Part shown: positions 1-64,000 of the stretch, piece after piece | Layout: each line of letters opens with the position of its first letter | How positions within the stretch are numbered: the first letter of the stretch is position 1 | Source of the DNA: Promethearchaeia archaeon | GTDB taxonomy: Archaea > Asgardarchaeota > Lokiarchaeia > Sigyniarchaeales > SOKP01 | Direction: 5' to 3' | NCBI GenBank assembly: GCA_046483985.1 | Contig: JAWOCD010000085.1 | Span: forward strand, 8,957 to 72,956 | DNA length: 64,000 nucleotides | Made by a program: the position numbers and the translations under genes | Notes under the pieces: generated by a model | Database searches by the model: none | What the model was told of the DNA's origin: nothing | What the model saw: only the letters and a program-made list of their open reading frames with translations

Positions 1-75
1 CATAAATGATTGGGAAGAATTTCCAAAGCTTATCAGTGATATATTAAAATCTAGATTTTAGATTCTAAGAAAAAA

Positions 76-2418
76 ATGACAGAAAAAACTCTTTCAAAAA
101 GGCTTATAAGAATATTTGGAGAAAAGAAGTATGAAAAAGCCGAGAGTTTTTCAAAAAATAAAATTAATATTATCAAGTCCCAAAAAAGCCCATTAGAAAT
201 CAGGGTCATCATCTTAGAAAATGAGCGAGAACTTCATTTAATTATTGATGAAAAAGCAAGCGAAATTTATCATGATTGCCCCGATTTTCTTATTCATAAG
301 GACCCTCACGATAAAATCTGCCCACATTTTTTAAAATTATTACTTGTCTTGGATCCCCCTGTATCATTTTCCATATTAGAAAATTTAGATAATTATCGTC
401 TTACTTCTGCGGATCCTGGGTCCTTTAAAAAAAGCCAAAATTATCTTCTTGGGGCAAATTCTTGTTTCCGTGAAGATAATCCAGTAGAAGGCTTAAATTT
501 TCTTCAAAAAGCAATAATTAATAAAAATGAATCCCAGGAAATAATAGAGACTTATTTTAAAAAATCTATTGAGAATCATCTTTACCTTGAATTTTTTGAA
601 TTTCTAAATTTTTGCGTAGAAAGCGGATTAGGGGATATCTTTTCTTTATATTCGGAACAAATTTATCGCGCTTTTTCTATGCTACTTGATTCCCTAAATG
701 ACTACTCTTTTTATAACATTGTAAAAATTTTAGATTCTATGGAATTTATTCCCTATTTAGAGGAAAATACACAGCTTTTTTCAATGCTTTTAGAGAAATG
801 TTCACAAATATTGGCAAATGAAAATTTTAAAGAAACATATTTTGCAATTTGTTTTATTAAGAAGAACTATGATTTTTTGACTGCTTTAGACCGAGGCTTT
901 AAAGATATAATCACCGAGGAAAGGTTAAGCTCTTTTCAAGAAAAGGTACTTATATACTTTAAAGAGGAAATAGAAAGTTTTTCCATCTTTGAAAAGATAA
1001 AATTGTTAAAAAACCAATTTCCGCTTTTAGGAATTGATAAAAAGAAGTATATCGATGATTATGAGGCATATAAACAAGAAATCCAGCAACTTGAACGAAA
1101 GGTTCTCAAAAAGAAATTTTCCTTCCTAAAGCTTTTAATCAAAAAGTATAAACTAAAGAAAGTAAAAGCGAAAATAAGAAAAAAAAGGAACTTTTATGTC
1201 ATTACCCATGATAAGGAAAATCTGAAAAAACCCGTCTATCACTACATTATTGAGCACTTGAGCTTCTATGGACCCAAAAAAGAATACATTAAATCAAACA
1301 AATTAGGCGAGAACTTTTTTATCATGAAGGAACTATTTTCAAATGATTTAACTCAATTTCCAGACATTTTATATTATAAAAACCAATATTGGGGGGAGAA
1401 TCAAGAGATAGAGCTTAAATCCGCTGAGGGCTATGATCTCATTAATAAAGACATAAATTATAATTATAAAGATTATCCCTTCTATAAAAATCAAGACGAG
1501 ATAATAATCATCGAATGGGACTTAATCAAAATACCAAGACAAGCAAATATTGTTTCCGCCTATAGTACTCAGATCATAGTCCCGGATCAAAATAATTCGC
1601 TTTTTCATGATTTAAAGCCCTTTGATCTCTGCATTTGCAAGAAAACTCCAATTAGTATTGAAAGCAACATTATAAAAAAAATACAAGTATTAAATAAGTG
1701 CACATTTGAAGAGGCAATTCAGTTAGTGGCAGAAGGAGTAAAATTTATAGAAGGATATTATCCATTATCACTTATCCACAAAGTAAAGGAAAAAGAAATT
1801 AACCCTTTCGATGCGTTTAATCAAATCATGAAAAACCCAGATAGGCAGTTCATACCGAACTATAAACTATTTGTTTCCTCTTTTAAGAACTTCTTGACCG
1901 CATTTATAGATAATGAGCGAAAATATGTTTTTGAGCGAATTATAAAAGATCCCGAAAAATACGCCAAACAGATACTCCTAGTTTCAAATTTGTATCATGA
2001 CATAAGGGGGATTGATATGGACTTCACAGAGATCATTACCCAAATTTTAGCTCATAAGAAAATGGATATAAGTACCTTCAGACGGCAATTTATTGATCAA
2101 GTAAAGGACGTTATTTCTACTCGCTTATCAAACAAGAGAATCGGTTCCACGGCTATTTTTAATCTCAAAAAAATGAAAAATACTCCCTTTTCAAAATATT
2201 TTGACGAAATCATAGAAGTAAGAAGGAAGGAGTTTGAAGATGCTCAGATTAAAAAAGTTGAGAACCGATATAACATCTCAGAAGTATTAGAAACATATTA
2301 CGGACAGAAATTTAGCAAAATTCTGGATTTAGGATTGAAAAAAGTTATCACCCCTCCTGAATTTGTAAAAATGGAAAAATATGCTCAGAAACTTGGTTTA
2401 AAACTTAATATCCAATAA
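76..2418 (+). CDS. hypothetical protein with SWIM-like zinc-finger motif near the N-terminus
   Basis: Uninterrupted 780-aa ORF with an ATG start. The segment YHDCPDFLIHKDPHDKICPHFLKLLL resembles a SWIM finger (Cys/His pair, then CxH followed by a hydrophobic helix). The rest is K/E/F-rich and helical, with no family I recognise. Confidence 0.5.
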   Translation: MTEKTLSKRLIRIFGEKKYEKAESFSKNKINIIKSQKSPLEIRVIILENERELHLIIDEKASEIYHDCPDFLIHKDPHDKICPHFLKLLLVLDPPVSFSILENLDNYRLTSADPGSFKKSQNYLLGANSCFREDNPVEGLNFLQKAIINKNESQEIIETYFKKSIENHLYLEFFEFLNFCVESGLGDIFSLYSEQIYRAFSMLLDSLNDYSFYNIVKILDSMEFIPYLEENTQLFSMLLEKCSQILANENFKETYFAICFIKKNYDFLTALDRGFKDIITEERLSSFQEKVLIYFKEEIESFSIFEKIKLLKNQFPLLGIDKKKYIDDYEAYKQEIQQLERKVLKKKFSFLKLLIKKYKLKKVKAKIRKKRNFYVITHDKENLKKPVYHYIIEHLSFYGPKKEYIKSNKLGENFFIMKELFSNDLTQFPDILYYKNQYWGENQEIELKSAEGYDLINKDINYNYKDYPFYKNQDEIIIIEWDLIKIPRQANIVSAYSTQIIVPDQNNSLFHDLKPFDLCICKKTPISIESNIIKKIQVLNKCTFEEAIQLVAEGVKFIEGYYPLSLIHKVKEKEINPFDAFNQIMKNPDRQFIPNYKLFVSSFKNFLTAFIDNERKYVFERIIKDPEKYAKQILLVSNLYHDIRGIDMDFTEIITQILAHKKMDISTFRRQFIDQVKDVISTRLSNKRIGSTAIFNLKKMKNTPFSKYFDEIIEVRRKEFEDAQIKKVENRYNISEVLETYYGQKFSKILDLGLKKVITPPEFVKMEKYAQKLGLKLNIQ

Positions 2419-2444
2419 AAGAAACATTCTGACTATTTAATTCC

Positions 2445-3587
2445 CTATTTTTTATTTTTTCTTTTGTAGAGATCGATTAATTTTCCGAAAAACTTTTGAT
2501 AGATCTCAATAGTCTTTAAATAATCTGAAATCTCAATGTATTCATCTTTAGTATGCTCTAGTTTTGGATCTCCTGGTCCGTAGGTTATTGAGGGTATATT
2601 TAGAGCGGCCCCAATTTTATTTATAAAGGTGGTCCCGGTTTTTTTAATTAGGGTTGGTTTTTCGTGTAGTGTTTTGAAAATCGCCCATCGGAGGGCTCCA
2701 ATGACCAAGTTTTTACCTTCTATCTCGAATCCTTCGATTTTGCTTAAAATTTCAAGGGTGACCTTAGCTTTCCCTCCCGATTTTAATACCCTCTCTTTAT
2801 AATGTGCCAGTACTTCTCTAATAGACTCTAAAATCTCTTTTACCTTAATAGTTGGCGGAAAACGGATATCGATACTCAAACTACAGTTTGACGGGACACA
2901 ATTGTTTATGTCCCCTCCGTTAATAACAGTTAGATTAGGAATAATTTGATTAAAATAACGGGTATTTTTATTTAGAATTTCAATCTTTTTATTTAACTTT
3001 TTACAAGTTTGCTGGATATCTTCCCAGATATTCAAACCCATCTCGATGGCGTTGAGATATTCCCAAGAAGAAGCAACGTGTCCTTTCTGGGTTTTAATTT
3101 GTATTTCAAAACATATTCTTCCCTTATACCCTATACAAATTTGGTCGATCTTGGTAGGCTCTCCGAAGATTGCATAATCTGGTCTTATTTTCGATTCTAA
3201 AAAAGTATCTATTCCAATGAGACTATCTTCTTCTCGCACGATTCCGGCAAACGTGATTTTTCCCTCTTCAGCAAATTTGAATTCCTTTATTGCGTAGACC
3301 ATTGCTGCTAAAGCCGGTTTACAATCTACGGCTCCTCTTCCGAATATCTTCCCTTCTTTTTTAATCACGGGTAATTTCCCGGGGATGGTATCCATGTGAG
3401 AAACTAACAAAAGATGAGGCTTTCCTTTCCCTTTTTCTGCGATTAAATTTCCAACCTTATCAAAATGAGTTCGAAACCCACCATTTTTCAAAAAATCTTC
3501 CAAGAATTGTGCGTAATGTTCTTCCTTCCCCGAAGGGCTATACAGTTCTATGCACTGTTTTAGAAATTTAACGGCTTTTTTATTCAT
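2445..3587 (-). CDS. lysK: M20-family amidohydrolase, [LysW]-lysine/ornithine hydrolase or acetylornithine deacetylase type (LysK/ArgE)
   Basis: M20 metallopeptidase motifs LLLVSHMDTIPG, GRGAVDCK and VREEDS, with C-terminal GPGDPKLEHTKDEYI. It lies last in a co-directional lysX-lysZ-lysK run. The ATG at 3587 overlaps the upstream stop; the ORF-track start at 3593 is TTG. Confidence 0.7.
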   Translation of the reverse strand: MNKKAVKFLKQCIELYSPSGKEEHYAQFLEDFLKNGGFRTHFDKVGNLIAEKGKGKPHLLLVSHMDTIPGKLPVIKKEGKIFGRGAVDCKPALAAMVYAIKEFKFAEEGKITFAGIVREEDSLIGIDTFLESKIRPDYAIFGEPTKIDQICIGYKGRICFEIQIKTQKGHVASSWEYLNAIEMGLNIWEDIQQTCKKLNKKIEILNKNTRYFNQIIPNLTVINGGDINNCVPSNCSLSIDIRFPPTIKVKEILESIREVLAHYKERVLKSGGKAKVTLEILSKIEGFEIEGKNLVIGALRWAIFKTLHEKPTLIKKTGTTFINKIGAALNIPSITYGPGDPKLEHTKDEYIEISDYLKTIEIYQKFFGKLIDLYKRKNKK

Positions 3588-4437
3588 TTTCAATCACCGT
3601 CCCAGCTCCTTTTTCTAATGCATCAGATACCGGATTTTTCCTCAATCCGGAACAGATTATTATTTTATTAATCCCTTTTTCAAAGGCCTCTAACGCAGCG
3701 TAAGCTTTTTTCTTCATCCCTCCTTTTAGATCTTCCATCAATTCTTCTAATTGAGACGGTTTTAATGATTTAATCAAGCTCTCTTTCTCCTCAATATCGC
3801 GATAGACACCCTTCACATCGGTTAAACTAATCAATATATCTGCATCTATTGCCTCTGCAATACTACTTGCGGCCCGATCACCATCGGTATTTACAATAGT
3901 CCCATTTTCACTTTTTGCTAAGGAACTCACAATGGGCATATAGTTTTTCTTAATTAACATCTTTATAATTTCGGGATTTACTTTGTATACTTTTCCGGAG
4001 AATTCTCCTCTCTTTATTATTCGTTTTCCTTTAATTAATACCAGAATTTTCTCCTTTCTTTTAGCTTCTAATGTTCCTCCGTCTGTTCCCGAAAAACCAA
4101 AGGCATTTACCCCCTCTTGTTGCAGAGCTTCTACCAATCGTTTATTATTTAGTCCTCCTAATGCCATTATTGCTGCCTCAATAGCCTCATCATTTGTATA
4201 CCTTGTTCTAAAACCGGAAGGAGTCTGAAAATAAATGGGCTCTTTTCCCATTTTCTTTAGGGTTTCGTTGATTTGCGCCCCACCTCCATGCACGATAACT
4301 AAAGTATATTTTTCCCCATAGTTGTGATAAATATTTGCAATATCTTTGACTACGTTTTGAAAGTTTTCCGCGATTAACGATCCTCCAATTTTTAAAACCA
4401 CAATCATTTCTTTTTGATCAACCTTTATTTGATTCAC
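3580..4437 (-). CDS. lysZ: amino-acid kinase, [LysW]-aminoadipate/glutamate kinase or N-acetylglutamate kinase type (LysZ/ArgB)
   Basis: Amino-acid kinase fold motifs VVLKIGGS, VIVHGGGAQIN and NTDGDRAAS. The start is either GTG at 4437 (20-nt overlap with lysX) or ATG at 4407. Confidence 0.8.
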   Translation of the reverse strand: MNQIKVDQKEMIVVLKIGGSLIAENFQNVVKDIANIYHNYGEKYTLVIVHGGGAQINETLKKMGKEPIYFQTPSGFRTRYTNDEAIEAAIMALGGLNNKRLVEALQQEGVNAFGFSGTDGGTLEAKRKEKILVLIKGKRIIKRGEFSGKVYKVNPEIIKMLIKKNYMPIVSSLAKSENGTIVNTDGDRAASSIAEAIDADILISLTDVKGVYRDIEEKESLIKSLKPSQLEELMEDLKGGMKKKAYAALEAFEKGINKIIICSGLRKNPVSDALEKGAGTVIENE

Positions 4438-5284
4438 ATTCGTCTACTATATATTCCACAATTTTCTCTGCAATGTTGACATCAGAAGCTTTTGAAATAC
4501 CTCGGAATTGGGGCGTCCCATTTATTTCTATCACCTTGAGTGAATCGCCGTCATCTATTAAATCAACTCCAACAATCTCTCCGTCTACTGCCGCTGCAGC
4601 TTGGGTACATATTTCTCGGATTTGAGGAGTTATGGGTAGAGGTTTTGCCGATCCGCCTATAGCAATATTACTCCTAAAATCATCACTGGGACTATAACGC
4701 TCCATCCCCGCTACACATTCTCCATCAATCACAAAAACACGTAAGTCTGTCTGTCCTTCCTTACTCTTATCTTTGACTTTTATAAAATCTTGGATATAAT
4801 AAATCTTCTGTAAGATATCCCCCATGGTCTCCCGGCATTCTAAATTGGATTGAGCGGCATTATAATCATCTAATTTAGCTACTAATCTCCCCCACGATCC
4901 GATGAGGGGTTTGATAATTGCGGGGTAATTAAATTTTTCTTCGATTAAGTCCATAGCGGTATCTTTTTTAAATGCCACTCCCGATTTAGGGGTGGGAATT
5001 TCTTGCTTAATCAATTCTAAGCTTGTTAATAATTTATTGCCGGTTATATTTAAACAGTTAAAATTATTAATGGTATCATATCCTTTTGTTTCTAATATTG
5101 AACTTGTGTAGAGTCCTCGGAAATAACTTAGCGATCTTTCCAAGAAAATAGTGTAATCTTTCGGTAAATCTTTCTTATTTGTCAGTTCAAAATAGAATTT
5201 TTGATTATTTAATAGATCATATTTTATCTGTTTTGCTTCTAATTCTTTAATGATTTGCTTTATTTCCCAGGTAACTCTATTCAT
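4418..5284 (-). CDS. lysX: ATP-grasp ligase of the RimK/LysX/ArgX family
   Basis: ATP-grasp pattern (IIKPLIGSWGRLV, DLRVFVIDGE, GVDLI...EINGTPQF) and its position upstream of the kinase and M20 hydrolase. The ATG at 5284 (MNRVTWEI) is preferred over the TTG at 5311 in the ORF track. Confidence 0.75.
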   Translation of the reverse strand: MNRVTWEIKQIIKELEAKQIKYDLLNNQKFYFELTNKKDLPKDYTIFLERSLSYFRGLYTSSILETKGYDTINNFNCLNITGNKLLTSLELIKQEIPTPKSGVAFKKDTAMDLIEEKFNYPAIIKPLIGSWGRLVAKLDDYNAAQSNLECRETMGDILQKIYYIQDFIKVKDKSKEGQTDLRVFVIDGECVAGMERYSPSDDFRSNIAIGGSAKPLPITPQIREICTQAAAAVDGEIVGVDLIDDGDSLKVIEINGTPQFRGISKASDVNIAEKIVEYIVDECESNKG

Positions 5285-5468
5285 TAGGATGCCAATTAAC
5301 AACTTTAACAACTCTTTCTTTCTAACTTAAGTTAATAATTGAAATAAATGGAACTTTATTAAATATTTCATTCAGAGTATGCCAGTTAGAATACGACAAA
5401 AAACTCAAATTTAATTATATAGATTTATTTTATTTTTATATAAAAATAATTGTTAAATGTGAAGAAAA

Positions 5469-6002
5469 GTGTCAAATAAAAAGATTGGTGCTGTAAAAAT
5501 CGATTTTCTTAATTCCAGAATAGAAATGAGCCCTAATATGAAAATTTTAAAGAAAAAGGCTCAATCTATTACTGATTCCGATGAGAACGAGGAAGTAACT
5601 ATTTTCTTTGAAATTGAGGATAACGACTTGACTAAAACAGAGTATAAAGCATATTCTTTATTTAAGGATGAAATTGACGATGACGAGCCTTTTGATCTGG
5701 AGAATCCGTGGTATAAAGATGAATCTGTCGCGGTTCCAAATTCCGGCAACGCTTCCACACCTAAAAAAGAGCCAGAACCCCAACCAGAACCTAAAAAAGA
5801 GCCAGAACCCCAACCAGAACCAACATCTCCGGAAATACAAAAGCTCCAAGCGAAATTAACTAAAATTAAAAATATGATCACCGAGTTAGATCAGAAATTT
5901 AAAGAAGGAAAAATTGAACAGAAAGCATTTTTAAAGAAAAAAGATTATCTATCCCAGAAAGCTGGGTCTCTAATGGGGCAGATTGAAAAATTAAAAGGAT
6001 AA
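5469..6002 (+). CDS. hypothetical acidic/coiled-coil protein with PKKEPEPQPE tandem repeat and SHOCT-like C-terminus
   Basis: 177-aa ORF with a GTG start. It contains the in-frame 30-bp x2 repeat. The C-terminal KFKEGKIEQKAFLKKKDYL resembles the SHOCT short C-terminal domain pattern. No enzymatic motifs seen. Confidence 0.45.
   Translation: MSNKKIGAVKIDFLNSRIEMSPNMKILKKKAQSITDSDENEEVTIFFEIEDNDLTKTEYKAYSLFKDEIDDDEPFDLENPWYKDESVAVPNSGNASTPKKEPEPQPEPKKEPEPQPEPTSPEIQKLQAKLTKIKNMITELDQKFKEGKIEQKAFLKKKDYLSQKAGSLMGQIEKLKG
5761..5820 (+). repeat. perfect 30-bp tandem duplication (CTAAAAAAGAGCCAGAACCCCAACCAGAAC x2), in frame
   Basis: Read directly from the sequence. It encodes PKKEPEPQPE twice. Confidence 0.95.
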
Positions 6003-6027
6003 AATCTAATTTAAAGTGTAGTTAATT

Positions 6028-7314
6028 ATGGAAAACAATAGAATTCACCCTTCAAAAGATATTAAAAGTTCAAAGGGGAATTTATTATACGGAAAAAACA
6101 TCTATCTTTGTATAACTGGATCCGTTGCCTCAATTACTTCGCCTATTATAGCACGTGAGTTAATGAGATATGGGGCAGAGGTTTACCCTGTGATGTCTCC
6201 AGCAGCGACCAAATTAATTACTCCTCGATTAATGGAGTGGGCAACCGGTAATGAGACTTTAATTAATATAGGGGGAAAGGTAGAGCATGTCGAAATTAGC
6301 GCCGAAAGACCCGGGAATGCCCCCCATGCAGATTTAATCCTTTTATGTCCGGCTACTGCGAATAGTATATCCAAGATTGCATCTGGAATTACTGATACTC
6401 CTCCAACATTAATAACTTATACTGCTCTCTCTACAAATGTACCGATTCTTGTAGTACCAGCTATGCATATTTCTATGTATAATTCTATTTTAGAATCAAA
6501 TATCCAAAAACTAAAAAAGCTCGGGGTTGAGATTATAGGACCTCGTCTTACGGAAGGCAAAGCCAAAGTTCCCCATGTGGATGATATTGTGGATCGCACC
6601 ATAGATATAATTGCAGCAGAAAAGGACCTCAAAGGCTATAAGTTTCTTATTACGGGGGGACCTACGCGTCAGTACATCGATGAAATCAGATTCATTAGCA
6701 ACGATTCTACTGGGAAAATGGGGATTGAATTAGCAAAAGAAGTAAGAGCGAGGGGGGGAGAGGTGTTATTATTGAACGGAAAATCTAGTGCTTCGGTCCC
6801 GGATTACATCGATCAAATTTCTTGTACTTCAACGGAGGATTTTGTTCGCGTAGTTTCAAAAGAACTCTCCGAAAATAAGTGGGACTTTTTTATATCCGCA
6901 GCAGCAATGTCAGATTATACTCCTACCGAAGAATGTGTATCAGATGGAAAAATCTCCAGTGATAAAGTCAAAGAACTAAATATTTCGTTAAGACTCACTC
7001 CAAAATTAATCAACCGCGCGGCAAAAATTAACCACAATACTTTTATTATCGGCTTTAAGGCGGAAACAAATGTCTCTAAAAGTGTATTGATTGACCGGGG
7101 ATATGAAAGATTGAAAACTTCTGGCATTGATCTTATCGTCTGTAACGATGTTTCTCGGGAGGATATCGGATTTGAAAGCAACTATAATGAAGTCTACATT
7201 GTCAATAAAGATAAACGAATTGTTCATGTTCCCAAGCGAACAAAAAGGTATGTCGCCTCAAGAATTGTTGATGTGGCGCTTGAAAATTACCGCCTCAAGC
7301 AAGAAAAACAATAG
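6028..7314 (+). CDS. coaBC: bifunctional phosphopantothenoylcysteine decarboxylase / phosphopantothenate-cysteine ligase (CoaBC/Dfp)
   Basis: N-terminal flavoprotein motifs ITGSVASI and PATANSISKIASGITD. C-terminal CoaB motifs ITGGPTRQYIDEIRFISNDSTGKMG and AAAMSDY. At 428 aa the length is typical. Confidence 0.85.
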   Translation: MENNRIHPSKDIKSSKGNLLYGKNIYLCITGSVASITSPIIARELMRYGAEVYPVMSPAATKLITPRLMEWATGNETLINIGGKVEHVEISAERPGNAPHADLILLCPATANSISKIASGITDTPPTLITYTALSTNVPILVVPAMHISMYNSILESNIQKLKKLGVEIIGPRLTEGKAKVPHVDDIVDRTIDIIAAEKDLKGYKFLITGGPTRQYIDEIRFISNDSTGKMGIELAKEVRARGGEVLLLNGKSSASVPDYIDQISCTSTEDFVRVVSKELSENKWDFFISAAAMSDYTPTEECVSDGKISSDKVKELNISLRLTPKLINRAAKINHNTFIIGFKAETNVSKSVLIDRGYERLKTSGIDLIVCNDVSREDIGFESNYNEVYIVNKDKRIVHVPKRTKRYVASRIVDVALENYRLKQEKQ

Positions 7315-7539
7315 ATTTTTATATTCATTCTCCTACCTAATTTTTAAAAATTCTCTTATAAATTTTTACCTAAGAAAAACTTTAAATAAGAATTAAATTT
7401 TAGTCTTTAATGAAGTAGGAATAGTTACTCAAAAATTAGGTATATAAGACGTGAGATATTGATTTTTACTTCATATTATATTAATTATGATATTGCTATA
7501 TATGACAGAAGGTATAAATTATAACTTTAAAAAAAGGAC

Positions 7540-10500
7540 ATGACTACAGAAGACGAAGCTAAGATCAAGCAAGGGAGTATAGCCCAGTTCATGCGTAAGC
7601 GTACGCAATTGGTAGGTTTTGATATGGGATACTGGAAGCATGTACAATATGCTGCCGAGTTTCTTGATAATGCGCTCGATGCCATTGAAGCATACCAATG
7701 GAGACAATTAAAAGAGGATTCTAAATACCAATATTCGCTCGATCAAGAAATCTATTTGGAAAATCTTTCCATTATTCAAGAAGAAAAGAAGGATCAGAAT
7801 TCTCAAGACCTCGATAAAGAAGCAAAAGATACCTTAATGCAAGAAGTAGGCATTAAACCCGTTGATGAAGAAGAGGCTCAAAAGCAACCAGAAAAAACTG
7901 AGGAGGGGGAGGGTATGGTCGTGGAAATGCAAGACGAGATAGAGATCGAGCAAGAGGTGGAAAATATCATTAAGGATATGGAAAGCCTTATCCAGCCCGT
8001 TGAAAACGTAAACCTCATAGATAAAGAGCCAATTGTGATTATCAGGATGACTGAGTCGGAAGCTGCTTCCTTCCTTACAGCAGAAATGAGTACGAAAAAC
8101 GTGATGTCCTATAAATTTGAGGTGTTTGATAATGGTGCAGGGATGCCCGAGATTGATTTGGAGAAATTTGGAAAATACCTTGCCTCCTCGAAATCGTTTC
8201 AGCTTAAACAAACCAGAGGCTCTCAAGGTTTTGGAGCGCCGAGTGCATTCAGTGATGCTCAAAATACCACAGGAAAACCCGTTGTAACTGTATCAAAGTC
8301 ATTGAATCAAATATACGGGATTATCTCGGAGTTTTTTACTACCTCAAAAAATGAGAAAAAATATTTAATCCCTCCCACCGAAATTGATGCACCTTTTCTT
8401 CATGGAACCTATGTGAAGCTTGAGTTTTTGAATATCAAATATGTGAGGGGGTATGTGGATACATATGTTAAGGAAACTGCCTTAATGAACCCGCATGTGA
8501 CTCTTGTCTATATTGACCCCTATGGGGATGAATACATATTTCCCAGAAAGACCGAATCATTTCCGGACAAGCCAAAATATGCTAAGCCACATCCTTCTTC
8601 TACCAACATTGGAGACCTCCAAGATCTTTTAGCAAAATCAGATAATTTAACAATTTCAGCTTTTCTTCAAGATAATTTTGTCAGAATAAGTAATAATACT
8701 GCAAAGGAAATATTAGATTTAGCAGAGCGGGATTTACAAGATAAATTAAATTTTCTTTTATTAGACGATGGATATATTGTAAAGGCAGAAAAGAAGGGAG
8801 AAGATATTTATTACGCCCGGGTTGAAAAACGAGTTTATGGAAGATCTAAACGAAAAAGAGATAAATTAATCATATATCAAGTTACTTCAGATTCATTATT
8901 GGAACTGTATTGGGAAACTATAGACCAATATGATAAATTTAATAAAGAGATTGATAAGATTAAAGAACAGATTAAAAAGAAAAACACAAAAATTGAAGAG
9001 GCCGATACCAAAAAGGCAGCCAGAAAGATTAGAAAAAAGAAGAAAAAATTATTAAAAGAGATAGATGGTATTCGGGACAAGAAAGACAAATTACGCGCAG
9101 ATATGAATGAGATTTTTAAGGGCTTGGATGAGGGGATAAAAGAGATCAAAAACAAATCTGAAGTGAATGAAATTTCCGATTTAGTATCGGAAGTAGAGAT
9201 AACAGAAACAAGACCCCAAGAATTAAGCAGTGACCAATTTAATTCCTTATTTAGAGCATTTAAATCAGTGAAATACATGTCACCGCCAACGGACACCGTA
9301 GTCCCTGTAGGTGCCACGATTTTGGAAAATACGATGATTAAGGAATTAGGACTTAAAGTATCTGACAATACTGAAGATTTTGGTCGACCTGTCGAGGAGG
9401 TCCATCCAATTGAAGAAAATATTTTAAAATTCAAAAAAAAGAAATTAAAACGAGAAGATCCGAATTTAACTGAAGATGAATTGGGGGAACTCTCTGTCGA
9501 CCATGGAGAAATAGAGAGTTTAAGTACCCAAATTTTGGACTCCTTTTATGAGTTAGAGAATGGGGCTGAAAATGGAGGAAAGGATTTTGGTTCTTCATTA
9601 ACATATTTAATGGATTCCGCAGAAATTGAGGAAAGAGAAAATTATAAGGAAGTTTTTCAATTCTTTACGGAAACTTATACTATGGATGACGATTTTGTAG
9701 GTGGAGAAACGAGAAAACCCACCAGCGGAAAAGGACTTGCTTTTGTTGTGGAAGGGGTTTTAGCTTATTCAAAAAAGAATATTGAGACTCCAAATCGCTC
9801 TCGTGATGTACTTTCAAGATTTGTAAACCGGACACCAAAACTCCGGGATAGTGCTGATTGTGCAATAACTAAGGCTGTGCAGAGCGTGAATTGGAAAAAT
9901 TATAACTTGGATTCCTTTGATAATGGATTACCTAAAGGTCCAATCAAACTCCTGGTAAATGTGTCTGGTCCGTTTGTTCACCTGATGTTTAAATCTCAAT
10001 CAAAAAATTCTTTGGCAGAAGACGAAAACTTGATGAGTGAAATCAAGTATTGTCTGGAAGCGATTGGAAGGAGATTAAGAGTCTATCTTAACAGAAGAGC
10101 GGAAATTAAGAAAAAGGAAAAACGCGCGAATTTAATTGAAAAATATATTCCCAAATTCGTAGAAAGCATTTATAACATAGCGGAAACAGGCAACAGTAAA
10201 TTCACTGAAAAGTTTTCTGAAGAAGATCTCAAAGCCTTGATGAGAAAGGGAATCGGAGGGAAATCCAAACCGGAGAAAGAAGAAGGATTGAAAAAGAAAA
10301 CCAAAGAAAAAGTTAAAAGACCCAAAAAGAAAGGTAAGGTTGATTTAGATAATTTAGAGGATCTCACCGTGAAGGAGCTTCGAGCATTGGGGGATAAACA
10401 TGATATAAGGCTGAAATCACGACTTCGGAAGGACGAAATTATAGAAAAGATTCAAAAAGAACTCGGTAAACCAGCTAAGGAGGAGAAAGAAAAGAAGGAG

Positions 10501-11091
10501 GCGGAGAGGAAACCTAAGAAAGAGGCGAGGAAAGCCAAGGAGGCCGAAGAGAAGGAAGTTAAAGTTGATTTAGATAATTTAGAGGATCTCACCGTGAAGG
10601 AGCTTCGAACATTGGGGGATAAACATGATATAAGGCTGAAATCACGACTTCGGAAGGACGAAATTATAGAAAAGATTCAAAAAGAACTCGGTAAACCAGC
10701 TAAGGAGGAGAAAGAAAAGAAAAAGAAAAGGAAACGGGAACCCGTAGAAGTGGTACCCGAAGAAATTAAGAAGGCAAAAGATCGTCTCAAAAGAATGAAA
10801 GGAAAAGCACCAAAAGAGAAACCAAAAAAGAAACCAAAAAAGAAAGAACCAATTAAACCTCCAAAACCTTCCAAGACCAAACAGACCAAATTGCCGGCGA
10901 TAACAGATGAAAAGATACTCTCTGTTCTGAATAACGAGGAGTGGCAAACAATAAAGCATTTAATCTTTAAATTGAAAATCCGGGACATGATGGATGCCCG
11001 TTATCTGCAAATTAAACTAAGAGAGTTAACTCGTAAAGGAAAAGCTTTAGTGGATATTAAGAAAGGAAAAAAACATTGGAAACTAAAATAG
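7540..11091 (+). CDS. top6B: DNA topoisomerase VI subunit B, unusually long (1183 aa) with inserts and a C-terminal extension
   Basis: GHKL/Bergerat motifs EFLDNALDA (N box), VFDNGAGMP (G1) and TRGSQGFGA (G2). H2TH-like STNIGDLQDLLAKSDNLTISAFL. Transducer-like RFVNRTPKLRDSADCAITKAV...VNWKNY...LLVNVSGPFVHLMFKSQSK. It lies directly upstream of top6A. Confidence 0.85.
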   Translation: MTTEDEAKIKQGSIAQFMRKRTQLVGFDMGYWKHVQYAAEFLDNALDAIEAYQWRQLKEDSKYQYSLDQEIYLENLSIIQEEKKDQNSQDLDKEAKDTLMQEVGIKPVDEEEAQKQPEKTEEGEGMVVEMQDEIEIEQEVENIIKDMESLIQPVENVNLIDKEPIVIIRMTESEAASFLTAEMSTKNVMSYKFEVFDNGAGMPEIDLEKFGKYLASSKSFQLKQTRGSQGFGAPSAFSDAQNTTGKPVVTVSKSLNQIYGIISEFFTTSKNEKKYLIPPTEIDAPFLHGTYVKLEFLNIKYVRGYVDTYVKETALMNPHVTLVYIDPYGDEYIFPRKTESFPDKPKYAKPHPSSTNIGDLQDLLAKSDNLTISAFLQDNFVRISNNTAKEILDLAERDLQDKLNFLLLDDGYIVKAEKKGEDIYYARVEKRVYGRSKRKRDKLIIYQVTSDSLLELYWETIDQYDKFNKEIDKIKEQIKKKNTKIEEADTKKAARKIRKKKKKLLKEIDGIRDKKDKLRADMNEIFKGLDEGIKEIKNKSEVNEISDLVSEVEITETRPQELSSDQFNSLFRAFKSVKYMSPPTDTVVPVGATILENTMIKELGLKVSDNTEDFGRPVEEVHPIEENILKFKKKKLKREDPNLTEDELGELSVDHGEIESLSTQILDSFYELENGAENGGKDFGSSLTYLMDSAEIEERENYKEVFQFFTETYTMDDDFVGGETRKPTSGKGLAFVVEGVLAYSKKNIETPNRSRDVLSRFVNRTPKLRDSADCAITKAVQSVNWKNYNLDSFDNGLPKGPIKLLVNVSGPFVHLMFKSQSKNSLAEDENLMSEIKYCLEAIGRRLRVYLNRRAEIKKKEKRANLIEKYIPKFVESIYNIAETGNSKFTEKFSEEDLKALMRKGIGGKSKPEKEEGLKKKTKEKVKRPKKKGKVDLDNLEDLTVKELRALGDKHDIRLKSRLRKDEIIEKIQKELGKPAKEEKEKKEAERKPKKEARKAKEAEEKEVKVDLDNLEDLTVKELRTLGDKHDIRLKSRLRKDEIIEKIQKELGKPAKEEKEKKKKRKREPVEVVPEEIKKAKDRLKRMKGKAPKEKPKKKPKKKEPIKPPKPSKTKQTKLPAITDEKILSVLNNEEWQTIKHLIFKLKIRDMMDARYLQIKLRELTRKGKALVDIKKGKKHWKLK
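10339..10721 (+). repeat. two about 158-bp direct repeat copies (10339-10496 and 10564-10721), period 225 bp, one mismatch seen
   Basis: Read directly from the sequence. Each copy encodes VDLDNLEDLTVKELR(A/T)LGDKHDIRLKSRLRKDEIIEKIQKELGKPAKEEKEKK within top6B. Confidence 0.9.
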
Positions 11092-11109
11092 TTAAATTAT
11101 TGAGGTGTA

Positions 11110-12300
11110 ATGATTATGGCTAAAAAGAAGAATATGGAAAAGTGGGACTTAGAGGCAACTAAAGAACTATTAAAGGAAAAACTGGAGGGAGATGAAGAAA
11201 AAGATGTAAATCTTCCCGAAAATACCGTAAAAATAGATGATCTTAACAGAGAACAAGCGTTAGAGCGTTTATATTCCATCGTAGATGAATTAATAAAACA
11301 AATATATAAACACGGCAGACCAACCGTAAAATTACCATCAAGATCAAGTTCTAATATTATTTGGGATGAAGAGAATGACTTGTTATTACTTGGACAACAG
11401 ATGAAGAAAAAGCATTTTCATTCTCTTACCAGTGTAGAAGATATTACGAGATTGATACGTGTACTAGAAATTATTGATGAATTGTTAGAAAAAGATATGC
11501 ACGCGACAAAGCGTGAAATTTATTATTCAGACGTAAAATTATTCAAAGATCAAAAGAACAGCGATAGAAGTATAGAGGATGTAGCAACTATGCTCTATAC
11601 TACCAGAAATTCTACCCATGTAGTTGCATCAGCTCGTGGTTCATGTGTGGGACGATTACGGATTCGGGATAAAAATGATATTATCGATTTAGAGCGTCTA
11701 GGTAGTGGAGGGTGGAGTATAAGCCCGATGTTAGATAATATTGAAATCATTGAATCGGATGCGGAATTCATACTTGTTGTGGAGAAAGATGCGGCTATGA
11801 TGCGATTAGCTGAAGCTCGCTTTTGGCGGGATTATCCTTGTATTATCCTCACCGCTCAAGGGGTGGGAAATGTGGCAGTTCGTATGTTTCTAAAAAGATT
11901 AAGTAAAGAACTTAAGCTTCCCGTATTCAGCTTGGTTGATAGTGATCCATATGGGCATTACATCCATAGTGTATATATGAGAGGATCAAAACGGTTAAGT
12001 TATGAAACTCCTTTTTTAGCAACCCCTGATATCAAATTGCTGGGCGTTTTAACCAGAGACTTAGATAAATATAACATTCCAGATAATTGTAGATTAAAAA
12101 TGAATAAAAAAGACCTCAAAAGGACCAGAGAAATGCTTGAAGAAGACTTTGTGAAGAATAATGAGAAATGGCAAAAAGATTTAAAATTGGCTTTAGACCT
12201 AAAAGTAAAAGCTGAGATTCAAGCACTCTCAAATCATGGATTTGAATTTTTAACGGAAGAATATCTCCCCGAAAAACTAACAACGGGTGATTGGATATGA
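11110..12300 (+). CDS. top6A: DNA topoisomerase VI subunit A (Spo11 homologue)
   Basis: KREIYYSD (catalytic Tyr region) and Toprim motifs VVEKDAAMMRL and VDSDPYGHYI. At 396 aa it is typical in length. It follows top6B after an 18-bp gap. Confidence 0.9.
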   Translation: MIMAKKKNMEKWDLEATKELLKEKLEGDEEKDVNLPENTVKIDDLNREQALERLYSIVDELIKQIYKHGRPTVKLPSRSSSNIIWDEENDLLLLGQQMKKKHFHSLTSVEDITRLIRVLEIIDELLEKDMHATKREIYYSDVKLFKDQKNSDRSIEDVATMLYTTRNSTHVVASARGSCVGRLRIRDKNDIIDLERLGSGGWSISPMLDNIEIIESDAEFILVVEKDAAMMRLAEARFWRDYPCIILTAQGVGNVAVRMFLKRLSKELKLPVFSLVDSDPYGHYIHSVYMRGSKRLSYETPFLATPDIKLLGVLTRDLDKYNIPDNCRLKMNKKDLKRTREMLEEDFVKNNEKWQKDLKLALDLKVKAEIQALSNHGFEFLTEEYLPEKLTTGDWI

Positions 12301-12815
12301 GAACATTCCATAAGAAAGACGGAGGCATAGTTCAACTTATTGGAAAAGAAAAAATGGAATCTTGGTCCGTTGAATTACCGCTGATATTTATTGAATATAT
12401 TCGAAGCAATAAGCTTGAATCATATGATGATGTTAAAAAAGATGTAGAGGCATACCTAGATGAGATTTTGGAAGATGTGGCAATACCGAGATTGATTGAA
12501 ATATTAGAAGGAGATGATAATGAAGAAATTATTGCCGCTCTGGAGAGAATTAAGAATATTGCTGATGAAAACTTGGATATGACAAAACCGATTAAACCTT
12601 ATCTTGAAGATCTTAAGAATAACCAAAACAAAGAAATTAAGGGTATTACTAATGATATCTTAAAGCTATTTGAAAGGGAAAAGCGGCGTAAAGAACTAAA
12701 TAAGCGAAGAAAAGTTATGAAGAAAAAGGAACAACAATTTATGGACGGTAAAATTAGTGCTGAGGAATATGCAAAAGCACGGAAGGATTATATCGAATTT
12801 AGAGATAATCGATAG
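12297..12815 (+). CDS. hypothetical protein (HEAT-like helix pair, K/E-rich, SHOCT-like C-terminus), translationally coupled to top6A
   Basis: The ATG at 12297 overlaps the top6A TGA in an ATGA arrangement; the ORF-track start at 12291 is TTG. IPRLIEILEGDDNEEIIAALERIKNIA looks like a HEAT-type repeat. C-terminal MDGKISAEEYAKARKDYIEF fits the SHOCT pattern. Confidence 0.55.
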   Translation: MRTFHKKDGGIVQLIGKEKMESWSVELPLIFIEYIRSNKLESYDDVKKDVEAYLDEILEDVAIPRLIEILEGDDNEEIIAALERIKNIADENLDMTKPIKPYLEDLKNNQNKEIKGITNDILKLFEREKRRKELNKRRKVMKKKEQQFMDGKISAEEYAKARKDYIEFRDNR

Positions 12816-12822
12816 GTAATTA

Positions 12823-13503
12823 ATGAAAATGGAATGGAACCAAGACAGATTTGACCAATTTATCATCGAACACCAGGTTATTGGGTTTTTTTCAGAATCG
12901 ATTACCTTAAAATCTGGGAGAGAATCGCATTGGTATGTCAATTGGCGAGATATTGCTGAAGATGTTTATCTGTTAGACAAATTATCTGATTTTGTCATAT
13001 CCTATATTCAGCACAAGGATTTTGATCCCGATTGTTTTTTTGGAGTTCCCGAAGGCGCAACCAAGTTAGGAATTCTCTGTCAGTATAAATGGGCAACCTC
13101 GAAAGCAGATTACCAAGAAGGGAGGTATGTATTAGCCATGGGAAGAGGTAAGCCAAAGGCACATGGAGAATTAAAGGATCAAAATTACTTGGGGATTCCC
13201 AGAGGGAAAATCGTAGTTATAGAAGATGTAACCACGACAGGAGGATCTATGTTTTCTACAGTTCAAAATTTATTGGAATTTGACATAAATATTATTGCTG
13301 CAGTCGGACTCACCAATCGAAATGAAATAAGAAGGGATGGAAAATCGGTCAAAGAATTATTCGATGATATTGGCATAGATTATTACGCAATGAGCAATGC
13401 TATTGACTTGTTACCCAAATTAAATCCCCAACAATCAATAGCTAAAAAGGTTCAAGCTTATTTTGAACAATACGGGACAGAGGGAATTGATTTTCATCTC
13501 TAA
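12823..13503 (+). CDS. type I phosphoribosyltransferase, orotate phosphoribosyltransferase-like
   Basis: PRPP-binding motif KIVVIEDVTTTGGS, an upstream LKSGRESHWYVNWRD and a GRGKPKAHG loop give the same layout as PyrE. Substrate assignment is not certain. Confidence 0.6.
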   Translation: MKMEWNQDRFDQFIIEHQVIGFFSESITLKSGRESHWYVNWRDIAEDVYLLDKLSDFVISYIQHKDFDPDCFFGVPEGATKLGILCQYKWATSKADYQEGRYVLAMGRGKPKAHGELKDQNYLGIPRGKIVVIEDVTTTGGSMFSTVQNLLEFDINIIAAVGLTNRNEIRRDGKSVKELFDDIGIDYYAMSNAIDLLPKLNPQQSIAKKVQAYFEQYGTEGIDFHL

Positions 13504-13538
13504 CAAAGTTTTATTAATTTCCTAATTAAAATGTTATT

Positions 13539-16163
13539 ATGTTTCTTGCCCTCACTAATTTAAATAAAACCACATTTGAAGATTTTAACGTTAAACTCGT
13601 TCCATCACCTCTACATATTGCTGAGGTTCATTCTTATTCTTTACAGATCTCCGAAAACTCTCAGTTCATTTCTTCTCTTTCCGAGAATTATCCTTATTTT
13701 ATTGAGATCCTTAATAGTTATCTTGAACGAAGTTCGTTACAAGCCCACCTTTCTCTTAAAAAAGTGACATATGAAAGGGATTTTTCTCAATATGAATCAC
13801 TTATCGAAACGTGTGAGAACAGTTTTCCAGAGGTAAATCTTGATAAAATATCTAGAAGGGATAATTTCAAAGAACAAGGATATCTTCTCGTAGCTCATGA
13901 AGATTCTATCCTTGTGCAAGCTTTTGAAGCACAAGGACTATTTTATGGTATTCAAACTCTAATTCAAATTCTGCGTTCTTCTCCGGGCGGTATAACTATA
14001 AATCCTATTCGAATTATAGATTATCCTTTATTGAAAATAAGGGGGGTGTCTGATGATATTTCTCGAGGACAAGCCGCCACTAAGGAGAACTTGAAAAAAT
14101 TCATCAAAACCTTGAGCCATTTTAAGATTAACCAATATTATCTCGTTTATATGCAAGACATGTTCCAGTATTCCAATCATCCGCAAATCGGGAAGAGACG
14201 AGGAGCCTACGCTAAAGAAGATATAGAGGAGTTAGTTAAGTATGCCAAAAAGCATTTTGTGGAATTAATTCCCATTTTTAATGCGAACGGACATTGGGAT
14301 AATATTCTTTTTTTTCCGGAATATTGGAAATACGGTGAGTTCCCCGCATCTAATAGTTTAAATATCGCGAACGATCAAATCTATAAGTTATTGGATGAAA
14401 TGATTGGCGAACTGAGTCAAGTGTTTACTTCCCCCTATTTTCATATGGGCTCTGACGAAAGTTGGGACGTCGGACAAGGCAGCTCAAAAGATTATGTTGA
14501 TCAGTTAGGAATTGCCCAAGCCTATTTAAAACATTACAAGCGCATTTATCAGATCATCAAAAAACACGGATATGACAAGATAATTATCTATCACGACATT
14601 CTTCATAAATATAAAGATGTGTTAGAGAATTTACCGGAGGATATGATTATCATGTATTGGAGATATACCACTTCCAGGAAACATAAAACCATTGATCATA
14701 TAAAATCTTATGAGTTTCCCGTTATTGTGAGCCCTTCGATAATGGACTATAATCGTCCCTTTCCTGCTTTAACAAAGTCAATGCATAATATTCGAAACTT
14801 AATTAACTACGGATGGCAAAAAGGAATAATCGGAGAAATTACCTCTGGCTGGGGCGATTATCATAATAAGGAACTACGAGAAAATAGAATTTATGGTTTT
14901 CTCTTTTCCTCAGAATTTGGGTGGAAACCGGATTCAAATAAAAATTTTTCGACATTATGGAATTATATTTTCCTGCATTTTTTTGGCATAGATGATAATA
15001 GAATTCTACAGATTTTTGACGCTTTTCGAGAGATTCAAGATAAAAAACGGTTAAATGTAACTCCCTCCTTGTTCTATAATCATTTCTTTAGCCATCCATA
15101 CGCAAAAAATACATTAATGTATAAAATAACCCGGAAAACTAAGGGATTTGATAAGTTAATAGCAGACCTTAGGAATATTATAAACACTTGTGATAAACTT
15201 GAACAAAAAGTAAAGAAAAATAAAATAAATCTTAGATATCTTGCATTTGTTGCGGAACAAATGAAATTATATTGTAAAAAGAGGATGAATTCTAAAAATC
15301 TTACCAGAATTAAGCCAGAAAAATTATCAGAAAAAGAGATACGGGATAAAATAAAGGAGATTAGACGGTTAAAAGCAGATTTACTTGATTTAACTCAGAA
15401 TTATGAAGACTTATGGAAATTATGTGCTCGAAAACAGGGATTAGACCCAATTTTACGAAAATTTTTCCGGTTATCCCGATTTTATCAGCAAAAAATAATC
15501 GCCTTAAGAAAAAAAGATCCGTGGAAAAAGCCGTATATTCCCAGCGAAACTATTTATTTAAATGCTAGAAAGATAGATCGAATCCATACTACCTATTACT
15601 GTAAAGTTATTAACATCCCTCATGATGTAAAAAGTGCGTATATTCAAGTAATGGGGGGTATATTCGCAGAAATTTATGTAAATAAAGAGAAAATTGGGCA
15701 TGTGATTACCCGTAATACTTTAAATTACGTCATTTTAGAGCATAACTTGAAACTCTTTTCCATTAAAGAAAATCTTTCAGGGGGTTCGAACATTATATTG
15801 ATTAAAAATACTGATTTTATTGGGGGTGTCGCCCCCATCAATTTGTATGGAGAAATAATTTTTAATAATGGAAAGAGAGAGATAATTAAAACAGATTTAA
15901 CATGGAAAGCAACCCGAAATCTTCAATCCCTTGAAAATCTTACTTCTTTATCTTTGAATTCTTGGAATAGGGTCCATTCATTCGGTAAACCACCTAAAGC
16001 TACTGGTGGATTAACTTATCCACATTTTGAAAAAAAGATCCGTTCCCATCATAGCGATCTAATGCCCCTCTTAAATTCTGTGATTGCCTCACTTCCTCGG
16101 TTCTTATTTCCTTTCCTTAAACTCGGTGTGAAGATTGTCAATTTTTTCGACATTATTGAGTGA
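13539..16163 (+). CDS. glycoside hydrolase family 20-like (beta-N-acetylhexosaminidase-like) with long C-terminal beta-sandwich-like region
   Basis: GH20 domain-2 pattern [32 protein letters not shown]. Catalytic-domain patterns [30 protein letters not shown] and FHMGSDE (D-E pair). No obvious signal peptide. Confidence 0.55.
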
Positions 16164-16265
16164 AAGGAAATAAGATATAATATCTCATTATTTATATCAG
16201 ATTACGCAAAAATTTAAAATTATTTAGATTAATATTATGATAAGAGTAAATTTTGAAATTTTTAG

Positions 16266-16952
16266 GTGATTTTGATTTTTAAGAAAAAGAAGGATGATTT
16301 CGAAAAAGAGAAGGAAAAAGCAAGAGCGAAGCTCCGGAAAAAAGCAGAAAAAATTCAAGCAAAAAAGGAAAAAAAACGCAAAGAAGCGGAAAAGATCTTA
16401 GATGAGGAATATGTAGATCGGAGATTAGAGTTTGAGCGTAAGCGAGATAAACAGTTTCAAACAAAAAGAGATTCTAAAATAAAAGAAATTCGTGAAGAAG
16501 TGTTAGCCGATGAAAAAGATACCTTTGAATGTAAAGTATGCGGTCGTGAAATTGGATTAGGAAATATGCAATGTCCCAATTGCGGTCAAATGTATTGCCC
16601 CTTTTGTGGAGCTTTTCTAGATGACGAAGACTTTAGTGGAAAATGTCCTCGCTGTGGAGGATTTGTTGCAGGCGGAGTGACTCCCGCCGAATTAGTACAG
16701 ACCCGTGTTGAGGATATTCCAGAAGGGGACCGATTTTGGGAAGGATTACAGAATTGCCCCAAATGTGGAGCTTCTACTCAACCCGATTGGGATGAATGTC
16801 CCATCTGTGGAGCGAAATTAGAGAAAAAAGTTAAAAAGAAAGAAGAAGAACCAAAAGAAGAAAAATCAATCAAATCAATAAAGGAAAAGCGAAAAGAAGA
16901 ATTAAAGAAAAGGAGAAGAAGGAAAAAATCGGGACCTAAACGAGGTATATAA
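16266..16952 (+). CDS. double zinc-ribbon protein with K/E-rich N- and C-terminal tails
   Basis: Several CxxC pairs: CKVCG...CPNCG...CPFCG...CPRCG and CPKCG...CPICG. GTG start. Highly charged flanks. Confidence 0.5.
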   Translation: MILIFKKKKDDFEKEKEKARAKLRKKAEKIQAKKEKKRKEAEKILDEEYVDRRLEFERKRDKQFQTKRDSKIKEIREEVLADEKDTFECKVCGREIGLGNMQCPNCGQMYCPFCGAFLDDEDFSGKCPRCGGFVAGGVTPAELVQTRVEDIPEGDRFWEGLQNCPKCGASTQPDWDECPICGAKLEKKVKKKEEEPKEEKSIKSIKEKRKEELKKRRRRKKSGPKRGI

Positions 16953-17041
16953 TTTTTCTCTTTGGTTTGATCATTTTTTCTTAGCAAGAGGTTTGATACA
17001 ATTAACCCGTCCGTGGTATTTTTATTTCTTAGGAAATCTCC

Positions 17042-17605
17042 TTATAGATCTAAAAAAAATTTACGCCAAGAATTTATTAATTTAAATATATTTTTATTCA
17101 AAAGTTTCTCTGCATCAGTTAGATTTTTCTCATCTGCGGGAGATAACTCTGAACGTGAGAGTTTTAATAATTTTAACAGACGGGAATCGACGAGGTTTGA
17201 CAAATAGGAATTGTATCGATTTAAATTTGTTTGAGGAATGACGTTTTCATTTACCTTCTTTACTAAAAATTGTCTAAATTCTCTTATCTTATTGAGCAAA
17301 AATTTGTCCTTCTGATTAACAATCCGCTGATCGTCCCTTTCCTTGATGGCAAGTCTCTGAACGTCCATGTTATCACATTTTTCTTCCGGAATTACCTCTA
17401 AAATCCCCCTTTTAATAAAGGGAGTTGCGATGAATTGTTTCATTTTATATCTCTTTCCTTTCTTAAACGGTCCTATCCGATGACCTAATAAAGAAAATCC
17501 ATCAAAACCCTTAATACATTTTGTTACAATTGGATTATTCTTATAAATGAAATTAATTCTCTTTAAATCATTCCCAAAATCGGTTTCAAGTTTTAAATCC
17601 ATCAA
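17042..17605 (-). CDS. possible GINS subunit (Gins23-like domain order)
   Basis: 187 aa. The N-terminal beta-rich part (IGPFKKGKRYKMKQFIATPFIKRGILEV) is followed by a helical part with VDSRLLKLLKLS and LTDAEKLL. These resemble GINS B- and A-domain patterns. The call rests on pattern recognition and proximity to mcm only. Confidence 0.35.
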   Translation of the reverse strand: MMDLKLETDFGNDLKRINFIYKNNPIVTKCIKGFDGFSLLGHRIGPFKKGKRYKMKQFIATPFIKRGILEVIPEEKCDNMDVQRLAIKERDDQRIVNQKDKFLLNKIREFRQFLVKKVNENVIPQTNLNRYNSYLSNLVDSRLLKLLKLSRSELSPADEKNLTDAEKLLNKNIFKLINSWRKFFLDL

Positions 17606-17747
17606 TTCTTAAGTACACTTGGATAGTTTTAATAAATTAGATTAATTCTATAATATTAACTTTTATTATTAATCTGGAAATTAAAGCTTATAATTTTTGG
17701 AGATTATCTTGATTTTTGAAAGAGCCTATTTCCCACAAGATCTCAAT

Positions 17748-20700
17748 ATGTTTAATAATACTACGTCCATTGTCCTATTTATTATCTTTTTAGCGGCGTT
17801 TGCATCTGGGTTCTTTTTAATTTATCGCCAAGTAGCCCTAGTGAAGAAGGGAGAATTTGAAATCCTAGATACATTGCAGTGTGTATTATACGGATTTATT
17901 TTCAGTATGGCTATAATGGTTGTGATGGGCATGGCTTTTATTTTTGCCGTTAATACTCAAAGCTTTTGGGAACCTACTCCTTTGAATCCCAACCCTCCTA
18001 CCCCTCCCGAGATTAACCCCCTATGGTTAATCTTTCCAGTCTTCTTTTGCTTAGCTTATCTTACTTTTTATCCCCTAATTGATTTTCTTTTTATTGCCTT
18101 AAGTAAGGAATCCGACAAAGGATTAACAATATTTCATAGATATATTGGAAATTATATAATCAATACAACGGATAGTAAAATTTTTTCTGTAATTTCTGCA
18201 ATATGCTTCTATTTGGGGGTATTTATTTTGCCGCCATATCTTCTTTATTTATTTCTTGATTTACCCTTACTTGTAATCTTTATTACATGGATATTAGGAT
18301 ATCCCTTGATGGTTTTAACGTTTTATGGAGCAAAAGGCTGGGTTGCGGGATTTTCCAATACAATATTTCATATTGAACAGCGTTCATTTTTTCTAGGGTT
18401 TGAAGATCCTGAGAGAGTGATGGAAGAGGCAAAAGATTTTCCGAACGTTACGGGCCCCCGGATTTTAATGGGAATGATGCTTTTTGTTTTTGTCTGGATT
18501 TGGATTTCAATGTTCCAAACTTTATCATTTTATTTTTCGGGAGATATGCCAATTTCTCCCTACTCCTTTGCTGGACTTGTGTTTGTAACGTTAATATTTG
18601 GAGTTATTGGATATTTTACTCGTTATTGGAGTAGACAGATAAAATATCGTAGTATAGACATTTCATTTGCGGGGTATTTGATGGCATGTATTGGAATTAA
18701 TGTATTAGCAAATTTTCTTATAGTTAATGCCAATAAATTGGAAAGCTCTTTTAATTATACTATTATTGGACTATATGAGTTAGTCCCTAATTATCTCTCA
18801 CTTGCTTTTGCTGCAGTAATTGAAGAAGTTTTTCTGGTCACTTTTATTTGTTATTTTCTCTTTGCCAAGACAGATTTTACCCAAAATTTGAAATATTCCA
18901 AGATAAATGAATGTGGGCAGATCTTTGATCCCATCCCATTGTTTAATTTTCTTAGAAGTAATGATCCAAAAATTAGAAAGCAAGCTGAAGAAACCGTATT
19001 GTTAATGTTCGAACGAATTCCTTTAAAAGAAGATGTTGATCTGAATAAAAACATTTTTAAAAATACTCTTATTGACGGCTTATGTGATCTGAACCCATAC
19101 GCTCAGAAAGTAAGTTACCAAATTTTAACCCAATTGGAGAGAGATGTACCTGATCTTGTTTTACCGTGGATAATTGAGAATTTAGAATCTCCAAATTATG
19201 ACAAAAGTATTCCCTTTGCACGTTCTTTAACAACTGCAGATATCGATCTTGTTAAAAAAGTACCGCCAGAGATCATATTCAATCTTATCCAAGATTTAGA
19301 ATGGAGGCTTAAATTGATTGGGCTGGATATTTTATCCCGTTTAGCAAAAGTAGAAGATGAAATTGTTTTAACGCTTTTGATGAAAAAGCATTTATTAAAC
19401 GATCTTGTAAATGATCCCGATGGAGAGGTTCAAGTTAAGATATTAAATATTCTTGCTGACACAGAGGTGGTGCTTCCTCTTACTTCCATAATTGATAGAT
19501 TGGATGACTCTAATTCCCAGATAAAAGCCGCCGCCATCAGAAATATTAAAAATATTAAAGAGGAAAATCTTGACTCACAAGTGGTCTCTAAACTGATCCC
19601 ACTCATGAGAGATCCTTCAAGTGAAGTAAGAGCTTCTGTATTTGAAGTTCTTGCTAAAATTGGTCATTTTCAGAAATATTTTATACCAAATCTTCCTTTC
19701 TTGGAAGGCTTAACAGATCTCAATAAAGAGGTAAGGAAGGCCTCTATCATCGCACTTGAACGATATTTTGATGAACAACCCGAATCCCTTGATTTAGATA
19801 TGATAATTAATAGAATTGATCCCAATAATGAAGAAATCGTAAATAGTGCGTTAACTCTCCTTGGGAGATTATGGGATAAAAACCCAGAAAAGATTCTCAC
19901 CACCTTACTTGGATTTATAAAATTGGAGAATCAATCGCTCAAAGAAAATATTTCTAATATATTGGTTGAGAGATATGAGTCAAATCCAGATTTAATTATA
20001 GATAATCTCATAGAAATACCAGATGTATCGAAATTTATCACAAAAGGAATAATTACAAAGACTCTTATTAAAATTGGCGAGTTAGACCCTCACAATGTAA
20101 TTCCAAAATTGGTTTCCTTTTTAAATTCGAAAAATAAGGATACTAAATTAAATGCGATAAGAGCTTTAGAGGAATTAGTCAGTAATTTTCCCGATAAGGT
20201 TAAATTAAAACCATTTTTAGTCATTCTGCGGCAAGAAAAAAATAAAAAAATAAAAAAAGAGGCAGCCAAAGTAATATCTAAAGTCGCCCAAGTGGAACCA
20301 AATGCTTTAAAACCGCTTGTTTCCGTGATTTTGCAAGCAATGCATGAACAAGAAAATTCAGTTAAACTAGTTTTGGGAAAATCATTATTACAGATCTCTC
20401 AAGAATCCCCTGAAATCCTTCCCGTCCGTCCCATTATAAATTTATACAATGATGAAGATTCATTTATTCGGGAAACGGCTGCAAAAACTCTCGGAAATAT
20501 AGGATACAAAGCACCTCGAGAATGTATTAGAGCCTTATTAGACAAAGGATTAAAAGATGAGGAATGGAATGTAAGAGAAGCTTCTGTTACTAGTTTAGGG
20601 GATCTAATAGAATATGTAGATAATAAAGAGATGCTCATATCGAGTTTAGTGAAACTTCTTTCTGATGAACAAATGTGGGTGCGACGCTCTGCCTTAAATA

Positions 20701-21143
20701 TTTTAGCCGATCTTAAAAATTTGGGTCCAAAAGATTTGCCATTTACTACACTAAAAGAGATAATTAAAACTTCAGATGATAAGGTCAAAGCTGCGGGGAC
20801 AAAATTGTTGAAAATCTATAGAGACAAAATTGATCAAGTTTTTATGCTAGCTATTGAATTATTAGATCATGAGAATGAAATTGTAAGAGATAGCATGATG
20901 AATTCGTTGACCGAAATAATTCAAGATATGGGATTGGACCTCCTAATTCCAAAACTTCTCAAGAATCTTAGTGATGAGCACTCACTTACTTTACAACGCT
21001 CCATTGCTCGAATCTTGGGAAGGACTGTAAAATATGAAAATGAGAAACTCAAAAAACGAGTCATTTCGCTCTTGAAAATTCGCTGCGAAATGAGTCAAGA
21101 TCCGGTCATTTGTAAAATTTTAAATGAATTAAGGGAAAGCTAA
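17748..21143 (+). CDS. polytopic membrane protein with large C-terminal HEAT-repeat (PBS-lyase-type) domain
   Basis: The first ~390 aa contain many hydrophobic helices. The C-terminal ~700 aa contain repeated D-x-x-x-x-VR-x-x-A-x-x-x-L motifs (DPSSEVRASVFEVLAKIG, DEDSFIRETAAKTLGNIG, DEEWNVREASVTSLGDL, DEQMWVRRSALNILADL). The ATG at 17748 is preferred over the TTG at 17697. Confidence 0.65.
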   Translation: MFNNTTSIVLFIIFLAAFASGFFLIYRQVALVKKGEFEILDTLQCVLYGFIFSMAIMVVMGMAFIFAVNTQSFWEPTPLNPNPPTPPEINPLWLIFPVFFCLAYLTFYPLIDFLFIALSKESDKGLTIFHRYIGNYIINTTDSKIFSVISAICFYLGVFILPPYLLYLFLDLPLLVIFITWILGYPLMVLTFYGAKGWVAGFSNTIFHIEQRSFFLGFEDPERVMEEAKDFPNVTGPRILMGMMLFVFVWIWISMFQTLSFYFSGDMPISPYSFAGLVFVTLIFGVIGYFTRYWSRQIKYRSIDISFAGYLMACIGINVLANFLIVNANKLESSFNYTIIGLYELVPNYLSLAFAAVIEEVFLVTFICYFLFAKTDFTQNLKYSKINECGQIFDPIPLFNFLRSNDPKIRKQAEETVLLMFERIPLKEDVDLNKNIFKNTLIDGLCDLNPYAQKVSYQILTQLERDVPDLVLPWIIENLESPNYDKSIPFARSLTTADIDLVKKVPPEIIFNLIQDLEWRLKLIGLDILSRLAKVEDEIVLTLLMKKHLLNDLVNDPDGEVQVKILNILADTEVVLPLTSIIDRLDDSNSQIKAAAIRNIKNIKEENLDSQVVSKLIPLMRDPSSEVRASVFEVLAKIGHFQKYFIPNLPFLEGLTDLNKEVRKASIIALERYFDEQPESLDLDMIINRIDPNNEEIVNSALTLLGRLWDKNPEKILTTLLGFIKLENQSLKENISNILVERYESNPDLIIDNLIEIPDVSKFITKGIITKTLIKIGELDPHNVIPKLVSFLNSKNKDTKLNAIRALEELVSNFPDKVKLKPFLVILRQEKNKKIKKEAAKVISKVAQVEPNALKPLVSVILQAMHEQENSVKLVLGKSLLQISQESPEILPVRPIINLYNDEDSFIRETAAKTLGNIGYKAPRECIRALLDKGLKDEEWNVREASVTSLGDLIEYVDNKEMLISSLVKLLSDEQMWVRRSALNILADLKNLGPKDLPFTTLKEIIKTSDDKVKAAGTKLLKIYRDKIDQVFMLAIELLDHENEIVRDSMMNSLTEIIQDMGLDLLIPKLLKNLSDEHSLTLQRSIARILGRTVKYENEKLKKRVISLLKIRCEMSQDPVICKILNELRES

Positions 21144-21298
21144 GATTGGATTATTACTAAATTCTTACCCCTTCTCTCGTTATATATTCTCTTTTATCTA
21201 TCATTTAATAAAATTCTTAATTATTTTTAGTCTAATATCAGAATTTTAAAACCATCCGACAATAATTTTTGTTATAATCTATCTTAAAGTGATAAAAT

Positions 21299-24200
21299 AT
21301 GACGACTCCAAGTTCTAAACCCACGAAGCCTATGAATCCCACCCAAGAATTTGAGGACTTTTTCCGGTATTATTTAGAGAAGCCTGGGGTTTATAAGTAT
21401 CATGAACAGATCAAACGGATTGATTCTAAAGGTGAAAATACCCTTGTGATCTTATATGAAGATCTCTTGAATCATAAATATAAACTTGCAAAAATGTTGG
21501 AAGAAGATCCGGAAAATATGCTGGAACACGCAGTTAAAGCTTTCAAAAATCTTCTTAAGTTTGAATCCGGGGGAAAGTTAAACCATGAACGATATTTTGT
21601 CAGGGTGGCCACCAAAGACGATAAAAGTCCGTTAACGGTTCCAATCCGACAAATGCGCGCCGAAAACATAGATAACTTGGTTTGGTTTAAAGGAATACTG
21701 ATTCGCAGCTCAAAAATTCGTCCAAAATTGACAAAAGCCTCTTTTGAATGCCTCTTATGCGGGACGCAATTCGAAGTGGTGCAGTTAACTTCAAAAATTA
21801 AATGGCCAAAATTCTGTATCAATAAACAATGTAAAGCGAAGGCGCAAAATGATTTTAAATTAATTACAAGAGATTCCGAGTTTATAGATTGGCAGAGTAT
21901 TACCATCCAAGAGATTCCAGAAGACTTACCCGCTGGCCGCATCCCACGCTCGGTCCAAGCAATCCTTACTCATGATCTAGTGGATTATGTCAAACCGGGT
22001 GATCGAGTATCGATAATGGGAATCTATAAATCCGTTATTGCGGGCTCCATTCGAAGCAACAATTCTAATCTGTTTAAAACGTATATCAAGGTTAATTACG
22101 TTGATCCAGAAGATAAAAGCGATTTAGATATTGACATTTCCAAAGACGACAAAAAAGCCATTCAACAACTTTCACAGGAACCGATGGTTCAAAGAAAGAT
22201 CTCACGCTCAATCGCACCTCAAATATTTGGAAGAGAGCAACTTAAAATGGCTTGCGCATTAAGTTTGTTTGGAGGTACCAAGAAAAAAAAACCAGGAGGG
22301 GGGTGGAAACGGGGGGATATTCATGTATTATTCGTTGGTGACCCAGGAACCGGAAAGAGTGAAATCATTAAATCGGCAGTCGAAGTTTCACCACGGGGGT
22401 TATATACCTCTGGAAAAGGAGCTTCCGCAGTAGGTCTGACCGCTGCAGTTATCAAAGATGCGGATACGGGACAGATGAATTTGGAGGCCGGCGCCATTGT
22501 ATTAGCTAACGGAGGAGTTGCAGCTATTGACGAGTTTGATAAAATGGATAAAGCAGACAGGTCCGCGCTCCATGAGGCGATGGAACAACAGTCCTATCAT
22601 TACGACACGGAAATATTAGATGTGAACGGGAAAAAAATCAAAATCGGGAAATATGTTGATGATTTGTTGGAAAACAATGCTGACGATGTAGTTAAAGGCG
22701 TTAATTGTGAAATCCTCCCTCATGAAGATATAGGCCTTTATACAACAGATTTTCAAAAAATTTATAAAACTAAGATACACCGTGTGAGTCGCCATAAATC
22801 TCCAGATAGATTTTACCAAATCAAATTTTCAAACGGAAGAACTATCAAGGTTACCCCTGAACATCCTATTTTCGTATTTAGAAATGGAAAACTTGCCACA
22901 GTAGATGCTAAGGATTGTAAAGTAAATGATTTTATCCCAATTCCTGAATATCTTCCAAATTCATCTCAGCCGATCATGCTAGGTTCTACTCGTTTTAAAC
23001 CGCGCCCTACCGCTGAGGAAATCGTATTTCCCGAGGTATTGACTCCTAATTTAGCCCGTATATTGGGTTATCTTATTGCCGAGGGGCATTCTTATGTTGG
23101 CTCATCAACAGAAATAGGATTTACCACTAGGGATGAGAAATTACTGGATGAGTTTTACAACCTAATGGAACAAGTTTTCCAAATCTTGCCGAACATTAAT
23201 CGACGAGATGATGGTAGATGTACTTTGAGATATACCTCTGTAGAGTTATATAAATGGTTTAAACTCAATTTCCCCGAAATAATGGTTAAATCGATTCATA
23301 AAAGGATTCCTAAAAAAATTATGGGCGCATCGAAGGAAATTGCTGAAGAATTCATAAAGACTTCATTTAAAGGGGATGGAAGTGTTGAATCAACATCTAT
23401 CTGCTATAAAACGGCATGTAAAGGATTTTCCGAGGATTATCAAGACTTATTACTAAAATTAGGAATTCAATCTCGCATTATAGTTGATTCTAATAATGAT
23501 TCATTCAATGTTTATATAAGAGGACAATCTCTAATTGATTTTTTTCATATAATAGTGGAAAAAGACGATAGGCGATACAAACAAATCAAGAACATAATTA
23601 AACTCAACAAAACAGAAACTAATCACCATGATATCTTTCCCACCTCAATTATTGAGGAAATACTACAAATTAAAAAAGCACTTTCAATGAAGATTACAAG
23701 ACCTTATTGGCGATACTCAAAAAAAGGAGAGGGAATCACTCGTAATAACTTAATTAAACAGATCCGCAAGATAGAATCCCGGATCGGGAAAATCAAAGAT
23801 TATATTGGTAAGGAAAAAACCATAAAGGCTATTAAAAAGTCGGGCTTTTCCCAGCAAAAAATATCTGAAATAGCCTCGGTAACCCGTTCTAATATCGATT
23901 ACTATGGAAAAGGAGGTTACGATAAATTTAAAGGAAATGAACTGAACCGAAAGGTGGTATTTTCCGTATTAGACCATTTTGAGGATTTAGAAAAGCGAAT
24001 TCAGAGAATAAAAAACTTGGTAAGTTCGGAAATATTATGGGATAGGATAAAAAGTATAAAAGTAATAAAAAATAAAGGAGAGAATTATAGACCCTACGTT
24101 TACGACCTCACTGTAGAGCCCACTCACACATTCATCAGTAACGGATTAGTTCTGCATAATACAGTTAGCATAGCCAAGGCGGGCATTGTAGCCACTTTAA

Positions 24201-24997
24201 AAGCGGAAACTGCGGTGGTGGCGGCAGCAAACCCTCATTTTGGGAGATATGACAGTTATAAGACTCCCACGCAAAATATCAGGATGCCACCTTCCTTGCT
24301 CTCCAGATTTGATTTGATCTTTGTGGTAAAGGATAAACCTGATAAGTCCTACGATGCCCAACTTGCTGAATTTATCTTAAAAAATGCAATGGGAAAATTT
24401 GGAGAAGATGAAGATGGTAAAGGAAAAAGCGAGTCACCAATCCAACATGAGCTCTTGAAGAAGTATATTAAGCATGCAAGGCGTAATTGCAAACCGATTC
24501 TGACTCATGATGCAAAGGAACGGATAAAAGAGTATTATTTGGATCTTCGGGGAAAATCTGACAGCGAAGAGGCGATTATTTCGATTTTAGCCAGAAATCT
24601 TGATGCGCTTATCCGGATGAGCGAAGCATATGCCAAAATGGCGTTGAGAGAAAAAGTTCTTGAGGATGATGTGAAGGAAGTGATTAAACTGTTTGATAGG
24701 TTTCTCACAGATACAGGATATGACGAGGCGACAGGTAAGATAGATGTAGATAGGATTGTTGCGGGCGAATCGCGAAGTAAATTAAATAAGCTTGAAAATC
24801 TATTAGATCGGATGAAGGAAATGTTTTCGGAGAATAATTGGCAAGAACTTCAAAGGAAAGATATCATTCAAAGCTTAGAATTAGAGGAGGATTTGGATAA
24901 GAAATTTGTCCAAGATGCACTTGAAAATTTGATAAGAGACGGAGATATTTATGAGCCTAAGCCCGGCTATATCAAGTTTACAAGAAAACAAACGTAA
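21299..24997 (+). CDS. mcm: MCM replicative helicase (intein-containing precursor)
   Basis: Zn motif CLLCG...CINKQC, Walker A GDPGTGKSE, Walker B AAIDEFDKM, split HEAMEQQ / TVSIAKAGI motif, arginine finger region SLLSRFDL and a C-terminal winged-helix-like end. The extein total is about 709 aa. Confidence 0.9.
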   Translation: MTTPSSKPTKPMNPTQEFEDFFRYYLEKPGVYKYHEQIKRIDSKGENTLVILYEDLLNHKYKLAKMLEEDPENMLEHAVKAFKNLLKFESGGKLNHERYFVRVATKDDKSPLTVPIRQMRAENIDNLVWFKGILIRSSKIRPKLTKASFECLLCGTQFEVVQLTSKIKWPKFCINKQCKAKAQNDFKLITRDSEFIDWQSITIQEIPEDLPAGRIPRSVQAILTHDLVDYVKPGDRVSIMGIYKSVIAGSIRSNNSNLFKTYIKVNYVDPEDKSDLDIDISKDDKKAIQQLSQEPMVQRKISRSIAPQIFGREQLKMACALSLFGGTKKKKPGGGWKRGDIHVLFVGDPGTGKSEIIKSAVEVSPRGLYTSGKGASAVGLTAAVIKDADTGQMNLEAGAIVLANGGVAAIDEFDKMDKADRSALHEAMEQQSYHYDTEILDVNGKKIKIGKYVDDLLENNADDVVKGVNCEILPHEDIGLYTTDFQKIYKTKIHRVSRHKSPDRFYQIKFSNGRTIKVTPEHPIFVFRNGKLATVDAKDCKVNDFIPIPEYLPNSSQPIMLGSTRFKPRPTAEEIVFPEVLTPNLARILGYLIAEGHSYVGSSTEIGFTTRDEKLLDEFYNLMEQVFQILPNINRRDDGRCTLRYTSVELYKWFKLNFPEIMVKSIHKRIPKKIMGASKEIAEEFIKTSFKGDGSVESTSICYKTACKGFSEDYQDLLLKLGIQSRIIVDSNNDSFNVYIRGQSLIDFFHIIVEKDDRRYKQIKNIIKLNKTETNHHDIFPTSIIEEILQIKKALSMKITRPYWRYSKKGEGITRNNLIKQIRKIESRIGKIKDYIGKEKTIKAIKKSGFSQQKISEIASVTRSNIDYYGKGGYDKFKGNELNRKVVFSVLDHFEDLEKRIQRIKNLVSSEILWDRIKSIKVIKNKGENYRPYVYDLTVEPTHTFISNGLVLHNTVSIAKAGIVATLKAETAVVAAANPHFGRYDSYKTPTQNIRMPPSLLSRFDLIFVVKDKPDKSYDAQLAEFILKNAMGKFGEDEDGKGKSESPIQHELLKKYIKHARRNCKPILTHDAKERIKEYYLDLRGKSDSEEAIISILARNLDALIRMSEAYAKMALREKVLEDDVKEVIKLFDRFLTDTGYDEATGKIDVDRIVAGESRSKLNKLENLLDRMKEMFSENNWQELQRKDIIQSLELEEDLDKKFVQDALENLIRDGDIYEPKPGYIKFTRKQT
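22592..24160 (+). mobile_element. intein (523 aa) with LAGLIDADG homing-endonuclease domain inside mcm
   Basis: The insert begins SYHYDTEILD right after HEAMEQQ and ends NGLVLHN, followed by TVSIAKAG (Ser1, His-Asn terminus, Thr+1). Block B is KVTPEHPIF. The LAGLIDADG motifs are LARILGYLIAEGHS and FIKTSFKGDGSV. Confidence 0.85.
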
Positions 24998-25070
24998 TCT
25001 CTTTCATTTTAAAAGTATATATTTCATAAAAACAAGATTCAAATTCCTTCTTATTTTAGTTTCTGTAGAG

Positions 25071-25640
25071 ATGAATATTTTAATTCAAAATTTAAAAGAT
25101 GCTATTGTTGGTGAAACTAAAGCAAATCTGAAATACAATCTATTTGCAGAGCGGGCTCGACAAGAAAACCTTCCCGAAGTTGCAGAATTGTTCAAAGCAG
25201 TCGCATTTGCCGAAACGATTCATATTAAAAACCATACAAGGGCTTTATCAGTGCTGACCGATTCTGAAGTAGAAACTTCGGAGTTTGTACATATTGACGA
25301 TGAGCAAATAAGAGAGCAAGTAAAAAGTACCAAAGAGAATCTTGAAAACGCAATTGACGGAGAAATCTACGAGACAAAAACAATGTATAAAAATTATGTA
25401 AAAAATGCCGATGATCAGAATGAAATTACCGTGAGATTGTCGTTTTCTCTGGCCAGAGAAGCGGAAAAGATTCATGCAAAATTATACAAGAAATATCTAA
25501 AAAGGGTAGAAAAAGGAAAACCGATTGAGGGGAGAGATATCTATGTATGTAAAATCTGCGGAAACGTTGAATTTGATGAAGCAACAGAGAATTGTCCGCT
25601 CTGTGATCACAGTCAACAATTTTTTGAAAAGGTCTCTTAG
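25071..25640 (+). CDS. rbr: rubrerythrin
   Basis: Ferritin-like diiron helices (GETKANLKYNLFAERARQ, AFAETIHIKNH, GEIYETKTMY, REAEKIHAKLY) plus a C-terminal rubredoxin-like CKICG...CPLCDH. The ORF-track start at 24951 overlaps mcm and is probably spurious. Confidence 0.85.
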   Translation: MNILIQNLKDAIVGETKANLKYNLFAERARQENLPEVAELFKAVAFAETIHIKNHTRALSVLTDSEVETSEFVHIDDEQIREQVKSTKENLENAIDGEIYETKTMYKNYVKNADDQNEITVRLSFSLAREAEKIHAKLYKKYLKRVEKGKPIEGRDIYVCKICGNVEFDEATENCPLCDHSQQFFEKVS

Positions 25641-26073
25641 GATTTCTTCCATCTTGAAAGATTCAAATCCATTTGCATTGAGTAATACCGGCATCTTTTA
25701 AAAATCCGATCCTGCTCCAGTGATCTATTAACTGGTTTATAAATCGTTCTGGAGGGATTTTCACCAATTCATAGTCCTGTGTAAGATTTTTTATGGTTCT
25801 AATCAGAGAAGCTACCATACAAAAGAATTTAAGGGGGCCAAGTATTAAACATTTTAGTGAGGAGGCTTTTTATATTTTTGTAAAAAAAATTTGGTTATCC
25901 GACCTCACGAAAAATTTAGGGATGGGTATAAACATTATTTTAATGAAAAATTGCTGAGTATCTTTACTTCTCGGGCTTATTCTAAACGAGTTTCAACGGT
26001 TCTTGGTAAACTTGAGAAGGACGGATCGGTTGACATCTTAAAAATATAATAGGAAAAATAAAAACACAGATTT

Positions 26074-26778
26074 TTAAGGTTCTAAATAGACCCCGATAAA
26101 ATAGGACGCTAGAAACGCAATTAATCCAACAATTATCATTTCAATTCCGGATTTGATTGGAGGTTCTCCCGTAATTTTACTTTTCAACGACCCGGCGATA
26201 AAAAGCACGGAAAAAGATATCACAGACGATAAGATTAATGAAATTAAGCCTAAATCCAAAAGATAAGGAAAAATCGAAATAAACGCTCCTAATATAAACG
26301 CGAAGAAAGTTAAAATTGCCCCTCTTGCCGGACTTTCGGGTTCCTCTAACCCTAATTCGCTGCTAATGAGAAAATCTTGCCAAGTTTCTTTGTCCGAAGT
26401 AATTTCCTCAACGGAAGACTCCAGAAGCTCCCCCTCAAACCCCATATCTTTAAAGATTTCCCGAACTTCCATCTTCTCTTCTTCTGGAAGCAATTCAATT
26501 TCTGCTCTCTCTCTTTCCATTTCATTTTGGATATATTTGGCCTCAGATTTACTGGATATGTATTCCCCAAGTCCCATACTAAATGCGCCGGAAACCATAG
26601 CGGCAAGACCCGTCAAGACCACGTAAAAATTATCTCCAGTGGAAAGATATGTTGCAGTAGCAACTCCGATTAATAATGTAAACACAGAAATTAAGCCGTC
26701 GTTGAGCCCTAATATGATACTCCGTATTTTCCCTCCCCCAGCAATATGTTCCTCGGAAAATTTCTCTTTGAAAGCCAT
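26074..26778 (-). CDS. VIT1/CCC1-family iron/manganese transporter
   Basis: GLNDGLISVFTLLIGVA and MGLGEYISSKSE motifs, an acidic cytoplasmic helix region and C-terminal TM helices. Confidence 0.8.
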   Translation of the reverse strand: MAFKEKFSEEHIAGGGKIRSIILGLNDGLISVFTLLIGVATATYLSTGDNFYVVLTGLAAMVSGAFSMGLGEYISSKSEAKYIQNEMERERAEIELLPEEEKMEVREIFKDMGFEGELLESSVEEITSDKETWQDFLISSELGLEEPESPARGAILTFFAFILGAFISIFPYLLDLGLISLILSSVISFSVLFIAGSLKSKITGEPPIKSGIEMIIVGLIAFLASYFIGVYLEP

Positions 26779-26813
26779 AATTATATTAAAATTTCATAGC
26801 ACTAAAAAATTAT

Positions 26814-28682
26814 TTAATGTAAAAAATTATCTAAATCTAATTCTTTAAGTTTTGAATTATTTGGTTTTCCCGTTTCGGGGTTCCAATCTCTTATATCGTA
26901 ATAATAACGTTTTAATTTCCGAAAATTAGGTGATTTTCCTCTCACCACCCCTTCATGTAACTCTTTTAAAAGAATTTCAGGGAGTCGATCATTTGACGGC
27001 GTTAACCCCATTTTAATATTAAACAAGCGTTTCATGGTAAATATCCGTTCACCTAGTACTTTTATGCCTTCCACATCGATATCAAAACCTAATAACGAGT
27101 TAATCATTTCAGCCATATAGGAGGGGGGCGGGTTCGAGAAAATACATGCAATTAAGCTGGAATACAATGCTCTATAATCTTGAAGCAAGGTGGTTGCTTT
27201 TGCCATTTCCTTACTGCTGGAATGCATATCTATTTTTTTAATCTTAAGCTCGGAAAAATCAATTTCGTTGGTTTTTCTAGACGCTTTATATACATCTGCT
27301 GTGGTGTGACATGCTCCGCGATGGCTAAATGCATACGTTAAAGCCATTCCAAAGCAAGATCGCGGATCGTGATAAGGCACTTCCAGTTGATTGACCGTTG
27401 CGATTTCTTCTGGACTGATACCGAATTTTTTCCCAACCGCGTTAGATCCTTCAGCTAGTAAATCTCCAATCCCCTCTCGATGGGCGATTTTCTCGATCAA
27501 AGTTAGCATCGCCTTGTAGTTCCCCCACTCTAACTCTAACCCTTCAACCTCATTTTTATCAATTTTACCTTCATTATAGAGCTTAAACATTAATGCGATT
27601 GTACCACTGGTACTGATTGTATCTAGACCGTACTTATTGCATATATCATTGGCAACAGCGATTGAATCCAAATTATTGTTGAGAATCATTGAACCAAACC
27701 CAGCGATAGTTTCATACTCTGGTCCCTCTACTTCTTTAGCCCTATATTTATCACTCTCGATATTGACGATTCTTCCGCATCCGATGGGACATCCGTAACA
27801 AGCTTTGGCCTTCAAGAATAAATCCTCTTTATATTCTTCTGCTGAAATATCCATGACGTCTTCCCACTTTCCCTTAGACCAATATTTAATCGGCAAATCT
27901 CCCACCGCATATGCGCCTAAAACTCCAGAGCTTGTCCCATATGAGCGCATAATCTGAGTAGTATCAGTATCCAATATGAATTTCAGTGTTTTTTTAACAC
28001 TCTCATCGAACTTTTCAGGATGGGCAATTTTCGGTTTTGAATCCTTTCCTCGTACTACGATTCCTTTGAGGTTTTTTGATCCTAAAACTGCCCCCATTCC
28101 CGTCCTTCCAGCAGATCTTCCCTCTGCGTTGATATTTGCATATTTAACTAAATTTTCGCCCGCTTGACCAATGCATAACACTTTAGCGTGATCATCATTT
28201 ACCCTTTCCTTCAAAATCTTGCGGGTCTCTTTAATATTTTTTCCCCAAAGGCTTTTATCTGTTACAATTTTGATATTTGTATCTTCAATCTTTATATATA
28301 CTGGGTCCTCTGCTTTTCCCTTTATCAGTATTCCATCAAAGCCAGCTTTCCTTAATTCTGGACCGAAAGTCCCCCCACAATTAGCTTCCCCCCACAATTG
28401 AGTATATGGCGATTTGGCACAAATGACAAACCTCCCGAAGCATGGGGCTTTTGTGGCAGAAAATGGTCCGTTCATAATCATCATGATATTATCTCGCCCT
28501 AAGGCATCAGTATCCTTCCCTATATATTCATATAAATATCTACACACAAATCCAGCACCGCCCATAAACTTCTTTGCATATTTCTTATTTAAGGCTGTTA
28601 CGGAAGCCTTAAGATCGGTAAGATCGACCTCGATCAGCTTCCCAGAAAAGCCATAGTATTTGTTTTTCACGCTTTCTTTCAT
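26814..28682 (-). CDS. aor: aldehyde:ferredoxin oxidoreductase (tungstopterin AOR family)
   Basis: 622 aa. N-terminal GKLIEVDLT...GGAGFVCRYLY, cluster motif CYGCPIGCGR, and the overall AOR layout. Confidence 0.9.
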   Translation of the reverse strand: MKESVKNKYYGFSGKLIEVDLTDLKASVTALNKKYAKKFMGGAGFVCRYLYEYIGKDTDALGRDNIMMIMNGPFSATKAPCFGRFVICAKSPYTQLWGEANCGGTFGPELRKAGFDGILIKGKAEDPVYIKIEDTNIKIVTDKSLWGKNIKETRKILKERVNDDHAKVLCIGQAGENLVKYANINAEGRSAGRTGMGAVLGSKNLKGIVVRGKDSKPKIAHPEKFDESVKKTLKFILDTDTTQIMRSYGTSSGVLGAYAVGDLPIKYWSKGKWEDVMDISAEEYKEDLFLKAKACYGCPIGCGRIVNIESDKYRAKEVEGPEYETIAGFGSMILNNNLDSIAVANDICNKYGLDTISTSGTIALMFKLYNEGKIDKNEVEGLELEWGNYKAMLTLIEKIAHREGIGDLLAEGSNAVGKKFGISPEEIATVNQLEVPYHDPRSCFGMALTYAFSHRGACHTTADVYKASRKTNEIDFSELKIKKIDMHSSSKEMAKATTLLQDYRALYSSLIACIFSNPPPSYMAEMINSLLGFDIDVEGIKVLGERIFTMKRLFNIKMGLTPSNDRLPEILLKELHEGVVRGKSPNFRKLKRYYYDIRDWNPETGKPNNSKLKELDLDNFLH

Positions 28683-28810
28683 CTTTACCCAAAAATTATT
28701 ATCCTAAATTTATCTACAAATCAAATATAGTATGTAGGTAAAAATTATAATAACAATAAATTTTATCATTATTCAACCATAAAAAAGTAAAAATATGATT
28801 TTAAAAAATA

Positions 28811-29803
28811 GTGAAAAGGATGAGAGCGGCAGTTTTTGAGGATGTTCGAAAAATTTCCTATGAAGAAGATTATCCCAAGCCAGAAATCACTCCCGACCAA
28901 GTGTTGGTCAAGGTCGCTTATTGTGCTATCTGTGGCACTGATGTGACTAATTATAAAAAGAAATTATATCAAACTCCAGTGGTGATGGGTCATGAATTTT
29001 CAGGTACCATTGATAAGATAGGAAAAAATGTGCAAGGATTTCAAGTAGGGGATAAAGTCGTGGGTATTAATGTTTTATTGGAGATTGGGCGTTCAGATTC
29101 TGGAGGGATGGGCATTTTCAAAGATGGAGGGTTTGCAGAATATGTGGCGGTTCATAAAAACGATTTGTTTCATGTTCCCTCGCCCAATTCGCTAAAAGAG
29201 TGTTCCATGATAGAATCATTTGCTGTCTCCGTCCGGGCATTCAAACGATGTAATATGTCTAAACATCAGAAGATTGTAATTATAGGCGGTGGAAATATAG
29301 GGCTAGGGGCACTTAATATTCTAAAGAACCAATATGATCCGGAATATGCAGTGGTGGTTGAAATCTATGAACCTTTAAGAAAAAAAGCGAAAGAATTGGG
29401 TGCAGATGATACTCTTCCTCCCAGCAAGGCGAAATTAAGGAGATATTTCAGAAAAAACGGAGAACCCGATTATATCCTTGATTGTGCGGGAAACGACAAG
29501 ACATTCGATCTGGCTATTAATACGATAAAAAGGGGGGGAACGATTGTGTTAGAAGGAATCTATAAAGGCAATGTCGAATTCCCTCTATTTTTAATGAATA
29601 ATAAGGAAATCACGCTTATTGGCACTTTATCTCATGACCGAGAAGACGTACAAGATACAATTGATCTCTTTACTAGTGGAAATGTTCAACCTGCCAAATT
29701 AATCTCTGATGTTATTCCTTTATCCGAAATACAAGAAGAAGGGTTCGAGCGCTATATGACTGATCAAGAAAGAGATTTTATCAAAATATTAGTGGAAATC
29801 TAA
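28811..29803 (+). CDS. zinc-dependent medium-chain alcohol/polyol dehydrogenase
   Basis: CAICGTDV and GHEFSGTI zinc-ligand motifs and a Rossmann IIGGGNIG. The start is GTG at 28811 or ATG at 28820. Confidence 0.8.
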   Translation: MKRMRAAVFEDVRKISYEEDYPKPEITPDQVLVKVAYCAICGTDVTNYKKKLYQTPVVMGHEFSGTIDKIGKNVQGFQVGDKVVGINVLLEIGRSDSGGMGIFKDGGFAEYVAVHKNDLFHVPSPNSLKECSMIESFAVSVRAFKRCNMSKHQKIVIIGGGNIGLGALNILKNQYDPEYAVVVEIYEPLRKKAKELGADDTLPPSKAKLRRYFRKNGEPDYILDCAGNDKTFDLAINTIKRGGTIVLEGIYKGNVEFPLFLMNNKEITLIGTLSHDREDVQDTIDLFTSGNVQPAKLISDVIPLSEIQEEGFERYMTDQERDFIKILVEI

Positions 29804-30390
29804 ATTTTTTCAGATCTTTCAATTACCTTTTTGCTCATCAATCTAAATGCAGTTTCTACATTATTTCCTGTCTTTGCGGAAGTAATTATTGTTTCCAAAG
29901 CGTTGATTTCCTCACCTAAAGAATCCAATTTCTCTTGGTTTACCTTTCTGGGGAGATCTGCCTTATTTCCAACTAAAATGAGGGGAATTTCATCATTACA
30001 GTGTTCCATCAAATCGGGAAACCAGAATGTTTCTATCTCTTCAAACGTCTTTTCTCGAGTAAGGTCCCCGATAATTAATGCACCTTGAGCCCCACCATAG
30101 TAAAGATGTCTAGTTTTCTTCCACCGTTCGTGCCCAGCAATATCCCATAATTGAATATCTACATGGTGATCTTTATCCTTTTCAACGGGGATGTCCATAT
30201 TTCCTAATTCTAATTTTTTCACATACATATTGACCCCGATGCTTGCTCTATAATCATTCAGAAAATGTCCCGAAACGAAACGTTCGGCTAAACTGGTTTT
30301 TCCAACGCCCGGTTCACCAGTTATAACAACCTTAAACACCCAATATCGTTCAGAAATTGTTCTATTTTCACTTTTCAAGATTTCATTCAC
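29800..30390 (-). CDS. Ras-superfamily small GTPase, Rab-like
   Basis: G1 GEPGVGKTS, G3 WDIAGHERW (compare Rab WDTAGQERF), G4 GNKADL, G5 TSAKTG. No C-terminal Cys lipidation motif. Confidence 0.85.
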   Translation of the reverse strand: MNEILKSENRTISERYWVFKVVITGEPGVGKTSLAERFVSGHFLNDYRASIGVNMYVKKLELGNMDIPVEKDKDHHVDIQLWDIAGHERWKKTRHLYYGGAQGALIIGDLTREKTFEEIETFWFPDLMEHCNDEIPLILVGNKADLPRKVNQEKLDSLGEEINALETIITSAKTGNNVETAFRLMSKKVIERSEKI

Positions 30391-30548
30391 CTAAGGAGAA
30401 AAATACTTCAGATATGATTTACATAAAGAATAGATTCTCATATTTTATCAAGATTTGTTTAAAAAAATAAAGATTAGATTGAAATATTTTTATTATTTCT
30501 GGATATTATATATTATTAATAAATTAAGTATTAGTGTGATTTTGAAAA

Positions 30549-31640
30549 ATGACAACCGGAATAATTTACGATGATATCTACCTTGAGCACCGCATCGGAA
30601 CCCATGTGGAGAGCCACAAACGGCTTATCGGAATTATGGATTTATTACGAAATAGAGGCTTATTAGATAATCCGGATTATCAAGTTATCAAACCGTATAA
30701 GGCAACCCTGGATCAAATCAAATATGTACACAATGTAGAATTAATCAAAGAAGTAAAAGAAATTAGCAAATTAGCCGAGAAAACTGGGCATATCCAACAG
30801 CTTGATATGGACACCTCCGTTTCTGCAAAAACTTATGAAGCGTCCCTTTATTCTGTGGGAGGAAACTTGAAAGCTATCGATGAAATCCTCAATGGAAACA
30901 TCAAAAACGGATTTGCTTTAGTAAGACCCCCCGGTCATCACACGAATGCGTATAAATGTTCTGGATTCTGTTTTTTTAATAACATAGCAATTGCAACGGA
31001 GTACTTATTAAGAGATAAAGATATTGATCGGGTCGCAATTATTGATTGGGATTGTCACCACGGCAACGGCACTCAAGATATTTTTTATAAAGGCTCACCT
31101 TCGGGTGAAGGCGAGGTTGTCTTTTTTAGTTCTCATCAAGATGGGAGGACCCTGTATCCAGGAAGCGGGTTTGAAAATGAGATTGGAGAGGGAAACGGAA
31201 AGGGCCATATCATTAATTTTCCCATGCCACCTAACTCTGCCGACGATGCGATTATGGAATTCTTTCATGAAATAGTATCACCTCTCTTAAACGAATATGC
31301 TCCCCAATTTATCTTGATCTCTGCAGGATTTGATACCCACTACACAGATCGCCTCACAGGGATGGGTTGGACTTACCAAGCTCCGGCCAATTATCTCAAA
31401 TTAATTAAAGCCATTGCACATGAATATGCAAACGATAGAATATTAATTACCTTAGAAGGGGGATATGATATAGATAAACAAGCACGGGCGGTATATAATT
31501 GCCTCAAGGTACTTAATGATGAGGAGGACTTAATCACGGAAAAGCCCAGAACGTCCGACTCCGAACTGTTGACATACTTAGATGGGAAATTGTTTCCGAA
31601 ATTAAAGGAAAATCTGGCGCCATTTTGGGAATGCTTTTAA
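30549..31640 (+). CDS. histone deacetylase-family (class II/AcuC-like) deacetylase/amidohydrolase
   Basis: RPPGHH, DWDCHHGNGTQ and SAGFDTH motifs, followed by EGGY. Confidence 0.85.
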   Translation: MTTGIIYDDIYLEHRIGTHVESHKRLIGIMDLLRNRGLLDNPDYQVIKPYKATLDQIKYVHNVELIKEVKEISKLAEKTGHIQQLDMDTSVSAKTYEASLYSVGGNLKAIDEILNGNIKNGFALVRPPGHHTNAYKCSGFCFFNNIAIATEYLLRDKDIDRVAIIDWDCHHGNGTQDIFYKGSPSGEGEVVFFSSHQDGRTLYPGSGFENEIGEGNGKGHIINFPMPPNSADDAIMEFFHEIVSPLLNEYAPQFILISAGFDTHYTDRLTGMGWTYQAPANYLKLIKAIAHEYANDRILITLEGGYDIDKQARAVYNCLKVLNDEEDLITEKPRTSDSELLTYLDGKLFPKLKENLAPFWECF

Positions 31641-31852
31641 CAATTTGAATTTTTCTAAATTTTTTTCTTTTCCTTTTCTTTTTCCTTCAATTTATGAGAA
31701 AAGAGTGATCTCCTCTATCGGTTGTTCTAAATTTCTTTCACGAAATAAAAAATAATGAAAAATATTAAAAATCAAAACTATTTTAATCTTAATATTCAAT
31801 ATATTACTAGGAACTAATTTATTCTTAATAAAAAACACCAAGGTATCTAAAT

Positions 31853-32950
31853 ATGTCGGACGAGAATGAAAAAAAAGAAGATAAAGATGATGATCTTGAT
31901 TTAGATTTTGACTTACCGGATTTGGGCTTAGAAGATGAGGAGGAACCATCAATGCCTCCACCGACCGAAGCTCCCCCCTCACCGGCACCGACAGAACCAT
32001 CAGCACCGACAGAACCATCAGCACCGACAGAACCATCAACTATGAAAGCACCAGAACCCACCTCTTCATCCCCTTCCCCTGAATCCACACCCTCGCCCAC
32101 ACCAACTACCGAATCTATGTCCGCACCACCTTCGCCTACACCCTCAACCGAACCAGAATCAACTGCTCCCTCTCAAAATGAATTGGATAATATGCAACAA
32201 CAAGTAAGCGCGAAGGACCAAAAGATAAATGAACTTCAAAACAAAATAAATGAATTGAACAACCAACTGAGTCAAGCAAGCGGAGAAACATCCAACCTTC
32301 AATCCCAATTGACCCAAAAGGAGAACCAGATCAACCAACTGAATAATGAATTGCAAAATACAAAAAATTCGATGCAACAGTTACAATCGCAAGTTAATCA
32401 ATTACAATCCGAAAAAGAACAACTCCAAGATCAAATTCCGAACTTGCAACAGCAAATACAACAGCTACAGCAAGAGAAAGCTAATTTGCAAGGTCAGATC
32501 CAACCTCTCCAACAAAAAATACAGCAATTGGAGCAAGATGTTGCGTATAAGGATAAACGTATCAAAGAATTGAAGGAACCAAAGGCAGTTATGGGCTCGT
32601 CTCTCTCTCAAGAACAACCAAGCTCTCCAGGAGCTTCTCAAAGCAGTAGTTCATTTGGAAGCTCCTCTTCCAGCGTAATGGGGGGCGGCGGACAAACAGG
32701 AACATCTGGCACTACTGGAGGCGGTACGGGAGGCGGTACGGGAGGCGGTACGGGAGGCACTACTGGAGGCGGTACGGAACAGACTCCCTCGGTGGACGTA
32801 GGAGGCACTCGAACAAAGTGTCCAAATTGTGGAGCAACCGGTCAAGCCATTAAGGAAGTTGAAGATAAAAGTAAAGTCATCAGCTATATCCCCAAACCAA
32901 TTTATGCCAAGAAGTATGTGTGCACTAAGTGTGGATATGAATTCTCATAA
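31853..32950 (+). CDS. hypothetical modular protein: acidic N-terminus, P/T/S-rich repeats, Q/N-rich coiled coil, G/T-rich repeats, C-terminal zinc ribbon
   Basis: 365-aa ORF. The heptad-like NELQNKINELNNQLSQ...QIQQLQQEKANLQGQIQPLQQKIQQLEQD region precedes a C-terminal CPNCG...CTKCG. It contains two perfect in-frame tandem repeats. Confidence 0.55.
   Translation: MSDENEKKEDKDDDLDLDFDLPDLGLEDEEEPSMPPPTEAPPSPAPTEPSAPTEPSAPTEPSTMKAPEPTSSSPSPESTPSPTPTTESMSAPPSPTPSTEPESTAPSQNELDNMQQQVSAKDQKINELQNKINELNNQLSQASGETSNLQSQLTQKENQINQLNNELQNTKNSMQQLQSQVNQLQSEKEQLQDQIPNLQQQIQQLQQEKANLQGQIQPLQQKIQQLEQDVAYKDKRIKELKEPKAVMGSSLSQEQPSSPGASQSSSSFGSSSSSVMGGGGQTGTSGTTGGGTGGGTGGGTGGTTGGGTEQTPSVDVGGTRTKCPNCGATGQAIKEVEDKSKVISYIPKPIYAKKYVCTKCGYEFS
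31985..32038 (+). repeat. perfect 18-bp x3 tandem repeat (GCACCGACAGAACCATCA), in frame (APTEPS)
   Basis: Read directly from the sequence. Confidence 0.95.
32717..32752 (+). repeat. perfect 12-bp x3 tandem repeat (GGAGGCGGTACG), in frame (GGGT)
   Basis: Read directly from the sequence. A related ACTACTGGAGGCGGTACGG occurs at both flanks. Confidence 0.9.
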
Positions 32951-33216
32951 AAACCTAGTTGCTCTATTAATTGAGGAAAAATAATATACTCTAATTTCCC
33001 ACTAAAGTGCGAGAAAGTCCTGTCCTTTAGGCGGGGATGAAGTGCGATAGGAAAATTTAATTAAATTTCTCTTTTTTTCTTATTTCACTATATTTGATGC
33101 TTTTAAGTAAACATAAAAATATTCCTAAAATTATATATATTATAATTTTATTTAATATTCTAAATTGGTTTACCTTAAATATTCCATTATCTTTATTTTG
33201 GTTTCGTTAGAGTAAA

Positions 33217-36200
33217 ATGTCGTTAGAGAGAGAACTCTTAGAGCCGCAAATTAACAAAAAACGTGCTGCTGCCGTTTTTTTAATTGCTATCCTCTTAATC
33301 GCTTTTTTTTCACTCTCTACTGTATTATTCAACTTTTTATTGGGTTCACAACGTATAAATCCCAATGAAAAGCTTGATGATGCGGATTTTGAGGATGTTA
33401 CCTTAAATATGCCCGACATTCCCTTTGATCTGGAAGATCTTATTGATGCGTTGGATCCGGAAGATTTGGAAGATTTAGACCTAACTGAAGAGGATATCGA
33501 TGAACTCTTCCAAGAAATGTACGATGGCGATATCGATAATATGGACTTAAGCACGATGGGAGCAGCAATGGCAGCTCTCCTCGGGTCCGATGAGGAGGTA
33601 TTTCGAATTTTTGATTACGACAATTTTGACAATTTGTCCGATAAGCTCTGGCGCTATGAATGTTTTGAAGAGTATAACGGAACCAGCTGGAAATCTTCGG
33701 CAAGTAAACAAATATTCGATTTTTATTCGTATGGGGATTTAGAGGGAAGCGAAGACATTTTGAGGTTAAAGAGGGCCATGAATCCCTCATCAGATCAGAA
33801 CTCATTTGTGGCTCCCGCTCTTTTTCCGAATCCTAATATTATGGAAGGGAGCGTGAGCGGAGATACCTTGGATGAGAGTTCTGCAACACTTTACAAGGAT
33901 GATTATAATTGCACCACCATGGATGCAACCTTTACCAGCGATCAAGAAACCAATATGTCGTATGAATTATTTGGAACGCCCCAACCCAGCCCCGAAGATT
34001 TAAATTCGAGCCAAGTTGACGAGTCCTTTACTCCATCCGCAATTAGAGACCTCTATTTACAACTCCCGCCCTCAATCTCCACTTACAGGGCCAATCATGA
34101 TGACTTTGACAGGCATTGCGACAACTTAGAGGTCATCATTAAGGAAGACGATGGGGCATATACAGTCGCAAATAAGATACGGAACTATTTGCAAGCGAAT
34201 TTTACCGATCCCTACAGTGGAGGAGCAGAGATTTATACGGATGATGGCCCCGCAGAAGGAGAGGATGAAATAGAATGGTTCTGTGAAAAGGAGGGGGGGT
34301 TATGGTCTCATTTCGCTTCAGCTTTTACTGCATTTACCCGGGTATTCGGTGTTTCTAGCAGATATGTTAACGGATTTAATAGTCGGGCCCTCGATGAGGT
34401 CTCTGACCCTCAAGAAGGAGAAGATGCGGCGGTGGTCCGATATAAAAATTTGTATAATTGGGCAGAAATCTATGTTCCTACAGATACCTCTGGAAATGGA
34501 CGTTGGGTGGAGATGGATATTAATTTCGAGACCTTTGGAAGTGGAGGAATGACCGCGCCAGAAGGGGAATATAATATTACGCTTACTTCTAATGTTACTG
34601 GACCGATAAATCGTGGAAATATTGCAGAACTGAATGCCTCACTGAGTTCAGATACGGGAGATGTAGAGGATAAGGAAATAAAGTTCTATGATCATAATAA
34701 TCCTGAGACACCATTAGGTTCTGCAATTACTAATGCCAATGGAAATGCCACTCTACTCGTTGATATTAATGATACACAAGTTGTGGGCCCTCATAATATT
34801 TATGCTACTTATTACACCTCCTATTCAAATCCGATAACTTATTTAATTAACGATGATATTGTCGTTCATTTATCCAGGGTTAATCCGCAAGAAGTTAATA
34901 GATCGGATTCTAATCCCGATGAGACAACTATTAAAGGTAATGTCTATGATCCTGCAAATAATGAAGGGGTGCGGGATGCTGATATTGAATATGTATTGTT
35001 AGAAAAAGGAACCAATAACAAATATAATAGTGCATTTACTCCAAATTGCTCACAAACAAATAGCACGGGAGATTTTGAAGATACTATTTCTGTTAATGCC
35101 CCACCAGCAGCACCTTATGGAACATTTGATATAAGAGTTGATTTTAATGGAACGTGGAATGATGGTCTTTATGTATCTGAGCTCATGGAAAATTCCAGTA
35201 ATCGCATCGAGTTTAATCATACGAGTACTCATAGTGTTAACTTTTACATAAACAACACTGATTCAACCAATTATGAAAATCCCACGGTAAATAGAACCGA
35301 TTCGTTACATTTAAAAGCGAAAGTCGTTGCTTCCGATGGTTCGACAATTCCAGATAAGGATGTGCAATTTATTAATGCCGATAACAATTCTACACTTTTC
35401 ACAAATACTACAAATGCTGATGGACTTGCCACCTATACCTTTGATTTAAATTCCTCTGTTTTGGCGGGTCCAAACTTACTCTGTGCTCAAGTGGGATATG
35501 TCACCAATTATTCCTATTTTGTTTTGGAAGAGAAACCAACCATTCATATAAATTCTGGACCAACTCCCAGAGAGATAAATAGAACAGGTTCAGGAATTAA
35601 AGAATTTTCTATTCCTGGCAGCATTAATGATACTAATGGCAATCCAATTCCATATGCCGAAATTGGATTGAGGATATTTAGAAATTCAACAGATTTCTCC
35701 GAGTATTTAAGTCCCCCTGATCCTCCCAAGGTTAATTCTGACGGAAAATTTAATTTTACCTACGGAGTTTCTGAAAATATTCCATACGGAAATTATACAT
35801 TACGGATGGACTTTAACGGCACAGTGGATCGGTCAGACGATTCAGATTATCCTCATTATTTTGAATTGTCCGAGATGGATAACTCAACCATTCTTACAGA
35901 TGAGTTAAAGGTTGAGGCACCTGATGAGTTCACAATGGATTTTTTCATTGATGGATACAGCAATGATGATTTTTATTCGCCTAATATTACCCGAAATGAT
36001 GAAGTAAACTTATCGGTTGAAATCCAATGGGGTATGGATCTTGCAAAGGACGGAGATATCGTTACCTTCAGGGACCATACTCAAGATCTCGTTATCGCCG
36101 AGAAAGAACTTAGTAACGGTCAAGCGAGTGTTAGTTATGAAATGAATGATACTATTGTGGCAGGACCCCACCTTATTTCCGCAAGCTATGATAGAGCTGG

Positions 36201-37686
36201 AGCTGGAGAAAAAAATCATTCTTATTTCATTTTGGATGCTCCTATTGATATTGACCTGGATTTTGTCCCGCAAACAATTAATAGTACCGGGAACATCGGT
36301 AGGAATTTTGTTGTTCGCGGTTCTTTGAAAGATCCTTCAAACAGTAAATCTGTTAAATATGGGCAAATTTCAGTCCATATGCTTGATGGTAATGACGACG
36401 TTTCTTTCTATCTCAATCAAGAAGCGGGGGATTTGGCTCTAAATGAGACAGGGGAGATTTATGCCGAATTTAGCGTTAGCGAGAGTACACCTCCAAAAAA
36501 TTATACAATAGAGACTCGTTTTAACGGCACCTTTTTGTACACCAATTCTGAAGAAGATTACCAATATGATTATTTCTTGCCCGAATGGAGCAATTTCTCG
36601 GCGGCGAACGAAAGTGAAAATGAACTAGAAGTAATTAACCCTGAAGAATTATCTATTACATTTAAAATCGGAGGAGAACATACAAGACCAACCTATGATA
36701 ATAGTAATCCACCTGCAACATATCAAAAAGGAGAGAATGCCACCTTTGAGGTCTGGGTCAATCATACGACAACGGATGAAGGAACTGTCCGGCTTATGGA
36801 CAATTACACCGGAACTGAATTGGATTCTGCCGAAGTTAATATAACTGAGGGGGGATATCATGAATTTAGTATAAATACCACCGATTTGCACGCTGGATTA
36901 CATAGAATAATTGTTACTTATGAGGATTTCAACACGATTAATGATACATATATAGTAATAAACGAGAGTGTAGATATCTCCAGTGAACTAAGTGTGGAAA
37001 AAGTAAGGAGAAATCAAAATGGATTTTCGGTAGAGGGAAATGTCACCGATGAGGGTGAACCCTTAAGAGCCTTAAATCTTAGCATTAATTTCTATGATTC
37101 CTCAATGCAAGATGCTTCGGATTATTTCAATTTAGAAGGATCTTCGTCCATAATAGTTCAAGAAGATGGGACATATTGTTTTAATATCAGCTACGTGGAT
37201 CTGGAGGCTCCTCAAGGGCAGTATTATGTGCAGATTAATTTCACGGGCGATATAATTGAATTACCGGATGTTCATCTCACCGATTATATGGTCCATAGCA
37301 ACAGTAGTTGTATGACCTTGAATGTAACGGCGGGTACTACTATTACCGAAGGAGATTCTTATACTTTAAATGAAAAAGAAGAAAAATGGTATAATGATGA
37401 TATTCTATACGTTACCGGTAATTTAACGTGGGATAACGGAAGCGCAATGGAAGGGTATAATGTGAATGTGACCATAGAGGATGAAAACGGAAACGTTATA
37501 GCATTCAATGATACGGTGACCGTCGATTCCAGCGGCTTTTTCAACGGCTCGCTTACTGTTGACTCGAATTGGCCAACCTATCAAGAAGATACAAGTATTA
37601 AGGTCGAGTTTAATCCCTTTGATGAGCATAATTTTGACATGACAGATGGTTATTATGTTGAAGGTTCTAGTCAAGAATATACTTAA
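33217..37686 (+). CDS. large N-terminally anchored surface protein with transglutaminase-like core (Cys and His positions substituted) and many Ig-like/sequon-rich repeats
   Basis: N-terminal TM (AAVFLIAILLIAFFSLSTVLFNFLL). TGase-like core EKEGGLWSHFASAFTAFTRVFGVSSRYVNGF...YNWAEIYVP...GRWVEMD. More than 1000 aa of repetitive beta-rich sequence follow, with dozens of N-x-S/T sequons. Confidence 0.7.
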   Translation: MSLERELLEPQINKKRAAAVFLIAILLIAFFSLSTVLFNFLLGSQRINPNEKLDDADFEDVTLNMPDIPFDLEDLIDALDPEDLEDLDLTEEDIDELFQEMYDGDIDNMDLSTMGAAMAALLGSDEEVFRIFDYDNFDNLSDKLWRYECFEEYNGTSWKSSASKQIFDFYSYGDLEGSEDILRLKRAMNPSSDQNSFVAPALFPNPNIMEGSVSGDTLDESSATLYKDDYNCTTMDATFTSDQETNMSYELFGTPQPSPEDLNSSQVDESFTPSAIRDLYLQLPPSISTYRANHDDFDRHCDNLEVIIKEDDGAYTVANKIRNYLQANFTDPYSGGAEIYTDDGPAEGEDEIEWFCEKEGGLWSHFASAFTAFTRVFGVSSRYVNGFNSRALDEVSDPQEGEDAAVVRYKNLYNWAEIYVPTDTSGNGRWVEMDINFETFGSGGMTAPEGEYNITLTSNVTGPINRGNIAELNASLSSDTGDVEDKEIKFYDHNNPETPLGSAITNANGNATLLVDINDTQVVGPHNIYATYYTSYSNPITYLINDDIVVHLSRVNPQEVNRSDSNPDETTIKGNVYDPANNEGVRDADIEYVLLEKGTNNKYNSAFTPNCSQTNSTGDFEDTISVNAPPAAPYGTFDIRVDFNGTWNDGLYVSELMENSSNRIEFNHTSTHSVNFYINNTDSTNYENPTVNRTDSLHLKAKVVASDGSTIPDKDVQFINADNNSTLFTNTTNADGLATYTFDLNSSVLAGPNLLCAQVGYVTNYSYFVLEEKPTIHINSGPTPREINRTGSGIKEFSIPGSINDTNGNPIPYAEIGLRIFRNSTDFSEYLSPPDPPKVNSDGKFNFTYGVSENIPYGNYTLRMDFNGTVDRSDDSDYPHYFELSEMDNSTILTDELKVEAPDEFTMDFFIDGYSNDDFYSPNITRNDEVNLSVEIQWGMDLAKDGDIVTFRDHTQDLVIAEKELSNGQASVSYEMNDTIVAGPHLISASYDRAGAGEKNHSYFILDAPIDIDLDFVPQTINSTGNIGRNFVVRGSLKDPSNSKSVKYGQISVHMLDGNDDVSFYLNQEAGDLALNETGEIYAEFSVSESTPPKNYTIETRFNGTFLYTNSEEDYQYDYFLPEWSNFSAANESENELEVINPEELSITFKIGGEHTRPTYDNSNPPATYQKGENATFEVWVNHTTTDEGTVRLMDNYTGTELDSAEVNITEGGYHEFSINTTDLHAGLHRIIVTYEDFNTINDTYIVINESVDISSELSVEKVRRNQNGFSVEGNVTDEGEPLRALNLSINFYDSSMQDASDYFNLEGSSSIIVQEDGTYCFNISYVDLEAPQGQYYVQINFTGDIIELPDVHLTDYMVHSNSSCMTLNVTAGTTITEGDSYTLNEKEEKWYNDDILYVTGNLTWDNGSAMEGYNVNVTIEDENGNVIAFNDTVTVDSSGFFNGSLTVDSNWPTYQEDTSIKVEFNPFDEHNFDMTDGYYVEGSSQEYT

Positions 37687-37710
37687 TATAATCAAGAAGG
37701 TCAAATGTAA

Positions 37711-39342
37711 ATGGTGGGATTGAAAAGAAAAAAGAGCAGAAATAAACCCCGCATAAAAATATTAATTATCCTTTCCCTTTTCATTTTGATAATCTTTTTA
37801 AGGGGAAGGGACAATTTACCAGATATCAGCGATTATTCAAGTATGCAAGATATCAAAGATAGGGACCGTTCTCAAGATTTGAAGCTTTCTTCTATTGAAG
37901 CTAATTTAACTTTAACAAATGCGGAAATGATTAATAATTCAAGGTTTTCTCATTATCAAAACATTCCAATCAATGGAAATCTTATTCATGCTATATCTGG
38001 TGATCCATATCCGAATTATAGTGTTTCTGTTAAAGTTAATGGTGAATTATTTCCTCGCTATAATGCCACAACAGACGAGGACGGTAATTTTACCATCAAT
38101 TATAATATCTCAGATTCACTTAATATTTATACTTCTCATAAAATCGAGGCCGAAGTTCTTAATGATACGGAAAGTGATATAGATTATCTCAATCATTATA
38201 TTATCTTTTTAAATACGACTTCTGAATTTGATATAGATGAGGGTGATTGGTCAGATACCGATATTCCTTATCTGACCGGAGAGCCTTTTAACACAAACGG
38301 ATATTTAAGATATGTTAATGGGACGGGAATTGCAGGGGGGATAGTAAATTTTTATTGGTATCATGATGGAGAAGTGCTTGATTCTGGAACGACATCAACT
38401 AATAATAATGGGGAGATAAATTCCTTGCCAATCCCAGAAACTGAATTGGAAGAACTATCATTAAAATTAAACTTCTCCGATTTCCCTTATGTGAATTATT
38501 CGGAATGGATTCTTCCAGAAACAATTGAAGTTTTTTCCAATATTTCGTGTCAGTGGGATGTAGAAAGCACCTCTACGGAATTTGAGGATTTTACCATTCA
38601 AGGTACCCTTGTATCGTCAGCCAATAGTAGCTTTTTTATTAATGATCGCCAGATTGCACTTTTATATAATGGAGAACTGGTTGGCCAGGTGAGCACTAAT
38701 AGTGATGGTTCGTTTTCCTATACATATAATATCCCTGAAGGAACGGGAGCCAATAATTTACAAATAAGATTGATTAATGATGCGGGAAAAATTGAAACGT
38801 CTAATAGTTACACTATTGAGGTGTATGAAGGAGAAGAGGAAGCAGTCGTTCCACCCGACGATACAGAAGATGATACGCCAGCCCCGTTTGTAAACTTTTT
38901 TATTTATTTTATTCCGATTGTAGCGGGGATTATTGTAGCCTTAACACTACTGGGGTATAAATACCTACGACAACAAGAGGAGGCTTCAAGAACGGTCAAA
39001 GTACCTTTGGGAGACAAATTACTTAATTTAAAAATGCTGAAAGAGTCAGGAAGATTAGAAGAAGCATTATCTTATCTTTTTAATGCGATATATATGGATT
39101 TAATTAACGCAAAATTTGGTCGCAGCAAAAAAGCGTCTGAGACCATCAGGGATATTGCGATTGTGTCGGTAAAAGATCTAAAACTTCCGCCGGAAAAAAT
39201 ATATCCCTTCATCACGAAGATCGAAGAAGTTATTTATGCTCGGCCACATAAAATAACCGAAGAGGATTTTAAAAAGGCGCTTGCGCTATTTTCACCGGTC
39301 TACTATGAATTGACGAGTCAAAAATTTAATTTAAAAATTTAA
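37711..39342 (+). CDS. surface protein with N-terminal anchor, sequon-rich ectodomain, C-proximal TM and cytoplasmic DUF4129-like module
   Basis: N-terminal TM IKILIILSLFILIIFL, many N-x-S/T sites, a second TM FVNFFIYFIPIVAGIIVALTLLGY, then LSYLFNAIYMDL...TIRDIAIVS...ITKIEEVIYARPHKITEEDF, typical of the DUF4129 layout. Confidence 0.6.
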   Translation: MVGLKRKKSRNKPRIKILIILSLFILIIFLRGRDNLPDISDYSSMQDIKDRDRSQDLKLSSIEANLTLTNAEMINNSRFSHYQNIPINGNLIHAISGDPYPNYSVSVKVNGELFPRYNATTDEDGNFTINYNISDSLNIYTSHKIEAEVLNDTESDIDYLNHYIIFLNTTSEFDIDEGDWSDTDIPYLTGEPFNTNGYLRYVNGTGIAGGIVNFYWYHDGEVLDSGTTSTNNNGEINSLPIPETELEELSLKLNFSDFPYVNYSEWILPETIEVFSNISCQWDVESTSTEFEDFTIQGTLVSSANSSFFINDRQIALLYNGELVGQVSTNSDGSFSYTYNIPEGTGANNLQIRLINDAGKIETSNSYTIEVYEGEEEAVVPPDDTEDDTPAPFVNFFIYFIPIVAGIIVALTLLGYKYLRQQEEASRTVKVPLGDKLLNLKMLKESGRLEEALSYLFNAIYMDLINAKFGRSKKASETIRDIAIVSVKDLKLPPEKIYPFITKIEEVIYARPHKITEEDFKKALALFSPVYYELTSQKFNLKI

Positions 39343-39446
39343 CCGTTTCACCAGACAAGTTATAAAAAAAATGTGTGAATTAAAAAATCAAAATTTAAAT
39401 CAAAAAACCATTATAAATTATATATATTGAAAATAAAACATCTTAG

Positions 39447-39827
39447 GTGGGAAAAATAGGATTATTCTCAAAAGAGGAACAAAAAAAGTTTGATATCGAG
39501 GATAAATTCGAGAATGTTCAAATTTTAGTCGATAGCGACAGATCGAAGGAGGCGATCGCATATATTTATTTAATTTACAATGATCTCATGAAACATGAAT
39601 ACGATAAACCACGACTTGCCCATCAAACTATTCGGGAATATGCGATAAAATGTGTTAATGACCTAGATCAAAATCCTGGCTCCGTATATACTTTTATTAA
39701 AAAGATTGAAGATATTATTTATGGGGGCGTTGAGCCAACCATTCCAGAAATAAATAAGACGATAAATCTCTTTTCGTCCTTATACCAAGAAATCACCAAT
39801 AAGAGTTTCTCTTATAATATTAAATAA
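39447..39827 (+). CDS. small stand-alone DUF4129-like protein (paralogue of the C-terminus of the upstream gene)
   Basis: 126 aa with a GTG start. AIAYIYLIYNDLMKHEY...TIREYAIKCVNDL...IKKIEDIIYGGVEPTIPEINKTINLFSSLYQEI aligns by eye with residues after the second TM of the 37711 gene. Confidence 0.5.
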   Translation: MGKIGLFSKEEQKKFDIEDKFENVQILVDSDRSKEAIAYIYLIYNDLMKHEYDKPRLAHQTIREYAIKCVNDLDQNPGSVYTFIKKIEDIIYGGVEPTIPEINKTINLFSSLYQEITNKSFSYNIK

Positions 39828-39890
39828 TCTTTTCATTATAATTAAAAAAGAAATTATAAAATTTAATCAAAACTGACTTTTGAGTGAACG

Positions 39891-41639
39891 ATGGCTATAT
39901 TTAGTGGAAAACCTTCAGAAAAGAGTATTAATATTTCAAAGGGTATATTATATGGGTTCTTTACCTTTTTTCTTGTCTTTTACGGGGTTATTCTTACCGT
40001 TTTCATTCAAGAGTTTGGAAGACAACATCCGGGAATTTTTCCCTATTTTGTGAACTATTTCCCGCTTGTATGCTATATCGCCGCTATTTTCATGGGTCTC
40101 CGCTTTTTAATTTTTATTCGAAACAAAAGGACCAGGAAGGTCAGAGAAAAGCGTTCTCGAAAAAAACTCAAAAAGGGGTCTGTCTATCGAAAGGCGTTAT
40201 TTTTAATTATTTTTATCTTTTCCTTTGTACCTCTCTTATCTCCGGTAATTGATCAAGGCAAGAACGACCATAATTTTTCTGCTTATAACGAGGGTTGGAA
40301 CGGCGGTTCAGATTTTAAAGCCTTGGTAGAAGATGAGGGATATGAGACCTATAATGTTCAATCGAGTCTGAGTGCCACTCAACGTCTCAATAAATCAATG
40401 CTGTTAGTCTTATTTGGTCCCAATCAATTTTATAATCCAATCTATGAGATTCCGTTTTTTATAAATTTTTTCGAAAATAATAATTCGCTCTTGCTCTTAC
40501 ACGATTTCGGGTCCACTAGTGCGCTGTTGTGGGAAATTTTTGCCGCAAACTTGGCAGATCCGAACGTAAAAGATAAAACTCCTGTAACTATCTTTCCAGA
40601 TGGGGTTCTACGAGACAATGAATCATGTTTAGTGAACGAGGAAGGAAAAAAAGATCCCCAATTCCCGGTCGTAACGAACTTTCAATCGCATCCTACAACT
40701 GAGGGGGTGAATAATGTTCTTCTTGCTCGAGCATCCGCTGCCTTGGGGGGACCTTTTCTTGAGTACTTCGGCTGGAATCCGATTGCTTATACCAGCATGT
40801 ATAGTTTTATTGATAAAAATGAAGATGGAGTATATAACATAGAAGACGATAATATTGATCTAAGTTTCATTGATAATGTGATAGGGGAAGACTTTCCATT
40901 AGATCTGAGTAAATTCCCTCTGGGGGGGTATCCGCAAACTCCGTTTATGAGTAAACAAGCGGATAACGTAAGACTTTTTGTCTCGGGGGATGCGAGTCTT
41001 TTCAATAATGATCTTTTGAACCGAGAAGAATTTGACAATGCACGGTTTGCTCGGAATATAATAAATTGGTTAACCTATGAAAATGGAGAGGATTGGATAG
41101 TTGTATTTGATGAAGCACATATTAGGCCTGAATATTCCCGAGATTTGAGTTCTGCCGGCATTTTTGGGTTTATTATTCAATATGTGGTGCATTTATCTAC
41201 TAATCCGATTACGGCATGGATTTATCCGCTGCTGGCCATTTATCTTTTACGAAAGTATCTTCCTAAAAAAAAGGAGAAGGAAAGGGAAGAAAAGGAGAAA
41301 CAAGAAGAAGAGAAGAGAAAATTTAGGACATCCTCCTTTTTTGCACGTAAAATTAAATGGTATCGTTCAAACCAAAAATTCGATAAAGCTCTCTTGCTTT
41401 TATACAGGCGTTTAGAGCGAAAACTTAATGCCCAATTGGGAGGGAAAAATATCACCACTGAAAATGTGATTAACATGGTTTCTGCAAAGGTTCCAAATAT
41501 ATCAAAACAGAAGTTGAAACGAATTGGTAAATTTATGAATAAAATATTAGCAATAAAGAAAAACGAACTGGATGTTCAAGACCAGAAGGATTTTGAGAAT
41601 TTATTCTTCGAAATGGAATGGGTTATGGAAAACATCTAA
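39891..41639 (+). CDS. membrane protein with DUF4350-like ectodomain and C-terminal DUF4129-like module
   Basis: N-terminal TMs. SAYNEGWNGGSDFKALVEDEGYETYNV...LLVLFGPNQFYNPIYEIPFFINFFENNNSLLLLHD fits the DUF4350 pattern. A late TM and a K/E-rich linker precede ALLLLYRRLERKL...VINMVSAKV. Confidence 0.5.
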   Translation: MAIFSGKPSEKSINISKGILYGFFTFFLVFYGVILTVFIQEFGRQHPGIFPYFVNYFPLVCYIAAIFMGLRFLIFIRNKRTRKVREKRSRKKLKKGSVYRKALFLIIFIFSFVPLLSPVIDQGKNDHNFSAYNEGWNGGSDFKALVEDEGYETYNVQSSLSATQRLNKSMLLVLFGPNQFYNPIYEIPFFINFFENNNSLLLLHDFGSTSALLWEIFAANLADPNVKDKTPVTIFPDGVLRDNESCLVNEEGKKDPQFPVVTNFQSHPTTEGVNNVLLARASAALGGPFLEYFGWNPIAYTSMYSFIDKNEDGVYNIEDDNIDLSFIDNVIGEDFPLDLSKFPLGGYPQTPFMSKQADNVRLFVSGDASLFNNDLLNREEFDNARFARNIINWLTYENGEDWIVVFDEAHIRPEYSRDLSSAGIFGFIIQYVVHLSTNPITAWIYPLLAIYLLRKYLPKKKEKEREEKEKQEEEKRKFRTSSFFARKIKWYRSNQKFDKALLLLYRRLERKLNAQLGGKNITTENVINMVSAKVPNISKQKLKRIGKFMNKILAIKKNELDVQDQKDFENLFFEMEWVMENI

Positions 41640-41798
41640 GGTTTTCTAAAATTTCTTTTTCTTTTTTATTTTTACTTCTAAAAGTATAAACTAATCTCTC
41701 TTTTTTTTTAGCCACATAGATTTATAACGCAAAATTACCAAATAGACCAAGTTGATTGATTATGAACAATATCAAAAATGGGAGGAATAAAAAAATAT

Positions 41799-42776
41799 TT
41801 AAATCGGAACAGGAATTTCCTCTAAGATACTATTAATTACTCCCTTAACATCTAAACCCTCTAATTCCGCTTCGGGTTTTAGTAAAATACGATGATTTAA
41901 GGCGGGGATTGTTAAGGCTCGTACATCATCAGGGGTTACATAATTCCTGCCAAGAATCGCTGCGCGCGCTTTTGAACATTTCATTAACACAAGCGATGCT
42001 CTTGGGCCTGCTCCCATATAAATCTGCGGATGATTTCGAGTCTTTAATGAGATGTCCCGGATATATTTAAGAATTCGTTGGTCAATATAGACTAAATTCA
42101 TAAGATCTTGAGCTGCCAACAGCTCTTCAGCATCAGTTACTGGTTCAATTGAAGGTAAATGACCGCTGAGTTGCCTTGACATGATTTCAACCTCTTCATC
42201 TTGTTCTGGATAGTCTAACCAAAGCTTGAAAAGAAATCGGTCAACTTGTGCTTCGGGGAGGGGGTATGTCCCTTCCATTTCCACGGGGTTCTCAGTTGCT
42301 ACCACTAGAAAAGGTTTTTCTAGTTCTAATGTTTTCCCTTCAATGGTTACTTGTCGTTCTGCCATCGCTTCGAGAAGTGCAGCTTGCGTTTTAGGGGCGC
42401 TCCGATTAATTTCATCCGCTAAGACTAAATTAGCAAACACTGGCCCCTTTTGAAGAACAAAACCTCCCTCATTTTGATCAAAGATTTTTGTACCAGTAAT
42501 ATCGGCCGGTAAGAGATCGGGGGTAAATTGAATTCTGGAAAATGAGATTCCAAGCGTTTTAGCAAAAGTTTTTGCCATCACCGTTTTACCGAGTCCAGGG
42601 ACTCCTTCCAGTAACACATGACCATTAACTAAAAGGGCAATAAATAATTGCTGCAAGATTTCCCCATTTCCAACAATAACTCGGCTAACTTCACTTAAAA
42701 CTTCTTGAGCAATTTCACGAATCGGTGAAACATCTAATTCCTCTTGTTGTTCATAATATTGGGCTTTTTCAGCCAT
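41799..42776 (-). CDS. moxR: MoxR-family AAA+ ATPase
   Basis: Walker A LLEGVPGLGKT, Walker B LADEINRSAPKTQAALLEAMAE, ATENPVEMEGTYPLPEAQVDRF and the C-terminal lid. At 325 aa the length is typical. Confidence 0.9.
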   Translation of the reverse strand: MAEKAQYYEQQEELDVSPIREIAQEVLSEVSRVIVGNGEILQQLFIALLVNGHVLLEGVPGLGKTVMAKTFAKTLGISFSRIQFTPDLLPADITGTKIFDQNEGGFVLQKGPVFANLVLADEINRSAPKTQAALLEAMAERQVTIEGKTLELEKPFLVVATENPVEMEGTYPLPEAQVDRFLFKLWLDYPEQDEEVEIMSRQLSGHLPSIEPVTDAEELLAAQDLMNLVYIDQRILKYIRDISLKTRNHPQIYMGAGPRASLVLMKCSKARAAILGRNYVTPDDVRALTIPALNHRILLKPEAELEGLDVKGVINSILEEIPVPI

Positions 42777-42960
42777 TGAGAATTCACTTCTTTAAATCTT
42801 TACTTATCAATAAAAGATATTGATTTAATTTATATAATTATAAGATAAATCAATTTTATATTTTTATTTTTTCGCGTTCGATTTCTTCAACAATCTATGC
42901 GCAATTCATAAAAAGTAAAAATATATAATTTATAATTATTATTATAATTAAAAATAGAAT

Positions 42961-42975
42961 TTCTCACAGTGAGAA
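42961..42975. promoter_or_regulatory. perfect palindrome TTCTCAC-A-GTGAGAA in the moxR/DUF58 divergent intergenic region
   Basis: 7-bp arms around a single central base, read directly from the sequence. It lies about 75-85 bp upstream of the DUF58 ATG. Its function is not established. Confidence 0.2.
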
Positions 42976-43047
42976 TAAAAAATATAAACCCATTTTTTTT
43001 AGGAACGGTGAAGTGATATTTTAGGTGGAAAAGGGCGCTTATTGGTC

Positions 43048-44346
43048 ATGTTTTCCATATTCTTTTTATGTGCGGGATTTGCATTTATCAATTATTTTTT
43101 GATCTTCTTTGCCATTTTATTATTATTCAGTACTATTATCAGTTTGCCCGTGTTTTATTATCAAACAAACATTGAAGAACTCAAAGTCCATCGCGAGCTT
43201 GAAAAGAAAAAGATTTTTAAAGACGATTTCGTCCATATTAAAGTAACCATAGAGAATATAGGAAATAGCAGTTTCGATTTTATAGAAATTCGTGATCAAT
43301 TTAATCCAGAATTGTTTCGCCTTGTTTTGGGAGAAAATTTCATATCAACCCGAATTGGAAGAAAGAGCACGATAAAATTTTCTTATGTGCTTGAACCGAA
43401 AGTGAGAGGAGAATATCCTTTAGGTCCACTCTCTGTAACGGTAAAAGATCGTTTGGGGTTTAACTCACTTGAGAGAGTTGTACCAGATAGTGTGACGGAT
43501 ATTTTGATTTATCCTCCTTATGAAGATATAAAACGGATTGAAATTCTTGGATCAAAACGGTCATTGCAACTGAACTATGGAGCACAACGCTCCAAGCAGA
43601 AAGGTCTCGGAAGCGAGTTTTACGGAATGCGGAAATATGTTTTTGGTGATCAATTTCGCCTAATCGACTGGAAAGCATCTGTACGGACACAAAAACTAAT
43701 TGTCAAAGAATTTGAATCAGAAAGAGATATCACCTGTATGATTTTGGTGGATTCTTCAAACAGTATGGCAGGTGGGGCAATAGATAATACTAAATTCGAA
43801 TATGCCATACGTGCATGTATGTTATTAACAAAGGTGGCATTAACAAGAAGAGACCAAGTGGGCGTATTTACCTTTTCAAATAATAAAAATATGAATCTTT
43901 CTGAGCCGAAGGGAGGAGAAGACCAGTTCTATCAAGTTTTAGATGCAATTGCCAAGGTAAAACCAGAAGGACAGTGTAAATTTAGAGAATCTATGGACTA
44001 TTTCACAAAACGCCACCAAAAACGGAGTTTAATTTTTATTATCTCTGATCTAGAACCAGATGTAAAAGACATCGTGGAGGGAGTCCGAAAACTTATTCCC
44101 TTTGACCATACCATAATAATGATTAATCCGTTTAGCCCATGGTTTGAGATTCATGAGACGGATTTATCTTCCACGGATAAAGCCCTTGCAGAGGCGATCT
44201 CCGAGGAGATGATGGAACATGTATTACATATAAAACAAGAGGTACGAAATTTGGGAGTCAGTTTAATTCATGTAGGGCCAGACGATATGATGCAAAATAC
44301 ATTAACCAAGTATTTAGAGGCAAAAAAAAAGGGGAGGGCCTTCTGA
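43048..44346 (+). CDS. DUF58-family protein (vWA-like, MoxR partner)
   Basis: N-terminal TMs, the characteristic FRLIDWKASVRTQKLIVKEFESE motif, then the vWA-like ILVDSSNSM. The ATG at 43048 is preferred over the TTG at 43042. Confidence 0.8.
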   Translation: MFSIFFLCAGFAFINYFLIFFAILLLFSTIISLPVFYYQTNIEELKVHRELEKKKIFKDDFVHIKVTIENIGNSSFDFIEIRDQFNPELFRLVLGENFISTRIGRKSTIKFSYVLEPKVRGEYPLGPLSVTVKDRLGFNSLERVVPDSVTDILIYPPYEDIKRIEILGSKRSLQLNYGAQRSKQKGLGSEFYGMRKYVFGDQFRLIDWKASVRTQKLIVKEFESERDITCMILVDSSNSMAGGAIDNTKFEYAIRACMLLTKVALTRRDQVGVFTFSNNKNMNLSEPKGGEDQFYQVLDAIAKVKPEGQCKFRESMDYFTKRHQKRSLIFIISDLEPDVKDIVEGVRKLIPFDHTIIMINPFSPWFEIHETDLSSTDKALAEAISEEMMEHVLHIKQEVRNLGVSLIHVGPDDMMQNTLTKYLEAKKKGRAF

Positions 44347-44348
44347 TT

Positions 44349-45803
44349 ATGGCGAGATATTATTTAACCGTCTTGAATATTATAAACGCCTTAATTTTTA
44401 TTTGGATTATTGTTCTTTTTAATTCTATTTTCAATTTCGATCTAGTCATCACCACCGCTGAAAACGAGTTAGTATTTTGGGATGTACTCATCGCCTTGCG
44501 AAATATTCTTACATATGGGGCATATTTATTTCTCTATATTGTGGCATATTTTACTGCGCTAATTGTAAGCGGAGTATTTAGCTCTTTTGCTTATTTTGAG
44601 ACCAATTTTATGTTTAATTTTATCGGTTTCTTCTTTAAATTTTATTTAGAATCGTGGTTTAATTTTCCAGGGGGAGAAACTCCCTCATTGATCAGGATTC
44701 CCGCATTAATGGCACAAGAAGCATCGGTATTTACTAATAATTTATATTTGCTAATCTTCCAGATTTTATTTGTAATATCTGTATTCTATGCGATTCGCGC
44801 CATTTTTAAAAACGACGTGAAATATAATTTTATAGCAATTGGAAGTTTAGTTCTCATGATTGTTATGCCTTTAATGATTTTTGGATTTCGGGATATGTTA
44901 CGCTTATTTACCTTAAAGGTTCCTTTTCTTGAAAATCTGGAAAATCCAGTAGATCCAAGCCTCACTGAATTACCGCTTAATGATTTCTTTGGATTTATAT
45001 TTAGTTCGATTTTCTTATTTGCCATAATCAGCTATATTTATTTGGAAATGGCTTTTCAGATTAGTTATATTGATACAGTCACCAAACCCAGTCTTGAGAG
45101 AGAAGACCGATTAGAGGCTCAAATTGATCTTCTACGCAAAGAATCTGCTCATATTACAGCTAATGTTGATAAAATACGGGAGGAAGCACAACAAAGAAAA
45201 GAAGAGCTTGGCATTGAAAAAAAAGAATCTGTAAGAGAATTTTTTACCCAGAAAGAAGAAAGGTTTTCCTATGTAAAAGAGATGGTACGGCGTAAAAAAT
45301 TGGAGGAAGAAGAGAAAAAATTGGTGACCGCAGCTTCCAAAACTCGCAGATTAGGTAGATATATTGATCGATTATTCCGTGAAGATCCGGAAGCTGAAGA
45401 TGCCATCACAGCAAAGTCATCAGCGCCCACTCCCAAGAGTCTTGCATCGTCTACTGGTCTCAATTTTGCATTTCGATTAATTCTATTAATCTTTCTCAGT
45501 TATATTATTATTCATCCTCATTGGTTTTTTAAGGAAGTATTTAATTTACCACCCTCTATTATTGAAAGTGTTTCAATGTATTCTCCCGAGGTTATCATTA
45601 CTTTAATGATACCATTTGTTCTTTTATTTCCGGTAATTTCAAAGGTAATTTCCTATATTAAACATCGTAATCTAATCATTCGTTTGAAACAAGAAGGAAG
45701 AATCAAAGAGATTTTGGCTTCAGTCGGAGACTATGTAAAAAAAATGGAGGAAGGAGAAGAAATAGCTCAAGAAGAAGATCTAGAGGAAGAAAGCGAAGAA
45801 TAA
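44349..45803 (+). CDS. polytopic membrane protein with central coiled-coil loop and acidic C-terminus, unknown function
   Basis: 484-aa ORF starting 2 nt after the DUF58 stop. Several hydrophobic helices, a charged helical segment (EAQIDLLRKESAHITANVDKIREEAQQRKEELG) and a C-terminal EEEDLEEESEE. Confidence 0.55.
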   Translation: MARYYLTVLNIINALIFIWIIVLFNSIFNFDLVITTAENELVFWDVLIALRNILTYGAYLFLYIVAYFTALIVSGVFSSFAYFETNFMFNFIGFFFKFYLESWFNFPGGETPSLIRIPALMAQEASVFTNNLYLLIFQILFVISVFYAIRAIFKNDVKYNFIAIGSLVLMIVMPLMIFGFRDMLRLFTLKVPFLENLENPVDPSLTELPLNDFFGFIFSSIFLFAIISYIYLEMAFQISYIDTVTKPSLEREDRLEAQIDLLRKESAHITANVDKIREEAQQRKEELGIEKKESVREFFTQKEERFSYVKEMVRRKKLEEEEKKLVTAASKTRRLGRYIDRLFREDPEAEDAITAKSSAPTPKSLASSTGLNFAFRLILLIFLSYIIIHPHWFFKEVFNLPPSIIESVSMYSPEVIITLMIPFVLLFPVISKVISYIKHRNLIIRLKQEGRIKEILASVGDYVKKMEEGEEIAQEEDLEEESEE

Positions 45804-45836
45804 TCCATAATTTCTTAACGTCTTAATTTGATGTCG

Positions 45837-46775
45837 CTATAAATCTAAAATAAATTGCGCTAATTTTTTCTTTTTTTCCATATTAGTCATTAAGGTATCA
45901 TAGCATGAGACTTTCATTCCTTTCTCTTTGATATTCGATTTTTGTTCGCGATCCTTTTCATCGATTACGAAGTGCCCTACAATATCGGCATAGTATTTTG
46001 CAACCCCCCCACAAGTTGCATCGTAACCCATCGCTTTCATCAATTTATCGGCGGGTCCCTTTATTGTCCCCCCTTGTATAATCGGACTAACGGCATAGAC
46101 TTTATTTTTAAATTCCCTTAGTTTATACCTTACTTCGCCAACCTGCAGTATGGTTCCTATTGATACAATAGGGTTCGACGGAGAGATTATAATCTTCGTT
46201 GCATTTTCCAAATATCTCATTACTTTCTCTTCTGGTTTAGCGTCGTTCATGCCCTTAAATTCCACATTAAGGATTTCGGGTTTACATTTATATTTAATAT
46301 AATACTCCTCGAAATGCATCTTTCCTTTGGGAGTATCGATAAACGTCTGAACGTTTTCATTACACATAGGGATAAGTTCGGCTGAGATATTTAATTTCTT
46401 ACAAATTTTCTTAGTTACCTCTGCCTTGGTAAATCCTTTTTGTAACATATCTGTTCGATATATATGCGTTGCTAAGTCTTTATCGCCGAGATTGAACCAT
46501 CCTAAGTCATAATACTTCTTTAAGATTGAGAGACAATTAAAAGATTCGCCTTGAAACCCCCATCCTTTATCTTTATCTACAAGGTTTGCTAAAGTATAAG
46601 TAATGATATCCAAATCAGGACATATTTTCAATCCAAATAACTCAATATCATCTCCTGTATTAATAATGATTTTGAGTTTTTTAGGATCACAGACATGCCG
46701 CAATCCATCAAGAAATTTTGCCGCTCCGACTCCGCCTGCTAAGATTACATAAAATTTATCTTCCATAAAATTCAT
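45837..46775 (-). CDS. cofD: 2-phospho-L-lactate transferase (F420 biosynthesis, CofD)
   Basis: N-terminal VILAGGVGAAKFLDGL, the ISPSNPIVSIGTIL motif, and an ATGA overlap with the upstream cofE-like gene. Confidence 0.8.
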   Translation of the reverse strand: MNFMEDKFYVILAGGVGAAKFLDGLRHVCDPKKLKIIINTGDDIELFGLKICPDLDIITYTLANLVDKDKGWGFQGESFNCLSILKKYYDLGWFNLGDKDLATHIYRTDMLQKGFTKAEVTKKICKKLNISAELIPMCNENVQTFIDTPKGKMHFEEYYIKYKCKPEILNVEFKGMNDAKPEEKVMRYLENATKIIISPSNPIVSIGTILQVGEVRYKLREFKNKVYAVSPIIQGGTIKGPADKLMKAMGYDATCGGVAKYYADIVGHFVIDEKDREQKSNIKEKGMKVSCYDTLMTNMEKKKKLAQFILDL

Positions 46776-48190
46776 TTCTCGTTATTTAATTTATAAATAA
46801 TTTCATTTAGATCCTTGCGATAAGGGGGTTTAATTTGTTTACGAGGACGTCCCACAGTGATAAAAGCCATGGGCTGAAAACTGGGAGGCAGATCTAAAAA
46901 CTTTTTGACAATTTCCTTAGCAAATAAAGGAGCACAATACCAACAAGATGCAAGACCCCTTGATTGGAGAGCAATCAGAAAATAAATTGCTGATGCGCTA
47001 ACAGATTGTACTCCTAATAAAAATTCGTTCTCATTTCGTTTCTCATCGGGATATGTTTCGAGGTCTCTTTCATCTAAAGAGAGTAAGATTAAATAAGGTG
47101 CAGCCAAAAAACGTGCCCGGGTTTTTTCAATTTTTTTAGAGATGAACTTCTCCTCCCTTCCGTCTGCTCTAAGATCCTTCCTTAGTTTCTCATTCATTCG
47201 ATTTATTAATTGTTCCCGTAGTTTGCTCTTTTTTTTTAAGATGCTGTATCTCCAGAATTGGCCATTATGAGCGCTGGGAGCCCAACGAGCGATTTCTATA
47301 CATTCCTCTATTAGGGCTTTATCCACTTCTTTTTGAGAAAAGGGTAATTTATAGCTCCTTCTTCTTTTTAATACCTTTTCGACTATGTCTTCTTGATTTT
47401 CTGGTCTAAAAAGATCTGATGATTTATCTCTGAGGATTGAGTTAATAGATACATCTTCATCATACTTATATCTATATCCTCTAACGAGTACAACGGGATT
47501 TCCTTGGTCTCCTTCTCCCATGATTAACTGAGCTGCAGAGGCTAAATTATCCGCTTGCGCCACAATTGTACTCTTCAACTTATTTCCGTATAAATCTTTC
47601 TTTCCCCTCTCATCCTTTAGTGGACTAATCCCAGATATCCCTATTGCGACTCCAACAGAACCAACTCGAAAGGGTCTTCCAAAAGAATCGGTAATAATCA
47701 CGGAAATAGACTTATGAGTTTTTTGTTCTAATTTTTTTCGGATTTTATTTGCAATTTGATCAGAATTTGAGGGTAGGATAGTAACGAAGTCCTTCCCTTC
47801 AATATTTGATGCATCGATTCCTGCATTTGCACAGATAAACCCTTGCTCTGTCTCTGTTATAATTACATGTTCATATTTTAATACGTTTTTGCTTTCTTGT
47901 AAAATAAGTTCAATTAATTGGGGAGATTTAATTGGAAGGTCCCTTTTTTGCGCTTTTTCTTTTACTTTCTTATAGATTTTAAGAGCTTGCTGACTTGGAT
48001 CTACTTTACTTAAATCTCGAGTATAATTCTCCGCTTTAGAAATAATAGATTGGGCAATTAATAAAATATCTCCATCTTCTAAATTTCCATTCATTCCCTC
48101 TAAACTTTTTAAAATATGAGATACGATATTATTTCCGGATTTGACCAATGGAAAGTTTTCCAATCCAATTAATTTAATTTTATTCTTCAT
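46772..48190 (-). CDS. cofE: F420 gamma-glutamyl ligase (CofE) fused to a C-terminal nitroreductase-like domain (FbiB-like architecture)
   Basis: The N-terminal ~250 aa show a CofE-like pattern (GDILLIAQSIISKAE, ITETEQGFICANAGIDASN, IITDSFGRPFRVG). The C-terminal half has RRSYKLPFSQKEV...ARWAPSAHNGQFWRY, typical of the nitroreductase fold. Confidence 0.75.
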   Translation of the reverse strand: MKNKIKLIGLENFPLVKSGNNIVSHILKSLEGMNGNLEDGDILLIAQSIISKAENYTRDLSKVDPSQQALKIYKKVKEKAQKRDLPIKSPQLIELILQESKNVLKYEHVIITETEQGFICANAGIDASNIEGKDFVTILPSNSDQIANKIRKKLEQKTHKSISVIITDSFGRPFRVGSVGVAIGISGISPLKDERGKKDLYGNKLKSTIVAQADNLASAAQLIMGEGDQGNPVVLVRGYRYKYDEDVSINSILRDKSSDLFRPENQEDIVEKVLKRRRSYKLPFSQKEVDKALIEECIEIARWAPSAHNGQFWRYSILKKKSKLREQLINRMNEKLRKDLRADGREEKFISKKIEKTRARFLAAPYLILLSLDERDLETYPDEKRNENEFLLGVQSVSASAIYFLIALQSRGLASCWYCAPLFAKEIVKKFLDLPPSFQPMAFITVGRPRKQIKPPYRKDLNEIIYKLNNEK

Positions 48191-48202
48191 TTTGCTCTAA
48201 TT

Positions 48203-48460
48203 TTATTTTTCTCCGACTTCTGGGGCGGAGTGGTAATTAATTTTACAATCTAAAGCAACGCTGATATTATTTTGATTGTTCCCTATTACGGAAAAGGCTG
48301 CATCTGCAAGCGAATATATGGCACCACCATAGGGAGTTTTCTGGAAGTTAAGCCTATCCTCTCTTACTTTATCTTTTGTAAAGTTATCAAGTTTTATTCC
48401 AAATTGCTTAGCGTAGTTATCTTGCTTGAATTTTTCCTTTATTATGTCTAAACTCTCCAT
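48203..48460 (-). pseudogene. truncated hotdog-fold (PaaI-type) thioesterase-like ORF
   Basis: The 85 aa contain FGIKLDN...YGGAIYSLADAAFSVIG...INYHSAPEVGEK. They stop where PaaI-type proteins normally continue for about 40 more residues. The ORF abuts the cofE start. Confidence 0.4.
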
Positions 48461-48485
48461 GGTAATTTTACTCCTTCTTTTTATA

Positions 48486-49544
48486 TTAAAGTCTTAAATA
48501 ATTCAAATATTTTGGATTTTTTGTTAATGCAACTTCTTCGTATTTTCCGGGTAATGCACAACAAGCTGTATATACATCAAATTTTATATCATCGTCATAG
48601 TTTTTAATCCGTTTCAACGTCTTCGGTGAAGGCATTTCAATTCTGGTAATACCGCTTTTGATTGTGTTAAGTTCTATATCAACTCTTTTTCTGGCTCGAG
48701 GCCGCATACACCCTAGGCTAATTTCGGAGTATGGGAAGGAAAGTCTACTCACTGTGGCAATTTTTGCAATATCGTAAGGTTTTGGGGCTTTGAATTTAGT
48801 TCTTTTCCCTTCTGGGGGGATTAATGCAATTAATACAAGTACGGAAGGATTAATATTGACCTTTTTTATAAACTTGAGCCCATCCAGCTCTTTGTGAACT
48901 TCTCCATAATGTAATCCGATGCAAATATGGGGGATCACATTAAGATTATATTTTTTGAGGATTTCTATTGCATTTTTATAATCTTTTACGGCTTTATCTA
49001 AATGATAGATATTTTTAATAATCTCTTTATCAAGGTTAATATCAAAAGAAACAATATCAACTTTTGCCGATGCTAACTTTCGTGCTGTTTCTTCGTCTAA
49101 AAGTCCGGTATGGACATTAACTATTAAATTGCTTTGAGTTTTAATTTTCTCAACGGTATCGAGAAATCTTTTTAAGGGAACTGCCCCTTCTGGATCACAT
49201 CCTCCCGAAAGTAATACACCTACTCCGCCTTTTTCGATATGCTTTGTTAAAAACCCTTCCAACTCATCAATAGAAAGAATAGATTTCATTCCATTAAGAT
49301 ATTTCTTATTACAGTGATCACAGTTTAATGCACATTTATTTCCTGTGAGACTTACCGCTGGAAACTTTTTATCGGGAAAATATATCTTTAGATTATTCCC
49401 AAAATTCTCTTTCTTAACCTTATATGCCTCTGAAAAAACCAGTTGGAGCTCCTTCTTGTCTGTTAAGTCTAAGATTTGTTGGTAATCCCTCCATGACGTA
49501 TTTCGAGCCCTTATACGGTCTATTAATGAACTAAGATCACTCAT
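48486..49544 (-). CDS. radical SAM protein, candidate LipS1/LipS2-type lipoyl synthase component
   Basis: CX3CX2C motif (CALNCDHC). It overlaps the stop of the lipoate-protein ligase gene by 8 nt. Confidence 0.55.
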   Translation of the reverse strand: MSDLSSLIDRIRARNTSWRDYQQILDLTDKKELQLVFSEAYKVKKENFGNNLKIYFPDKKFPAVSLTGNKCALNCDHCNKKYLNGMKSILSIDELEGFLTKHIEKGGVGVLLSGGCDPEGAVPLKRFLDTVEKIKTQSNLIVNVHTGLLDEETARKLASAKVDIVSFDINLDKEIIKNIYHLDKAVKDYKNAIEILKKYNLNVIPHICIGLHYGEVHKELDGLKFIKKVNINPSVLVLIALIPPEGKRTKFKAPKPYDIAKIATVSRLSFPYSEISLGCMRPRARKRVDIELNTIKSGITRIEMPSPKTLKRIKNYDDDIKFDVYTACCALPGKYEEVALTKNPKYLNYLRL

Positions 49545-50316
49545 ATCTTTTTAACCATCTTTCTTGTTTATATTTGTTTGAAGCTAAATCTTGTGCCAAA
49601 TTATATTCATATTCTGACAAATCCTTCGTTTCCATGTCAATTTTTAACACTTCAGAGAACCCTTGCTTTAAACACGAGATAAATCTTTTTTCCTCATAAT
49701 TTTCCAGCTTTTCTTTAATTCCAATACATTTTGCATAAACCGATTCCACCATATGGGTGGTGCTTACATTATTGGGCGCTTTCAATACAGAATACATTAA
49801 TTCTGGATTGATATCCAGCAAGATTGTTCCATGTTGGAGGATATAGCCTTGTTTCTTGATTTGTGCATTTCCCGAGAACTTTTTTCCATCTAAAAAGAGT
49901 GCCGGACAGTGGATCACACCTTTGTCCGTATTTAAGCCAAATAGAGATAATGCTTTACTAATGGATGAAGTAATGAGTTCAAATTGCTCTAAAACCTTGT
50001 GTGCACCTAAATTTCGTAAAAATTTATTGGAGCATACAATTGAATATGTAATTTCACCTTCCTTATCATGAAAGACTGCACCGCCCCCTGTAATACGCCG
50101 TACAACATTAAAACCTTCCTCTCGGGCAACTTTCGTGTCTACTTCGTGCGTTAGACTCTGATTTCGTCCTATACTCACGGTTGAGGGATCCCACTTATAA
50201 AAGCGTAAGGTAAACTCTGCTTTTTTCTCAATGACTGCTTGGAGAATTGCCTCATCTATGCCCATATTCCAGTATCCATTATTCGTTTCTAATCCTAAAA
50301 AGCGCCATTTATTCAT
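49537..50316 (-). CDS. lplA: lipoate-protein ligase A-type (catalytic domain only)
   Basis: WNMGIDEAIL, RFYKWDPSTVSIGRNQ, VVRRITGGGAVFHD, GEITYS and KFSGNAQ (conserved Lys) motifs. At 259 aa it lacks the C-terminal accessory domain. Confidence 0.8.
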   Translation of the reverse strand: MNKWRFLGLETNNGYWNMGIDEAILQAVIEKKAEFTLRFYKWDPSTVSIGRNQSLTHEVDTKVAREEGFNVVRRITGGGAVFHDKEGEITYSIVCSNKFLRNLGAHKVLEQFELITSSISKALSLFGLNTDKGVIHCPALFLDGKKFSGNAQIKKQGYILQHGTILLDINPELMYSVLKAPNNVSTTHMVESVYAKCIGIKEKLENYEEKRFISCLKQGFSEVLKIDMETKDLSEYEYNLAQDLASNKYKQERWLKRYE

Positions 50317-50337
50317 ACAATCACGCAGTATTTCTTT

Positions 50338-51342
50338 TTACCTCACAAACGGGGTAAGATTTTGATAAATTCTTTTCTTTTCTTTTTCGTGTAAAGGACG
50401 GGGATAATTATATATCGGTCCACTCGGTCTTGACGTATAAAAGGGTCGATTGCAGTCAGGGCATCCAGATGTCATGAATGCTTCCTTTTCCTCATCAATT
50501 ACTCTCCATAGTCGATTTTTATTTATATTGAAATTTATTAAATCCTCCTTGGAGTTAAATGTAAAATCTTTTGCATGTTTGTTTTCATGAAGAATGAGAT
50601 GCCTCGCCAATTGAATTTTTCGAAATCGTAATTCTGGGGGTTGCTGTAAGTTTGCCAACTTTGTTCCTTTTACTGGCGTAAAGGCAAATAATGCAGAAGT
50701 AATACACATTTTGTGCAACTTATCCAGAAGTGTGATTATTTCCTTGGTGGTCTCTCCCAATCCTACAATTAAATGGGTACTCACATTTCCTTTGCGAAAG
50801 ACCTCCAAAGCCTCTTTAAGGGAATCGAAATGCCTACTCCACGAATAAGGTCCGTTTACACCATCTCCTTTTACTCTTTCGAATAATTCTTCTGTCGCCC
50901 CGTCCAAGGCAATACCTACCCGTTGTACTCCAATTAATTTGAGATGTTCCAACTGATCTTTATCCATTGGAGGGATGGCAATTGAAATGGGGATATCGCT
51001 TACTTCCCTAATCCTTGACACAATTTCTTTTAAATCCTCAAAATTTTGGGGATACTTTAATGTCTGAATACAAATGCGTTTAAACTTTTTTAAGGCAGAT
51101 AGATATTTTAATTTCATTAGAAATGTCTTGAAGTCAAATATTGGCCAGTTAATTCTCGATAATTTTTCAGCAGATGTTTTCGATGACCGAGATTGGGGAC
51201 AGAAGCCACAGTTAGCACTACAATATCCCTTTTTATACGTCATGATATAACATGTGGTTGGAGCAACATCGGATTTGGTATTCCTTAACCCTAAAGCTGA
51301 AGCACTACCGATAGAAACTCGAATATTTTCTAGTACCATCAA
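50338..51342 (-). CDS. radical SAM protein, candidate LipS1/LipS2-type lipoyl synthase component
   Basis: CX3CX2C motif (CSANCGFC) and additional C-terminal Cys (GCPDCNRP). It lies directly upstream of the lipoate ligase gene. Confidence 0.55.
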   Translation of the reverse strand: MMVLENIRVSIGSASALGLRNTKSDVAPTTCYIMTYKKGYCSANCGFCPQSRSSKTSAEKLSRINWPIFDFKTFLMKLKYLSALKKFKRICIQTLKYPQNFEDLKEIVSRIREVSDIPISIAIPPMDKDQLEHLKLIGVQRVGIALDGATEELFERVKGDGVNGPYSWSRHFDSLKEALEVFRKGNVSTHLIVGLGETTKEIITLLDKLHKMCITSALFAFTPVKGTKLANLQQPPELRFRKIQLARHLILHENKHAKDFTFNSKEDLINFNINKNRLWRVIDEEKEAFMTSGCPDCNRPFYTSRPSGPIYNYPRPLHEKEKKRIYQNLTPFVR

Positions 51343-51399
51343 TTAATTAAGTTTCTATGATAAGTTAAATTTTTTTCTTACAAACCATAAAAATACATA

Positions 51400-52488
51400 A
51401 TGAACATTATTTTCATTGTAATTTTTCAAATTTATAAGAATAAAACCAGTACCAGCACTATCGGTGGGATAGAGACTAATACTAAGGATGTAATTAATGG
51501 CCTGAGAAACCGGGGACATCGCGTTTGGAATACGGGAAACCGACCTATTGAGCCAGAGTGGGTGAAGGAAGGGAATATTGATATTATCGCCACCTCTACT
51601 TTTGATCCATTAACTTATTTTAAAATTATCAAATTCAAACATAGATTTCCAGACTCCGCGGTAGTTATCCACGGACACACTTCTGTTGAAGATCTCAAGG
51701 GAAATATCGTTCCGGATATTCCCTTTTTTAATTTAATTTTGAAAACGTGGTTAAGAATTATGTACGCGGCTTGTGATTTACTAATTACGCCCAGTAATTA
51801 TTCGAAAAAATGCATTGAAAATATGCAGTCCTCCATGACCTATCCTATTTATGCGGTAAGTAATGGAATCCGCATAGAAAAATTTGCGGAAAAACCTAGT
51901 TTTCGCCCTAATTTTCGAACTTTTTTAAATGAACATTATAGTATCCCTAAAAATGCAAAAATTATTCTAAATGTGGGATTAACTTGGAAAAGAAAAGGAG
52001 TTGATACCTTTGGGAAAATAGCCGCGGCCTTACCTAATTACTGGTTTGTCTGGGTGGGGCCCCTTAATGAGAATCCGGATATTGAGATAGTACGAAAATT
52101 GGAGAATGTGATATTTACGGGGTTTTATGATGATATTAGAGAACCCTACTATGGTGCAGATGTCTTCCTCAGTACCTCATATGCAGAAAATCAAGGAATC
52201 CCGTTGATTGAAGCGGCGGTCTGTCGGGTACCTATTGTTGCCAGCGATTTACCCGCTTATGATTGGATTGAACATGGAACACATTGTTATAAGTCAGATT
52301 GTGTTGATGACTATGTGTCTGGAATTCAGAAAATCATGAATGATAAACAATTCCGGGAGAAGATAGTGAAAGAGGCTCATAAAAAGGCGGTAGAAGTTCA
52401 TGATTTCAAAAAGATTGGTGCAAAAATAGAAAAATTATATGCAAAAGCACAAAAAATAAAAAAAATTAAGGACCAAAAGCACGCATAA
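51400..52488 (+). CDS. GT4-family glycosyltransferase
   Basis: GT-B C-terminal pattern VGLTWKRKGVD...FLSTSYAENQGIPLIEAAVCRVPIVASDLP. Confidence 0.75.
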   Translation: MNIIFIVIFQIYKNKTSTSTIGGIETNTKDVINGLRNRGHRVWNTGNRPIEPEWVKEGNIDIIATSTFDPLTYFKIIKFKHRFPDSAVVIHGHTSVEDLKGNIVPDIPFFNLILKTWLRIMYAACDLLITPSNYSKKCIENMQSSMTYPIYAVSNGIRIEKFAEKPSFRPNFRTFLNEHYSIPKNAKIILNVGLTWKRKGVDTFGKIAAALPNYWFVWVGPLNENPDIEIVRKLENVIFTGFYDDIREPYYGADVFLSTSYAENQGIPLIEAAVCRVPIVASDLPAYDWIEHGTHCYKSDCVDDYVSGIQKIMNDKQFREKIVKEAHKKAVEVHDFKKIGAKIEKLYAKAQKIKKIKDQKHA

Positions 52489-52579
52489 TCAAACAATCTT
52501 CTTTTAAAGATAAAAAAATAAATTCAATTTTACATTTAAGAAAACAAGGAAAGGAAATATCAAAGTACGTGTAAGTTCT

Positions 52580-55378
52580 ATGGATTCTAAATACGAACCC
52601 GAAAAAATTGAAAAAAAATGGCAAGAGCGATGGGAAAAGGATAAAATATTTGAGAGCAAAAAGGATGAAGAAAACGATAAGTATTATGTCCTCGAAATGT
52701 ATCCTTATCCGTCTGGGAAATTACATATGGGCCATCTTCGGAACTATACCATCGGAGACTCGTTTGCCCGATTCAAGCGAATGCGAGGATATAATGTCCT
52801 GTATCCGATGGGCTACGATTCCTTTGGGCTCCCTGCAGAGAATGCAGCAATTGATCACGGCGTAAACCCCGAAAAATGGACCGACGAAAATATCGAAGTC
52901 ATGAAAGAGCAACAAAAACGAATTGGGCTCTCCTATGACTGGACGCGCCAAATTATGAGCCACGATCCGAATTACTTTAAATGGGATCAGTGGTTTTTCC
53001 TAAAGATGTTGGAAAATGACCTCGCTTATCGGGAAAACTCATATGTAAATTGGTGTCCAAAGTGTGTGACTGTGTTAGCAAATGAGCAAGTTCAAGATGG
53101 AAAATGCTGGCGATGTGATACAGAGGCGGAACAAAAGTTTCTGACACAATGGTTTCTCAAAATTCGCGCCTATGCGGAAGAGCTAATTGAGGGATTAGAA
53201 AAGGTTGATTGGCCTGAAAAGGTCAAAATAATGCAGAGAAACTGGATTGGGCGCTCTGAAGGGACAATCATTAAGTTTCCCGTAGTTAATGAAGAGAGAA
53301 CCATTGATATCTTCACCACTCGTCCAGATACAATTTTTGGTGTGACCTTTATGGTTTTTGCGCCCGAACATCCATGGGTAAGAGAATGGGTAGAGGATAC
53401 CGAATATGAAGATGATTTTAATGCACTATACAAGGAAGTTATGCAACAAGATAAATTTGAGCGTACAGATCTTGAAGTAGAGAAAAAAGGAATGTTTATC
53501 GGGAAACATGCTGTTAATCCTATGACTGATGAGGAGATCCCAATTTATGTAGGAAATTTTGTGATCTACGAATATGGTGCTGGCGCTGTTATGGCCGTAC
53601 CCGCACATGACCAAAGAGATTTTGAATTCGCTCAAGAATATGGTATACCTGTGAAAGTGGTAATCCAGCCCCATCAATATGAGTTAAATGCTGAAAAAAT
53701 GTCTCGTGCCTATGAAGGAGATGGAGTACTCGCTAATTCGGGAGAATTTAACGGCATGGAAAATCAAACCGCACAACGAGCAATTTCCGAAAAATTAGAA
53801 GAGATTGACGCGGGATATGCAACTATCAATTATAAGTTAAGAGATTGGCTTATCTCGAGACAGAGATATTGGGGATGTCCAATTCCGATCATCTATTGTG
53901 ACGATTGCGGCGCCGTGCCCGTTCCTTATGAGGACCTTCCAGTTATGCTCCCAGAAGATGTAGAATTTACGGGTCAAGGAAATCCGATCGAGACCAGTGA
54001 AAGCTTTCATGAGGTAAAGTGCCCTAGGTGTGGGAAAGAAGGAGATGGAGTTAGACGAGAAACCGATACAATGGATACGTTTGTAGACAGCTCTTGGTAT
54101 TTTTTTGCATTTTGTAACCCCCCATCCGTTGATGCTGAGCTCCCTTATGATAGAGAAAAGATAGATTATTGGGGTAATGTGGATCAATATATTGGAGGTA
54201 TAGAGCATGCAGTTATGCATCTTCTCTATGCACGATTTTGGACGAAAGTAACCCGAGATCTCGGTCTTCATTCCCACGATGAACCTTTTCAAGGATTACT
54301 GACTCAAGGAATGATTAACAAGGCACATCCCTATTGCTCAGAATGCGAAACATTTGCATTAAAATCCGAAAAAGATAACGAAAGGTGTAAGAGATGCGGA
54401 ACGGAGTATGTATCAAAATCAGTAAAGATGAGTAAATCATTGGGAAATACCGTGGATCCCACCAGAATTATGGGGAAATATGGGGCCGATGCTGCACGAT
54501 TCTTTATTCTATTTGGTGCCAGTCCGGAATCCGGTCTTGAATGGTCAGAAGATGGAGTGGGATTTGCAGCAAAATTCATGAATAATACCTATCAATTATT
54601 GTCAGAACCGCCAGAAAAGATTCGGGCAGAGGAAACGATCAATGATACCCTTATTATTTATAATCTGCATAAAACGATCAAAGAGGTTACGGAATTTTTT
54701 AGCAAGTTGTCGATTAGGAAAGCAGTGAATACGATAATTCAATTTACCACAGAATTCAAGAAATATTTAGTTAGAGGGGTCAATAAAAGTATTTACGGGG
54801 AATGCCGTGAAACACTTGCGTTGTTACTTCACCCAGTTGCCCCTCATATGACTGAAGAAATTTGGGAACTACTCGGAAAAGATGATTATATTAGTCTTGC
54901 CTCATGGCCACAATACGATGAAGATATCCTATCAGAAGAAAATAGTTACAAATGGCTCTTAATGAATGATATCCTTGAATCTATTAACCATATCCGGAGC
55001 GTAGCAAACATTGATGATATTAATACTATCAAAGTCATTATCGCTGATAAATGGAAACATCAGTTTTATACAGATCTTATGGATGCGCTAAAAACCACGA
55101 AAAATCAAGGAGAAATCATGTCCCAAATTATGCAACAGGAAGAATTGAAGCCGCATGGAAAGTTTATTTCTCAAACGGTGTCAAAGGTATTAAAGAATAT
55201 TGGGAAATATTCCGCGAGTGTCCTTCCGCCAGAGGAAGAGTATGAATTCTTTGAGGAAATTATTCCAGTGTTCGAAGAAAAATACGACGCAAAAATTGAC
55301 ATCCAAAAGGAGGCAAACTCTTCTGAAAAGAAAGCCAATATTGCCCTTCCGGGAAGACCAGCATTGATTATTGAATAA
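52580..55378 (+). CDS. leuS: leucyl-tRNA synthetase (bacterial-type sequence features)
   Basis: HIGH region YPSGKLHMGH, PMGYDSFGLPAE, WCPKCVTVLANEQVQDGKCWRCDTEAEQKFLTQWFLKI, MQRNWIGRSEG, TTRPDTIFGVTF, and KMSKS (VKMSKSLGN). Confidence 0.95.
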   Translation: MDSKYEPEKIEKKWQERWEKDKIFESKKDEENDKYYVLEMYPYPSGKLHMGHLRNYTIGDSFARFKRMRGYNVLYPMGYDSFGLPAENAAIDHGVNPEKWTDENIEVMKEQQKRIGLSYDWTRQIMSHDPNYFKWDQWFFLKMLENDLAYRENSYVNWCPKCVTVLANEQVQDGKCWRCDTEAEQKFLTQWFLKIRAYAEELIEGLEKVDWPEKVKIMQRNWIGRSEGTIIKFPVVNEERTIDIFTTRPDTIFGVTFMVFAPEHPWVREWVEDTEYEDDFNALYKEVMQQDKFERTDLEVEKKGMFIGKHAVNPMTDEEIPIYVGNFVIYEYGAGAVMAVPAHDQRDFEFAQEYGIPVKVVIQPHQYELNAEKMSRAYEGDGVLANSGEFNGMENQTAQRAISEKLEEIDAGYATINYKLRDWLISRQRYWGCPIPIIYCDDCGAVPVPYEDLPVMLPEDVEFTGQGNPIETSESFHEVKCPRCGKEGDGVRRETDTMDTFVDSSWYFFAFCNPPSVDAELPYDREKIDYWGNVDQYIGGIEHAVMHLLYARFWTKVTRDLGLHSHDEPFQGLLTQGMINKAHPYCSECETFALKSEKDNERCKRCGTEYVSKSVKMSKSLGNTVDPTRIMGKYGADAARFFILFGASPESGLEWSEDGVGFAAKFMNNTYQLLSEPPEKIRAEETINDTLIIYNLHKTIKEVTEFFSKLSIRKAVNTIIQFTTEFKKYLVRGVNKSIYGECRETLALLLHPVAPHMTEEIWELLGKDDYISLASWPQYDEDILSEENSYKWLLMNDILESINHIRSVANIDDINTIKVIIADKWKHQFYTDLMDALKTTKNQGEIMSQIMQQEELKPHGKFISQTVSKVLKNIGKYSASVLPPEEEYEFFEEIIPVFEEKYDAKIDIQKEANSSEKKANIALPGRPALIIE

Positions 55379-55456
55379 ACTTTAATTTTTTTAAGTTTAA
55401 CTCTCTTCTAATACTATCTATTTTATAAATTCGACTTATCTTATTTGATATCATCC

Positions 55457-56065
55457 ATGTCGCCTATGAAGTTATCAGAAAAAATGAAATTCTTTAACAT
55501 TGGCCGTTATAAAGAGGAACGGGATACGTTTTATGAATGGAAAAGCAAAAATTTTAATAAATCCATCTCCTTTATCGTGCACTCCACGCGGAGTGCTCCA
55601 GAAAGAGATATCTTTTATACCATAAACAAAAAAGATTATAAAGCCGTTTATTATATTCCAGAAGATATTGATGCGGTATTTACGATAGGTGCGGACCCAG
55701 ATATTCAATCCGTCATTTTAGAAGCACTCTTAGAATATCTCCATAATAAGTTTTTCGAAATGTATGAAGGTTCTCTCCTTACGGCATGTTATGGAGAAAG
55801 ATGCGATATTTTTAACGGGTTTACGGATGTGCTCCTTGACTCGTTTAGGAATTTTAGAGAATTAGATTTGGTAAAAGCGACCAGGGTTAATTGCAAGGCG
55901 TGTAAAAAGAACATGCAAGTGTATATAAAAAAATCCTTAATTGAGAATGCCTCACAATTTCCGGTTCCTATCGTCTTTGTTCATTCCGGACACGCGCTCT
56001 TAATATATATAGATAGGCAGTACAAGACTCGAGGAACGGGGCTGGTTTCTCTTTCTTATAAATAA
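55457..56065 (+). CDS. hypothetical protein, paralogue A (longin-like pattern plus conserved C-terminal beta-rich module)
   Basis: Aligns by eye with the next gene: AVFTIGADPDIQSVILEALLEYLHNKF versus LVFTLGAESSIQFQILEALLEYLKEKF. The ATG at 55457 is preferred; the ORF-track start at 55445 is TTG. Confidence 0.55.
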   Translation: MSPMKLSEKMKFFNIGRYKEERDTFYEWKSKNFNKSISFIVHSTRSAPERDIFYTINKKDYKAVYYIPEDIDAVFTIGADPDIQSVILEALLEYLHNKFFEMYEGSLLTACYGERCDIFNGFTDVLLDSFRNFRELDLVKATRVNCKACKKNMQVYIKKSLIENASQFPVPIVFVHSGHALLIYIDRQYKTRGTGLVSLSYK

Positions 56066-56174
56066 GATTAATGATCATCAGGATAAATTCTCCATTTTCT
56101 TGTATTTCTCTTATCCATAAAAACTTTAAAAATATCGGTAGTTAATCTTTAATAAAAGTATTTTATCTATAGCT

Positions 56175-56774
56175 ATGGTTAGTTCCTTAATAGAGAATTT
56201 GAACTCAAAGGTATATTTTTTCCAAGTCACTAAAGGGGGAAACCAACTTTTTACCTGGAAATCTAGATTTATTAAGAAGGCATTTTTTAATACGGGATTC
56301 TTTAACAAGACTATTACGAATTATGATTTATTCCATCATCTAAATAAAGGAGATATTAAAATGGTCGGGATCAAGTCACGCCCTAATTTAGTTTTTACCT
56401 TGGGCGCAGAGAGTTCTATTCAATTTCAAATTTTAGAAGCATTATTAGAATACTTGAAGGAGAAGTTCACTAAAAAATATGCAGATATAATTTCTCTTGA
56501 ATTTGGGGCGAGTTCAGCGAAGCCCTTCGCTGAATTTGAAGAGGTGATTCTAAACTCACTGGAGGAATTCGAAGAATTAGACCTTATCAAAGTCATTGAT
56601 GTATACGTGGACTTTTTAAGAAAAAGACTAAAAATTGCAGTAAAGCGTTCTCTAATACAAGATGCCGAAGGAAATGTGCCCTTTGTGTTCTATTATAAAG
56701 GAATTTCTATTCTTCTTTATCTTGATCATGAATACCATGTGAGAGGATTAGAAAAGGTAAGTTTTTCCAATTAG
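56175..56774 (+). CDS. hypothetical protein, paralogue B of the 55457 gene
   Basis: Shared motifs ELDLIKV and VPFVFYYKGISILLYLDHEYHVRG, versus VPIVFVHSGHALLIYIDRQYKTRG in paralogue A. Confidence 0.55.
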   Translation: MVSSLIENLNSKVYFFQVTKGGNQLFTWKSRFIKKAFFNTGFFNKTITNYDLFHHLNKGDIKMVGIKSRPNLVFTLGAESSIQFQILEALLEYLKEKFTKKYADIISLEFGASSAKPFAEFEEVILNSLEEFEELDLIKVIDVYVDFLRKRLKIAVKRSLIQDAEGNVPFVFYYKGISILLYLDHEYHVRGLEKVSFSN

Positions 56775-56870
56775 AAAAGACATAACCTAAATGCTTTTAA
56801 ATTTGAAAAATTTACTTTAATATGTTTATTTTTCAAATATCATCATCTATAACAAATAAACTACAAAGAT

Positions 56871-57734
56871 ATGACAATTTATAATATTCAAGTCATTTCG
56901 AGCACGGGTTATCCTTACTTCAACAAAAATATTAAGGAAGAACCTGAAGACATTAAGTTATTTTTGAGATTTTTCGATTTTACGGAAAAAGCAGAAAGTT
57001 TTCCCCCCAGTTTAGATGATGATTCAAATTTTTCGTTATTGGCAGGACTTGTTTCTGCTTTATTTGAATTCGCAAAAAACATTAATAAAAACATCAATAC
57101 CTTGTCATTTAAGTCCTTACATCGTCCAAAGGGAAGACCAAAAATAGAGAAAAAATATCAAGGTGATTGTCTTATTACTACACAAACAGAAACCTATCTT
57201 CTCCATAAAAGTATACGCCAGAAAATAAATTACATTTACAAAGCAATCGTTTCTTCTAAGATTCCGTTTGAATCTGCTGACCCGCTTACGGAAAAAGAAC
57301 AAAAAACCATCGTCGATATATTAACAGATGAAAAAGCGAGAAATCATTTAAAACAAAATACCGGGAAAATAAAAGATATCGCCGAAAAATTATTGCGTGA
57401 ACGGGGAGATTATGGATTAGAATCGATTGCGATAACCTCATTTGATCTTACCCCCCTTCGGGTGTATGGAAGTAAGTATTCTTCTGAAGATATTGAAAAT
57501 ATTTTAAGGAATATTGGTGAAATTCCGCAAATTGATCCGTTCGAGTGGAAATATCGTCAATCCTTTTTGAACAATTCTCAAGTATGGATCTATCTTATTA
57601 ATTCAGGAATCGGAGTGACGGTTGAGGAAACTCTTTTTGAACCATATTTTTATTTGCTCTTCTGTGATCCCCAATCATACTTAGGAGAATTTCCCAATAA
57701 ATTAACACGAGATTTAAATTCAATTCTCGGATAA
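56871..57734 (+). CDS. hypothetical protein with longin/roadblock-like N-terminal pattern
   Basis: 287-aa ORF. MTIYNIQVISSTGYPYF...FSLLAGLVSALFEFAKNI resembles the start of longin-type domains. The C-terminal part (VWIYLINSGIGVTVEE...FYLLFCDPQSYLGEFPNKL) may be a second such domain. Confidence 0.5.
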   Translation: MTIYNIQVISSTGYPYFNKNIKEEPEDIKLFLRFFDFTEKAESFPPSLDDDSNFSLLAGLVSALFEFAKNINKNINTLSFKSLHRPKGRPKIEKKYQGDCLITTQTETYLLHKSIRQKINYIYKAIVSSKIPFESADPLTEKEQKTIVDILTDEKARNHLKQNTGKIKDIAEKLLRERGDYGLESIAITSFDLTPLRVYGSKYSSEDIENILRNIGEIPQIDPFEWKYRQSFLNNSQVWIYLINSGIGVTVEETLFEPYFYLLFCDPQSYLGEFPNKLTRDLNSILG

Positions 57735-57809
57735 GCCGATATCAGTTTTTCTCTTTATTAGGAGAGAATGTGCATTATCTTTATTTAATTGGAATGCTTA
57801 TTGAGTAAT

Positions 57810-58364
57810 ATGACGGAATTTAAAAAGTTAGCAAGTACGAATCATACTGGATTATTGCATCCCAGACAAACGATTTTATGCACCGTGAAACATAAGAATA
57901 AGACAAACATTATCACACTCGCTTGGACAATGATTATCAGTCGAAAACCGCCGATCATTGCCATCTCCGTTGCACCACAGCGATATTCTCATAATTTAAT
58001 CAAGAATTCGAAGCAATTCACCATAAATATTCCCACAAAAGAAATAATCTCCGATATATTCTATTGTGGAAGTCACTCTGGAGACCGTGTGGATAAATTT
58101 AAGGAAACTAATCTCACGGCGCTCGAAGGGCTCTCGGTGGATTGTCCTCGAATAAAAGAGTGTATTGCCCATCTCGAATGTAAGGTCATTGATGCGAATG
58201 AGTACGGTGATCATACCCTTTTCATAGGTAAAGTCATAACATGTACTGGGCGGAGTGATGTCTTAAAAAATGGGAAAACAGACATCTCAAAACTTGAGAT
58301 CCCTTACCACCTGACTGGAAAGAGATTTACATTTAATCAAAAGAATATTTTCAGAGTAGAATAA
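57810..58364 (+). CDS. flavin reductase-like (FMN-binding split-barrel) domain protein
   Basis: The pattern PRQTILCTVKHKNKTNIITLAWTMIISRKPPIIAISVAPQRYSHNLIKNSKQFTINIP with a later GDHTLFIGKV is typical of the flavin reductase domain family. The ATG at 57810 is preferred over the TTG at 57789. Confidence 0.7.
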   Translation: MTEFKKLASTNHTGLLHPRQTILCTVKHKNKTNIITLAWTMIISRKPPIIAISVAPQRYSHNLIKNSKQFTINIPTKEIISDIFYCGSHSGDRVDKFKETNLTALEGLSVDCPRIKECIAHLECKVIDANEYGDHTLFIGKVITCTGRSDVLKNGKTDISKLEIPYHLTGKRFTFNQKNIFRVE

Positions 58365-58414
58365 CAATCAGTACGAAATTTAAAAAATAAAATAAAATAA
58401 AATTTTTTAATTAC

Positions 58415-59215
58415 TTATTTGTAAAATTCCGAAGCCTTTTTGACAATTGGAATAAATGTTTCAGCCGAAATTGACGCTGTTCCGATCAGCCCCCCGTCTA
58501 TATCTTCCAAGGGAAGTAAATCGCCGCAATTTGCTGGTTTCATAGATCCTCCATATTGGATCTGGATGTTATTTGCCTCTTCCTGACCAAACTCTTCTTT
58601 AAACCAGTTTCGCACGAGGGCGTGTGCTTCTTTCGCCTCATCGGCTGTTGCTGCTTTAATTTCCACTCCAGGATTAAGATATTCATTGTTAATTGCCCAG
58701 ACTGGCTCATAGGCAATAATGATATCATTTAATTGCTCTACTGACACACCCGCTAAACATTCTTTAAGTTGAGAGGTATTAATTTCTTCTAATTTTCCCT
58801 CTTGTCGTTCTCTTGCGGATTCGCCGATACAGAGCACCACTTTTAGCCCTTTTTCCAAAGCTTTCAATACTTTTTTATTAATATATTCATTATCCTCTCC
58901 GAATATTCTTCTCCTTTCGCTGTGTCCTAAGATGACATATTCACATCCCGCTTCAAGAAGAGCATCTGGTGAAATCTCTCCCGTGAAAGCACCTTTGTCC
59001 CGAAAGTACATATTTTGGCCGGCCAGTTTTAATTTAGTATCATCTATTGCTTGTCCTACTGGATATAATGCATTAAAGGAAGGACCAATAAAGACATCTA
59101 CCCCAGATAAATCAATATCCTCTAGCTCTGAAGCAATTGCCTTAGCAATTTCTACAGAATCCTTAACCTTGGGAACTTTTAATTTCCAATTACCACCAAT
59201 AGCAAATTTTCTCAT
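58415..59215 (-). CDS. tpiA: triosephosphate isomerase (bacterial/eukaryotic-type length and motifs)
   Basis: GGNWKLK, GHSERR, AYEPVWAI, YGGS and GGLIGTAS motifs. 266 aa. Confidence 0.85.
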   Translation of the reverse strand: MRKFAIGGNWKLKVPKVKDSVEIAKAIASELEDIDLSGVDVFIGPSFNALYPVGQAIDDTKLKLAGQNMYFRDKGAFTGEISPDALLEAGCEYVILGHSERRRIFGEDNEYINKKVLKALEKGLKVVLCIGESARERQEGKLEEINTSQLKECLAGVSVEQLNDIIIAYEPVWAINNEYLNPGVEIKAATADEAKEAHALVRNWFKEEFGQEEANNIQIQYGGSMKPANCGDLLPLEDIDGGLIGTASISAETFIPIVKKASEFYK

Positions 59216-59357
59216 TTCTAAACACTCGATTTAACCTTATTAATCTATATATTAATTCTGGATATTCTAGATAGTATTACTCTATATTTATTATTGATAT
59301 TTAGATTCAAGGAAGTTATAAGAGATAAAAATGAGAGTAACTAAATAAAGAAAAAAA

Positions 59358-59870
59358 TTATTCTTCCTCGTTCTCTTCAGGCAATTTTTCGGTCAAATCT
59401 GTGGCTTCTAATAACTTCTGAACCTCCTCTAAATCTGGATCCATCACTTCTGGTAAACTAAATTTCTTTCTCCTCCGTTCGATTGCAGATTGTAAAGGAA
59501 TGGCCAAACCAGATTCTAAAATCACTGAGGCTTGCTTCGTATAATGCTCCGGAGCTTCTCCCCGTTGGACACTTTCATTTTTAAGTAATGTAAAGATATC
59601 TGTTAGATTCACTTTTTGTGGGCAGACCTCATCGCAAGTATCGCAAATGGTGCAGCCCCAAATGTTAAATGACTCTTTCCTTCCGAAAATTTTATCTTTC
59701 AACCCTAATAATGAGTCTAAAATTAACCGTCTTGGATTATAGCGCCCTTCCGTGACTTGCGCAACTGGGCACGCCCCGCTGCACGTGGCGCATTGATAAC
59801 AATAGGATAACGTTGATCCAATGTCTGAACCCACGATAGAATTACGGAATTTGAAATCTATAGTTGCCAT
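59358..59870 (-). CDS. HdrC-like 4Fe-4S dicluster protein
   Basis: CYQCATCSGACP and CTICDTCDEVCP motifs with an NPRRL spacer region, as in heterodisulfide reductase subunit C. No HdrA or HdrB gene lies nearby. Confidence 0.7.
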   Translation of the reverse strand: MATIDFKFRNSIVGSDIGSTLSYCYQCATCSGACPVAQVTEGRYNPRRLILDSLLGLKDKIFGRKESFNIWGCTICDTCDEVCPQKVNLTDIFTLLKNESVQRGEAPEHYTKQASVILESGLAIPLQSAIERRRKKFSLPEVMDPDLEEVQKLLEATDLTEKLPEENEEE

Positions 59871-60004
59871 TTATTATATCAATTTATAATGTAAATTTTA
59901 GTATACTTTAATTAAAAATTTATCATATTAAAAATCTATTTTTTTAAAAAACACTTCCTAAGAAGCTAAAATTTATTTAATATTTGCGAAATTTATATAT
60001 AAGG

Positions 60005-60202
60005 ATGCTGGATGTGGAGATTTCAAAGTTAAAGAAATTCATAAAATCCCGCCAAGATGAATTACAAATCCCCGGAATCGGTTTAGGCATAATTAAAAAT
60101 AAAGAAATCGTGTTCAGCGGAGGATTTGGGTTTCGGAATATGAGATTCCATTTGATCCACACCTCTATTTCCTGTAAAATCCTGAATCATATCTCTACTT
60201 AA
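60005..60202 (+). pseudogene. remnant of a beta-lactamase/serine-hydrolase-family gene (N-terminal ~45 codons, frameshifted, remainder missing)
   Basis: LKKFIKSRQDELQIPGIGLGIIKNKEIVFSGGFGFRN matches the usual N-terminus of class C beta-lactamase-like hydrolases. After GFGFRN the expected continuation (YEIPFDPH...) is readable only in another frame and stops quickly. No downstream coding sequence follows. Confidence 0.5.
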
Positions 60203-60549
60203 TATTCATATTATAAAAACTGAAGGAAAAGAACAATTGATTTTATAAATTGAGAAGCATATAATCAATAATTATAGATTTTTTTCTCGTCACTCATTCT
60301 TTCTAAAATTTCTAATATAAAAACATTCAATGAATTCCCTTTCAATTCTTTAATTTGAGTCAGAAACAACACCACTACTTTAAAGAATTTCTAATCCTTA
60401 TTGTTCTGAAGAGCAGTTCATAACTTTTATAATAAAGCTTTAAACAATATAAAGGATTAAATAATTTTAAATATATAAATCAAGAAAATAATTGTGAGAG
60501 ATTTAAAGATCTGAAAAAATTATTATCAAGTAATGAGTTGAAATCTAAA

Positions 60550-60903
60550 ATGCATATTAGTGAATTAGAAGAAGTAAACGTTGAAGCCCCCCCTGAGGCT
60601 GAAGAAGGAATCTATGTAGTGGATATATATACCAATTGGTGCGGACCTTGTAAATTCGTTAGTCCACTGTTAATGAAACTCCGCGATGAGGGTCTTATCT
60701 CCTTGACAAAAGTGGATTTAGACCAAAATAGACCGCTTGGAGAAAAGTTTGGAGTAACTGCTATACCAACTCTTCTGTTCTTCAAAAATGGAGAACTCAT
60801 CGATAAAACGATTTCAGTAGACGGAAGGGACTTTATCCAAAATGGAAAAATGGTGGGTGCGGCACCAGAGGACGTATTAAGAAAGATAATTGATAAAATT
60901 TAA
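60550..60903 (+). CDS. trxA: thioredoxin
   Basis: WCGPCK active site and the GVTAIPTLLFFKNGE motif. The ATG at 60550 is preferred over the TTG at 60538. Confidence 0.85.
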   Translation: MHISELEEVNVEAPPEAEEGIYVVDIYTNWCGPCKFVSPLLMKLRDEGLISLTKVDLDQNRPLGEKFGVTAIPTLLFFKNGELIDKTISVDGRDFIQNGKMVGAAPEDVLRKIIDKI

Positions 60904-61045
60904 ACTTTTATACAGTTCAATATTGTTTTTTGTTTCTTTTTCTTTTTAATAGAAAATATTTTCTATTGTATGTTAGATATTAAAAATTTTAAAATGAATG
61001 CTATTTTTACATTTATAATTTAACTACTCTTAGGTTTAAAGGAAA

Positions 61046-61552
61046 ATGTCAAATTACTCGAGAAAGGACTTACTTGACGCTGATGCTACAATGAATCAGC
61101 TTAGAAATATGGTGACCCACCTTCAGAGATTTATGAAAAAAAGCGGGGTTGAAAATATAATTGAACGCTATAGAAGGATGGGGAAACAGATGGCTGACAC
61201 CTATATTAACTATTGGAAGCCCATTGATAGCGTAAAACTTGCAAACATTCGAGATGTAATCGCTACGATTTATAAAAAAATTGTAGGCAGCCAGATTAAT
61301 ATTTCGATCAATGAAAAAGAGCATTTGATCACTGTAGTTGACTCAAATTGCTCTTTATGTAAATACCAATTTGATGATATAAACGTTGCTGGTTGCGAGA
61401 TCATCTTGGCTTTAGTCAGCGAGATGATTAACTTAATTAACAAAAATTCTCCCGATTCTTCAAGACTACGTTTAGAACCTTTCGCGGTAAAAGAATCACG
61501 AACATTTGGAGATGATTCCTGTGTTCAAATATATAAATATAAAATTGAATAA
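61046..61552 (+). CDS. V4R-domain (Bet3/TRAPP-like) protein
   Basis: 168 aa. C-terminal NCSLCKYQFDDINVAGCEIILALVSEMINL...VKESRTFGDDSCVQIY fits the V4R pattern (Cys pair, G/A-rich helix, E...GD..C). Confidence 0.55.
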   Translation: MSNYSRKDLLDADATMNQLRNMVTHLQRFMKKSGVENIIERYRRMGKQMADTYINYWKPIDSVKLANIRDVIATIYKKIVGSQINISINEKEHLITVVDSNCSLCKYQFDDINVAGCEIILALVSEMINLINKNSPDSSRLRLEPFAVKESRTFGDDSCVQIYKYKIE

Positions 61553-63013
61553 TTGAGATTAGGTGAATATAATTTGGGACTATTTCAATGGTTATTAAAA
61601 AAAGTGACGAAAGCATTTGGGAGAGATACGGACGCATTATTTTATACCTTACTATATAGAGAGATTCTCAAGGAAATTCAAGAAATCACTCAAGACGAAG
61701 AGAAATCATTAATTGTAATGCGGGAGTTGGGGAAAAATGCGGCTTATGATTCATGTGATAGGCATTCGAGTATTTTTCGGATCATGCCAGGAAAGCCGGA
61801 TAAAGTTTTAGACTACTTTGGTATCCTTTGGAGTGTTGTATTTGGGATGGATTTTGCAGAGCATAATTATGAACGCATCCCCAATGACGGACATGTCTAT
61901 GATGATTACGTGCTTAATATTCAGAAAAATCCGATTTGTGCGAGCTATAGTAATGATAAAGAAGACACATTTGATTTTAAGAGGGTCCCCGATGATCAAG
62001 ATGGATGTAGTGCGGGTTTATGCGGAATGCTGGAGACCGTTGCTAATTTTATCTTGAAAGTAAAGAAAGCAGAATACCGGATCGGTATGCAAGAAACCAA
62101 ATGCCTGGCAAAAGGCGATGACGTGTTGCAGCTTTATTGTAAAATTTATAATCTTGAGGAATGGAAGCAATACATCGAAAAAGAAGGACAAAAAGATATC
62201 TTCTCCGAGGATTTTCTTGAGCAAGGCGAACCAGATTTACTTGATAAAGTTCAAGATCTCTTTTCATTGGATAAAATGGAGCAAATTCTGGAAGAGCCCT
62301 TGGAGAATGTCAAAGATAAGGTGGCAGATCTTATCCGAGAGAAGTTAAATATGGGACCTAGGCACTTCTTTGATTATTTCAGAAACTACGAAGATGACAT
62401 GATTCGCATTGTTGGGTTTTTGTTTGTTCATTTACTGAATGAATACGGGGGATTTGTAGAAAAGTTTCTGAAGAACGATGTCCTGGCGCGATTAGCTGGA
62501 TATTTATTCAAGCATATGAAGGAAATGACTCTTCTATTTATTCCGTTAGATGTTGTCCACGATTACCATGAATTATTTGTTAGTTTTCTCAAAGGATTGG
62601 CTCCAGAAGAGATGATTCAAAGAATTGAGAGCTTTTCCGCACAAGAAGATATTAATCTATTATTTGAAGGCGCACAGATCGCCCTCGAAGATTTGGGAAT
62701 AGACTTTTCAGAATTGAAAGATAATATTTGGGAAGAATTGAAGGAGGACCGTGAAGATGAATTGATCTCTTCGGATCAATCTGTTATTGATAAATCCCGT
62801 GAAAGATTTCCGAAAATTGTTAATATTCTTCAAGAAATCGTGATGTTGATTAGTGAAATCTTAACGCTTCCCGTGCGAACTCTAATATCTGGAAGCCATC
62901 ATTCAGTTAAATCGGCGGTTAATTCTGTAGTATCCGAAGAGGAGGGATTATACGGACAAATTAGAGATCGAGCGGATAATATCTTTGACGAAGTGGAAGA
63001 ACTTCAGGATTAA
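61553..63013 (+). CDS. protein with N-terminal V4R-like domain and acidic helical C-terminal extension
   Basis: It starts (TTG) immediately after the upstream stop. NPICASY...DGCSAGLCGMLETVANFIL...MQETKCLAKGDDVLQLYCKIY fits the V4R pattern. The C-terminal ~280 aa are E/D-rich helices. Confidence 0.5.
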   Translation: MRLGEYNLGLFQWLLKKVTKAFGRDTDALFYTLLYREILKEIQEITQDEEKSLIVMRELGKNAAYDSCDRHSSIFRIMPGKPDKVLDYFGILWSVVFGMDFAEHNYERIPNDGHVYDDYVLNIQKNPICASYSNDKEDTFDFKRVPDDQDGCSAGLCGMLETVANFILKVKKAEYRIGMQETKCLAKGDDVLQLYCKIYNLEEWKQYIEKEGQKDIFSEDFLEQGEPDLLDKVQDLFSLDKMEQILEEPLENVKDKVADLIREKLNMGPRHFFDYFRNYEDDMIRIVGFLFVHLLNEYGGFVEKFLKNDVLARLAGYLFKHMKEMTLLFIPLDVVHDYHELFVSFLKGLAPEEMIQRIESFSAQEDINLLFEGAQIALEDLGIDFSELKDNIWEELKEDREDELISSDQSVIDKSRERFPKIVNILQEIVMLISEILTLPVRTLISGSHHSVKSAVNSVVSEEEGLYGQIRDRADNIFDEVEELQD

Positions 63014-63124
63014 GCTAAGAACTGATACTTAACAGGTACAATTAGTTTTTTGAAGTATGATATTTAAATATAAATATCCTTTTTTCTTAACAATTTCACT
63101 CAGCTCAGTTTTGTTTTTTTTATT

Positions 63125-63571
63125 TTACAAAGCTTTTCGCCAGATTACCATCTGCGCATCGTTAACTTTTGCTTTTCTTGGTCCCTTTTTCTCGTATTGA
63201 CATGTTTCAAATACATTCTCATAGTCCTCTCTTACTTGCGCCAAGATTTTCTCTAATTTTAATCCCCGAGCATACCATTCAATAAAATTAAGTATACTGG
63301 GACCGATTCTCTTAATTTCTGATTCTTTTTTTATGGCCATATATTCAATTCTTCCTTCAGTTTCATTTAGCTTTTTTAATCTTGCAGCACCTTCGATTTC
63401 TGAATCTATAAGACCCACAAAAAAATATAAATTATTTTTCTCTTCATCTATTATTTTCCGAACAGTATTTTTATCTTTTCCGTATGGCTTAAAGAGAATT
63501 TTCCATTGGAGGTCAAGCATTTCTTCATATTCATGCTCCTTGACTTGTCTAATAATTAGCGAGTTTTCCAT
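63125..63571 (-). CDS. probable GNAT-family N-acetyltransferase
   Basis: 148 aa. GAARLKKL...IEYMAIKKESEIKRIGPSILNFIEWYARGLKLEKI resembles GNAT motif A and its surroundings. Weak pattern-level call. Confidence 0.45.
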   Translation of the reverse strand: MENSLIIRQVKEHEYEEMLDLQWKILFKPYGKDKNTVRKIIDEEKNNLYFFVGLIDSEIEGAARLKKLNETEGRIEYMAIKKESEIKRIGPSILNFIEWYARGLKLEKILAQVREDYENVFETCQYEKKGPRKAKVNDAQMVIWRKAL

Positions 63572-63574
63572 ATG

Positions 63575-64000
63575 TTAAAGTCCTCCTTGTTGCTTTAATT
63601 GCTCGATTTTATTACTGTACTCTGATACTTTTTTATGGTCTTGTAATTCATATGCTAAATCAACCATTGCATAAAAAAGGTTGATTGCCTCTGTGATCTC
63701 GTCATTCTTAATTAGCTCATTAACCTCTTGTTCTAATCCTTTTAATTTACTCCTTAGTTTGGTTTGCTGTTTTTTTACTTTTTTCTCAATTGTCTGGAGA
63801 TCAGCATTGAATTTATTTATCAGGACAGTTTCCACTTCTTGGACCAATTTATAAATTTCTAAGGGATTATCTTTGTCCCATTTTTCATAATGAGGGATTT
63901 TCCTGAGAAAATTCTCCTTTGATTCATACATTTGAAGTATCTCTTCTGGTAAAATAAATTCGGGTTTTTCTGGATAATTTTGAAAATCAATCTGGATTTC
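63575..64000 (-). CDS. hypothetical coiled-coil protein, possibly 5'-incomplete at window edge
   Basis: The reading frame stays open from the stop at 63575 through to base 64000. The ORF-track start at 63931 is the first Met, but upstream in-frame codons (EIQIDFQNYPEKPEFILPEEILQ) contain no stop. Confidence 0.4.
   Translation of the reverse strand, partial: EIQIDFQNYPEKPEFILPEEILQMYESKENFLRKIPHYEKWDKDNPLEIYKLVQEVETVLINKFNADLQTIEKKVKKQQTKLRSKLKGLEQEVNELIKNDEITEAINLFYAMVDLAYELQDHKKVSEYSNKIEQLKQQGGL

Follow-up and report, generated by a model that had tools for sequence, protein, structure and literature searches.

A single unbroken open reading frame of 1183 aa occupies positions 7540..11091 of the window (the whole 64,000-nucleotide stretch of Promethearchaeia DNA that was analysed) and encodes subunit B of DNA topoisomerase VI (Top6B). 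All features described here are on the forward strand. The protein is identical to a 1183-aa ORF in NCBI ('MAG: DNA topoisomerase VI subunit B [Promethearchaeia archaeon]'). It scores 309.1 bits against the NCBIfam equivalog model NF003218 (PRK04184, 'DNA topoisomerase VI subunit B'; cutoff 274), and falls below the threshold of TIGR01052 (295 bits, cutoff 380.7) because its inserts split the match. Comparison with M. mazei 2q2e_B gave 3.3e-57 with phmmer, and Foldseek matched the full predicted model to M. mazei Top6B at 9e-5; this full-length model has a mean pLDDT of 61.6 and is poor across the core. The ATP and catalytic motifs, the switch lysine (K822), and the WKxY motif are invariant or nearly so in 118 homologues. 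The gene is a genuine, intact Top6B with the canonical GHKL-H2TH-transducer scaffold and four added segments, and we regard this identity and architecture as virtually certain.

A preliminary description of this DNA had put the protein at about twice the normal size, as the ORF bears out. The normal range it gave, 530–620 aa, holds for the two crystallised enzymes but not for the NCBIfam Top6B models of 659 and 795 aa, and many Top6B representatives measure 700–1500 aa.

The gene for the catalytic partner, Top6A (11110..12300, 396 aa), begins 18 nt past the Top6B stop with GAGGTG ahead of its start, and its product matches Pfam TOP6A-Spo11_Toprim (4.5e-59) and TP6A_N (4e-19). Top6B is co-transcribed with Top6A. 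Among the best 80 loci of 162 matching GTDB species genomes, Top6A adjoins Top6B in seventy-seven. It is followed by a 172-aa ARM/HEAT-like ORF (ORF172, 12297..12815) whose ATG overlaps the Top6A TGA (ATGA) and which is kept in seventy-two of these eighty loci. The order CoaBC-Top6B-Top6A-ORF172 is likewise kept in 72–77 of them. A profile of ORF172 matches armadillo-repeat proteins (E 2e-9) over a span of only about 75 residues. Translationally coupled to Top6A, ORF172 is a candidate third component.

Conserved scaffold and internal inserts

The N-terminal strap and N box (7540..7701, aa 1–54, EFLDN44ALDA) align with M. mazei residues 11–54 and show a mean pairwise identity of 0.88 in the family. 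All of the Bergerat/GHKL motifs are present: the N box E40-FLDN44-ALDA, the G1 box D197-NGAG(M), and the G2 box T225-RGSQGFG. The last two lie in the GHKL ATPase core (8035..8574), where KYVRG is the equivalent of the KGRR loop. The core has a constant length of 180 aa and a pairwise identity of 0.80 in the family.

Insert 1 (7702..8034, aa 55–165) is acidic and mostly disordered and separates the N box from the G1 box, ahead of the first GHKL strand. These boxes are 157 residues apart, compared with 35–36 in most other Top6B representatives, in good agreement with the preliminary estimate of about 150 residues, much of the stretch E/D/Q-rich, against about thirty. Asp and Glu make up 26% of the N-to-G1 segment, which carries a net charge of −22; the family mean for insert 1 is −18. 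E135, E137, E139, and V140 are invariant in the family. In the alignment, the C-terminal amphipathic helix of the insert and an 'EPIVII' strand are common to Thor, Hod, and Heimdall Top6B. The N-to-G1 loop has also been enlarged independently in other lineages, including DPANN representatives.

The H2TH domain is found in two pieces (8575..8730, aa 346–397, and 9205..9345, aa 556–602, the latter with the PPTD motif), which together align with M. mazei 235–332. The phmmer blocks pair query residues 195–397 with M. mazei chain residues 78–283, and 556–602 with 286–332. Similarly, the Thor H2TH unit matches the query twice, at 350–401 and 557–588 (6e-9 and 9e-5). These two-piece matches therefore place a 158-aa insert, insert 2 (8731..9204, aa 398–555), inside the H2TH domain. 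R382, in the first piece and invariant in the family, aligns with M. mazei K268, and K578, in the second, with K308; both M. mazei residues contact DNA (PMC13040014). The H2TH domain is required for G-segment bending and cleavage (PMC5922973).

In the models, insert 2 forms a rigid tower that arises midway through the H2TH domain and has a fixed length. A four-stranded beta platform (405–448) bears a conserved basic loop, EKRVYGRSxKxRDKL, and is followed by an antiparallel helical hairpin of about 55 Å (helices 451–487 and 491–526) and a further helix (539–552). AF2 pLDDT was about 90 in two independent runs. The length is constant in 118 homologues (53+77+28 aa), and G434, R440, Y446, and T490 are invariant. 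Foldseek found no significant match to this fold among PDB structures (best E-value 0.24). The top, non-significant neighbours included the LSD1 tower and the linker of topoisomerase IB, each likewise an antiparallel two-helix hairpin off a globular domain; with E of at least 0.24 the likeness is one of analogy only, and the beta platform under the hairpin has no recognised counterpart. The hairpin is mildly basic across the family (about +4). The preliminary description had recognised a K/E-rich coiled-coil segment here; the segment is real, but it had been placed between the H2TH and transducer regions, and its lysine run turns out to be specific to the source genome.

That interval is instead filled by insert 3 (9346..9687, aa 603–716), an acidic helical segment that the same description missed, having correctly listed the acidic ATPase-domain insert and the helical K/E-rich one. 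Its net charge is −17 (−15 in the family, with a pairwise identity of 0.40), and its helices were modelled with pLDDT of about 80. The distance from PPTD to RFxNR is 178 here, compared with about 63. The Pfam transducer match begins at profile position 22, whereas the Thor, Hod, and Heimdall matches begin at 1.

The transducer itself (9688..10257, aa 717–906) matches Pfam Topo-VIb_trans (PF09239) at 1.1e-27 and aligns with M. mazei 335–495. It contains the WKxY motif (W785-K-N-Y788), the switch lysine K822 (aligned with M. mazei K435), a long stalk helix, and two more helices (829–859, 862–883, and 894–905 by DSSP).

The C-terminal tail

The tail carries a 170-nt direct repeat whose copies (10327..10496 and 10552..10721) are 98% identical and spaced 225 nt apart. 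They encode HeH/Rho_N module 1 (aa 938–974) and module 2 (aa 1013–1049). Pfam Rho_N matches the tail twice (8.7e-12, 45.3 bits, gathering cutoff 24.9), and HeH matches weakly (15.6 bits, under its cutoff of 28.9). The modules are modelled as helix-extended-helix with pLDDT of 88–94, with helices 1019–1028 and 1039–1049 at about 88. Both the Rho_N profile and the repeat bear out two HeH/Rho-N/SAP-like copies read from the sequence earlier. HeH, SAP, LEM, and Rho_N modules (Pfam PF07498, PF12949, PF02037) share the same helix-extension-helix, and relatives were pre-annotated as HeH, SAP, or Ish1.

Module 2 aligns with the HeH/Rho_N module found in nearly all relatives. Copy number ranges from zero to four among the 120 listed relatives, with a single copy in ninety-four and two to four in twenty-one, and has been amplified repeatedly within the family. 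The duplication seen here is a recent, genome-specific event. HeH-type modules form variable tandem arrays of 1–4 copies in Lokiarchaeial Top6B; no topoisomerase VI subunit fused to modules of this kind is described in the literature searched.

The protein ends in a winged helix (10891..11088, aa 1118–1183) with the topology a1-b1-a2-a3-b2-b3. These C-terminal 65 aa were modelled with pLDDT of about 90 (DSSP helices 1123–29, 1138–44, and 1150–65; strands 1136–37, 1169–74, and 1177–82). Foldseek matches had probabilities of 0.99–1.0, rmsd of 1.7–2.7 Å, and target TM-scores of 0.5–0.78, with weak E-values (0.2–0.7). Targets at probability 1.0 were Sso10a-2, HlyU, ADAR1 Zalpha/Zbeta, H1x, and F-93. 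A wHTH-like end had been suspected from the sequence, and the modelled topology and these matches agree with it. The domain had no sequence-family match, and no profile similarity to ADAR1 Zalpha, for which an approximate sequence was used. It is present in 119 of the 120 listed relatives at 65–66 aa, with a pairwise identity of 0.72 (0.80–0.85 for the core), and is kept in divergent long forms too.

Among relatives the tail varies in net charge from −55 to +33, so DNA binding by a simple electrostatic tail is not a conserved feature. No stand-alone tail homologue was seen, and the short matches were truncated Top6B fragments.

Comparison with known topoisomerase VI systems

[quoted passage not shown] In both, the gene lies beside Top6A and further sequence follows the transducer. 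The differences are three internal inserts in the query (+121, +155, and +115 residues), a KGRR loop three residues shorter (KYVRG), and the nature of the C-terminus. The alignment to 2q2e_B ends at residue 495 of 621, and no Ig-like domain of the M. mazei type is present; in its place is a 300-aa tail with the HeH modules and winged helix, modelled as helices and a terminal wing only, with no beta-sandwich.

Other Asgard Top6B are shorter (about 673 aa in Thorarchaeota, 778 aa in Hodarchaeota, and 953 aa in Heimdallarchaeota) and 42–48% identical. They share with the query the strap/N-box context, the end helix of insert 1, and the G2 region 'YLASSKS...RGSQGFGAPSAF'. Published work on Asgard TopoVIB reports a C-terminal domain and an additional, third helix in the transducer (PMC9665070). 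Thor and Hod Top6B lack inserts 2 and 3 (G2-to-PPTD distance 211–212; PPTD-to-RFxNR 65, measured in Thor). In Heimdall-type Top6B the H2TH domain is enlarged by tandem H2TH repeats, with no tower, and one such protein has an N-terminal winged-helix-like module and a K/P-rich linker. None of the Thor, Hod, or Heimdall Top6B matched the winged-helix or HeH HMMs.

Eukaryotic topoisomerase VI with RHL1 and BIN4 (plants and others) is similar in concept, as a type IIB topoisomerase relying on extra DNA-binding polypeptides; the Lokiarchaeial modules differ in being part of the B subunit itself (in cis). Going by the Arabidopsis sequence, eukaryotic TOP6B carries its GHKL insertion beyond the first strand, whereas insert 1 of the Lokiarchaeial protein precedes that strand. 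Searches of Pfam, NCBIfam, and PDB, made without RHL1/BIN4 reference profiles, surfaced no similarity to RHL1/BIN4 or Spo11 partners. Eukaryotic TOP6B has an extra helical region beside GHKL, for which contact with the opposing GHKL has been proposed (PMC11302465).

Distribution and proposed role

At least 120 protein clusters (1047–1287 aa) share the architecture, and the 120 listed homologues measure 957–1287 aa. All inserts are filled in about 100% of these listed homologues, most of the best 80 loci from the 162 matching GTDB species genomes cover query residues 1–1183, and the full-length architecture also occurs in the closed chromosomes CP070831 and CP070805. On these sequences, the long Top6B is the norm across Lokiarchaeia and not a peculiarity of one genome, though no paper describing this architecture was found in the literature searched. 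The reading frame could in principle owe its length to mis-assembly, fusion with a neighbouring gene, or an intein or other mobile insertion in a normal Top6B. Assemblers can go wrong on sequences like the 98%-identical 170-nt tandem repeat, and several long Top6B representatives elsewhere are probably long through inteins. Against this stand the recurrence of the architecture across many independent assemblies (at least 120 clusters, closed chromosomes included), the two to four HeH copies in 21 of the 120 listed relatives, and short tail matches that proved to be Top6B fragments. Nor did the whole protein or its isolated inserts match any Hint/intein or endonuclease domain in Pfam (E up to 10). 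Such an origin is extremely improbable and effectively refuted, and with it the mis-assembly, fusion, or lack of conservation that had been named as grounds for discarding the preliminary description. Inteins have been noted in Top6 sequences (PMC9348778). As a separate observation, the MCM within the window does contain a Hint/intein domain.

We predict that the protein is the functional ATPase (B) subunit of a Lokiarchaeial (Promethearchaeota) topoisomerase VI, and that its added segments most likely serve to provide further contacts with DNA or chromatin around the surface that binds the G-segment arms; taken as a whole, identity and architecture included, we hold this statement with moderate confidence. 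In M. mazei topoisomerase VI, the bent G-segment arms are held by the H2TH domain and the stalk. The tower stands between two conserved H2TH contact residues, R382 and K578 (the equivalents of K268 and K308), so it probably lengthens or reshapes the DNA-arm surface. On their flexible lysine-rich tether, the HeH modules and winged helix would probably provide extra avidity for duplex DNA or chromatin. Such added avidity would tune substrate choice or localisation, as C-terminal domains of other type II topoisomerases do. The Heimdall H2TH repeats and the HeH amplification, which elaborate the same region or theme independently, are consistent with DNA contact. Selection is suggested by the fixed length of insert 2, the conservation of the winged helix, and the retention of a negative charge in inserts 1 and 3. 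On the other side, the tower is only mildly basic in the family and has no significant structural neighbour, the sign of the tail charge varies, and the winged helix matched no sequence family.

Winged helices can mediate protein-protein contacts as well, and the additions may instead be mainly protein-protein modules, with the tower, winged helix, and/or K-rich tail recruiting partners (possibly ORF172 protein, chromatin proteins, or SMC-type complexes) or bridging B subunits at ATP-gate closure. The enzyme would then work as a multi-subunit assembly, comparable in function to the eukaryotic Topo VI-RHL1-BIN4 complex. The ATGA coupling of ORF172 to Top6A, with the ORF kept in seventy-two of the best 80 loci, fits this idea, as does its armadillo match: armadillo folds are known to bind extended peptides rich in K/R, and the tail of Top6B is rich in K. 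So do the hairpins that bind proteins, the LSD1 tower for one, among the tower's non-significant fold neighbours, and the contact with the opposing GHKL proposed for the eukaryotic helical region (PMC11302465). However, the ARM-like match is short, at about 75 residues; DNA is the usual ligand of HeH/SAP modules and of basic winged helices; and the residues flanking the tower contact DNA in M. mazei. We consider this unlikely as the main role. Less probable again, at a small chance, is a largely non-adaptive origin, in which charged low-complexity segments and tolerated loop insertions were gained by drift with no specific role in the topoisomerase. Inserts 1 and 3 are of low complexity, show little sequence conservation, and may be near-neutral; together with the linkers they have pairwise identities of 0.29–0.58, vary in length, and are mostly predicted to be disordered or of low confidence. 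The independent enlargement of the N-to-G1 loop elsewhere (e.g. DPANN) and the variation in HeH copy number (0–4) point the same way. Yet inserts 1 and 3 keep the sign of their charge, and insert 2 combines a length that never varies with invariant residues and a fold predicted with confidence. The winged helix, for its part, is nearly as conserved as the catalytic core and is present both in 119 of the 120 listed relatives and in the divergent long forms.

Identity and conservation of the long-form Top6B

The gene at window positions 7540-11091 (+) is a single 1183-aa ORF encoding the B subunit of topoisomerase VI (Top6B). It scores 309 bits against the NCBIfam equivalog PRK04184 (cutoff 274), matches the Pfam transducer family Topo-VIb_trans at 1.1e-27, and aligns with the M. 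mazei Top6B (2Q2E_B) at 3.3e-57 (phmmer). Its catalytic identity is ordinary and was annotated before; NCBI already has an identical protein, labelled ‘MAG: DNA topoisomerase VI subunit B [Promethearchaeia archaeon]’. N44, D197/G199/G201, and the G2-box residues are invariant or near-invariant in the family. The same holds for W785-K-x-Y788 and for K822, the counterpart in the alignment of switch lysine K435 of M. mazei. Given these conserved ATP motifs, WKxY, and K822, an active ATPase subunit is to be expected from the sequence.

Top6A starts 18 nt after the Top6B stop, preceded by a GAGGTG motif, and its Toprim domain matches Pfam at 4.5e-59. For neighborhood counts we used the best 80 of 162 matching GTDB species-level genomes. 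The gene order CoaBC-Top6B-Top6A-ORF172-phosphoribosyltransferase-like is retained in 66-77 of these 80 loci. Upstream, the AT-rich stretch at 7440-7540 contains TATA-like elements, read by eye, at ~7447 (GGTATATAAG) and ~7511 (GGTATAAATTATAAC), the latter ~25 nt before the Top6B ATG. Such a region would suit an archaeal transcript with a short leader or none.

Mis-assembly or a fusion of separate genes is ruled out by conservation. The 120 best homologues range from 957 to 1287 aa, with all three inserts (see below) occupied in essentially all of them. A genome scan with the family alignment found relatives encoded in 162 GTDB species-level genomes; among the best 80, most span query residues 1-1183, two closed chromosomes among them. 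The extensions are thus neither an artefact nor unconserved. Inteins are likewise ruled out as the source of the inserts, since a Pfam scan of the query found no intein or endonuclease domain (no Hint or LAGLIDADG match).

Three inserts and a modular tail

The phmmer alignment of the query to M. mazei Top6B falls into four blocks (7-50/11-54, 195-397/78-283, 556-602/286-332, and 717-882/335-495). We also measured distances between anchor motifs in ~150 family representatives. From N box to G1 box the query has 157 residues vs 35-36 in canonical proteins, which bears out the enlarged spacing already reported; from G2 box to PPTD it has 357 vs ~202, from PPTD to RFxNR 178 vs ~63, and from RFxNR to the C-terminus 423 vs 135-250. 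The query therefore carries three internal inserts (aa 55-165, 398-555, and 603-716) and a long tail (aa 907-1183). The preliminary description had two inserts, and both exist; the third is the acidic one at 603-716. The helical insert (insert 2, or the ‘tower’) is also real but was misplaced: rather than sitting between the H2TH and transducer regions it splits the H2TH domain, and a Thor H2TH unit aligns to the query in two pieces (350-401 and 557-588). The H2TH-transducer junction itself holds the separate insert 3, consistent with the Pfam transducer match beginning at profile position 22 in the query vs position 1 in Thor, Hod, and Heimdall proteins.

In the family alignment, core segments have mean pairwise identities of 0.77-0.88. 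Insert 2 is less similar (0.49-0.62), yet its length is constant (53+77+28 aa) in 118 of 118 aligned sequences; G434, R440, Y446, and T490 are invariant and the basic loop EKRVYGRSxKxRDKL is conserved. The lysine run in the query's hairpin is specific to its genome, with a net charge of ~+4 for the hairpin in the family. Inserts 1 and 3 (identities of 0.58 and 0.40) are acidic throughout the family, with mean net charges of -18 and -15.

The full-length AF2 model has a mean pLDDT of 61.6, yet it is confident over the additions; its core is too uncertain for the inserts to be positioned in space. Modelling residues 340-720 separately gave a pLDDT of 77 overall and >90 on the tower. Insert 2 is modelled as four beta strands (405-448) followed by two helices of 36-37 residues that pair as an antiparallel hairpin, ~55 Å long, and ends with an extra strand and helix leading back to the last H2TH helix. 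Foldseek found no significant PDB neighbor for it (best E 0.24); the top non-significant hits (E of 0.24 or above) were the LSD1 tower, CorA, ESCRT-III hairpins, and the topoisomerase I linker. Insert 3 is modelled as helices (pLDDT ~80).

In the tail, the HeH modules are modelled as helix-extended-helix and match Rho_N at 45 bits, above the cutoff, and the last 65 residues form a canonical winged helix in the model. Foldseek aligned this domain to Sso10a-2, HlyU, ADAR1 Zalpha/Zbeta, the globular domain of histone H1x, and SSV1 F-93 with probability 1.0 and rmsd of 1.7-2.7 Å, though E-values were just 0.2-0.7. The module assignments made from sequence were correct. The winged helix belongs to no sequence family in a PDB profile search and per-member Pfam scans. 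The ADAR1 matches suggested a Zalpha-like, Z-DNA-binding domain, which we rejected: hhalign against the Zalpha sequence gave a probability of 0.3%, and the key Tyr is unconserved. The M. mazei protein instead has an Ig-like C-terminal domain, absent from the query.

The terminal winged helix (identity 0.72, 65-66 aa) is present in 119 of the 120 best relatives, and more divergent long forms also carry it at 42-47% identity. Linkers in the tail range from 28 to 249 aa among relatives. HeH copy number varies as well: among the 120 best relatives, ninety-four have one copy, sixteen have two, two have three, three have four, and five have none. Copies within a protein are more alike than copies from different proteins, so amplification has been repeated and recent. 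The query's own copies correspond to a 170-nt repeat with 98% DNA identity.

A possible role for the tower and ORF172

In the M. mazei enzyme, the arms of a sharply bent G-segment are held by the H2TH domain (235-311) and the stalk through R263, K268, and K308, and H2TH mutants neither bend nor cleave short duplexes (PMC5922973, PMC13040014). K268 aligns with the invariant R382 and K308 with the near-invariant K578, and insert 2 lies between them; the tower would thus grow out of the DNA-arm-binding surface. Most simply read, its conserved basic loop and its hairpin would lengthen or remodel that surface, and the tethered HeH modules and winged helix would raise avidity for DNA or chromatin. 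The conserved acidity of inserts 1 and 3 might offset or gate these basic elements. The crossing-sensor loop (KGRR in M. mazei) is KYVRG in the query (aa 300-304, window 8437-8451), three residues shorter, with Y301 and G304 invariant in the family.

ORF172 (12297-12815, +) encodes 172 aa, and its ATG overlaps the Top6A stop (ATGA). It lies behind Top6A in 72 of the best 80 loci from the 162 genomes. We found 321 homologues; organism names, where given, are all Lokiarchaeial or Promethearchaeial, and no Pfam domain was detected in any of them. Residues 54-129 match designed armadillo-repeat proteins and importin-alpha in a PDB profile search (E 2e-9). Other features of the protein are a K/R-rich helix and a SHOCT-like C-terminus (GKISAEEYAKARK). 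ORF172 is a candidate third component of Topo VI, and possibly binds the K-rich Top6B tail.

Comparison across Asgard lineages

The Spo11/TOPOVIBL meiotic break machinery and plant Topo VI descend from Topo VI, and no prokaryotes are more closely related to eukaryotes than the Asgard archaea. All Loki, Thor, Hod, and Heimdall Top6Bs examined share a strap and N-box context distinctive of the Asgard type, the helix and strand closing insert 1, and the ‘YLASSKS...RGSQGFGAPSAF’ G2 region. Thor (~673 aa) and Hod (~778 aa) proteins lack inserts 2 and 3. One Hod Top6B has a K/S-rich N-terminal extension. Where Loki has the tower, Heimdall-type proteins enlarge H2TH with at least three significant tandem units, found at 334-412, 490-564, and 658-734 in P0131 (953 aa, Heimdallarchaeota) and at 550-599, 704-775, and 860-947 in P0133 (1271 aa), where a winged-helix-like segment and then a K/P-rich linker lie toward the N-terminus. 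H2TH elaboration and basic tethers therefore recur among Asgard lineages, and this recurrence favors function over drift.

Previous work on Asgard Top6B covers a third transducer helix and C-terminal domain (Brinkmeier et al. 2022, PMC9665070), C-terminal extensions in gyrase-encoding Asgard archaea (Villain et al. 2022), and gene copies, with multiple Top6A/B pairs in some lineages (2025 paper). Eukaryotic TOP6B has an additional helical region beside its GHKL domain, and the accessory proteins RHL1/BIN4 are not present in archaea (Allen et al. 2024, PMC11302465). A search of the open-access literature turned up no account of the ~1100-aa Lokiarchaeial architecture, of its H2TH tower, or of a tail with HeH modules and a winged helix. 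The architecture is clade-wide, and the protein is already annotated as Top6B. TIGR01052-like profile models score these long forms too low, and many are labelled ‘hypothetical protein’ in databases.

A broader and rather unlikely interpretation is that Lokiarchaeial Topo VI is a machine built from three gene products and tethered to chromatin, in which the B-subunit tower, the HeH/winged-helix tail, and the translationally coupled, ARM-like ORF172 that might clamp the lysine-rich tail would give in cis the DNA binding and regulation that eukaryotic Topo VI gets in trans from RHL1/BIN4. Asgard lineages would then have repeatedly re-engineered the G-segment-arm-binding H2TH (the Loki tower, the Heimdall tandem arrays) for histone-packaged or larger genomes.

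With its structured H2TH tower, its own HeH modules and winged helix, and a conserved, probably co-transcribed small partner, the clade-wide Asgard Top6B is a natural experiment on how a type IIB topoisomerase gains accessory DNA binding, and it supplies concrete constructs for biochemistry and cryo-EM.

Several taxonomic labels are doubtful (loci L030, L018, L060, L004, and others). The L030 contig (DATKTW010000133.1), labelled ‘Candidatus Nanopelagicaceae bacterium’, is probably mis-binned because it carries the whole Lokiarchaeial CoaBC-Top6B-Top6A-ORF172 block. Several MAGs assigned to Hod-, Hermod-, Thor-, or Odinarchaeota encode a long form of the Loki type (53-60% identity) in the same gene order; these assignments may be unreliable, because a 673-aa form is the one found in well-populated Thor clusters.

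Other genes in the window include a 177-aa ORF (5469-6002, +) in which PEPQPEPKKE is repeated in tandem and which matches Vps23_core weakly (E 0.017); it is present in just two of the best 80 related loci from the 162 genomes. A HEAT/ARM-repeat protein (17697-21143, +, 1148 aa) matches condensin Cnd1, adaptin N-terminal, and TOG-domain profiles, and the MCM helicase gene (21299-24997, +, 1232 aa) is split by an intein that carries a LAGLIDADG endonuclease domain.

Follow-up and report, generated by a model that had tools for sequence, protein, structure and literature searches.

The seven genes of this Lokiarchaeial cluster are best read, with a probability of about 0.45, as encoding one membrane-spanning complex, in which an Asgard MoxR–DUF58(vWA)–TgpA-like operon would be combined with the DUF4350 (arCOG01314) envelope module of archaea. 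By analogy with known systems, a MoxR/vWA chaperone would work on the DUF4129 handles that a putatively glycosylated membrane stalk complex exposes to the cytoplasm. A prokaryotic module of this type has already been predicted in the literature. What is new is the apparent pseudoenzyme transglutaminase (TGase) domain, the split of a fused TgpA-like protein into g1 and g2, the inversion of the MoxR gene, and the g7 family.

The cluster comes from a Promethearchaeia archaeon (Lokiarchaeia; assembly GCA_046483985.1, contig JAWOCD010000085.1). We analyzed a window of 64,000 nt, by which we mean the whole stretch of DNA at forward-strand positions 8,957–72,956. All seven adjacent ORFs that a first-pass annotation had placed at 33217–45803 are present at exactly those coordinates (Table 1). 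Among the families that it had named, HMM searches recovered AAA_3, DUF58, and Transglut_core; DUF4350 was recovered at threshold, and DUF4129 only indirectly.

Table 1. Genes and intergenic region of the cluster (window coordinates)
Feature	Coordinates	Strand	Length	Description
g1	33217..37686	+	1489 aa	N-terminal TM anchor, transglutaminase-like domain, Ig-like stalk
g2	37711..39342	+	543 aa	Signal-anchor, Ig-like ectodomain, TM, divergent DUF4129 tail (by profile)
g3	39447..39827	+	126 aa	Soluble five-helix divergent DUF4129 module (by profile)
g4	39891..41639	+	582 aa	TM segments, DUF4350 ectodomain, K/E-rich helical tail
g5	41799..42776	-	325 aa	MoxR-family AAA+ ATPase
Intergenic region	42777..43041	.	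265 bp	AT-rich, between divergent MoxR and DUF58 genes
g6	43042..44346	+	434 aa	DUF58: hydrophobic hairpin, Ig-like, vWA
g7	44349..45803	+	484 aa	Polytopic membrane protein, no known family

Conservation of the gene set in Asgard genomes

Gene order is identical in 80 of 80 species-level related (Lokiarchaeial) genomes examined. The unrelated flanking HDAC, CofD, and CofE genes are equally fixed in position across these genomes, and therefore synteny within the clade proves little by itself. The same gene set (TGase/DUF4129, DUF4350, MoxR, DUF58, and a g7-like gene) also recurs with different flanks in four distant Asgard loci (L083, L085, L088, and L089). The cluster is thus a module and not mere local synteny, and the synteny check across Asgard genomes that had been proposed came out in its favor. 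NCBI labels on relatives of the cluster proteins include Helarchaeota, Freyarchaeota, and Hodarchaeota. The cluster itself sits in a housekeeping chromosomal context.

Approximate orthologue identity falls from ~84% for MoxR and ~78% for DUF58 through ~62% for g3 to ~41% for g2 and ~39% for g1, so that the cytoplasmic and membrane parts are much better conserved than the ectodomain proteins g1 and g2.

The MoxR ATPase and its DUF58 neighbor

The assignment of a MoxR AAA+ and DUF58 (vWA-like) pair is well founded. In Pfam, g5 matches AAA_3 at 9.6e-65 and AAA_lid_2 at 6.5e-22; its Walker A (GVPGLGKT) and Walker B (LVLADE) motifs are intact, it is 78–88% identical to its orthologues, and it looks like a functional cytoplasmic MoxR AAA+ ATPase. 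The g6 protein matches DUF58 at 6.3e-32 and VWA_2 at 1.5e-10. Its MIDAS motif, D-S-S-x-S/T (from D237), is invariant in 46 orthologues, its N-terminal hydrophobic hairpin (aa 1–41) has a column identity of 0.89, and BatD/TRAP_beta-like matches at aa 53–135 place an Ig-like domain ahead of the vWA domain. From the positive-inside rule and the absence of sequons, we infer that the body of g6 is cytoplasmic and membrane-tethered, whereas the archaeal Ig–vWA proteins of the arCOG01314 complex were read as secreted by Makarova et al. (2015, PMC5898192).

The MoxR gene is inverted in this sublineage, unlike in most orthologous clusters; its minus-strand orientation had not been remarked on in the first-pass annotation. 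The gene lies on the plus strand in all 80 related genomes save L045, and the inversion is common to the close relatives L086 and L087. The inversion presumably made the 265-bp intergenic region into a divergent promoter region. The inverted repeats there are of the low-complexity AT-rich kind only, and no recombinase-type flanking repeats were found. That MoxR is transcribed apart from the other genes, from the opposite strand, was counted against the one-complex reading.

A giant stalk with a pseudo-transglutaminase head

The description of g1 as a membrane-anchored protein with a transglutaminase-like core and Ig-like arrays is accurate. It has one TM segment, the N-terminal anchor (aa ~12–44), followed by an acidic linker, the TGase-like domain, the repeats, and a C-terminal MG2-like domain. 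Pfam gives matches to Transglut_core (PF01841, aa 315–434) at 3.7e-10 (40.5 bits versus a cut-off of 23) and to Big_3_5 at 3.5e-19, and the stalk (455–1400) consists of four tandem ~235-aa double beta-sandwich units. Pfam searches returned no match to PF11992 (TgpA_N/DUF3488) in g1 and none to PF07760 in g1 or g2.

When g1 is aligned to the TgpA structure 6g49, the catalytic Cys position is W360 and the His position is N414; Asp433 is retained. In 46 of 46 g1 orthologues the Cys position is Trp, Tyr, or Phe (Ser in one), and the His position is Asn, Ser, or Thr, so that Asp alone of the triad is retained. The missing Cys and His are a further point absent from the earlier annotation. Because both residues are replaced in every orthologue, cross-linking or cleavage by the canonical mechanism is not expected, and the domain is, judged by these residues, a pseudoenzyme in this clade. 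Most of the distant Asgard relatives likewise lack the catalytic Cys; one distant relative, P0363 (locus L088, labelled Freyarchaeota), keeps Cys-His-Asp. The head of g1 might bind a peptide or glycan ligand instead of acting as a catalyst.

DUF4129 modules in g2 and g3

The anchored character claimed for g2 is borne out by TM segments at both ends of its Ig-like ectodomain. The N-terminal signal-anchor is followed by the ectodomain (37–388), a second TM segment (389–419), and a helical module (427–542), which is predicted to be cytoplasmic and appears to be a divergent DUF4129. The g3-family HMM matches residues 427–542 of g2 at E 6.7e-26. An AF2 model of g3 shows a five-helix module (pLDDT 89.2), and the protein is 57–88% identical across 32 homologues, with an invariant QTIREY motif.

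Three DUF4129-like modules had been proposed for the cluster. Pfam's DUF4129 (PF13559) does not match the g2 tail, g3, or the g4 tail even at E<=10, and 3 of 33 g3 homologues reach E 0.02 against it (best E, 0.021). The family profile has 133 matches in 1.84 billion proteins. Profile A4 matches P0326, P0334, P0345, and P0367 at 7e-10 to 2e-4, and the matched regions of these distant proteins score 27.9–36.8 bits against PF13559, versus a cut-off of 24.8; the 125-aa g3 equivalent in L085 also carries PF13559. This profile homology to authentic DUF4129 members, at the corresponding point of the architecture, argues that g3 and the g2 tail are divergent DUF4129 modules. The g4 tail, with no match to the g3-family HMM and an hhalign probability of 0.2, drops out, leaving two of the three modules, both placed through the family profile only.

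In L083, L085, and L088, the g2 HMM picks up fused TgpA-like proteins, with its matches falling in their C-terminal parts. Together, g1 and g2 correspond to one fused TgpA-like protein (TGase–Ig–TM–DUF4129) of other Asgard lineages. Partial, sub-threshold TgpA_N matches occur in the distant Asgard relatives P0345 and P0325.

The membrane proteins g4 and g7

In g4, three TM segments at the N-terminus precede a DUF4350 (GldG/flavodoxin-like) ectodomain; a polar TM segment then leads to a K/E-rich helical tail in the cytoplasm. Its designation as a DUF4350-like ectodomain protein holds through its orthologues: PF14258 is carried by many homologues, including distant orthologues matched by the g4 HMM, but g4 itself, at 6.1e-7 and 30.3 bits in Pfam, falls 0.1 bit short of the cut-off of 30.4. 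The g4 HMM matches the DUF4350 genes in L083 and L088 (7e-45 and 1e-62), and one homologue carries PF09822. The juxtamembrane and TM stretch is the most conserved part of the protein, and the polar segment (QYVVHLSTNP) is highly conserved.

The expected polytopic coiled-coil membrane protein is g7, with ~6 TM helices, a ~120-aa charged helical loop, two further TM helices, and an acidic tail. Its AF2 model shows a TM bundle with pLDDT ~85 and a low-confidence loop. No match to g7 was found in Pfam, NCBIfam, or PADLOC, no Pfam domain among 120 homologues, and no PDB match by sequence or fold; by these comparisons, it appears to represent a membrane protein family without a database match. Its orthologues come after DUF58 in L083, L085, L088, and L089.

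Sequon enrichment and predicted topology

The N-x-S/T sequons that had drawn attention to two large surface proteins are truly enriched in both. The g1 protein contains 59, of which 53 lie in the stalk, versus 19.0 +/- 3.8 in shuffled sequences (0 of 2000 shuffles as high). The g2 ectodomain has 13, versus 6.6 expected (15 of 2000 shuffles as high). These two regions have the highest sequon densities among the 34 ORFs in the window, and the median observed/expected ratio among g1 orthologues is ~2. There is no sequon excess in DUF58 (g6), MoxR (g5), g3, or g7, and the excess is restricted to predicted ectodomains. The g1 and g2 ectodomains are thus probably extracellular, sequon-rich, and putatively glycosylated.

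Hydrophobic segments, K/R-rich flanks, and sequon distribution together suggest an extracellular position for the sequon-rich Ig stalks and a cytoplasmic one for the ATPase, for the body of the vWA protein, and for the DUF4129 modules. This predicted topology fits a cytoplasmic ATPase coupled to putatively glycosylated extracellular proteins.

Discussion

How might such a complex work? In CbbQ–CbbO, NorQ–NorD, and RavA–ViaA, an AAA+ MoxR hexamer is paired with a vWA/MIDAS adaptor, which attaches to an acidic residue in the client, and the clients are soluble or membrane enzymes, which are given cofactors or reactivated. By analogy with CbbQ–CbbO and NorQ–NorD, the MIDAS metal of g6 could take hold of an acidic residue in the DUF4129 handles inside the cell, with the near-invariant T-I-R-E/D as the candidate motif; this contact is pure inference. 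The MoxR hexamer would then remodel the handles and so drive the membrane stalk complex to assemble, to mature in conformation, or to be turned over; coupling across the membrane could be provided by the polytopic g7 together with the conserved polar TM segment in g4. The presumed clients differ from those of the known pairs in being DUF4129 tails of surface-protein anchors, and the likeness is mechanistic rather than sequence-level orthology. The reading as a maturation or remodelling machine, already suggested in the first-pass annotation, draws on such family precedent; the link to protrusions or adhesins suggested along with it found no support.

The combination of genes is also less unexplored than had been implied. 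A conserved MoxR–vWA–TGL operon was reported in 2012 (Zhang and Aravind, PMC3495828), and DUF4350, MoxR, Ig–vWA, and Ig-like membrane proteins were predicted in 2015 to form an archaeal secretion/membrane-remodelling complex (Makarova, Galperin, and Koonin, PMC5898192). The first type is the three-gene operon exemplified by Pseudomonas aeruginosa PA2875–PA2874–TgpA/YebA, where TgpA is essential and has a periplasmic TGase domain (PMC3507681). Both clusters pair a MoxR AAA_3 ATPase with a DUF58/vWA protein, and both have an outward transglutaminase-like domain, then a TM segment, then a cytoplasmic DUF4129 module, here split over g1 and g2. There are several differences. First, TgpA is catalytically active, whereas the g1 domain lacks Cys and His. 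Second, TgpA has a 5-TM TgpA_N domain, where g1 has its single anchor. Third, a ~1000-aa sequon-rich Ig stalk is inserted in the Asgard cluster. Finally, this cluster adds a free DUF4129 protein (g3), a DUF4350 protein (g4), and the g7 membrane protein.

With the arCOG01314 complex (PMC5898192), the Asgard cluster shares, by architecture, a DUF4350 ectodomain protein anchored in the membrane, a MoxR ATPase of COG0714, a protein that joins Ig to vWA (g6), and Ig-like and multi-TM membrane proteins, with a single predicted operon for the whole set; the described associates include Ig-like membrane/S-layer proteins (arCOG02884, pfam07760, and others) and the 5-TM proteins arCOG07126 and arCOG11232. 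Unlike that description, it adds transglutaminase-like and DUF4129 components, and g4 has three extra N-terminal TM segments in place of a signal peptide. The mycobacterial Rv3689–Rv3695 cluster (DUF4350, MoxR2, DUF58, SpoIIM-like, RDD) shows the same DUF4350–MoxR–DUF58 adjacency with polytopic membrane proteins; it has no giant Ig/TGase surface protein, however, and its membrane partners belong to the SpoIIM and RDD families, neither of which g7 matches.

Several other explanations deserve consideration. The first, which we regard as unlikely, is an outside-in sensor, in which the Ig stalk and a ligand-binding pseudo-TGase head detect an external cue, for example a partner cell, epibiont, or virus, and signal through the DUF4129 tails to MoxR–vWA. 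It would resemble the actinobacterial Esr pathway and MoxR–vWA ternary conflict systems. In Esr threat-sensing clusters of Actinomycetales, MoxR and vWA occur with a transglutaminase and with a secreted protein that carries 14 Ig-like repeats (bioRxiv 10.64898/2026.09.08.750141), and the bifidobacterial PFNA cluster is similar in joining MoxR and vWA/DUF58 to transglutaminase and a long Ig/FN3-repeat surface protein. The much faster evolution of the ectodomain proteins and the inactive-looking TGase domain, which suggests binding over catalysis, would suit this role. Esr and PFNA, however, have a Ser/Thr kinase, a phosphatase, FHA proteins, and a beta-propeller sensor head, and neither these nor effector genes were found in the cluster or its flanks (window, L001, L083, L085, L088, and L089). 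Their transglutaminase, moreover, has been proposed as a filament anchor, in contrast to the Asgard domain, which is inactive by sequence. A PADLOC defence search gave nothing beyond generic P-loop similarity, and the chromosomal position, fixed in 80 genomes, is unlike that of patchy mobile conflict systems.

Second, and somewhat more doubtful, the DUF4350 protein, g7, and MoxR–vWA could be a dedicated secretion/membrane-remodelling apparatus that exports or inserts the giant g1 or other cargo. This is the role predicted for the 2015 gene set; the fold of DUF4350 has a relative in GldG, which belongs to the ABC transporter associated with gliding/T9SS (PMC5898192), the PF09822 match in one homologue agrees with this, and the conserved g7 could form a conduit. 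Against it, no channel, ABC, or secretin component is recognizable in the cluster, the fold of g7 does not match that of any known transporter, and g1 and g2 bear ordinary N-terminal signal-anchors suited to Sec/YidC insertion. In addition, no MoxR ATPase is known to power translocation.

The one-complex reading can be extended, at long odds, into a previously unrecognized trans-envelope machine of several Asgard lineages. In it, the dynein/midasin-related MoxR and its vWA adaptor would control, from the cytoplasm, the deployment or conformation of giant, putatively glycosylated pseudo-transglutaminase stalks that form the irregular Lokiarchaeia surface coat, and g7 would be a novel protein for coupling across the membrane. 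If this were true, the cluster would be a determinant of cell–cell contact used in syntrophy.

Membrane-proximal ATP-dependent degradation, with vWA recruiting substrates, MoxR unfolding them, and a transglutaminase-like peptidase cleaving them, was put forward for bacterial and archaeal operons of this very type (PMC3495828), and the three-gene core is present; it is nevertheless very improbable here, as the missing nucleophile contradicts it for this clade, P0363 notwithstanding, and the g1 domain is predicted to lie on the extracellular side of its anchor, opposite the cytoplasmic ATPase, as the TgpA domain is periplasmic. That the genes are mere neighbors in a strongly syntenic region, with no joint function, would suit the equally fixed flanks, but is hardly credible given that the set stays together where flanks differ, that gene fusion/fission connects g1 and g2, and that Mycobacterium chelonae co-regulates its DUF4350, MoxR, and DUF58 genes with adjacent genes for membrane proteins (PMC8191103).

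Gene content and conservation of the cluster

The cluster lies on a metagenome-assembled contig of the Promethearchaeia (Lokiarchaeia, Asgard) and, as the first-pass annotation had claimed, consists of seven adjacent genes, whose ORFs fill exactly 33217–45803. The products g4, g3 and g7 are identical to NCBI proteins R6U96_12955, R6U96_12950 and R6U96_12970, respectively, of a 78.6-kb contig; an exact-sequence lookup of the window MoxR gave no record.

Features of the cluster (genes g1–g7, from the ORF listing), its surroundings and related loci. Identity is the typical value for orthologues relative to the window protein.
Feature	Locus	Position	Strand	Length	Identity
g1	window	33217–37686	+	1489 aa	~39%
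g2	window	37711–39342	+	543 aa	~41%
g3	window	39447–39827	+	126 aa	~62%
g4 (DUF4350)	window	39891–41639	+	582 aa	~56%
g5 (MoxR)	window	41799–42776	-	325 aa	~84%
g6 (DUF58)	window	43042–44346	+	434 aa	~78%
g6, first 41 residues	window	43042–43164
g6, first 41 residues	L001	12885–13008
g7	window	44349–45803	+	484 aa	~56%
Topo VI B-like protein	window	7540–11091	+	1183 aa
Topo VI A	window	11110–12300	+
HEAT/Armadillo-repeat protein	window	17697–21143	+	1148 aa
MCM helicase with intein	window	21299–24997	+	1232 aa
GTPase/LRR/Roadblock site	window	29800–30390	-
GTPase/LRR/Roadblock site	L001	533–1429
GTPase/LRR/Roadblock site	L089	59–466
Histone-deacetylase family	window	30549–31640	+
Histone-deacetylase family	L088	4516–5592	-
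Coiled-coil protein	window	31853–32950	+	365 aa
MarR/AsnC-type HTH regulator	L083	9308–9772	-
TrmB HTH regulator	L085	8648–9484	-

Several of the Pfam families claimed for these genes were recovered: AAA_3 (9.6e-65) with AAA_lid_2 in g5, whose Walker A and Walker B motifs are both intact; DUF58 (6.3e-32) with VWA_2 in g6, where BatD/TRAP-beta-like Ig matches precede the vWA domain; and Transglut_core (3.7e-10) in g1. DUF4350 scored 30.3 bits in g4, just below the cut-off of 30.4, and is secured because homologues, and distant orthologues matched by the g4-family HMM, carry PF14258. The remaining family, DUF4129, was not found directly. For g7, annotated as a polytopic membrane protein, an AF2 model agrees: its N-terminal part has six long helices (pLDDT ~85), and a charged helical loop modelled at low confidence (aa ~250–350) precedes two further TM helices. 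Neither Pfam, NCBIfam nor PADLOC has a match for g7, and the PDB has none at the level of sequence or fold. Membership of the cluster in a defence system was considered and rejected, PADLOC being negative. PDB searches by sequence and profile with g1, g4 and g7 brought no significant match; their one useful result was a weak alignment to TgpA, the transglutaminase-like membrane protein of Pseudomonas aeruginosa.

Conservation was surveyed with one genome per GTDB species, which gave 117 g4 relatives and 80 retrieved loci from 80 different assemblies. Gene order is the same in all 80: HDAC, coiled-coil gene, g1 to g7, CofD, CofE. This synteny alone does not prove linkage, because the unrelated flanks are equally syntenic. 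The decisive evidence comes from four more distant Asgard loci, which keep the gene set although their flanks have changed. In two of them (L083 and L088) the set is compact, its five genes encoding a fused TGase–Ig–TM–DUF4129 protein, DUF4350, MoxR, DUF58 and a g7-like protein; L085 adds a 125-aa DUF4129 gene, and L089 has the split seven-gene form. The g1 and g2 HMMs match the N- and C-terminal parts, respectively, of the same fused protein, and we conclude from this that g1 and g2 correspond to the two halves of one TgpA-like protein, which is a single chain in L083, L085 and L088 but split in the window.

The gene immediately 5' of g1 in all Lokiarchaeial loci encodes a coiled-coil protein with crescentin-rod/tropomyosin-like Pfam matches, 21% Ser+Thr and zero sequons. 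It is missing from the four distant clusters and was, for that reason, rejected as a core member. A histone-deacetylase-family gene adjoins the cluster in L088 as well as in the Lokiarchaeial genomes, which could be coincidence or old synteny. In L083 and L085, HTH regulators lie divergently and directly upstream of the fused TGase–DUF4129 gene; the window has no equivalent. A complete Asgard-type cluster (g4 56% identical) also occurs in a MAG labelled 'Candidatus Nanopelagicaceae bacterium' (L014, DATKTW010000073.1), probably as a mis-binned Asgard contig.

MoxR is on the plus strand in all 80 related genomes save one (L045). It alone is inverted in the window, in L045 and in the two closest relatives of the window, L086 and L087, which are independent assemblies. 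The flanks of the window MoxR hold no recombination-type inverted repeats, only AT-rich low-complexity ones. An invertible switch was therefore rejected in favor of a fixed lineage trait; the change looks like a fixed single-gene inversion, giving a 265-bp AT-rich divergent intergenic region.

A pseudo-transglutaminase on a sequon-rich stalk

Topology was predicted from three cues: hydrophobic segments, the positive-inside rule and where the sequons fall. The 1489-aa protein had been described as membrane-anchored, with a transglutaminase-like core and Ig-like arrays, and g1 indeed has one N-terminal anchor, an acidic linker, a TGase-like head, four ~235-aa double beta-sandwich repeats (pairwise identity 18–30%) and a terminal MG2-like domain; Big_3_5 (3.5e-19), MG2, bMG3 and CarboxypepD_reg-like matches accompany the transglutaminase match. 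The 543-aa g2, likewise claimed to be anchored, would have a signal-anchor, an Ig-like ectodomain (sub-threshold Pfam matches), a TM segment and a DUF4129 tail.

The active-site register of g1 was taken from the weak alignment to the TgpA structure 6g49, in which Trp360 falls at the catalytic Cys position. Among 46 orthologues, this position is W in 36, Y in 7, F in 2 and S in 1; the catalytic His is replaced by N, S or T, and the Asp is kept. Most of the distant Asgard relatives likewise lack the Cys, having S, D, P, G or T instead, and one protein, P0363 (labelled Freyarchaeota, locus L088), retains Cys, His and Asp. As judged from these aligned residues, the g1 domain is a pseudoenzyme, and the replacement of Cys and His excludes canonical transamidase or peptidase chemistry in this clade.

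In the g1 stalk, N-x-S/T sequons number 53 versus 19.0 ± 3.8 in shuffled sequences (z = 9; reached by 0 of 2000 shuffles), and the g2 ectodomain has 13 versus 6.6 expected (reached by 15 of 2000). These two proteins, claimed as sequon-dense, rank as the top two among 34 window ORFs, and in g1 orthologues the median observed/expected ratio is ~2. DUF58, MoxR, g3 and g7 show no sequon excess.

Predicted membrane tether of DUF58, and divergent DUF4129 domains

In all orthologues, g6 begins with a conserved 41-aa hydrophobic hairpin (start TTG, or ATG two codons on), followed by a K/R-rich segment, which would place the Ig and vWA body in the cytoplasm. Several public DUF58 gene calls (391–393 aa) start past this hairpin, so those annotations lack the membrane anchor. 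The MIDAS motif D-S-S-x-S/T, the metal site of the vWA domain, is invariant in 46 orthologues. From its N-terminus, g4 is predicted to comprise three TM segments, an ectodomain of the DUF4350 family, a polar TM segment and a tail rich in K and E. The polar segment, QY[IV][VI]HLSTNP, is the best-conserved peptide in the g4 family.

Three DUF4129-like modules had been proposed, in the g2 tail, g3 and the g4 tail. A direct Pfam search of all three gave no DUF4129 match at E<=10, and only 3 of 33 g3 homologues had a weak one (E 0.02). The g3-family HMM matches the g2 tail (aa 427–542) at 6.7e-26. A combined profile of the two, searched against 1.84 billion representative proteins, retrieved only 133; each match either covers a free-standing ~125-aa protein or lies at the very C-terminus of a protein of 500–2000 aa. 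Four of these distant proteins (P0326, P0334, P0345 and P0367) have above-threshold Pfam DUF4129 exactly at the matched region, and also carry Transglut_core and Ig/MG2 repeats; for P0334, P0326 and other matches, NCBI names the protein or a cluster member a transglutaminase or DUF4129 protein, under the labels Helarchaeota, Freyarchaeota, Ranarchaeia and Hodarchaeota. On this profile evidence, the g2 tail and g3 are divergent DUF4129 domains. Such a relationship is not supported for the g4 tail, which the g3-family HMM does not match and for which hhalign gives a probability of 0.2; this third candidate was accordingly dropped. g3 was modelled with confidence as a bundle of five helices (pLDDT 89), the family motif Q-T-I-R-E-Y is invariant, and a Foldseek search of the PDB returned nothing significant, just HEPN-like helical bundles (TM ~0.5).

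Discussion

To our knowledge, few prokaryotic gene clusters without known function are as widespread as the MoxR–DUF58–transglutaminase operons. Asgard archaea are the nearest known prokaryotic kin of eukaryotes, and their surface proteins are largely unidentified. Our literature search turned up nothing published on the cluster from Asgard archaea. The cluster is a variant of an already known kind of module, not a new principle.

The reading with the best support is a complex that spans the membrane. In it, MoxR would work as a hexamer in the cytoplasm and, with its membrane-tethered vWA/MIDAS adaptor, act on cytoplasmic DUF4129 handles (the tail of g2, and g3), and possibly also on the tail of g4 and the loop of g7, to assemble, mature or recycle a probably N-glycosylated extracellular stalk complex of g1, g2 and g4. 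The MIDAS may grip a conserved acidic residue of DUF4129, by analogy with CbbQ–CbbO and NorQ–NorD, the MoxR/vWA pairs that serve as the template for this contact, and the pseudo-TGase head of g1 would bind rather than catalyze. The observation in the first-pass annotation was largely correct, and its interpretation, a maturation or remodelling machine for a surface structure, is plausible.

Other readings merit consideration. First, a sensor is possible; a 2026 preprint describes an actinobacterial MoxR–vWA–transglutaminase–Ig-filament cluster that senses threats via kinases and FHA proteins (bioRxiv 10.64898/2026.09.08.750141). Second, secretion is possible; Makarova, Galperin and Koonin (2015; PMC5898192) predicted a set of arCOG01314/DUF4350, MoxR, Ig–vWA, Ig-like membrane and multi-TM proteins to be an archaeal secretion or membrane-remodelling complex. 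Third, membrane-proximal proteolysis, proposed by Zhang and Aravind (2012; PMC3495828) for a MoxR–vWA–TGL operon, is contradicted here by the missing catalytic nucleophile and the predicted extracellular placement of the TGase-like domain. TgpA, an essential inner-membrane protein whose operon also holds PA2875 and PA2874, differs in having an active periplasmic TGase domain (PMC3507681). Finally, the distant loci contradict mere synteny of functionally unlinked genes, as does the g1–g2 fusion/fission link; in M. chelonae, the DUF4350, MoxR and DUF58 genes and their neighbors are co-regulated (PMC8191103).

Several Asgard lineages thus keep a fixed version of the MoxR–DUF58–transglutaminase module, with its parts and predicted topology now defined. 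Because the "enzyme" is a predicted pseudoenzyme, and g1 and g2 are TgpA-like halves, the mechanisms for the membrane-spanning complex narrow to binding or remodelling rather than cross-linking or proteolysis. In practice, g1, g2 and g4 are concrete candidates for surface proteomes and cryo-ET of cultured Lokiarchaeia.

Genomic setting

The cluster's neighbors are housekeeping genes: Topo VI A and B, an intein-containing MCM, AFOR, a histone-deacetylase-family protein, CofD and CofE. Genes for eukaryote-like small GTPases (Ras/Arf/Roc), LRR proteins and Roadblock/LC7 proteins occur, in different genomes, a few kb upstream of the cluster. The window also encodes a protein of HEAT/Armadillo repeats, which has matches to adaptin-N and condensin Cnd1 and TOG-like ones. 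The Topo VI B-like protein, directly followed by the Topo VI A gene, is of unusual length, with its transducer domain confined to aa 715–862 and followed by a Rho_N-like motif, and an intein carrying a LAGLIDADG homing-endonuclease domain splits the MCM helicase gene.

Follow-up and report, generated by a model that had tools for sequence, protein, structure and literature searches.

Three unannotated genes of a Loki-type Asgard archaeon, here called A, B and C, lie in tandem on the forward strand of the window (the whole 64-kb stretch of DNA that was analysed) and encode proteins with predicted longin and roadblock-type folds. A combines a longin domain with a zinc-ribbon-like module, B is its paralogue with the same two domains, and C probably contains two longin/roadblock-type domains. 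The pairing of the A and C genes looks ancient and seems undescribed, as does the zinc-ribbon add-on to a longin protein. Whether the three products together serve as a longin/roadblock platform for the regulation of a small GTPase is, in our judgement, evenly balanced.

Longin/roadblock platforms constitute the core of the eukaryotic GTPase regulators TRAPP, Ragulator, GATOR1, FLCN and Mon1-Ccz1. Longin/roadblock dimers are conserved GTPase platforms and occur fused to GTPases in Asgard genomes (PMC10933270, PMC4917890). The abundance of longin and roadblock proteins in Asgard archaea is established (PMC4917890, PMC10933270); thus, the trio is not of a new kind. Figures reported in Klinger 2016 (summarised in PMC4917890), Liu 2020 (bioRxiv 10.1101/2020.10.19.343400) and Tran 2024 (PMC10933270) include 41 longin and 38 roadblock domains in Lokiarchaeum and 130 asCOGs in the Roadblock superfamily, together with domain fusions to GTPases. 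The genes of Asgard GTPases and of their regulators are rarely found in operons (PMC10933270), which makes the assignment of partners among longin and roadblock proteins an issue. For the same reason, a conserved A-C gene pair gives a concrete candidate complex that is amenable to biochemical testing.

Gene calls and paralogy of A and B

Gene A (55457..56065, + strand, 202 aa), gene B (56175..56774, + strand, 199 aa) and gene C (56871..57734, + strand, 287 aa) are the three tandem open reading frames (ORFs) of one strand that the first-pass annotation had described. All have conserved homologues in Asgard MAGs, which indicates that they are real genes. An alternative TTG start at 55445 would extend A to 206 aa; the homologues align from residue 1-6 and thus support the ATG at 55457. 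NCBI annotates shorter proteins (193 aa for A and 137 aa for B), and homology supports the full-length ORFs of both over these models. Pfam and NCBIfam scans gave no match above threshold for A, B or C, and the 64-kb window holds no extra copies of the A/B family, the C family or the zinc-ribbon-like module.

The whole-length paralogy of A and B, proposed previously from an alignment by eye, was confirmed by BLASTP (34% identity and 53% positives over 195 residues, E 2e-32), and the aligned region includes both segments quoted at that time. At the level of sequence, this similarity is far beyond chance. A recent origin of B by duplication specific to the window was rejected, relatives retaining only A or only B. 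Relatives with a single copy carry decayed remnants of the other one.

A longin fold is predicted for the N-terminal part of A

Residues 1-135 of A (55457..55861, + strand) are confidently predicted to adopt a longin fold, on the basis of an AF2 model, Foldseek comparisons and sub-threshold Pfam Longin matches. The model has a pLDDT of 93.1 and a pTM of 0.89, and shows a β-β-α-β-β-β-α-α topology over residues 10-131 with no N-terminal helix (strands 10-17, 24-29, 53-57, 62-66 and 73-79; helices 37-44, 85-102 and 122-136). All 12 Foldseek matches of A in the PDB at E <= 1e-3 are longins (VAMP7, Ykt6, Sec22b and SYBL1). For the best of them, the VAMP7, Ykt6 and Sec22b longins, probability is 1.0, E ranges from 2e-5 to 9e-4 and the target-normalised TM score is 0.62-0.71; superposition on these R-SNARE longins gives an rmsd of ~3 Å over ~127 columns. 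NPRL2, LAMTOR, AP-sigma, zeta-COP, SRX, Lst4 and synbindin come next; of these, NPRL2, LAMTOR, SRX, Lst4 and synbindin are longins or roadblocks of GTPase platforms.

The sequence signal is sub-threshold. Pfam Longin (PF13774, gathering score 26.2 bits) gave no match for A itself, scored 13 bits for B (E 0.099) and matched 14 of 40 A-family members below threshold (best E 7e-4), while two of the 40 weakly matched Fuz_longin_1. When PDB sequences were searched with an A-family profile, only chance-level or generic CxxC-knuckle matches came back.

The first-pass annotation had read the central segment of A and B as the last strands and helix of a longin domain, and had named structure prediction and fold search as the test capable of refuting a longin or roadblock assignment. 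Both have now been run and uphold it: the segments YKAVYY, VFTIGA and ILEALLEYL correspond to β4, β5 and α2 of the predicted fold. The resemblance to TRAPPC1/Bet5 suggested there has to be revised, as the nearest structures to A are R-SNARE longins instead.

A zinc-ribbon-like module follows the longin domain

Residues 136-202 of A (55862..56062, + strand) form a beta-rich, zinc-ribbon-like module according to the AF2 model and the homologues. Two hairpin knuckles present four putative zinc ligands: C146-x2-C149 lies on the hairpin of strands 139-146 and 151-158, and H176-x2-H179 at the turn between strands 170-176 and 179-185 (CxxC...HxxH). The second motif quoted at first pass, VPIVFVHSGHALLIYIDRQYKTRG, lies outside the longin domain and is part of this separate module, which had been overlooked. 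The four ligands are retained in 33 of 40 relatives, and D186 and R192 are invariant within a YID..Y/F-x-x-RG motif. In the B sequence all four ligands are lost (replaced by V, L, Y and I), and D and R are retained.

No Pfam family was found for the A/B module, and the PDB sequences matched by a profile of the module by itself were at chance level or shared just the generic CxxC knuckle. A module of this type is also present in about 40 other protein clusters, whose carriers with a source name are all Asgard. Of 41 other proteins with the module, four carry it fused to Ras/Arf/Gtr1-type GTPase domains and two to V4R domains. The GTPase-fused versions resemble B in having no zinc ligands and keeping the invariant D and R.

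Predicted domain structure of C

The C family is Asgard and highly conserved, with at least 429 clusters at 50-60% identity. From the AF2 model, we infer a longin-like domain and a roadblock-like domain joined by a helical linker. The N-terminal domain (residues 1-130, 56871..57260, + strand), delimited by conservation and by a model with pLDDT of 36-74, opens directly with β1; an invariant G13-x-P15 loop precedes β2, AGL[IV]SALFEF lies on helix α1, R33 is nearly invariant and residues 82-96 are a variable insert. The linker (residues 131-181, 57261..57413, + strand) consists of three helices predicted with pLDDT above 90, and the last of them packs as the N-terminal helix of the following domain. 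This putative roadblock-like domain (residues 182-287, 57414..57731, + strand; pLDDT 85-95 and Foldseek matches) comprises strands 183-189, 195-199, 226-233, 236-251 and 255-265 and helices 205-213 and 274-286, in addition to helix 164-181 contributed by the linker. Residues 164-265 thereby show the roadblock topology α-β-β-α-β-β-β in the model. G182, L183, S190, D192 and P195 are invariant in this domain.

The top Foldseek match of C is Fuzzy (7q3d_C, identity confirmed; E 1.6e-3, probability 0.96, global TM 0.28), and this match is co-linear and multi-domain. C also matches MglB (3t1r) and MglC (7ct3) with probability 0.95-0.96, as well as LAMTOR and the C-terminal domains of Asgard LokiRag (8yl2, 9m28); E-values for the roadblock structures are modest (0.03-0.3). 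The weaker matches include several PAS domains, with probability 0.25-0.69.

None of 59 C-family members matched PF03259 at E <= 1, nor Pfam Fuz_longin or Intu_longin, and a profile search of PDB sequences with the C family gave only chance-level or generic matches. By hhalign, we found no relation between the C and A families, between the two halves of C, or between either half and the A longin. The comparison of C with Fuzzy 1-139 (LD1) was not significant (probability 0.13); in it, C 2-19 falls non-significantly in register with Fuzzy 9-26 over an SSxGxPxF β1-loop-β2 stretch. The first-pass reading of C is supported by the structural matches to Fuzzy, MglB and MglC, less strongly than that of A and B; these matches have no counterpart in sequence signal, and the N-terminal domain is modelled with low confidence.

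Conservation of the A-C gene pair

In the window, at locus L003 and at 6 of 80 species-level loci, C is immediately preceded by a co-oriented A-type gene. At the other 74, no A-family gene is found within 5 kb, indicating that a neighbouring A is not a general requirement for C. In a tree of C proteins rooted on locus L086, the A-C adjacency occurs in early branches of several clades. In L086 itself, an A-like gene (33% identity to A at the protein level) is directly upstream of a co-oriented C-like gene (34% identity to C), with a gap of 36 bp. The adjacency in early-branching lineages and its presence in so divergent a locus are what make the pairing look ancient. No GTPase gene adjoins the trio, the nearest being a Ras-family gene at 29803-30390, 25 kb away, and none was found adjacent to distant A-family members.

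A possible GTPase platform and its alternatives

In the mechanism that we propose, C would pair physically with A, with B or with both, giving a dimeric longin/roadblock platform. This platform would bind one of the many Ras-superfamily small GTPases of the archaeon and control its nucleotide state or its location, as a GEF, a GAP or a scaffold. MglB, Ragulator, TRAPP and Mon1-Ccz1 offer comparable mechanisms. The longin fold of A, the structural matches of C, the A-C linkage and the fusions of the module to GTPase and V4R domains argue for such a platform. Against it, A is structurally nearest to SNARE longins, which do not regulate GTPases, no GTPase gene is adjacent, most C loci are devoid of a nearby A-family gene, and C shows no sequence-level relation to longin or roadblock families.

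Some of these observations also fit an adaptor or regulator of longin/roadblock fold that does not act on GTPases, a reading that we consider unlikely while taking it seriously. A, B and C could be interaction modules like R-SNARE longins or the sigma/zeta coat subunits, or ligand or partner sensors of a PAS/GAF-like superfold. The order of the A matches (VAMP7, Ykt6 and Sec22b, then AP-sigma and zeta-COP), the PAS domains matched by C and the neighbourhood without a GTPase gene are consistent with this, and longin-like domains alone imply neither a trafficking nor a GTPase role (a caution made in PMC4917890). However, A and B contain neither a SNARE motif nor a coiled coil or membrane anchor, their longin domain being followed by a 67-residue zinc module, the PAS matches of C fall well below those of Fuzzy, MglB and MglC in probability, and the same module is joined to GTPase domains elsewhere.

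It is improbable, in our view, that A, B and C are functionally unrelated and adjacent merely through inheritance of a local gene order. Synteny among relatives does extend over the entire block LeuRS - (A) - C - flavin reductase - TIM - Fer4 - thioredoxin, and the A-family neighbour is absent at most C loci. In L086, however, the surroundings are wholly different (SIS, glycosyltransferase and HDAC genes), and there too the A-like gene adjoins the C-like one in the same orientation and at close spacing.

Lastly, A and B might be small zinc-finger regulators whose C-terminal zinc beta-ribbon contacts nucleic acid, akin to the haloarchaeal Brz-type zinc-ribbon transcription regulators, with the longin as sensor or dimerisation domain and C as a mere syntenic neighbour. 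Six of 41 module-bearing proteins weakly match Zn_ribbon_Brz (best E 0.0029), HTH_Crp_2, TrmB or DEAD-helicase domains each occur on single module-bearing proteins, and the CxxC region is similar to ribosomal and other zinc knuckles. We give this reading little credence: all such matches are under Pfam thresholds and reflect a generic CxxC knuckle, the loss of zinc ligands with retention of D and R in B and in the GTPase-fused modules suggests that what is conserved is not a zinc-dependent binding of nucleic acid, and the A-C adjacency persists at ~34% identity.

Returning to the GTPase platform, a more specific version can be envisaged, which we regard as quite improbable. A and C would constitute a heterodimeric complex of several longin domains in archaea, of a kind ancestral to eukaryotic GEFs of the Mon1-Ccz1 or Fuzzy-Inturned type or to longin GAPs, and the module would be a hitherto unrecognised, apparently Asgard-specific GTPase-interacting domain. 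D186 and R192 would then act directly on the GTPase, R192 for example as an arginine finger, which would explain both the survival of the module after loss of its zinc ligands and its fusions to Ras/Arf-like domains.

The A-C pair thus places a longin and zinc-module protein beside a strongly conserved, probable longin-roadblock protein, and the module shared with GTPase and V4R proteins provides a further handle. Confirmation of the complex would reveal how multi-longin regulators came together before the origin of eukaryotes; otherwise, the trio simply adds three members to the many longin-like proteins of Asgard archaea.

Comparison with known systems

In the papers that could be searched, we found neither a longin with a CxxC/HxxH module nor a longin-linker-roadblock family like C with an A-C pair. 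The organism group and the fold classes of the trio are those of the known Asgard longin, roadblock and longin-GTPase-roadblock proteins.

With the R-SNARE longins (VAMP7, Ykt6 and Sec22b; PF13774), A shares the predicted fold of residues 1-135, whereas the sequence scores of A and B are below the Pfam threshold. Unlike R-SNAREs, A is devoid of a SNARE motif and of any lipid anchor or transmembrane helix; its longin is followed by the zinc-ribbon-like module, and residues 136-202 contain neither a heptad helix nor a hydrophobic tail.

The proximity of C to another longin gene recalls the heterodimeric TLD complexes of the tri-longin RabGEFs Fuzzy/Inturned and Mon1/Ccz1. However, C has two α/β domains with a helical linker in the AF2 model, not three consecutive longins, is 287 aa long compared with more than 400, and shows no sequence relation to Fuz_longin, Intu_longin or Fuzzy LD1.

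In the model, residues 164-286 of C have the α-ββ-α-βββ-α topology in common with MglB, MglC, LAMTOR and the Rag C-terminal domains (PF03259), but here the domain is fused behind a longin-like domain instead of standing alone or following a GTPase domain.

Finally, GAP longins of the FLCN/SMCR8/NPRL2 type have a GP motif before β2 and an arginine finger (PMC12290439). This motif is absent from A and B. In C, the motif is G-x-P rather than GP and a C-terminal domain of the DENN or NPRL type is lacking; the invariant G and P fall in the loop that leads into the predicted β2, as a GP motif would, with R33 nearby in sequence.

Gene models of the trio

Three co-oriented ORFs, already reported in the first-pass annotation, are present on the + strand of the window at 55457-56065 (A, 202 aa, with a possible TTG start at 55445), 56175-56774 (B, 199 aa) and 56871-57734 (C, 287 aa). 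They are flanked by housekeeping genes, LeuRS upstream and flavin reductase, TIM, a 4Fe-4S protein and thioredoxin downstream. The paralogy of A and B, previously noticed by eye, was borne out by a whole-length alignment (34% identity and 53% positives over 195 residues, E 2e-32), and, judged by their sequences, the two are true paralogues. Identical proteins are recorded as hypothetical proteins R6U96_13015, R6U96_13020 and R6U96_13025 of a Promethearchaeia MAG, a Loki-type Asgard archaeon. The NCBI gene models are shorter than the ORFs, with 193 aa versus 202 for A (the stretch concerned is window 55457-55483) and 137 aa versus 199 for B, whose model begins at M63 and omits window 56175-56360. 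Since homologues of A and B align from their first residues, the longer ORFs are to be preferred, and the public models look truncated.

A and B are predicted to contain a longin domain

Pfam and NCBIfam scans of A and B gave no significant match, the score of B against Pfam Longin being 13 bits (E 0.099). An exhaustive profile search gathered 110 representative clusters of the A/B family, of which ∼40 are full length (190-210 aa), the remainder being fragments or sharing only the last ∼60 residues; all members bearing a source name are from Promethearchaeota. Among 40 family members, 14 have sub-threshold Pfam Longin matches, and a few match Fuz_longin_1, SRP-alpha_N or Intu_longin_1.

The AlphaFold2 model of A, built with a 40-sequence alignment, is confident (pLDDT 93.1, pTM 0.89), and its residues 10-136 follow the longin order of elements, β-β-α-β-β-β-α-α. 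When this model was compared with the PDB using Foldseek, all 12 matches with E ≤ 1e-3 were longin domains (VAMP7, Ykt6, Sec22b and SYBL1; probability 1.0, target-normalised TM 0.6-0.7), followed by NPRL2, LAMTOR subunits, AP-2 sigma, zeta-COP, SR-alpha SRX, Lst4 and synbindin. The segments first singled out as longin-like correspond to strands β4 and β5 and helix α2 of the modelled fold. Assigning A and B to the longin fold is well supported.

C is predicted to combine a roadblock-like and, tentatively, a longin-like domain

The C family is much larger and more strongly conserved than the A/B family. At least 429 clusters match C, those listed being 53-60% identical over the full length; in an alignment of 59 sequences, column identity averages 66% and 34 residues are invariant. 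The family occurs in 116 species-level genomes, nearly all labelled Promethearchaeota. Four MAGs labelled Thorarchaeota or Odinarchaeota (L040, L043, L069 and L076) encode C proteins 51-53% identical to that of the window; in a neighbour-joining tree of C rooted on L086, the locus of the divergent MAG Kow0069, these fall among the Promethearchaeota sequences, which reflects either unreliable labels or gene transfer.

The AlphaFold2 model of C (pLDDT 78, pTM 0.79) has three parts. The poorly modelled N-terminal domain (residues 1-130) opens directly with two strands and, between them, an invariant G13-x-P15 loop, and continues with a conserved helix, AGL[IV]SALFEF, more strands and a long helix. 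Three helices (141-181) and a β-β-α-β-β-β-α domain (183-286) are modelled confidently, the latter showing roadblock topology together with the preceding helix. The top Foldseek match is Fuzzy (7q3d_C, identity confirmed; E 1.6e-3, probability 0.96, global TM only 0.28), followed by MglB and MglC (E ∼0.03, TM ∼0.5) and, lower, by Asgard Rag-like GTPase roadblock domains, LAMTOR subunits, a TRAPP core subunit and the VAMP7 longin; PAS domains also match, with lower probability. Residues 2-19 are in register with Fuzzy 9-26 (SSxGxPxF), statistically unsupported by hhalign (probability 0.13). No C-family member matches a longin or roadblock Pfam family, the family profile found nothing among PDB sequences, and no sequence relation of C to A/B was found. 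The reading of C as longin-like domain, linker and roadblock-like domain is therefore a structural one. It is solid for the C-terminal roadblock-like domain and tentative for the N-terminal longin-like one.

A zinc-ribbon-like module in A and B

In the AlphaFold2 model of A, a distinct β-rich unit, missed at first reading, spans residues 136-202. C146 and C149 make up a CxxC knuckle and H176 and H179 an HxxH turn, a pattern of predicted ligands typical of a zinc ribbon; 33 of 40 relatives have all four residues. The motif YID..[FY]x[VT]RG contributes two invariant residues, D186 and R192. In B and its orthologue P0130 all four ligands are replaced (V, L, Y, I), with D and R kept.

The module has no Pfam family, weak Zn_ribbon_Brz matches being limited to 6 of 41 proteins, and no relative among PDB sequences except generic CxxC knuckles. 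It recurs in ∼40 other protein clusters, where it lies at the N or C terminus or is present in tandem, and all carriers with source names come from Asgard MAGs. Among the 41 proteins examined, it accompanies a Ras/Arf/Gtr1-type GTPase domain in four, a V4R domain in two and a ubiquitin-like domain in one. All four GTPase fusions (P0196, P0213, P0238 and P0241, outside the window, with a P-loop small-GTPase domain) have the zinc-less form, as in B. Given these fusions and the Asgard origin of its carriers, the module looks, in the sampled data, like an accessory domain of the GTPase/longin/V4R protein set that is confined to Asgard archaea and not yet described.

Duplication, loss and gene order

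The two closest relatives each retain one paralogue, whereas the window has both (55379-56870). L089 has the B type only, with decayed A fragments in a 313-bp gap after LeuRS (2742-3054); L090 has the A type only, with B fragments in a 342-bp gap before C (5610-5950). The remnants indicate a duplication older than the three genomes, with reciprocal loss afterwards, which points to A and B being able to replace each other at least in part, although B lacks the zinc ligands.

Relatives share synteny over the block LeuRS - A - C - (flavin reductase) - TIM - Fer4 - thioredoxin. An A-family gene lies immediately upstream of C in 6 of 80 species-level C loci, and also in L003 and the window. More telling is Kow0069, in which A-like and C-like genes (their proteins 33% and 34% identical to A and C) are adjacent and co-oriented, with only 36 bp between them, amid otherwise unrelated genes. 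The adjacency loci are early branches of several clades in the C tree, suggesting that the pair is ancestral and was repeatedly split. In most genomes C has no neighbouring A, and distant A-family members are located elsewhere, without C or GTPase neighbours.

Downstream of thioredoxin, two adjacent + genes without a Pfam match (61046-61549, 168 aa; 61553-63010, 486 aa) are syntenic in other Asgard loci, L002 and L003 (169 aa and 483/487 aa).

A candidate platform for a small GTPase

C, with A and/or B, would form a longin/roadblock platform regulating one of the organism's small GTPases. This role is the most likely one in view of the predicted folds, the conserved A-C pairing and the module-GTPase fusions elsewhere; a GTPase partner, the activity and even the physical interaction of A/B with C are inferred. 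The closest rival is a GTPase-independent adaptor role for the three proteins: in its favour, no GTPase gene adjoins the trio in the window; against it, the module is fused to GTPases in other proteins. A zinc-finger nucleic-acid regulator would suit the ligands of A and less so their replacement in B. Mere synteny of the three genes would account for the shared block and hardly for the A-C pair of Kow0069.

The Ras-family GTPase gene cited in the first-pass annotation (29803-30390, -) is real, though 25 kb from the trio. It is Rab-like and forms a divergent pair with an HDAC-family deacetylase gene (30549-31637, +). The same pair lies at L086:8222-9946, ∼3 kb downstream of A-C, the GTPases being 38% identical; it may be conserved, or a chance occurrence among many paralogues. 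A 365-aa protein with coiled-coil-type Pfam matches only (31853-32947, +) and a 1489-aa ORF (33217-37686, +) follow.

Comparison with known systems

Dozens of longin and roadblock domains, partly fused to GTPases, have been known in Loki-type genomes since 2016, together with a lack of SNAREs (PMC4917890; Liu et al., bioRxiv 10.1101/2020.10.19.343400; PMC10933270), so this class of protein is known. In the searchable literature we found no description of the longin plus CxxC/HxxH architecture, the module itself, the longin-linker-roadblock C family or the A-C gene pair. The main value of the trio is that it offers a concrete, testable candidate complex. Longin and roadblock domains dimerise into platforms to which small GTPases bind and which serve as GEFs, GAPs or scaffolds, as in MglB, Ragulator, TRAPP, Mon1-Ccz1 and the FLCN/GATOR1 complexes (PMC10933270, PMC12290439), and Fuzzy, the first-ranked structural match of C, is the tri-longin RabGEF subunit of CPLANE.

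Follow-up and report, generated by a model that had tools for sequence, protein, structure and literature searches.

The gene pair p4-p5, in which a TRAPPC3-like gene is followed by a longer, paralog-like one, is on balance probably the conserved functional unit of this region, i.e., a two-gene operon rather than a five-gene module, with the upstream genes independent of it and a Rab-like GTPase in the window (the whole 64-kb stretch of DNA that was analysed) a chance neighbour. Our analyses establish the coupling of p4 to p5, the limits of the synteny around them and, from structural models, the predicted folds of p4 and p3. An initial annotation had proposed that p1-p5, comprising three longin-like and two Bet3-like genes, form a dispersed proto-TRAPP-like module in a genome encoding a Rab-like GTPase. 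All five ORFs are present with the coordinates it had given (Table 1), in a MAG belonging to the Promethearchaeia (Asgard), and its premise holds in that a 7.6-kb stretch encodes the two fold types from which TRAPP is built, in a genome that also has such a GTPase. The genes between the two sets are likewise those it had named: flavin reductase, tpiA (triose-phosphate isomerase, TIGR00419, 1.5e-42 in NCBIfam), a gene whose product is an HdrC-like dicluster protein (Pfam/NCBIfam), and trx. These housekeeping genes are not part of any module. None of p1-p5 (0/5) scored above any curated Pfam or NCBIfam threshold, and the Pfam thresholds for TRAPP, Sybindin and Sedlin were passed by none of the genes.

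Table 1. Genes of the p1-p5 region and the Rab-like GTPase, with positions in the window.
Feature	Coordinates	Strand	Length	Description
p1	55445..56065	+	206 aa	candidate longin-like N-terminal half, C-terminal CxxC...HxGH module
p2	56175..56774	+	199 aa	divergent tandem paralog of p1, Cys/His ligands lost
p3	56871..57734	+	287 aa	predicted longin-like N-domain (~1-130) and roadblock C-domain
flavin reductase, tpiA, hdrC-like, thioredoxin	57789..60903	+, -, -, +		identified by Pfam, NCBIfam
p4	61046..61552	+	168 aa	predicted TRAPPC3/Bet3 fold; first gene of conserved pair
p5	61553..63013	+	486 aa	probable TRAPPC3/V4R-like N-domain, linker, helical C-terminal module
Rab-like small GTPase	29800..30390	-	196 aa	Pfam Ras 1.2e-38

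The p4-p5 pair

The two genes were adjacent in 116 of 121 testable loci (104/109, 3/3 and 9/9 in the three identity classes into which adjacency was scored from 160 loci) and in 80/80 related genome loci. The median gap between the p4 stop and the p5 start was 2 nt across loci, and in the window p5 lies in frame with p4, with one TAA between them. Adjacency was retained in 12/12 loci of lineages in which p4 is less than 40% identical, and it persisted in lineages in which p5 is 25-41% identical, where nothing else nearby was conserved.

That p4 is a TRAPPC3/Bet3-fold protein, as had been suggested, was strongly confirmed by its family profile, its AF2 model and Foldseek. With E=4.4e-6, the profile matched the PDB entries 7yh2/7yh3, entitled “TRAPPC3 from Thorarchaeota”, and the model (pLDDT 89.8, pTM 0.86) found its best structural matches in TRAPPC3/Bet3 of Naegleria, Thorarchaeota, mouse, human and yeast TRAPP (E 5e-7 to 1e-4, TM 0.6-0.77). 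Pfam TRAPP matched weakly in 16 of 40 p4 relatives. Four Cys residues, C102, C105, C117 and C159, are invariant in the family, and p4 would be a small Bet3-fold protein bearing a Zn site.

The corresponding suggestion for p5, that it is Bet3/V4R-like, was supported by profile-profile and sub-threshold matches, and over its N-terminal ~200 residues only. The likelier start of p5 is the TTG at 61574, preceded by GGTGA, and its layout comprises a TRAPPC3/V4R-like region with a CxxC-type Cys pattern (~1-205), an acidic linker (~206-224) and a helical module (~225-486). Judged from sequence, the N-terminal domain is probably a divergent relative of the Bet3 fold of p4: an hhalign comparison of the p4 family with diverse p5 N-domains gave a modest E=0.0013, with 101 columns aligned in a single register (controls 0.05-0.58), and Pfam matches among p5 relatives, all sub-threshold, were to V4R (4/31) and TRAPP (1/36). 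In the p5 of the window, the CPIC motif lacks its first Cys. Its long C-terminal module was covered by no Bet3/TRAPP match in the searches run; elsewhere the same module is found fused to HAD hydrolases (P0352/P0353), and is thus separately mobile. On this reading p5 most likely opens with a second, divergent Bet3 fold, followed by the mobile helical module, which would serve as an adaptor to some further partner.

The likeliest assembly of the two proteins, argued by analogy, is a Bet3-type heterodimer, a proposal drawn from the Thor-TRAPPC3 homodimer and the heterodimers of eukaryotic Bet3 paralogs: Asgard TRAPPC3 homodimerises via two N-terminal helices (PMC10933270), and eukaryotic Bet3 heterodimerises with its paralogs Trs33 and Trs31 (PMC10933270; PDB entry titles). 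As a counterpoint, the prediction of Tran et al. for other TRAPPC3-like proteins of Asgard archaea was homodimerisation (PMC10933270). The pair may, we infer, also have some part in GTPase regulation. A description of such a pairing, of a TRAPPC3-like gene with a longer paralog-like gene, was not found in PMC10933270.

It is also conceivable, if unlikely, that p4 and p5 are V4R-type proteins that bind a small molecule or lipid and act in the sensing or transport of hydrophobic ligands, for which GTPases and the longin/roadblock neighbours would be irrelevant. Such binding has been proposed for Thor-TRAPPC3 (PMC10933270), and the four invariant Cys of p4 match the Zn site of Thor-TRAPPC3 and PoxR, which ties sheet and helix D together and makes cavities (PMC10933270). 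One relative (P0050) is annotated as “predicted hydrocarbon binding protein”, V4R is among the Pfam matches of p5 relatives, Foldseek also returned cellulose-synthase BcsD/AxCeSD for p4, and the metabolic genes trx, hdrC and tpiA adjoin the pair. However, the best structures for p4 were eukaryotic and Asgard TRAPPC3, above any bacterial V4R protein, and ligand binding offers no explanation for the long C-terminal module that is conserved in p5. It would, moreover, fit with a heterodimer too, which makes it only in part an alternative.

Longin/roadblock genes and the GTPase

Longin and roadblock proteins are typically dimeric platforms for small GTPases, and the claim that p3 is longin-like held at the level of the longin/roadblock superfamily, by predicted structure; the protein turned out to have two domains, the confident one being of the roadblock type. 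Its AF2 model, built with 119 sequences, had a pLDDT of 82.2 and a pTM of 0.78; pLDDT was at least 90 across the C-domain and 56-80 across the N-domain, and fell below 50 at residues 81-96. Among PDB structures, the best whole-protein Foldseek match was 7q3d_C, a CPLANE tri-longin subunit (E=5e-4), followed by MglB 6izw_C (E=5e-3, TMt 0.61), with further matches to MglC, TRAPP core 7b6d_E, the Loki Rag C-terminal domain, GATOR1/Ragulator and the VAMP7 longin; a TRAPP core longin subunit came only 9th (E=0.046). Searches of Pfam and PDB with the p3 sequence found no match. We are confident in the modelled C-terminal domain as a roadblock fold matching MglB, and less confident in the N-terminal domain as a longin-like fold.

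For p1 and p2, the longin assignment drew recurrent Pfam Longin matches, every one of them sub-threshold, and both remain longin-like candidates at the sequence level. The p1/p2 family matched Longin in 10/51 members (best 7e-4) and Fuz_longin_1 in 1/51. The 59 relatives of p1, which has alternative starts at ATG 55457 and ATG 55484, are all in Promethearchaeota; C150, C153, H180 and H183 are near-invariant in the family, and p1 had no match among PDB sequences. The p2 protein is 34% identical to p1 across its full length (E=5e-33), its residues 57-121 match Pfam Longin at a sub-threshold E=0.099, and in the alignment to p1 the CxxC/HxGH ligands are gone; the NCBI product for p2 is 137 aa only (P0289). 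Both p3, with its longin-like and roadblock domains, and p1/p2, as a candidate longin with a Zn-binding module, would be independent members of a large Asgard repertoire.

Loki genomes are ~5 Mb in size. For such genomes, ~41 proteins of the longin type and ~38 of the roadblock type have been reported (PMC10933270). The density expected from these counts and that size is ~1 per 65 kb, or ~0.15 per 10 kb, and the chance presence of one of them within 7.6 kb of p4-p5 would be only mildly unlikely, at roughly 0.1. A gene for p3 was near p4-p5 in 68/72 loci, only in the clade in which p4 is at least 48% identical, and there trx (70/74), hdrC (66/71) and tpiA (62/67) were collinear with p3 and p4-p5 as well. 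The collinear region spans at least 20 kb, with housekeeping and outer genes on both sides equally kept, and in lineages with p4 below 40% identity relatives of p3 or p1 were found within 6-10 kb of p4-p5 in 0/6. The proximity of p3 to the pair is probably explained by a chromosomal region that is collinear among Lokiarchaeia-type genomes, and the same would apply to p1/p2. Co-localisation across related loci, a check raised with the original proposal, left p4-p5 as all that was conserved far out.

The Rab-like GTPase was correctly named, with PDB sequence matches to Rab25, a Thorarchaeota Rab and Sec4, and is the sole such ORF in the window; its distances to p1 and p4 are 25.1 kb and 30.7 kb, and its C-terminus reads ...VIERSEKI, with no C-terminal Cys. 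In none of 80 genomes did a counterpart lie within 10 kb of p4, and GTPase-like ORFs were near p4-p5 in 1/80 related genomic loci. One Rab-like GTPase somewhere in a 64-kb window is expected by chance, and this one would be a chance neighbour of p1-p5. The module of five genes plus GTPase is unsupported by these analyses, since the proximity of p3 is clade-limited, the region is collinear and the GTPase is unlinked.

Some observations do leave room for a real functional neighbourhood, namely the flanking longin/roadblock genes, GTPase-roadblock fusions and the p3-p5 correlation taken together. Where p4 is at least 48% identical, 52/58 related loci of the clade carry a Pfam-positive Roadblock/LC7 gene on the downstream side of p4-p5, a gene that is absent from this window; the linkage was kept in one 39%-identity lineage despite the loss of upstream synteny, and two other distant lineages have genes for GTPase-roadblock fusions 1.7-4.3 kb downstream. 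By mirror-tree residual distance correlation over 78 gene pairs, p3-p5 ranked first and p4-p5 fifth, but the analysis does not discriminate, because presumably unrelated control pairs reached 0.57-0.65. These data, the presence of both fold classes and a reported Heimdall protein that joins a longin domain to a TRAPPC3 domain (PMC10933270) are the arguments for a proto-TRAPP, in which p4-p5 would supply Bet3-type subunits, p3 and/or p1/p2 (and, in related genomes, the downstream roadblock) the longin-type platform, and the whole would catalyse nucleotide exchange on a GTPase of the Rab-, Arf- or Rag-like type encoded elsewhere. With the upstream linkage confounded by region-wide collinearity and lost in the distant lineages, p3 closer to MglB and tri-longin proteins than to TRAPP longins, and almost no GTPase linkage in the clade, we regard it as quite unlikely. 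Very improbable is a BART-like adaptor, in which p5 residues ~254-358 (ARL2BP family) would bind the GTP form of an Arf/Arl-like GTPase and make p4-p5 an effector or co-regulator, not a Rab GEF: ARL2BP/BART was the top PDB match of two p5 profiles among 177,635 sequences, one at E=0.09 over 105 residues and the other at E=0.015, two ARL2BP fragments gave P=0.0018 in hhalign (controls 0.02-0.33), the motifs NEY..hvEK and F.D.hAp.EM align with correct spacing, and one distant clade has Arf/Rag-like GTPases 1.7-2.2 kb downstream, yet all of the statistics are borderline, Pfam ARL2_Bind_BART matched 0/31 p5 relatives even at E<=10, and a literature search found no report of BART-like domains in Asgard.

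Comparison with known systems

The p4 protein of the favoured two-gene unit is equal in size (~160-170 aa) to the Asgard TRAPPC3-like proteins (Thorarchaeota 7YH2/7YH3; MKD1-TRAPPC3 model; PMC10933270), and shares their two-layer alpha/beta fold (Foldseek TM 0.72-0.77) and a CxxC...C...C pattern that corresponds to the four-Cys Zn site, although identity is just 13-17%. Whereas those proteins are described as stand-alone homodimers, p4 is here always followed by the much longer p5. The eukaryotic TRAPP core, a Rab1/Rab11 GEF, is composed of Bet3/TRAPPC3 heterodimers with Trs33/Trs31 and the longins Bet5, Trs23 and Trs20. Its Bet3/TRAPPC3 chains in crystal and cryo-EM structures are matched by p4, and the side-by-side, distinct Bet3-fold genes p4 and p5, with longin-superfamily genes nearby, recall its Bet3-paralog heterodimers; in contrast, p3 is a two-domain longin plus roadblock rather than a single TRAPP longin, and p1-p5 are without a linked GTPase and are known here from genes and predicted folds. 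Bacterial and archaeal V4R proteins, e.g., the PoxR sensor domain, are of the same superfamily, whose fold has a Zn site and a hydrophobic cavity, and weak V4R matches occur among p5 relatives, but p4 is nearer to TRAPPC3 than to any V4R structure among the Foldseek top 50, and the regulatory or enzymatic domains that V4R proteins typically have attached are missing here.

The C-domain of p3 has the element order of the Roadblock/MglB and Ragulator platforms, and among single domains MglB matches it best (prob 0.98-1.0, TMt 0.5-0.61), whereas p3 adds a longin-like N-terminal domain and three linking helices, is without a sequence-level roadblock signal, and has no MglA/Rag-type GTPase adjoining it in the clade. 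Its domain order, longin then roadblock, is that of the tri-longin Rab GEF subunits (Fuzzy/Inturned of CPLANE, Mon1-Ccz1, HPS1-HPS4), whose LD1 adopts the longin and LD2 the roadblock fold (PMC9012472); it differs in having two domains rather than three, in low TM-scores (0.19-0.24) and in being without an evident partner subunit, unless this is p1/p2. A precedent for linking an Asgard longin to TRAPPC3, as originally proposed for this region, is the Heimdall fusion MBD3190748.1 (Tran et al. 2024), which is one polypeptide from another class, whereas here the two fold types are encoded by separate genes 3.3 kb apart.

The Bet3-type fold of p4 and its probable counterpart in p5

The window derives from a Promethearchaeia (Asgard, Lokiarchaeia-type) MAG; the GC content is 32-40%. 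The five genes that the initial annotation had put forward as a dispersed proto-TRAPP-like module, i.e., three longin-like (p1, p2 and p3) and two Bet3-like genes (p4 and p5), are all present as open reading frames, and p1, p3 and p4 have 100%-identical NCBI entries (R6U96_13015, R6U96_13025 and R6U96_13055, respectively). None of the five proteins gave a match above threshold in single-sequence searches of Pfam, NCBIfam and the PDB, and at the level of fold class the proposal proved largely right, strongly so for p4 and p3, moderately for p5 and weakly for p1 and p2.

Coordinates of the features discussed, in the window and in related loci fetched for comparison (L-numbers)
Feature	Locus	Position	Strand	Remark
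Topo VI B transducer-containing protein	window	7540-11091	+	1183 aa
HEAT-repeat protein	window	17697-21143	+	1148 aa
MCM helicase with intein	window	21299-24997	+	
Rab-like GTPase	window	29800-30390	-	
Repetitive/coiled-coil protein	window	31853-32950	+	365 aa
Transglutaminase-like protein	window	33217-37686	+	1489 aa
p1	window	55445-56065		
p2	window	56175-56774		
p3	window	56871-57734		
Flavin reductase, tpiA, HdrC-like dicluster protein, thioredoxin	window	between p3 and p4		Pfam, NCBIfam
p4	window	61046-61552		
p5	window	61553-63013		
Coiled-coil protein	window	63575-63931	-	118 aa
ORF with p1 C-terminal module	L057	2202-2723		~170 aa
ORF with p1 C-terminal module	L069	2324-2824		~170 aa
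Roadblock/LC7 gene	L016	13461-13832	-	
Partner of the Roadblock/LC7 gene	L016	12003-13421	-	450-470-aa class
Equivalents of the roadblock pair	L120	14523-14915 and 13109-14458		
GTPase-roadblock fusion gene	L081	13682-14593		
GTPase-roadblock fusion gene	L088	9359-10309		
GTPase-roadblock fusion gene	L083	15718-16710		

The case for p4 as a Bet3/TRAPPC3-fold protein is strong. Its family profile (40 members) matched the PDB entries for "TRAPPC3 from Thorarchaeota", 7yh2 and 7yh3 (E=4.4e-6 and 5.2e-5), and 16 of 40 relatives touched the Pfam TRAPP family (PF04051), all below threshold and at best with E=7.9e-4; the window's own p4 and p5 had no TRAPP match in Pfam, and neither reached the curated threshold. 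The AF2 model of p4 (pLDDT 89.8, pTM 0.86) consists of the helices (H) and strands (E) H12-33, H38-54, H65-80, E84-89, E94-99, H117-133, E141-150 and E159-167, and p4 alone had a model with the two-layer alpha/beta fold of Bet3 (two N-terminal helices, more helices and a 4-stranded sheet). The top 19 Foldseek matches in the PDB were all TRAPPC3, Bet3 or TPC6, the best of them TRAPPC3/Bet3 from Naegleria, Thorarchaeota, mouse, human, Drosophila and yeast (E 5e-7 to 1e-4, TM up to 0.77), with BcsD/AxCeSD ranking below TRAPPC3/Bet3. All 40 relatives keep residues C102, C105, C117 and C159, and across distant p4 lineages (30-43% identical) C101, C104 and C151 are invariant and C116 nearly so; as a residue pattern, this set matches the four-cysteine Zn site described for Thor-TRAPPC3 (PMC10933270) and is a putative metal site. 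In the Asgard TRAPPC3/V4R subgroup with this site, the Zn-coordinating cysteines link the sheet to helix D.

The p5 gene opens in the frame of p4, straight after its TAA. The ortholog alignment favours a start at TTG 61574, preceded by GGTGA, over TTG 61553, and the orthologs themselves start at an ATG about 2 nt past the p4 stop, whereas the window has TTG. Stop-codon readthrough or a p4-p5 gene fusion is ruled out by the ordinary TAA and by the separate ortholog genes with an ATG of their own.

No curated family in Pfam or NCBIfam matched p5. Among its relatives, V4R (PF02830) was the sole recurrent Pfam family (4 of 31, E at least 0.03, all sub-threshold), and Pfam TRAPP was touched by 1 of 36, again sub-threshold. 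In hhalign comparisons, the p4 family aligned with orthologous p5 sequences at E=0.068 and with a diverse alignment of the p5 N-terminal domain at E=0.0013 over 101 columns, in a register that is consistent for the R..G..A helix, the CxxC hairpin and the long helix alike; the seven controls ranged from 0.05 to 0.58, and most of those alignments were short. C129, C184 and C196 of p5 are invariant among relatives, and residue 126 of the window's protein is Asn, whereas the CPIC motif of the orthologs opens with Cys there, so that the putative metal site may be incomplete. Judged from these sequence comparisons, p5 is probably a second, divergent Bet3-type copy with a large extra module.

That extra module comprises the C-terminal ~260 residues, which are separate from the N-terminal domain, and this helical module sits behind a HAD-type hydrolase domain in two distant relatives of ~530 aa (P0352 and P0353). 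With two profiles its top PDB match was the ARL2-binding protein (BART; E=0.09 and E=0.015), and hhalign of the module against ARL2BP fragments gave P=0.0018, while the Pfam BART family matched none of the p5 relatives even at E<=10; a BART-like reading of residues ~254-358 is kept only as a lead.

The longin-like candidates p1, p2 and p3

The p3 protein was recognised by none of the sequence methods tried, and Roadblock/LC7 (Pfam PF03259) matched neither it nor 31 of its relatives. Its AF2 model, built with 119 orthologs (pLDDT 82.2, pTM 0.78), falls into two parts. Residues 164-287 (H164-181, E183-189, E195-199, H205-213, E226-233, E236-251, E255-265 and H274-286; pLDDT at least 90) have the roadblock (MglB-like) fold as defined in PMC9012472. 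The N-terminal domain (E3-10, E15-20, E31-36, H50-70, E100-106 and H112-130; pLDDT 56-80) contains disordered residues 71-99, with pLDDT below 50 at residues 81-96, and as modelled this alpha/beta domain is compatible with a longin-like fold, though incomplete.

In Foldseek searches of the PDB with p3, one match fell below 1e-3, the human CPLANE chain 7q3d_C (E=5e-4, TM 0.19-0.24); the CPLANE proteins Fuzzy and Inturned are tri-longin proteins in which LD1 is a longin and LD2 a roadblock domain (PMC9012472). MglB came next (best E=5e-3, TMt 0.61; over all MglB matches, prob was 0.96-1.0 and E ranged from 5e-3 to 9e-2), the TRAPP core longin chain 7b6d_E ranked ninth (E=0.046), and further matches included MglC, C-terminal domains of Lokiarchaeota Rag proteins, GATOR1/Ragulator chains and the VAMP7 longin. 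Since all of these structures belong to the longin/roadblock superfamily, the superfamily assignment is sound, and the model argues strongly for p3 having a roadblock domain, preceded by a candidate longin-like one. A reading of p3 as a TRAPP longin in particular is not favoured by a ranking that places the CPLANE chain and MglB ahead of the TRAPP core chain.

The p1 family has 59 members, all from Promethearchaeota, and p2 is a tandem paralog of p1, 34% identical, with similarity that spans the full 199 aa (the NCBI product for p2 has only 137 aa, from Met63). Pfam Longin (PF13774) matched 10 of 51 family members, at best with 7e-4, and Fuz_longin_1 matched one of the 51, all below cutoff, as was p2 against Pfam Longin (E=0.099); p1 and p2 had no PDB sequence match, and hhalign did not relate the p1 family to p3. 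In its C-terminal half the family has a CxxC...HxGH set that is nearly invariant; p2 has lost it. In two genomes, this C-terminal CxxC...H..H / IDKxYxVRG module stands alone in an ORF directly downstream of p5 (HMM E about 1e-9), and as these ORFs share only that module with p1, it can exist without the candidate longin half. The assignment of p1 and p2 is accordingly weak, i.e., candidate longin-like and no more.

Gene neighbourhood in related loci

Eighty p4 homologs, one per species, made up the genomic set, which was pooled with metagenome loci to a total of 160; the metagenome scan with the p4 alignment gave mostly loci of the close clade (p4 at least 48% identical to that of the window). 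In all 80 genomic loci p5 follows p4. The median gap between the p4 stop and the p5 start is 2 nt. When the loci were sorted by p4 identity to the window, p5 was adjacent in 104 of 109 at 48% or above, 3 of 3 at 38-40% and 9 of 9 below 38%, and p3 lay within 6 kb upstream in 68 of 72, 0 of 1 and 0 of 5, respectively; co-localisation across Asgard loci holds for the p4-p5 pair in every identity class and for p3 in the close clade only. For distant relatives of p5 (25-41% identity), seven contigs representing five or more lineages were retrieved, and every such contig with DNA has a p4-family gene directly upstream of p5 (HMM E 1e-34 to 1e-45), with no p3 or p1 relative and nothing else shared at the locus.

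Most of the 80 genomic loci keep the order leuS-(p1)-p3-tpiA-hdrC-trx-p4-p5, and at loci with enough flanking sequence trx was present in 70 of 74, hdrC in 66 of 71, tpiA in 62 of 67, p3 in 52 of 55 and leuS in 47 of 51. The same conservation extends to genes farther upstream and, beyond p5, to genes that the window lacks. That the housekeeping and outer genes are conserved like p3 makes this region-wide collinearity among relatives with p4 48-61% identical. The p1 gene is at only 6 of the 80 loci, and divergent members of its family occur elsewhere. A mirror-tree analysis (partial-Mantel correlations of pairwise distance matrices for 78 pairs, with housekeeping neighbours controlled for) placed p3-p5 first (residual correlation 0.70) and p4-p5 fifth (0.58), with the roadblock gene and hdrC also in the high-correlation group, and was dropped as evidence of co-evolution because values of 0.57-0.65 were also obtained for control pairs that are presumably unrelated, and because non-linear residuals may be common to genes that evolve fast.

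In most related genomes p5 is followed by a convergent two-gene unit, a Roadblock/LC7 gene (123-130 aa, Pfam 7.3e-14) and a gene for a 450-470-aa protein without a known domain. The roadblock gene lies within 9.5 kb at 52 of 58 close-clade loci and is present in both loci of a 39%-identity lineage that has lost p3 and the rest of the upstream synteny. Two further distant lineages have GTPase-roadblock fusion genes 1.7-4.3 kb downstream of p4-p5, either a Rag-like Arf/Gtr1_RagA protein (303-316 aa) or a Robl_LC7+Arf/Ras protein (330 aa). The window, which stops 987 bp past p5, holds no homolog of the roadblock gene, and p5 is followed there by a GNAT gene and a coiled-coil gene, neither of which recurs at this place in related genomes. 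Among the arguments left for a functional neighbourhood, this repeated nearness of a roadblock gene is the strongest, albeit a post hoc one that is partly confounded by collinearity. Overall, the proposed module finds only partial support. The 118-aa coiled-coil protein beside the GNAT acetyltransferase has weak Dynamin_M, Syntaxin_2 and Nsp1_C matches.

The GTPase that the initial annotation had associated with the module is indeed Rab-like, as judged by Pfam Ras (1.2e-38) and by its top PDB sequence matches (Rab25, Thorarchaeota Rab, Sec4, Rab14 and Rab11). It is the sole such ORF in the 64-kb window, and its C-terminus (...SKKVIERSEKI) has no Cys for geranylgeranylation, the C-terminal Cys requirement of Rabs having been described (PMC10933270). 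GTPase-like ORFs occur at 1 of 80 related genomic loci; the GTPase is an unrelated distant neighbour of p4-p5 and, at 25-30 kb away, drops out as a candidate partner. In MK-D1, GTPase genes are generally outside operons with roadblock, longin or TRAPPC3 genes (PMC10933270).

Several other genes of the window have unusual features. The 365-aa protein, whose gene is 1.5 kb away from that of the Rab-like GTPase, begins with a repetitive region rich in Pro, Thr and Ser, continues with a long Gln-rich coiled coil and carries a CxxC...CxxC motif at its C-terminal end. An intein carrying a LAGLIDADG homing-endonuclease domain splits the MCM helicase gene (Pfam MCM 2e-86, Intein_splicing 2e-25, LAGLIDADG_3 1e-17). 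The HEAT-repeat protein matches Pfam Adaptin_N (3.5e-13, above the curated cutoff) and also Cnd1 and TOG, and is possibly an adaptin/solenoid-like eukaryotic-signature protein. In the 1183-aa protein, unusually long in comparison with topoisomerase VI B subunits, the Topo VI B transducer domain is confined to residues 715-862, and a Rho_N-like segment comes after it. The 1489-aa protein, with a transglutaminase-like core and Big_3_5 and MG2 domains, is probably a surface protein.

The p4-p5 pair and known TRAPP and tri-longin complexes

Asgard archaea have already been reported to carry all TRAPP core folds. In the structures solved by Tran et al. 2024, Thor-TRAPPC3 forms Zn-binding homodimers; the same study modelled the MKD1 and Heimdall homologs and described one Heimdall longin-TRAPPC3 fusion (PMC10933270). 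The co-occurrence of TRAPP building blocks was therefore known. The question whether these parts work together is narrowed here to two different, translationally coupled genes, one with a Bet3 fold and the other probably so, which stay paired in Asgard lineages with almost no other gene in common around them; in the literature searched we found no description of the universal p4-p5 pair, of the p5 architecture or of the longin plus roadblock architecture of p3.

The best-supported picture is one in which the conserved p4-p5 operon likely encodes a Bet3-type heterodimer, and in one clade this operon lies within a collinear stretch, together with longin/roadblock genes that are independent of it. 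Defined candidate partners of the pair are p3, the downstream roadblock operon of the relatives and the C-terminal module of p5. A much bolder proposal, which we consider improbable, is that the heterodimer and the flanking longin/roadblock proteins (p3 and, in most relatives, the Roadblock/LC7 protein encoded downstream and its partner of 450-470 aa) would form a platform on which archaea recruit an Arf-, Rag- or Rab-like GTPase, contacted via the possibly BART-like C-terminal module of p5, and that TRAPP and/or tri-longin GEF complexes would descend from an ancestor to which this assembly is a surviving relative.

The longins of TRAPP (the sybindin-like Bet5/Trs23 and the sedlin Trs20) are single longin domains with a sybindin or sedlin signature, a description that fits none of p1, p2 and p3, and no Pfam match to sybindin or sedlin was found for these proteins or their relatives. 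Subunits of tri-longin Rab GEFs have three consecutive domains (longin, roadblock and lamtor) and form a heterodimer, whereas p3 has two domains. If p4 and p5 do form a heterodimer, a defining trait of eukaryotic TRAPP, the pairing of Bet3 paralogs, would be older than eukaryotes.
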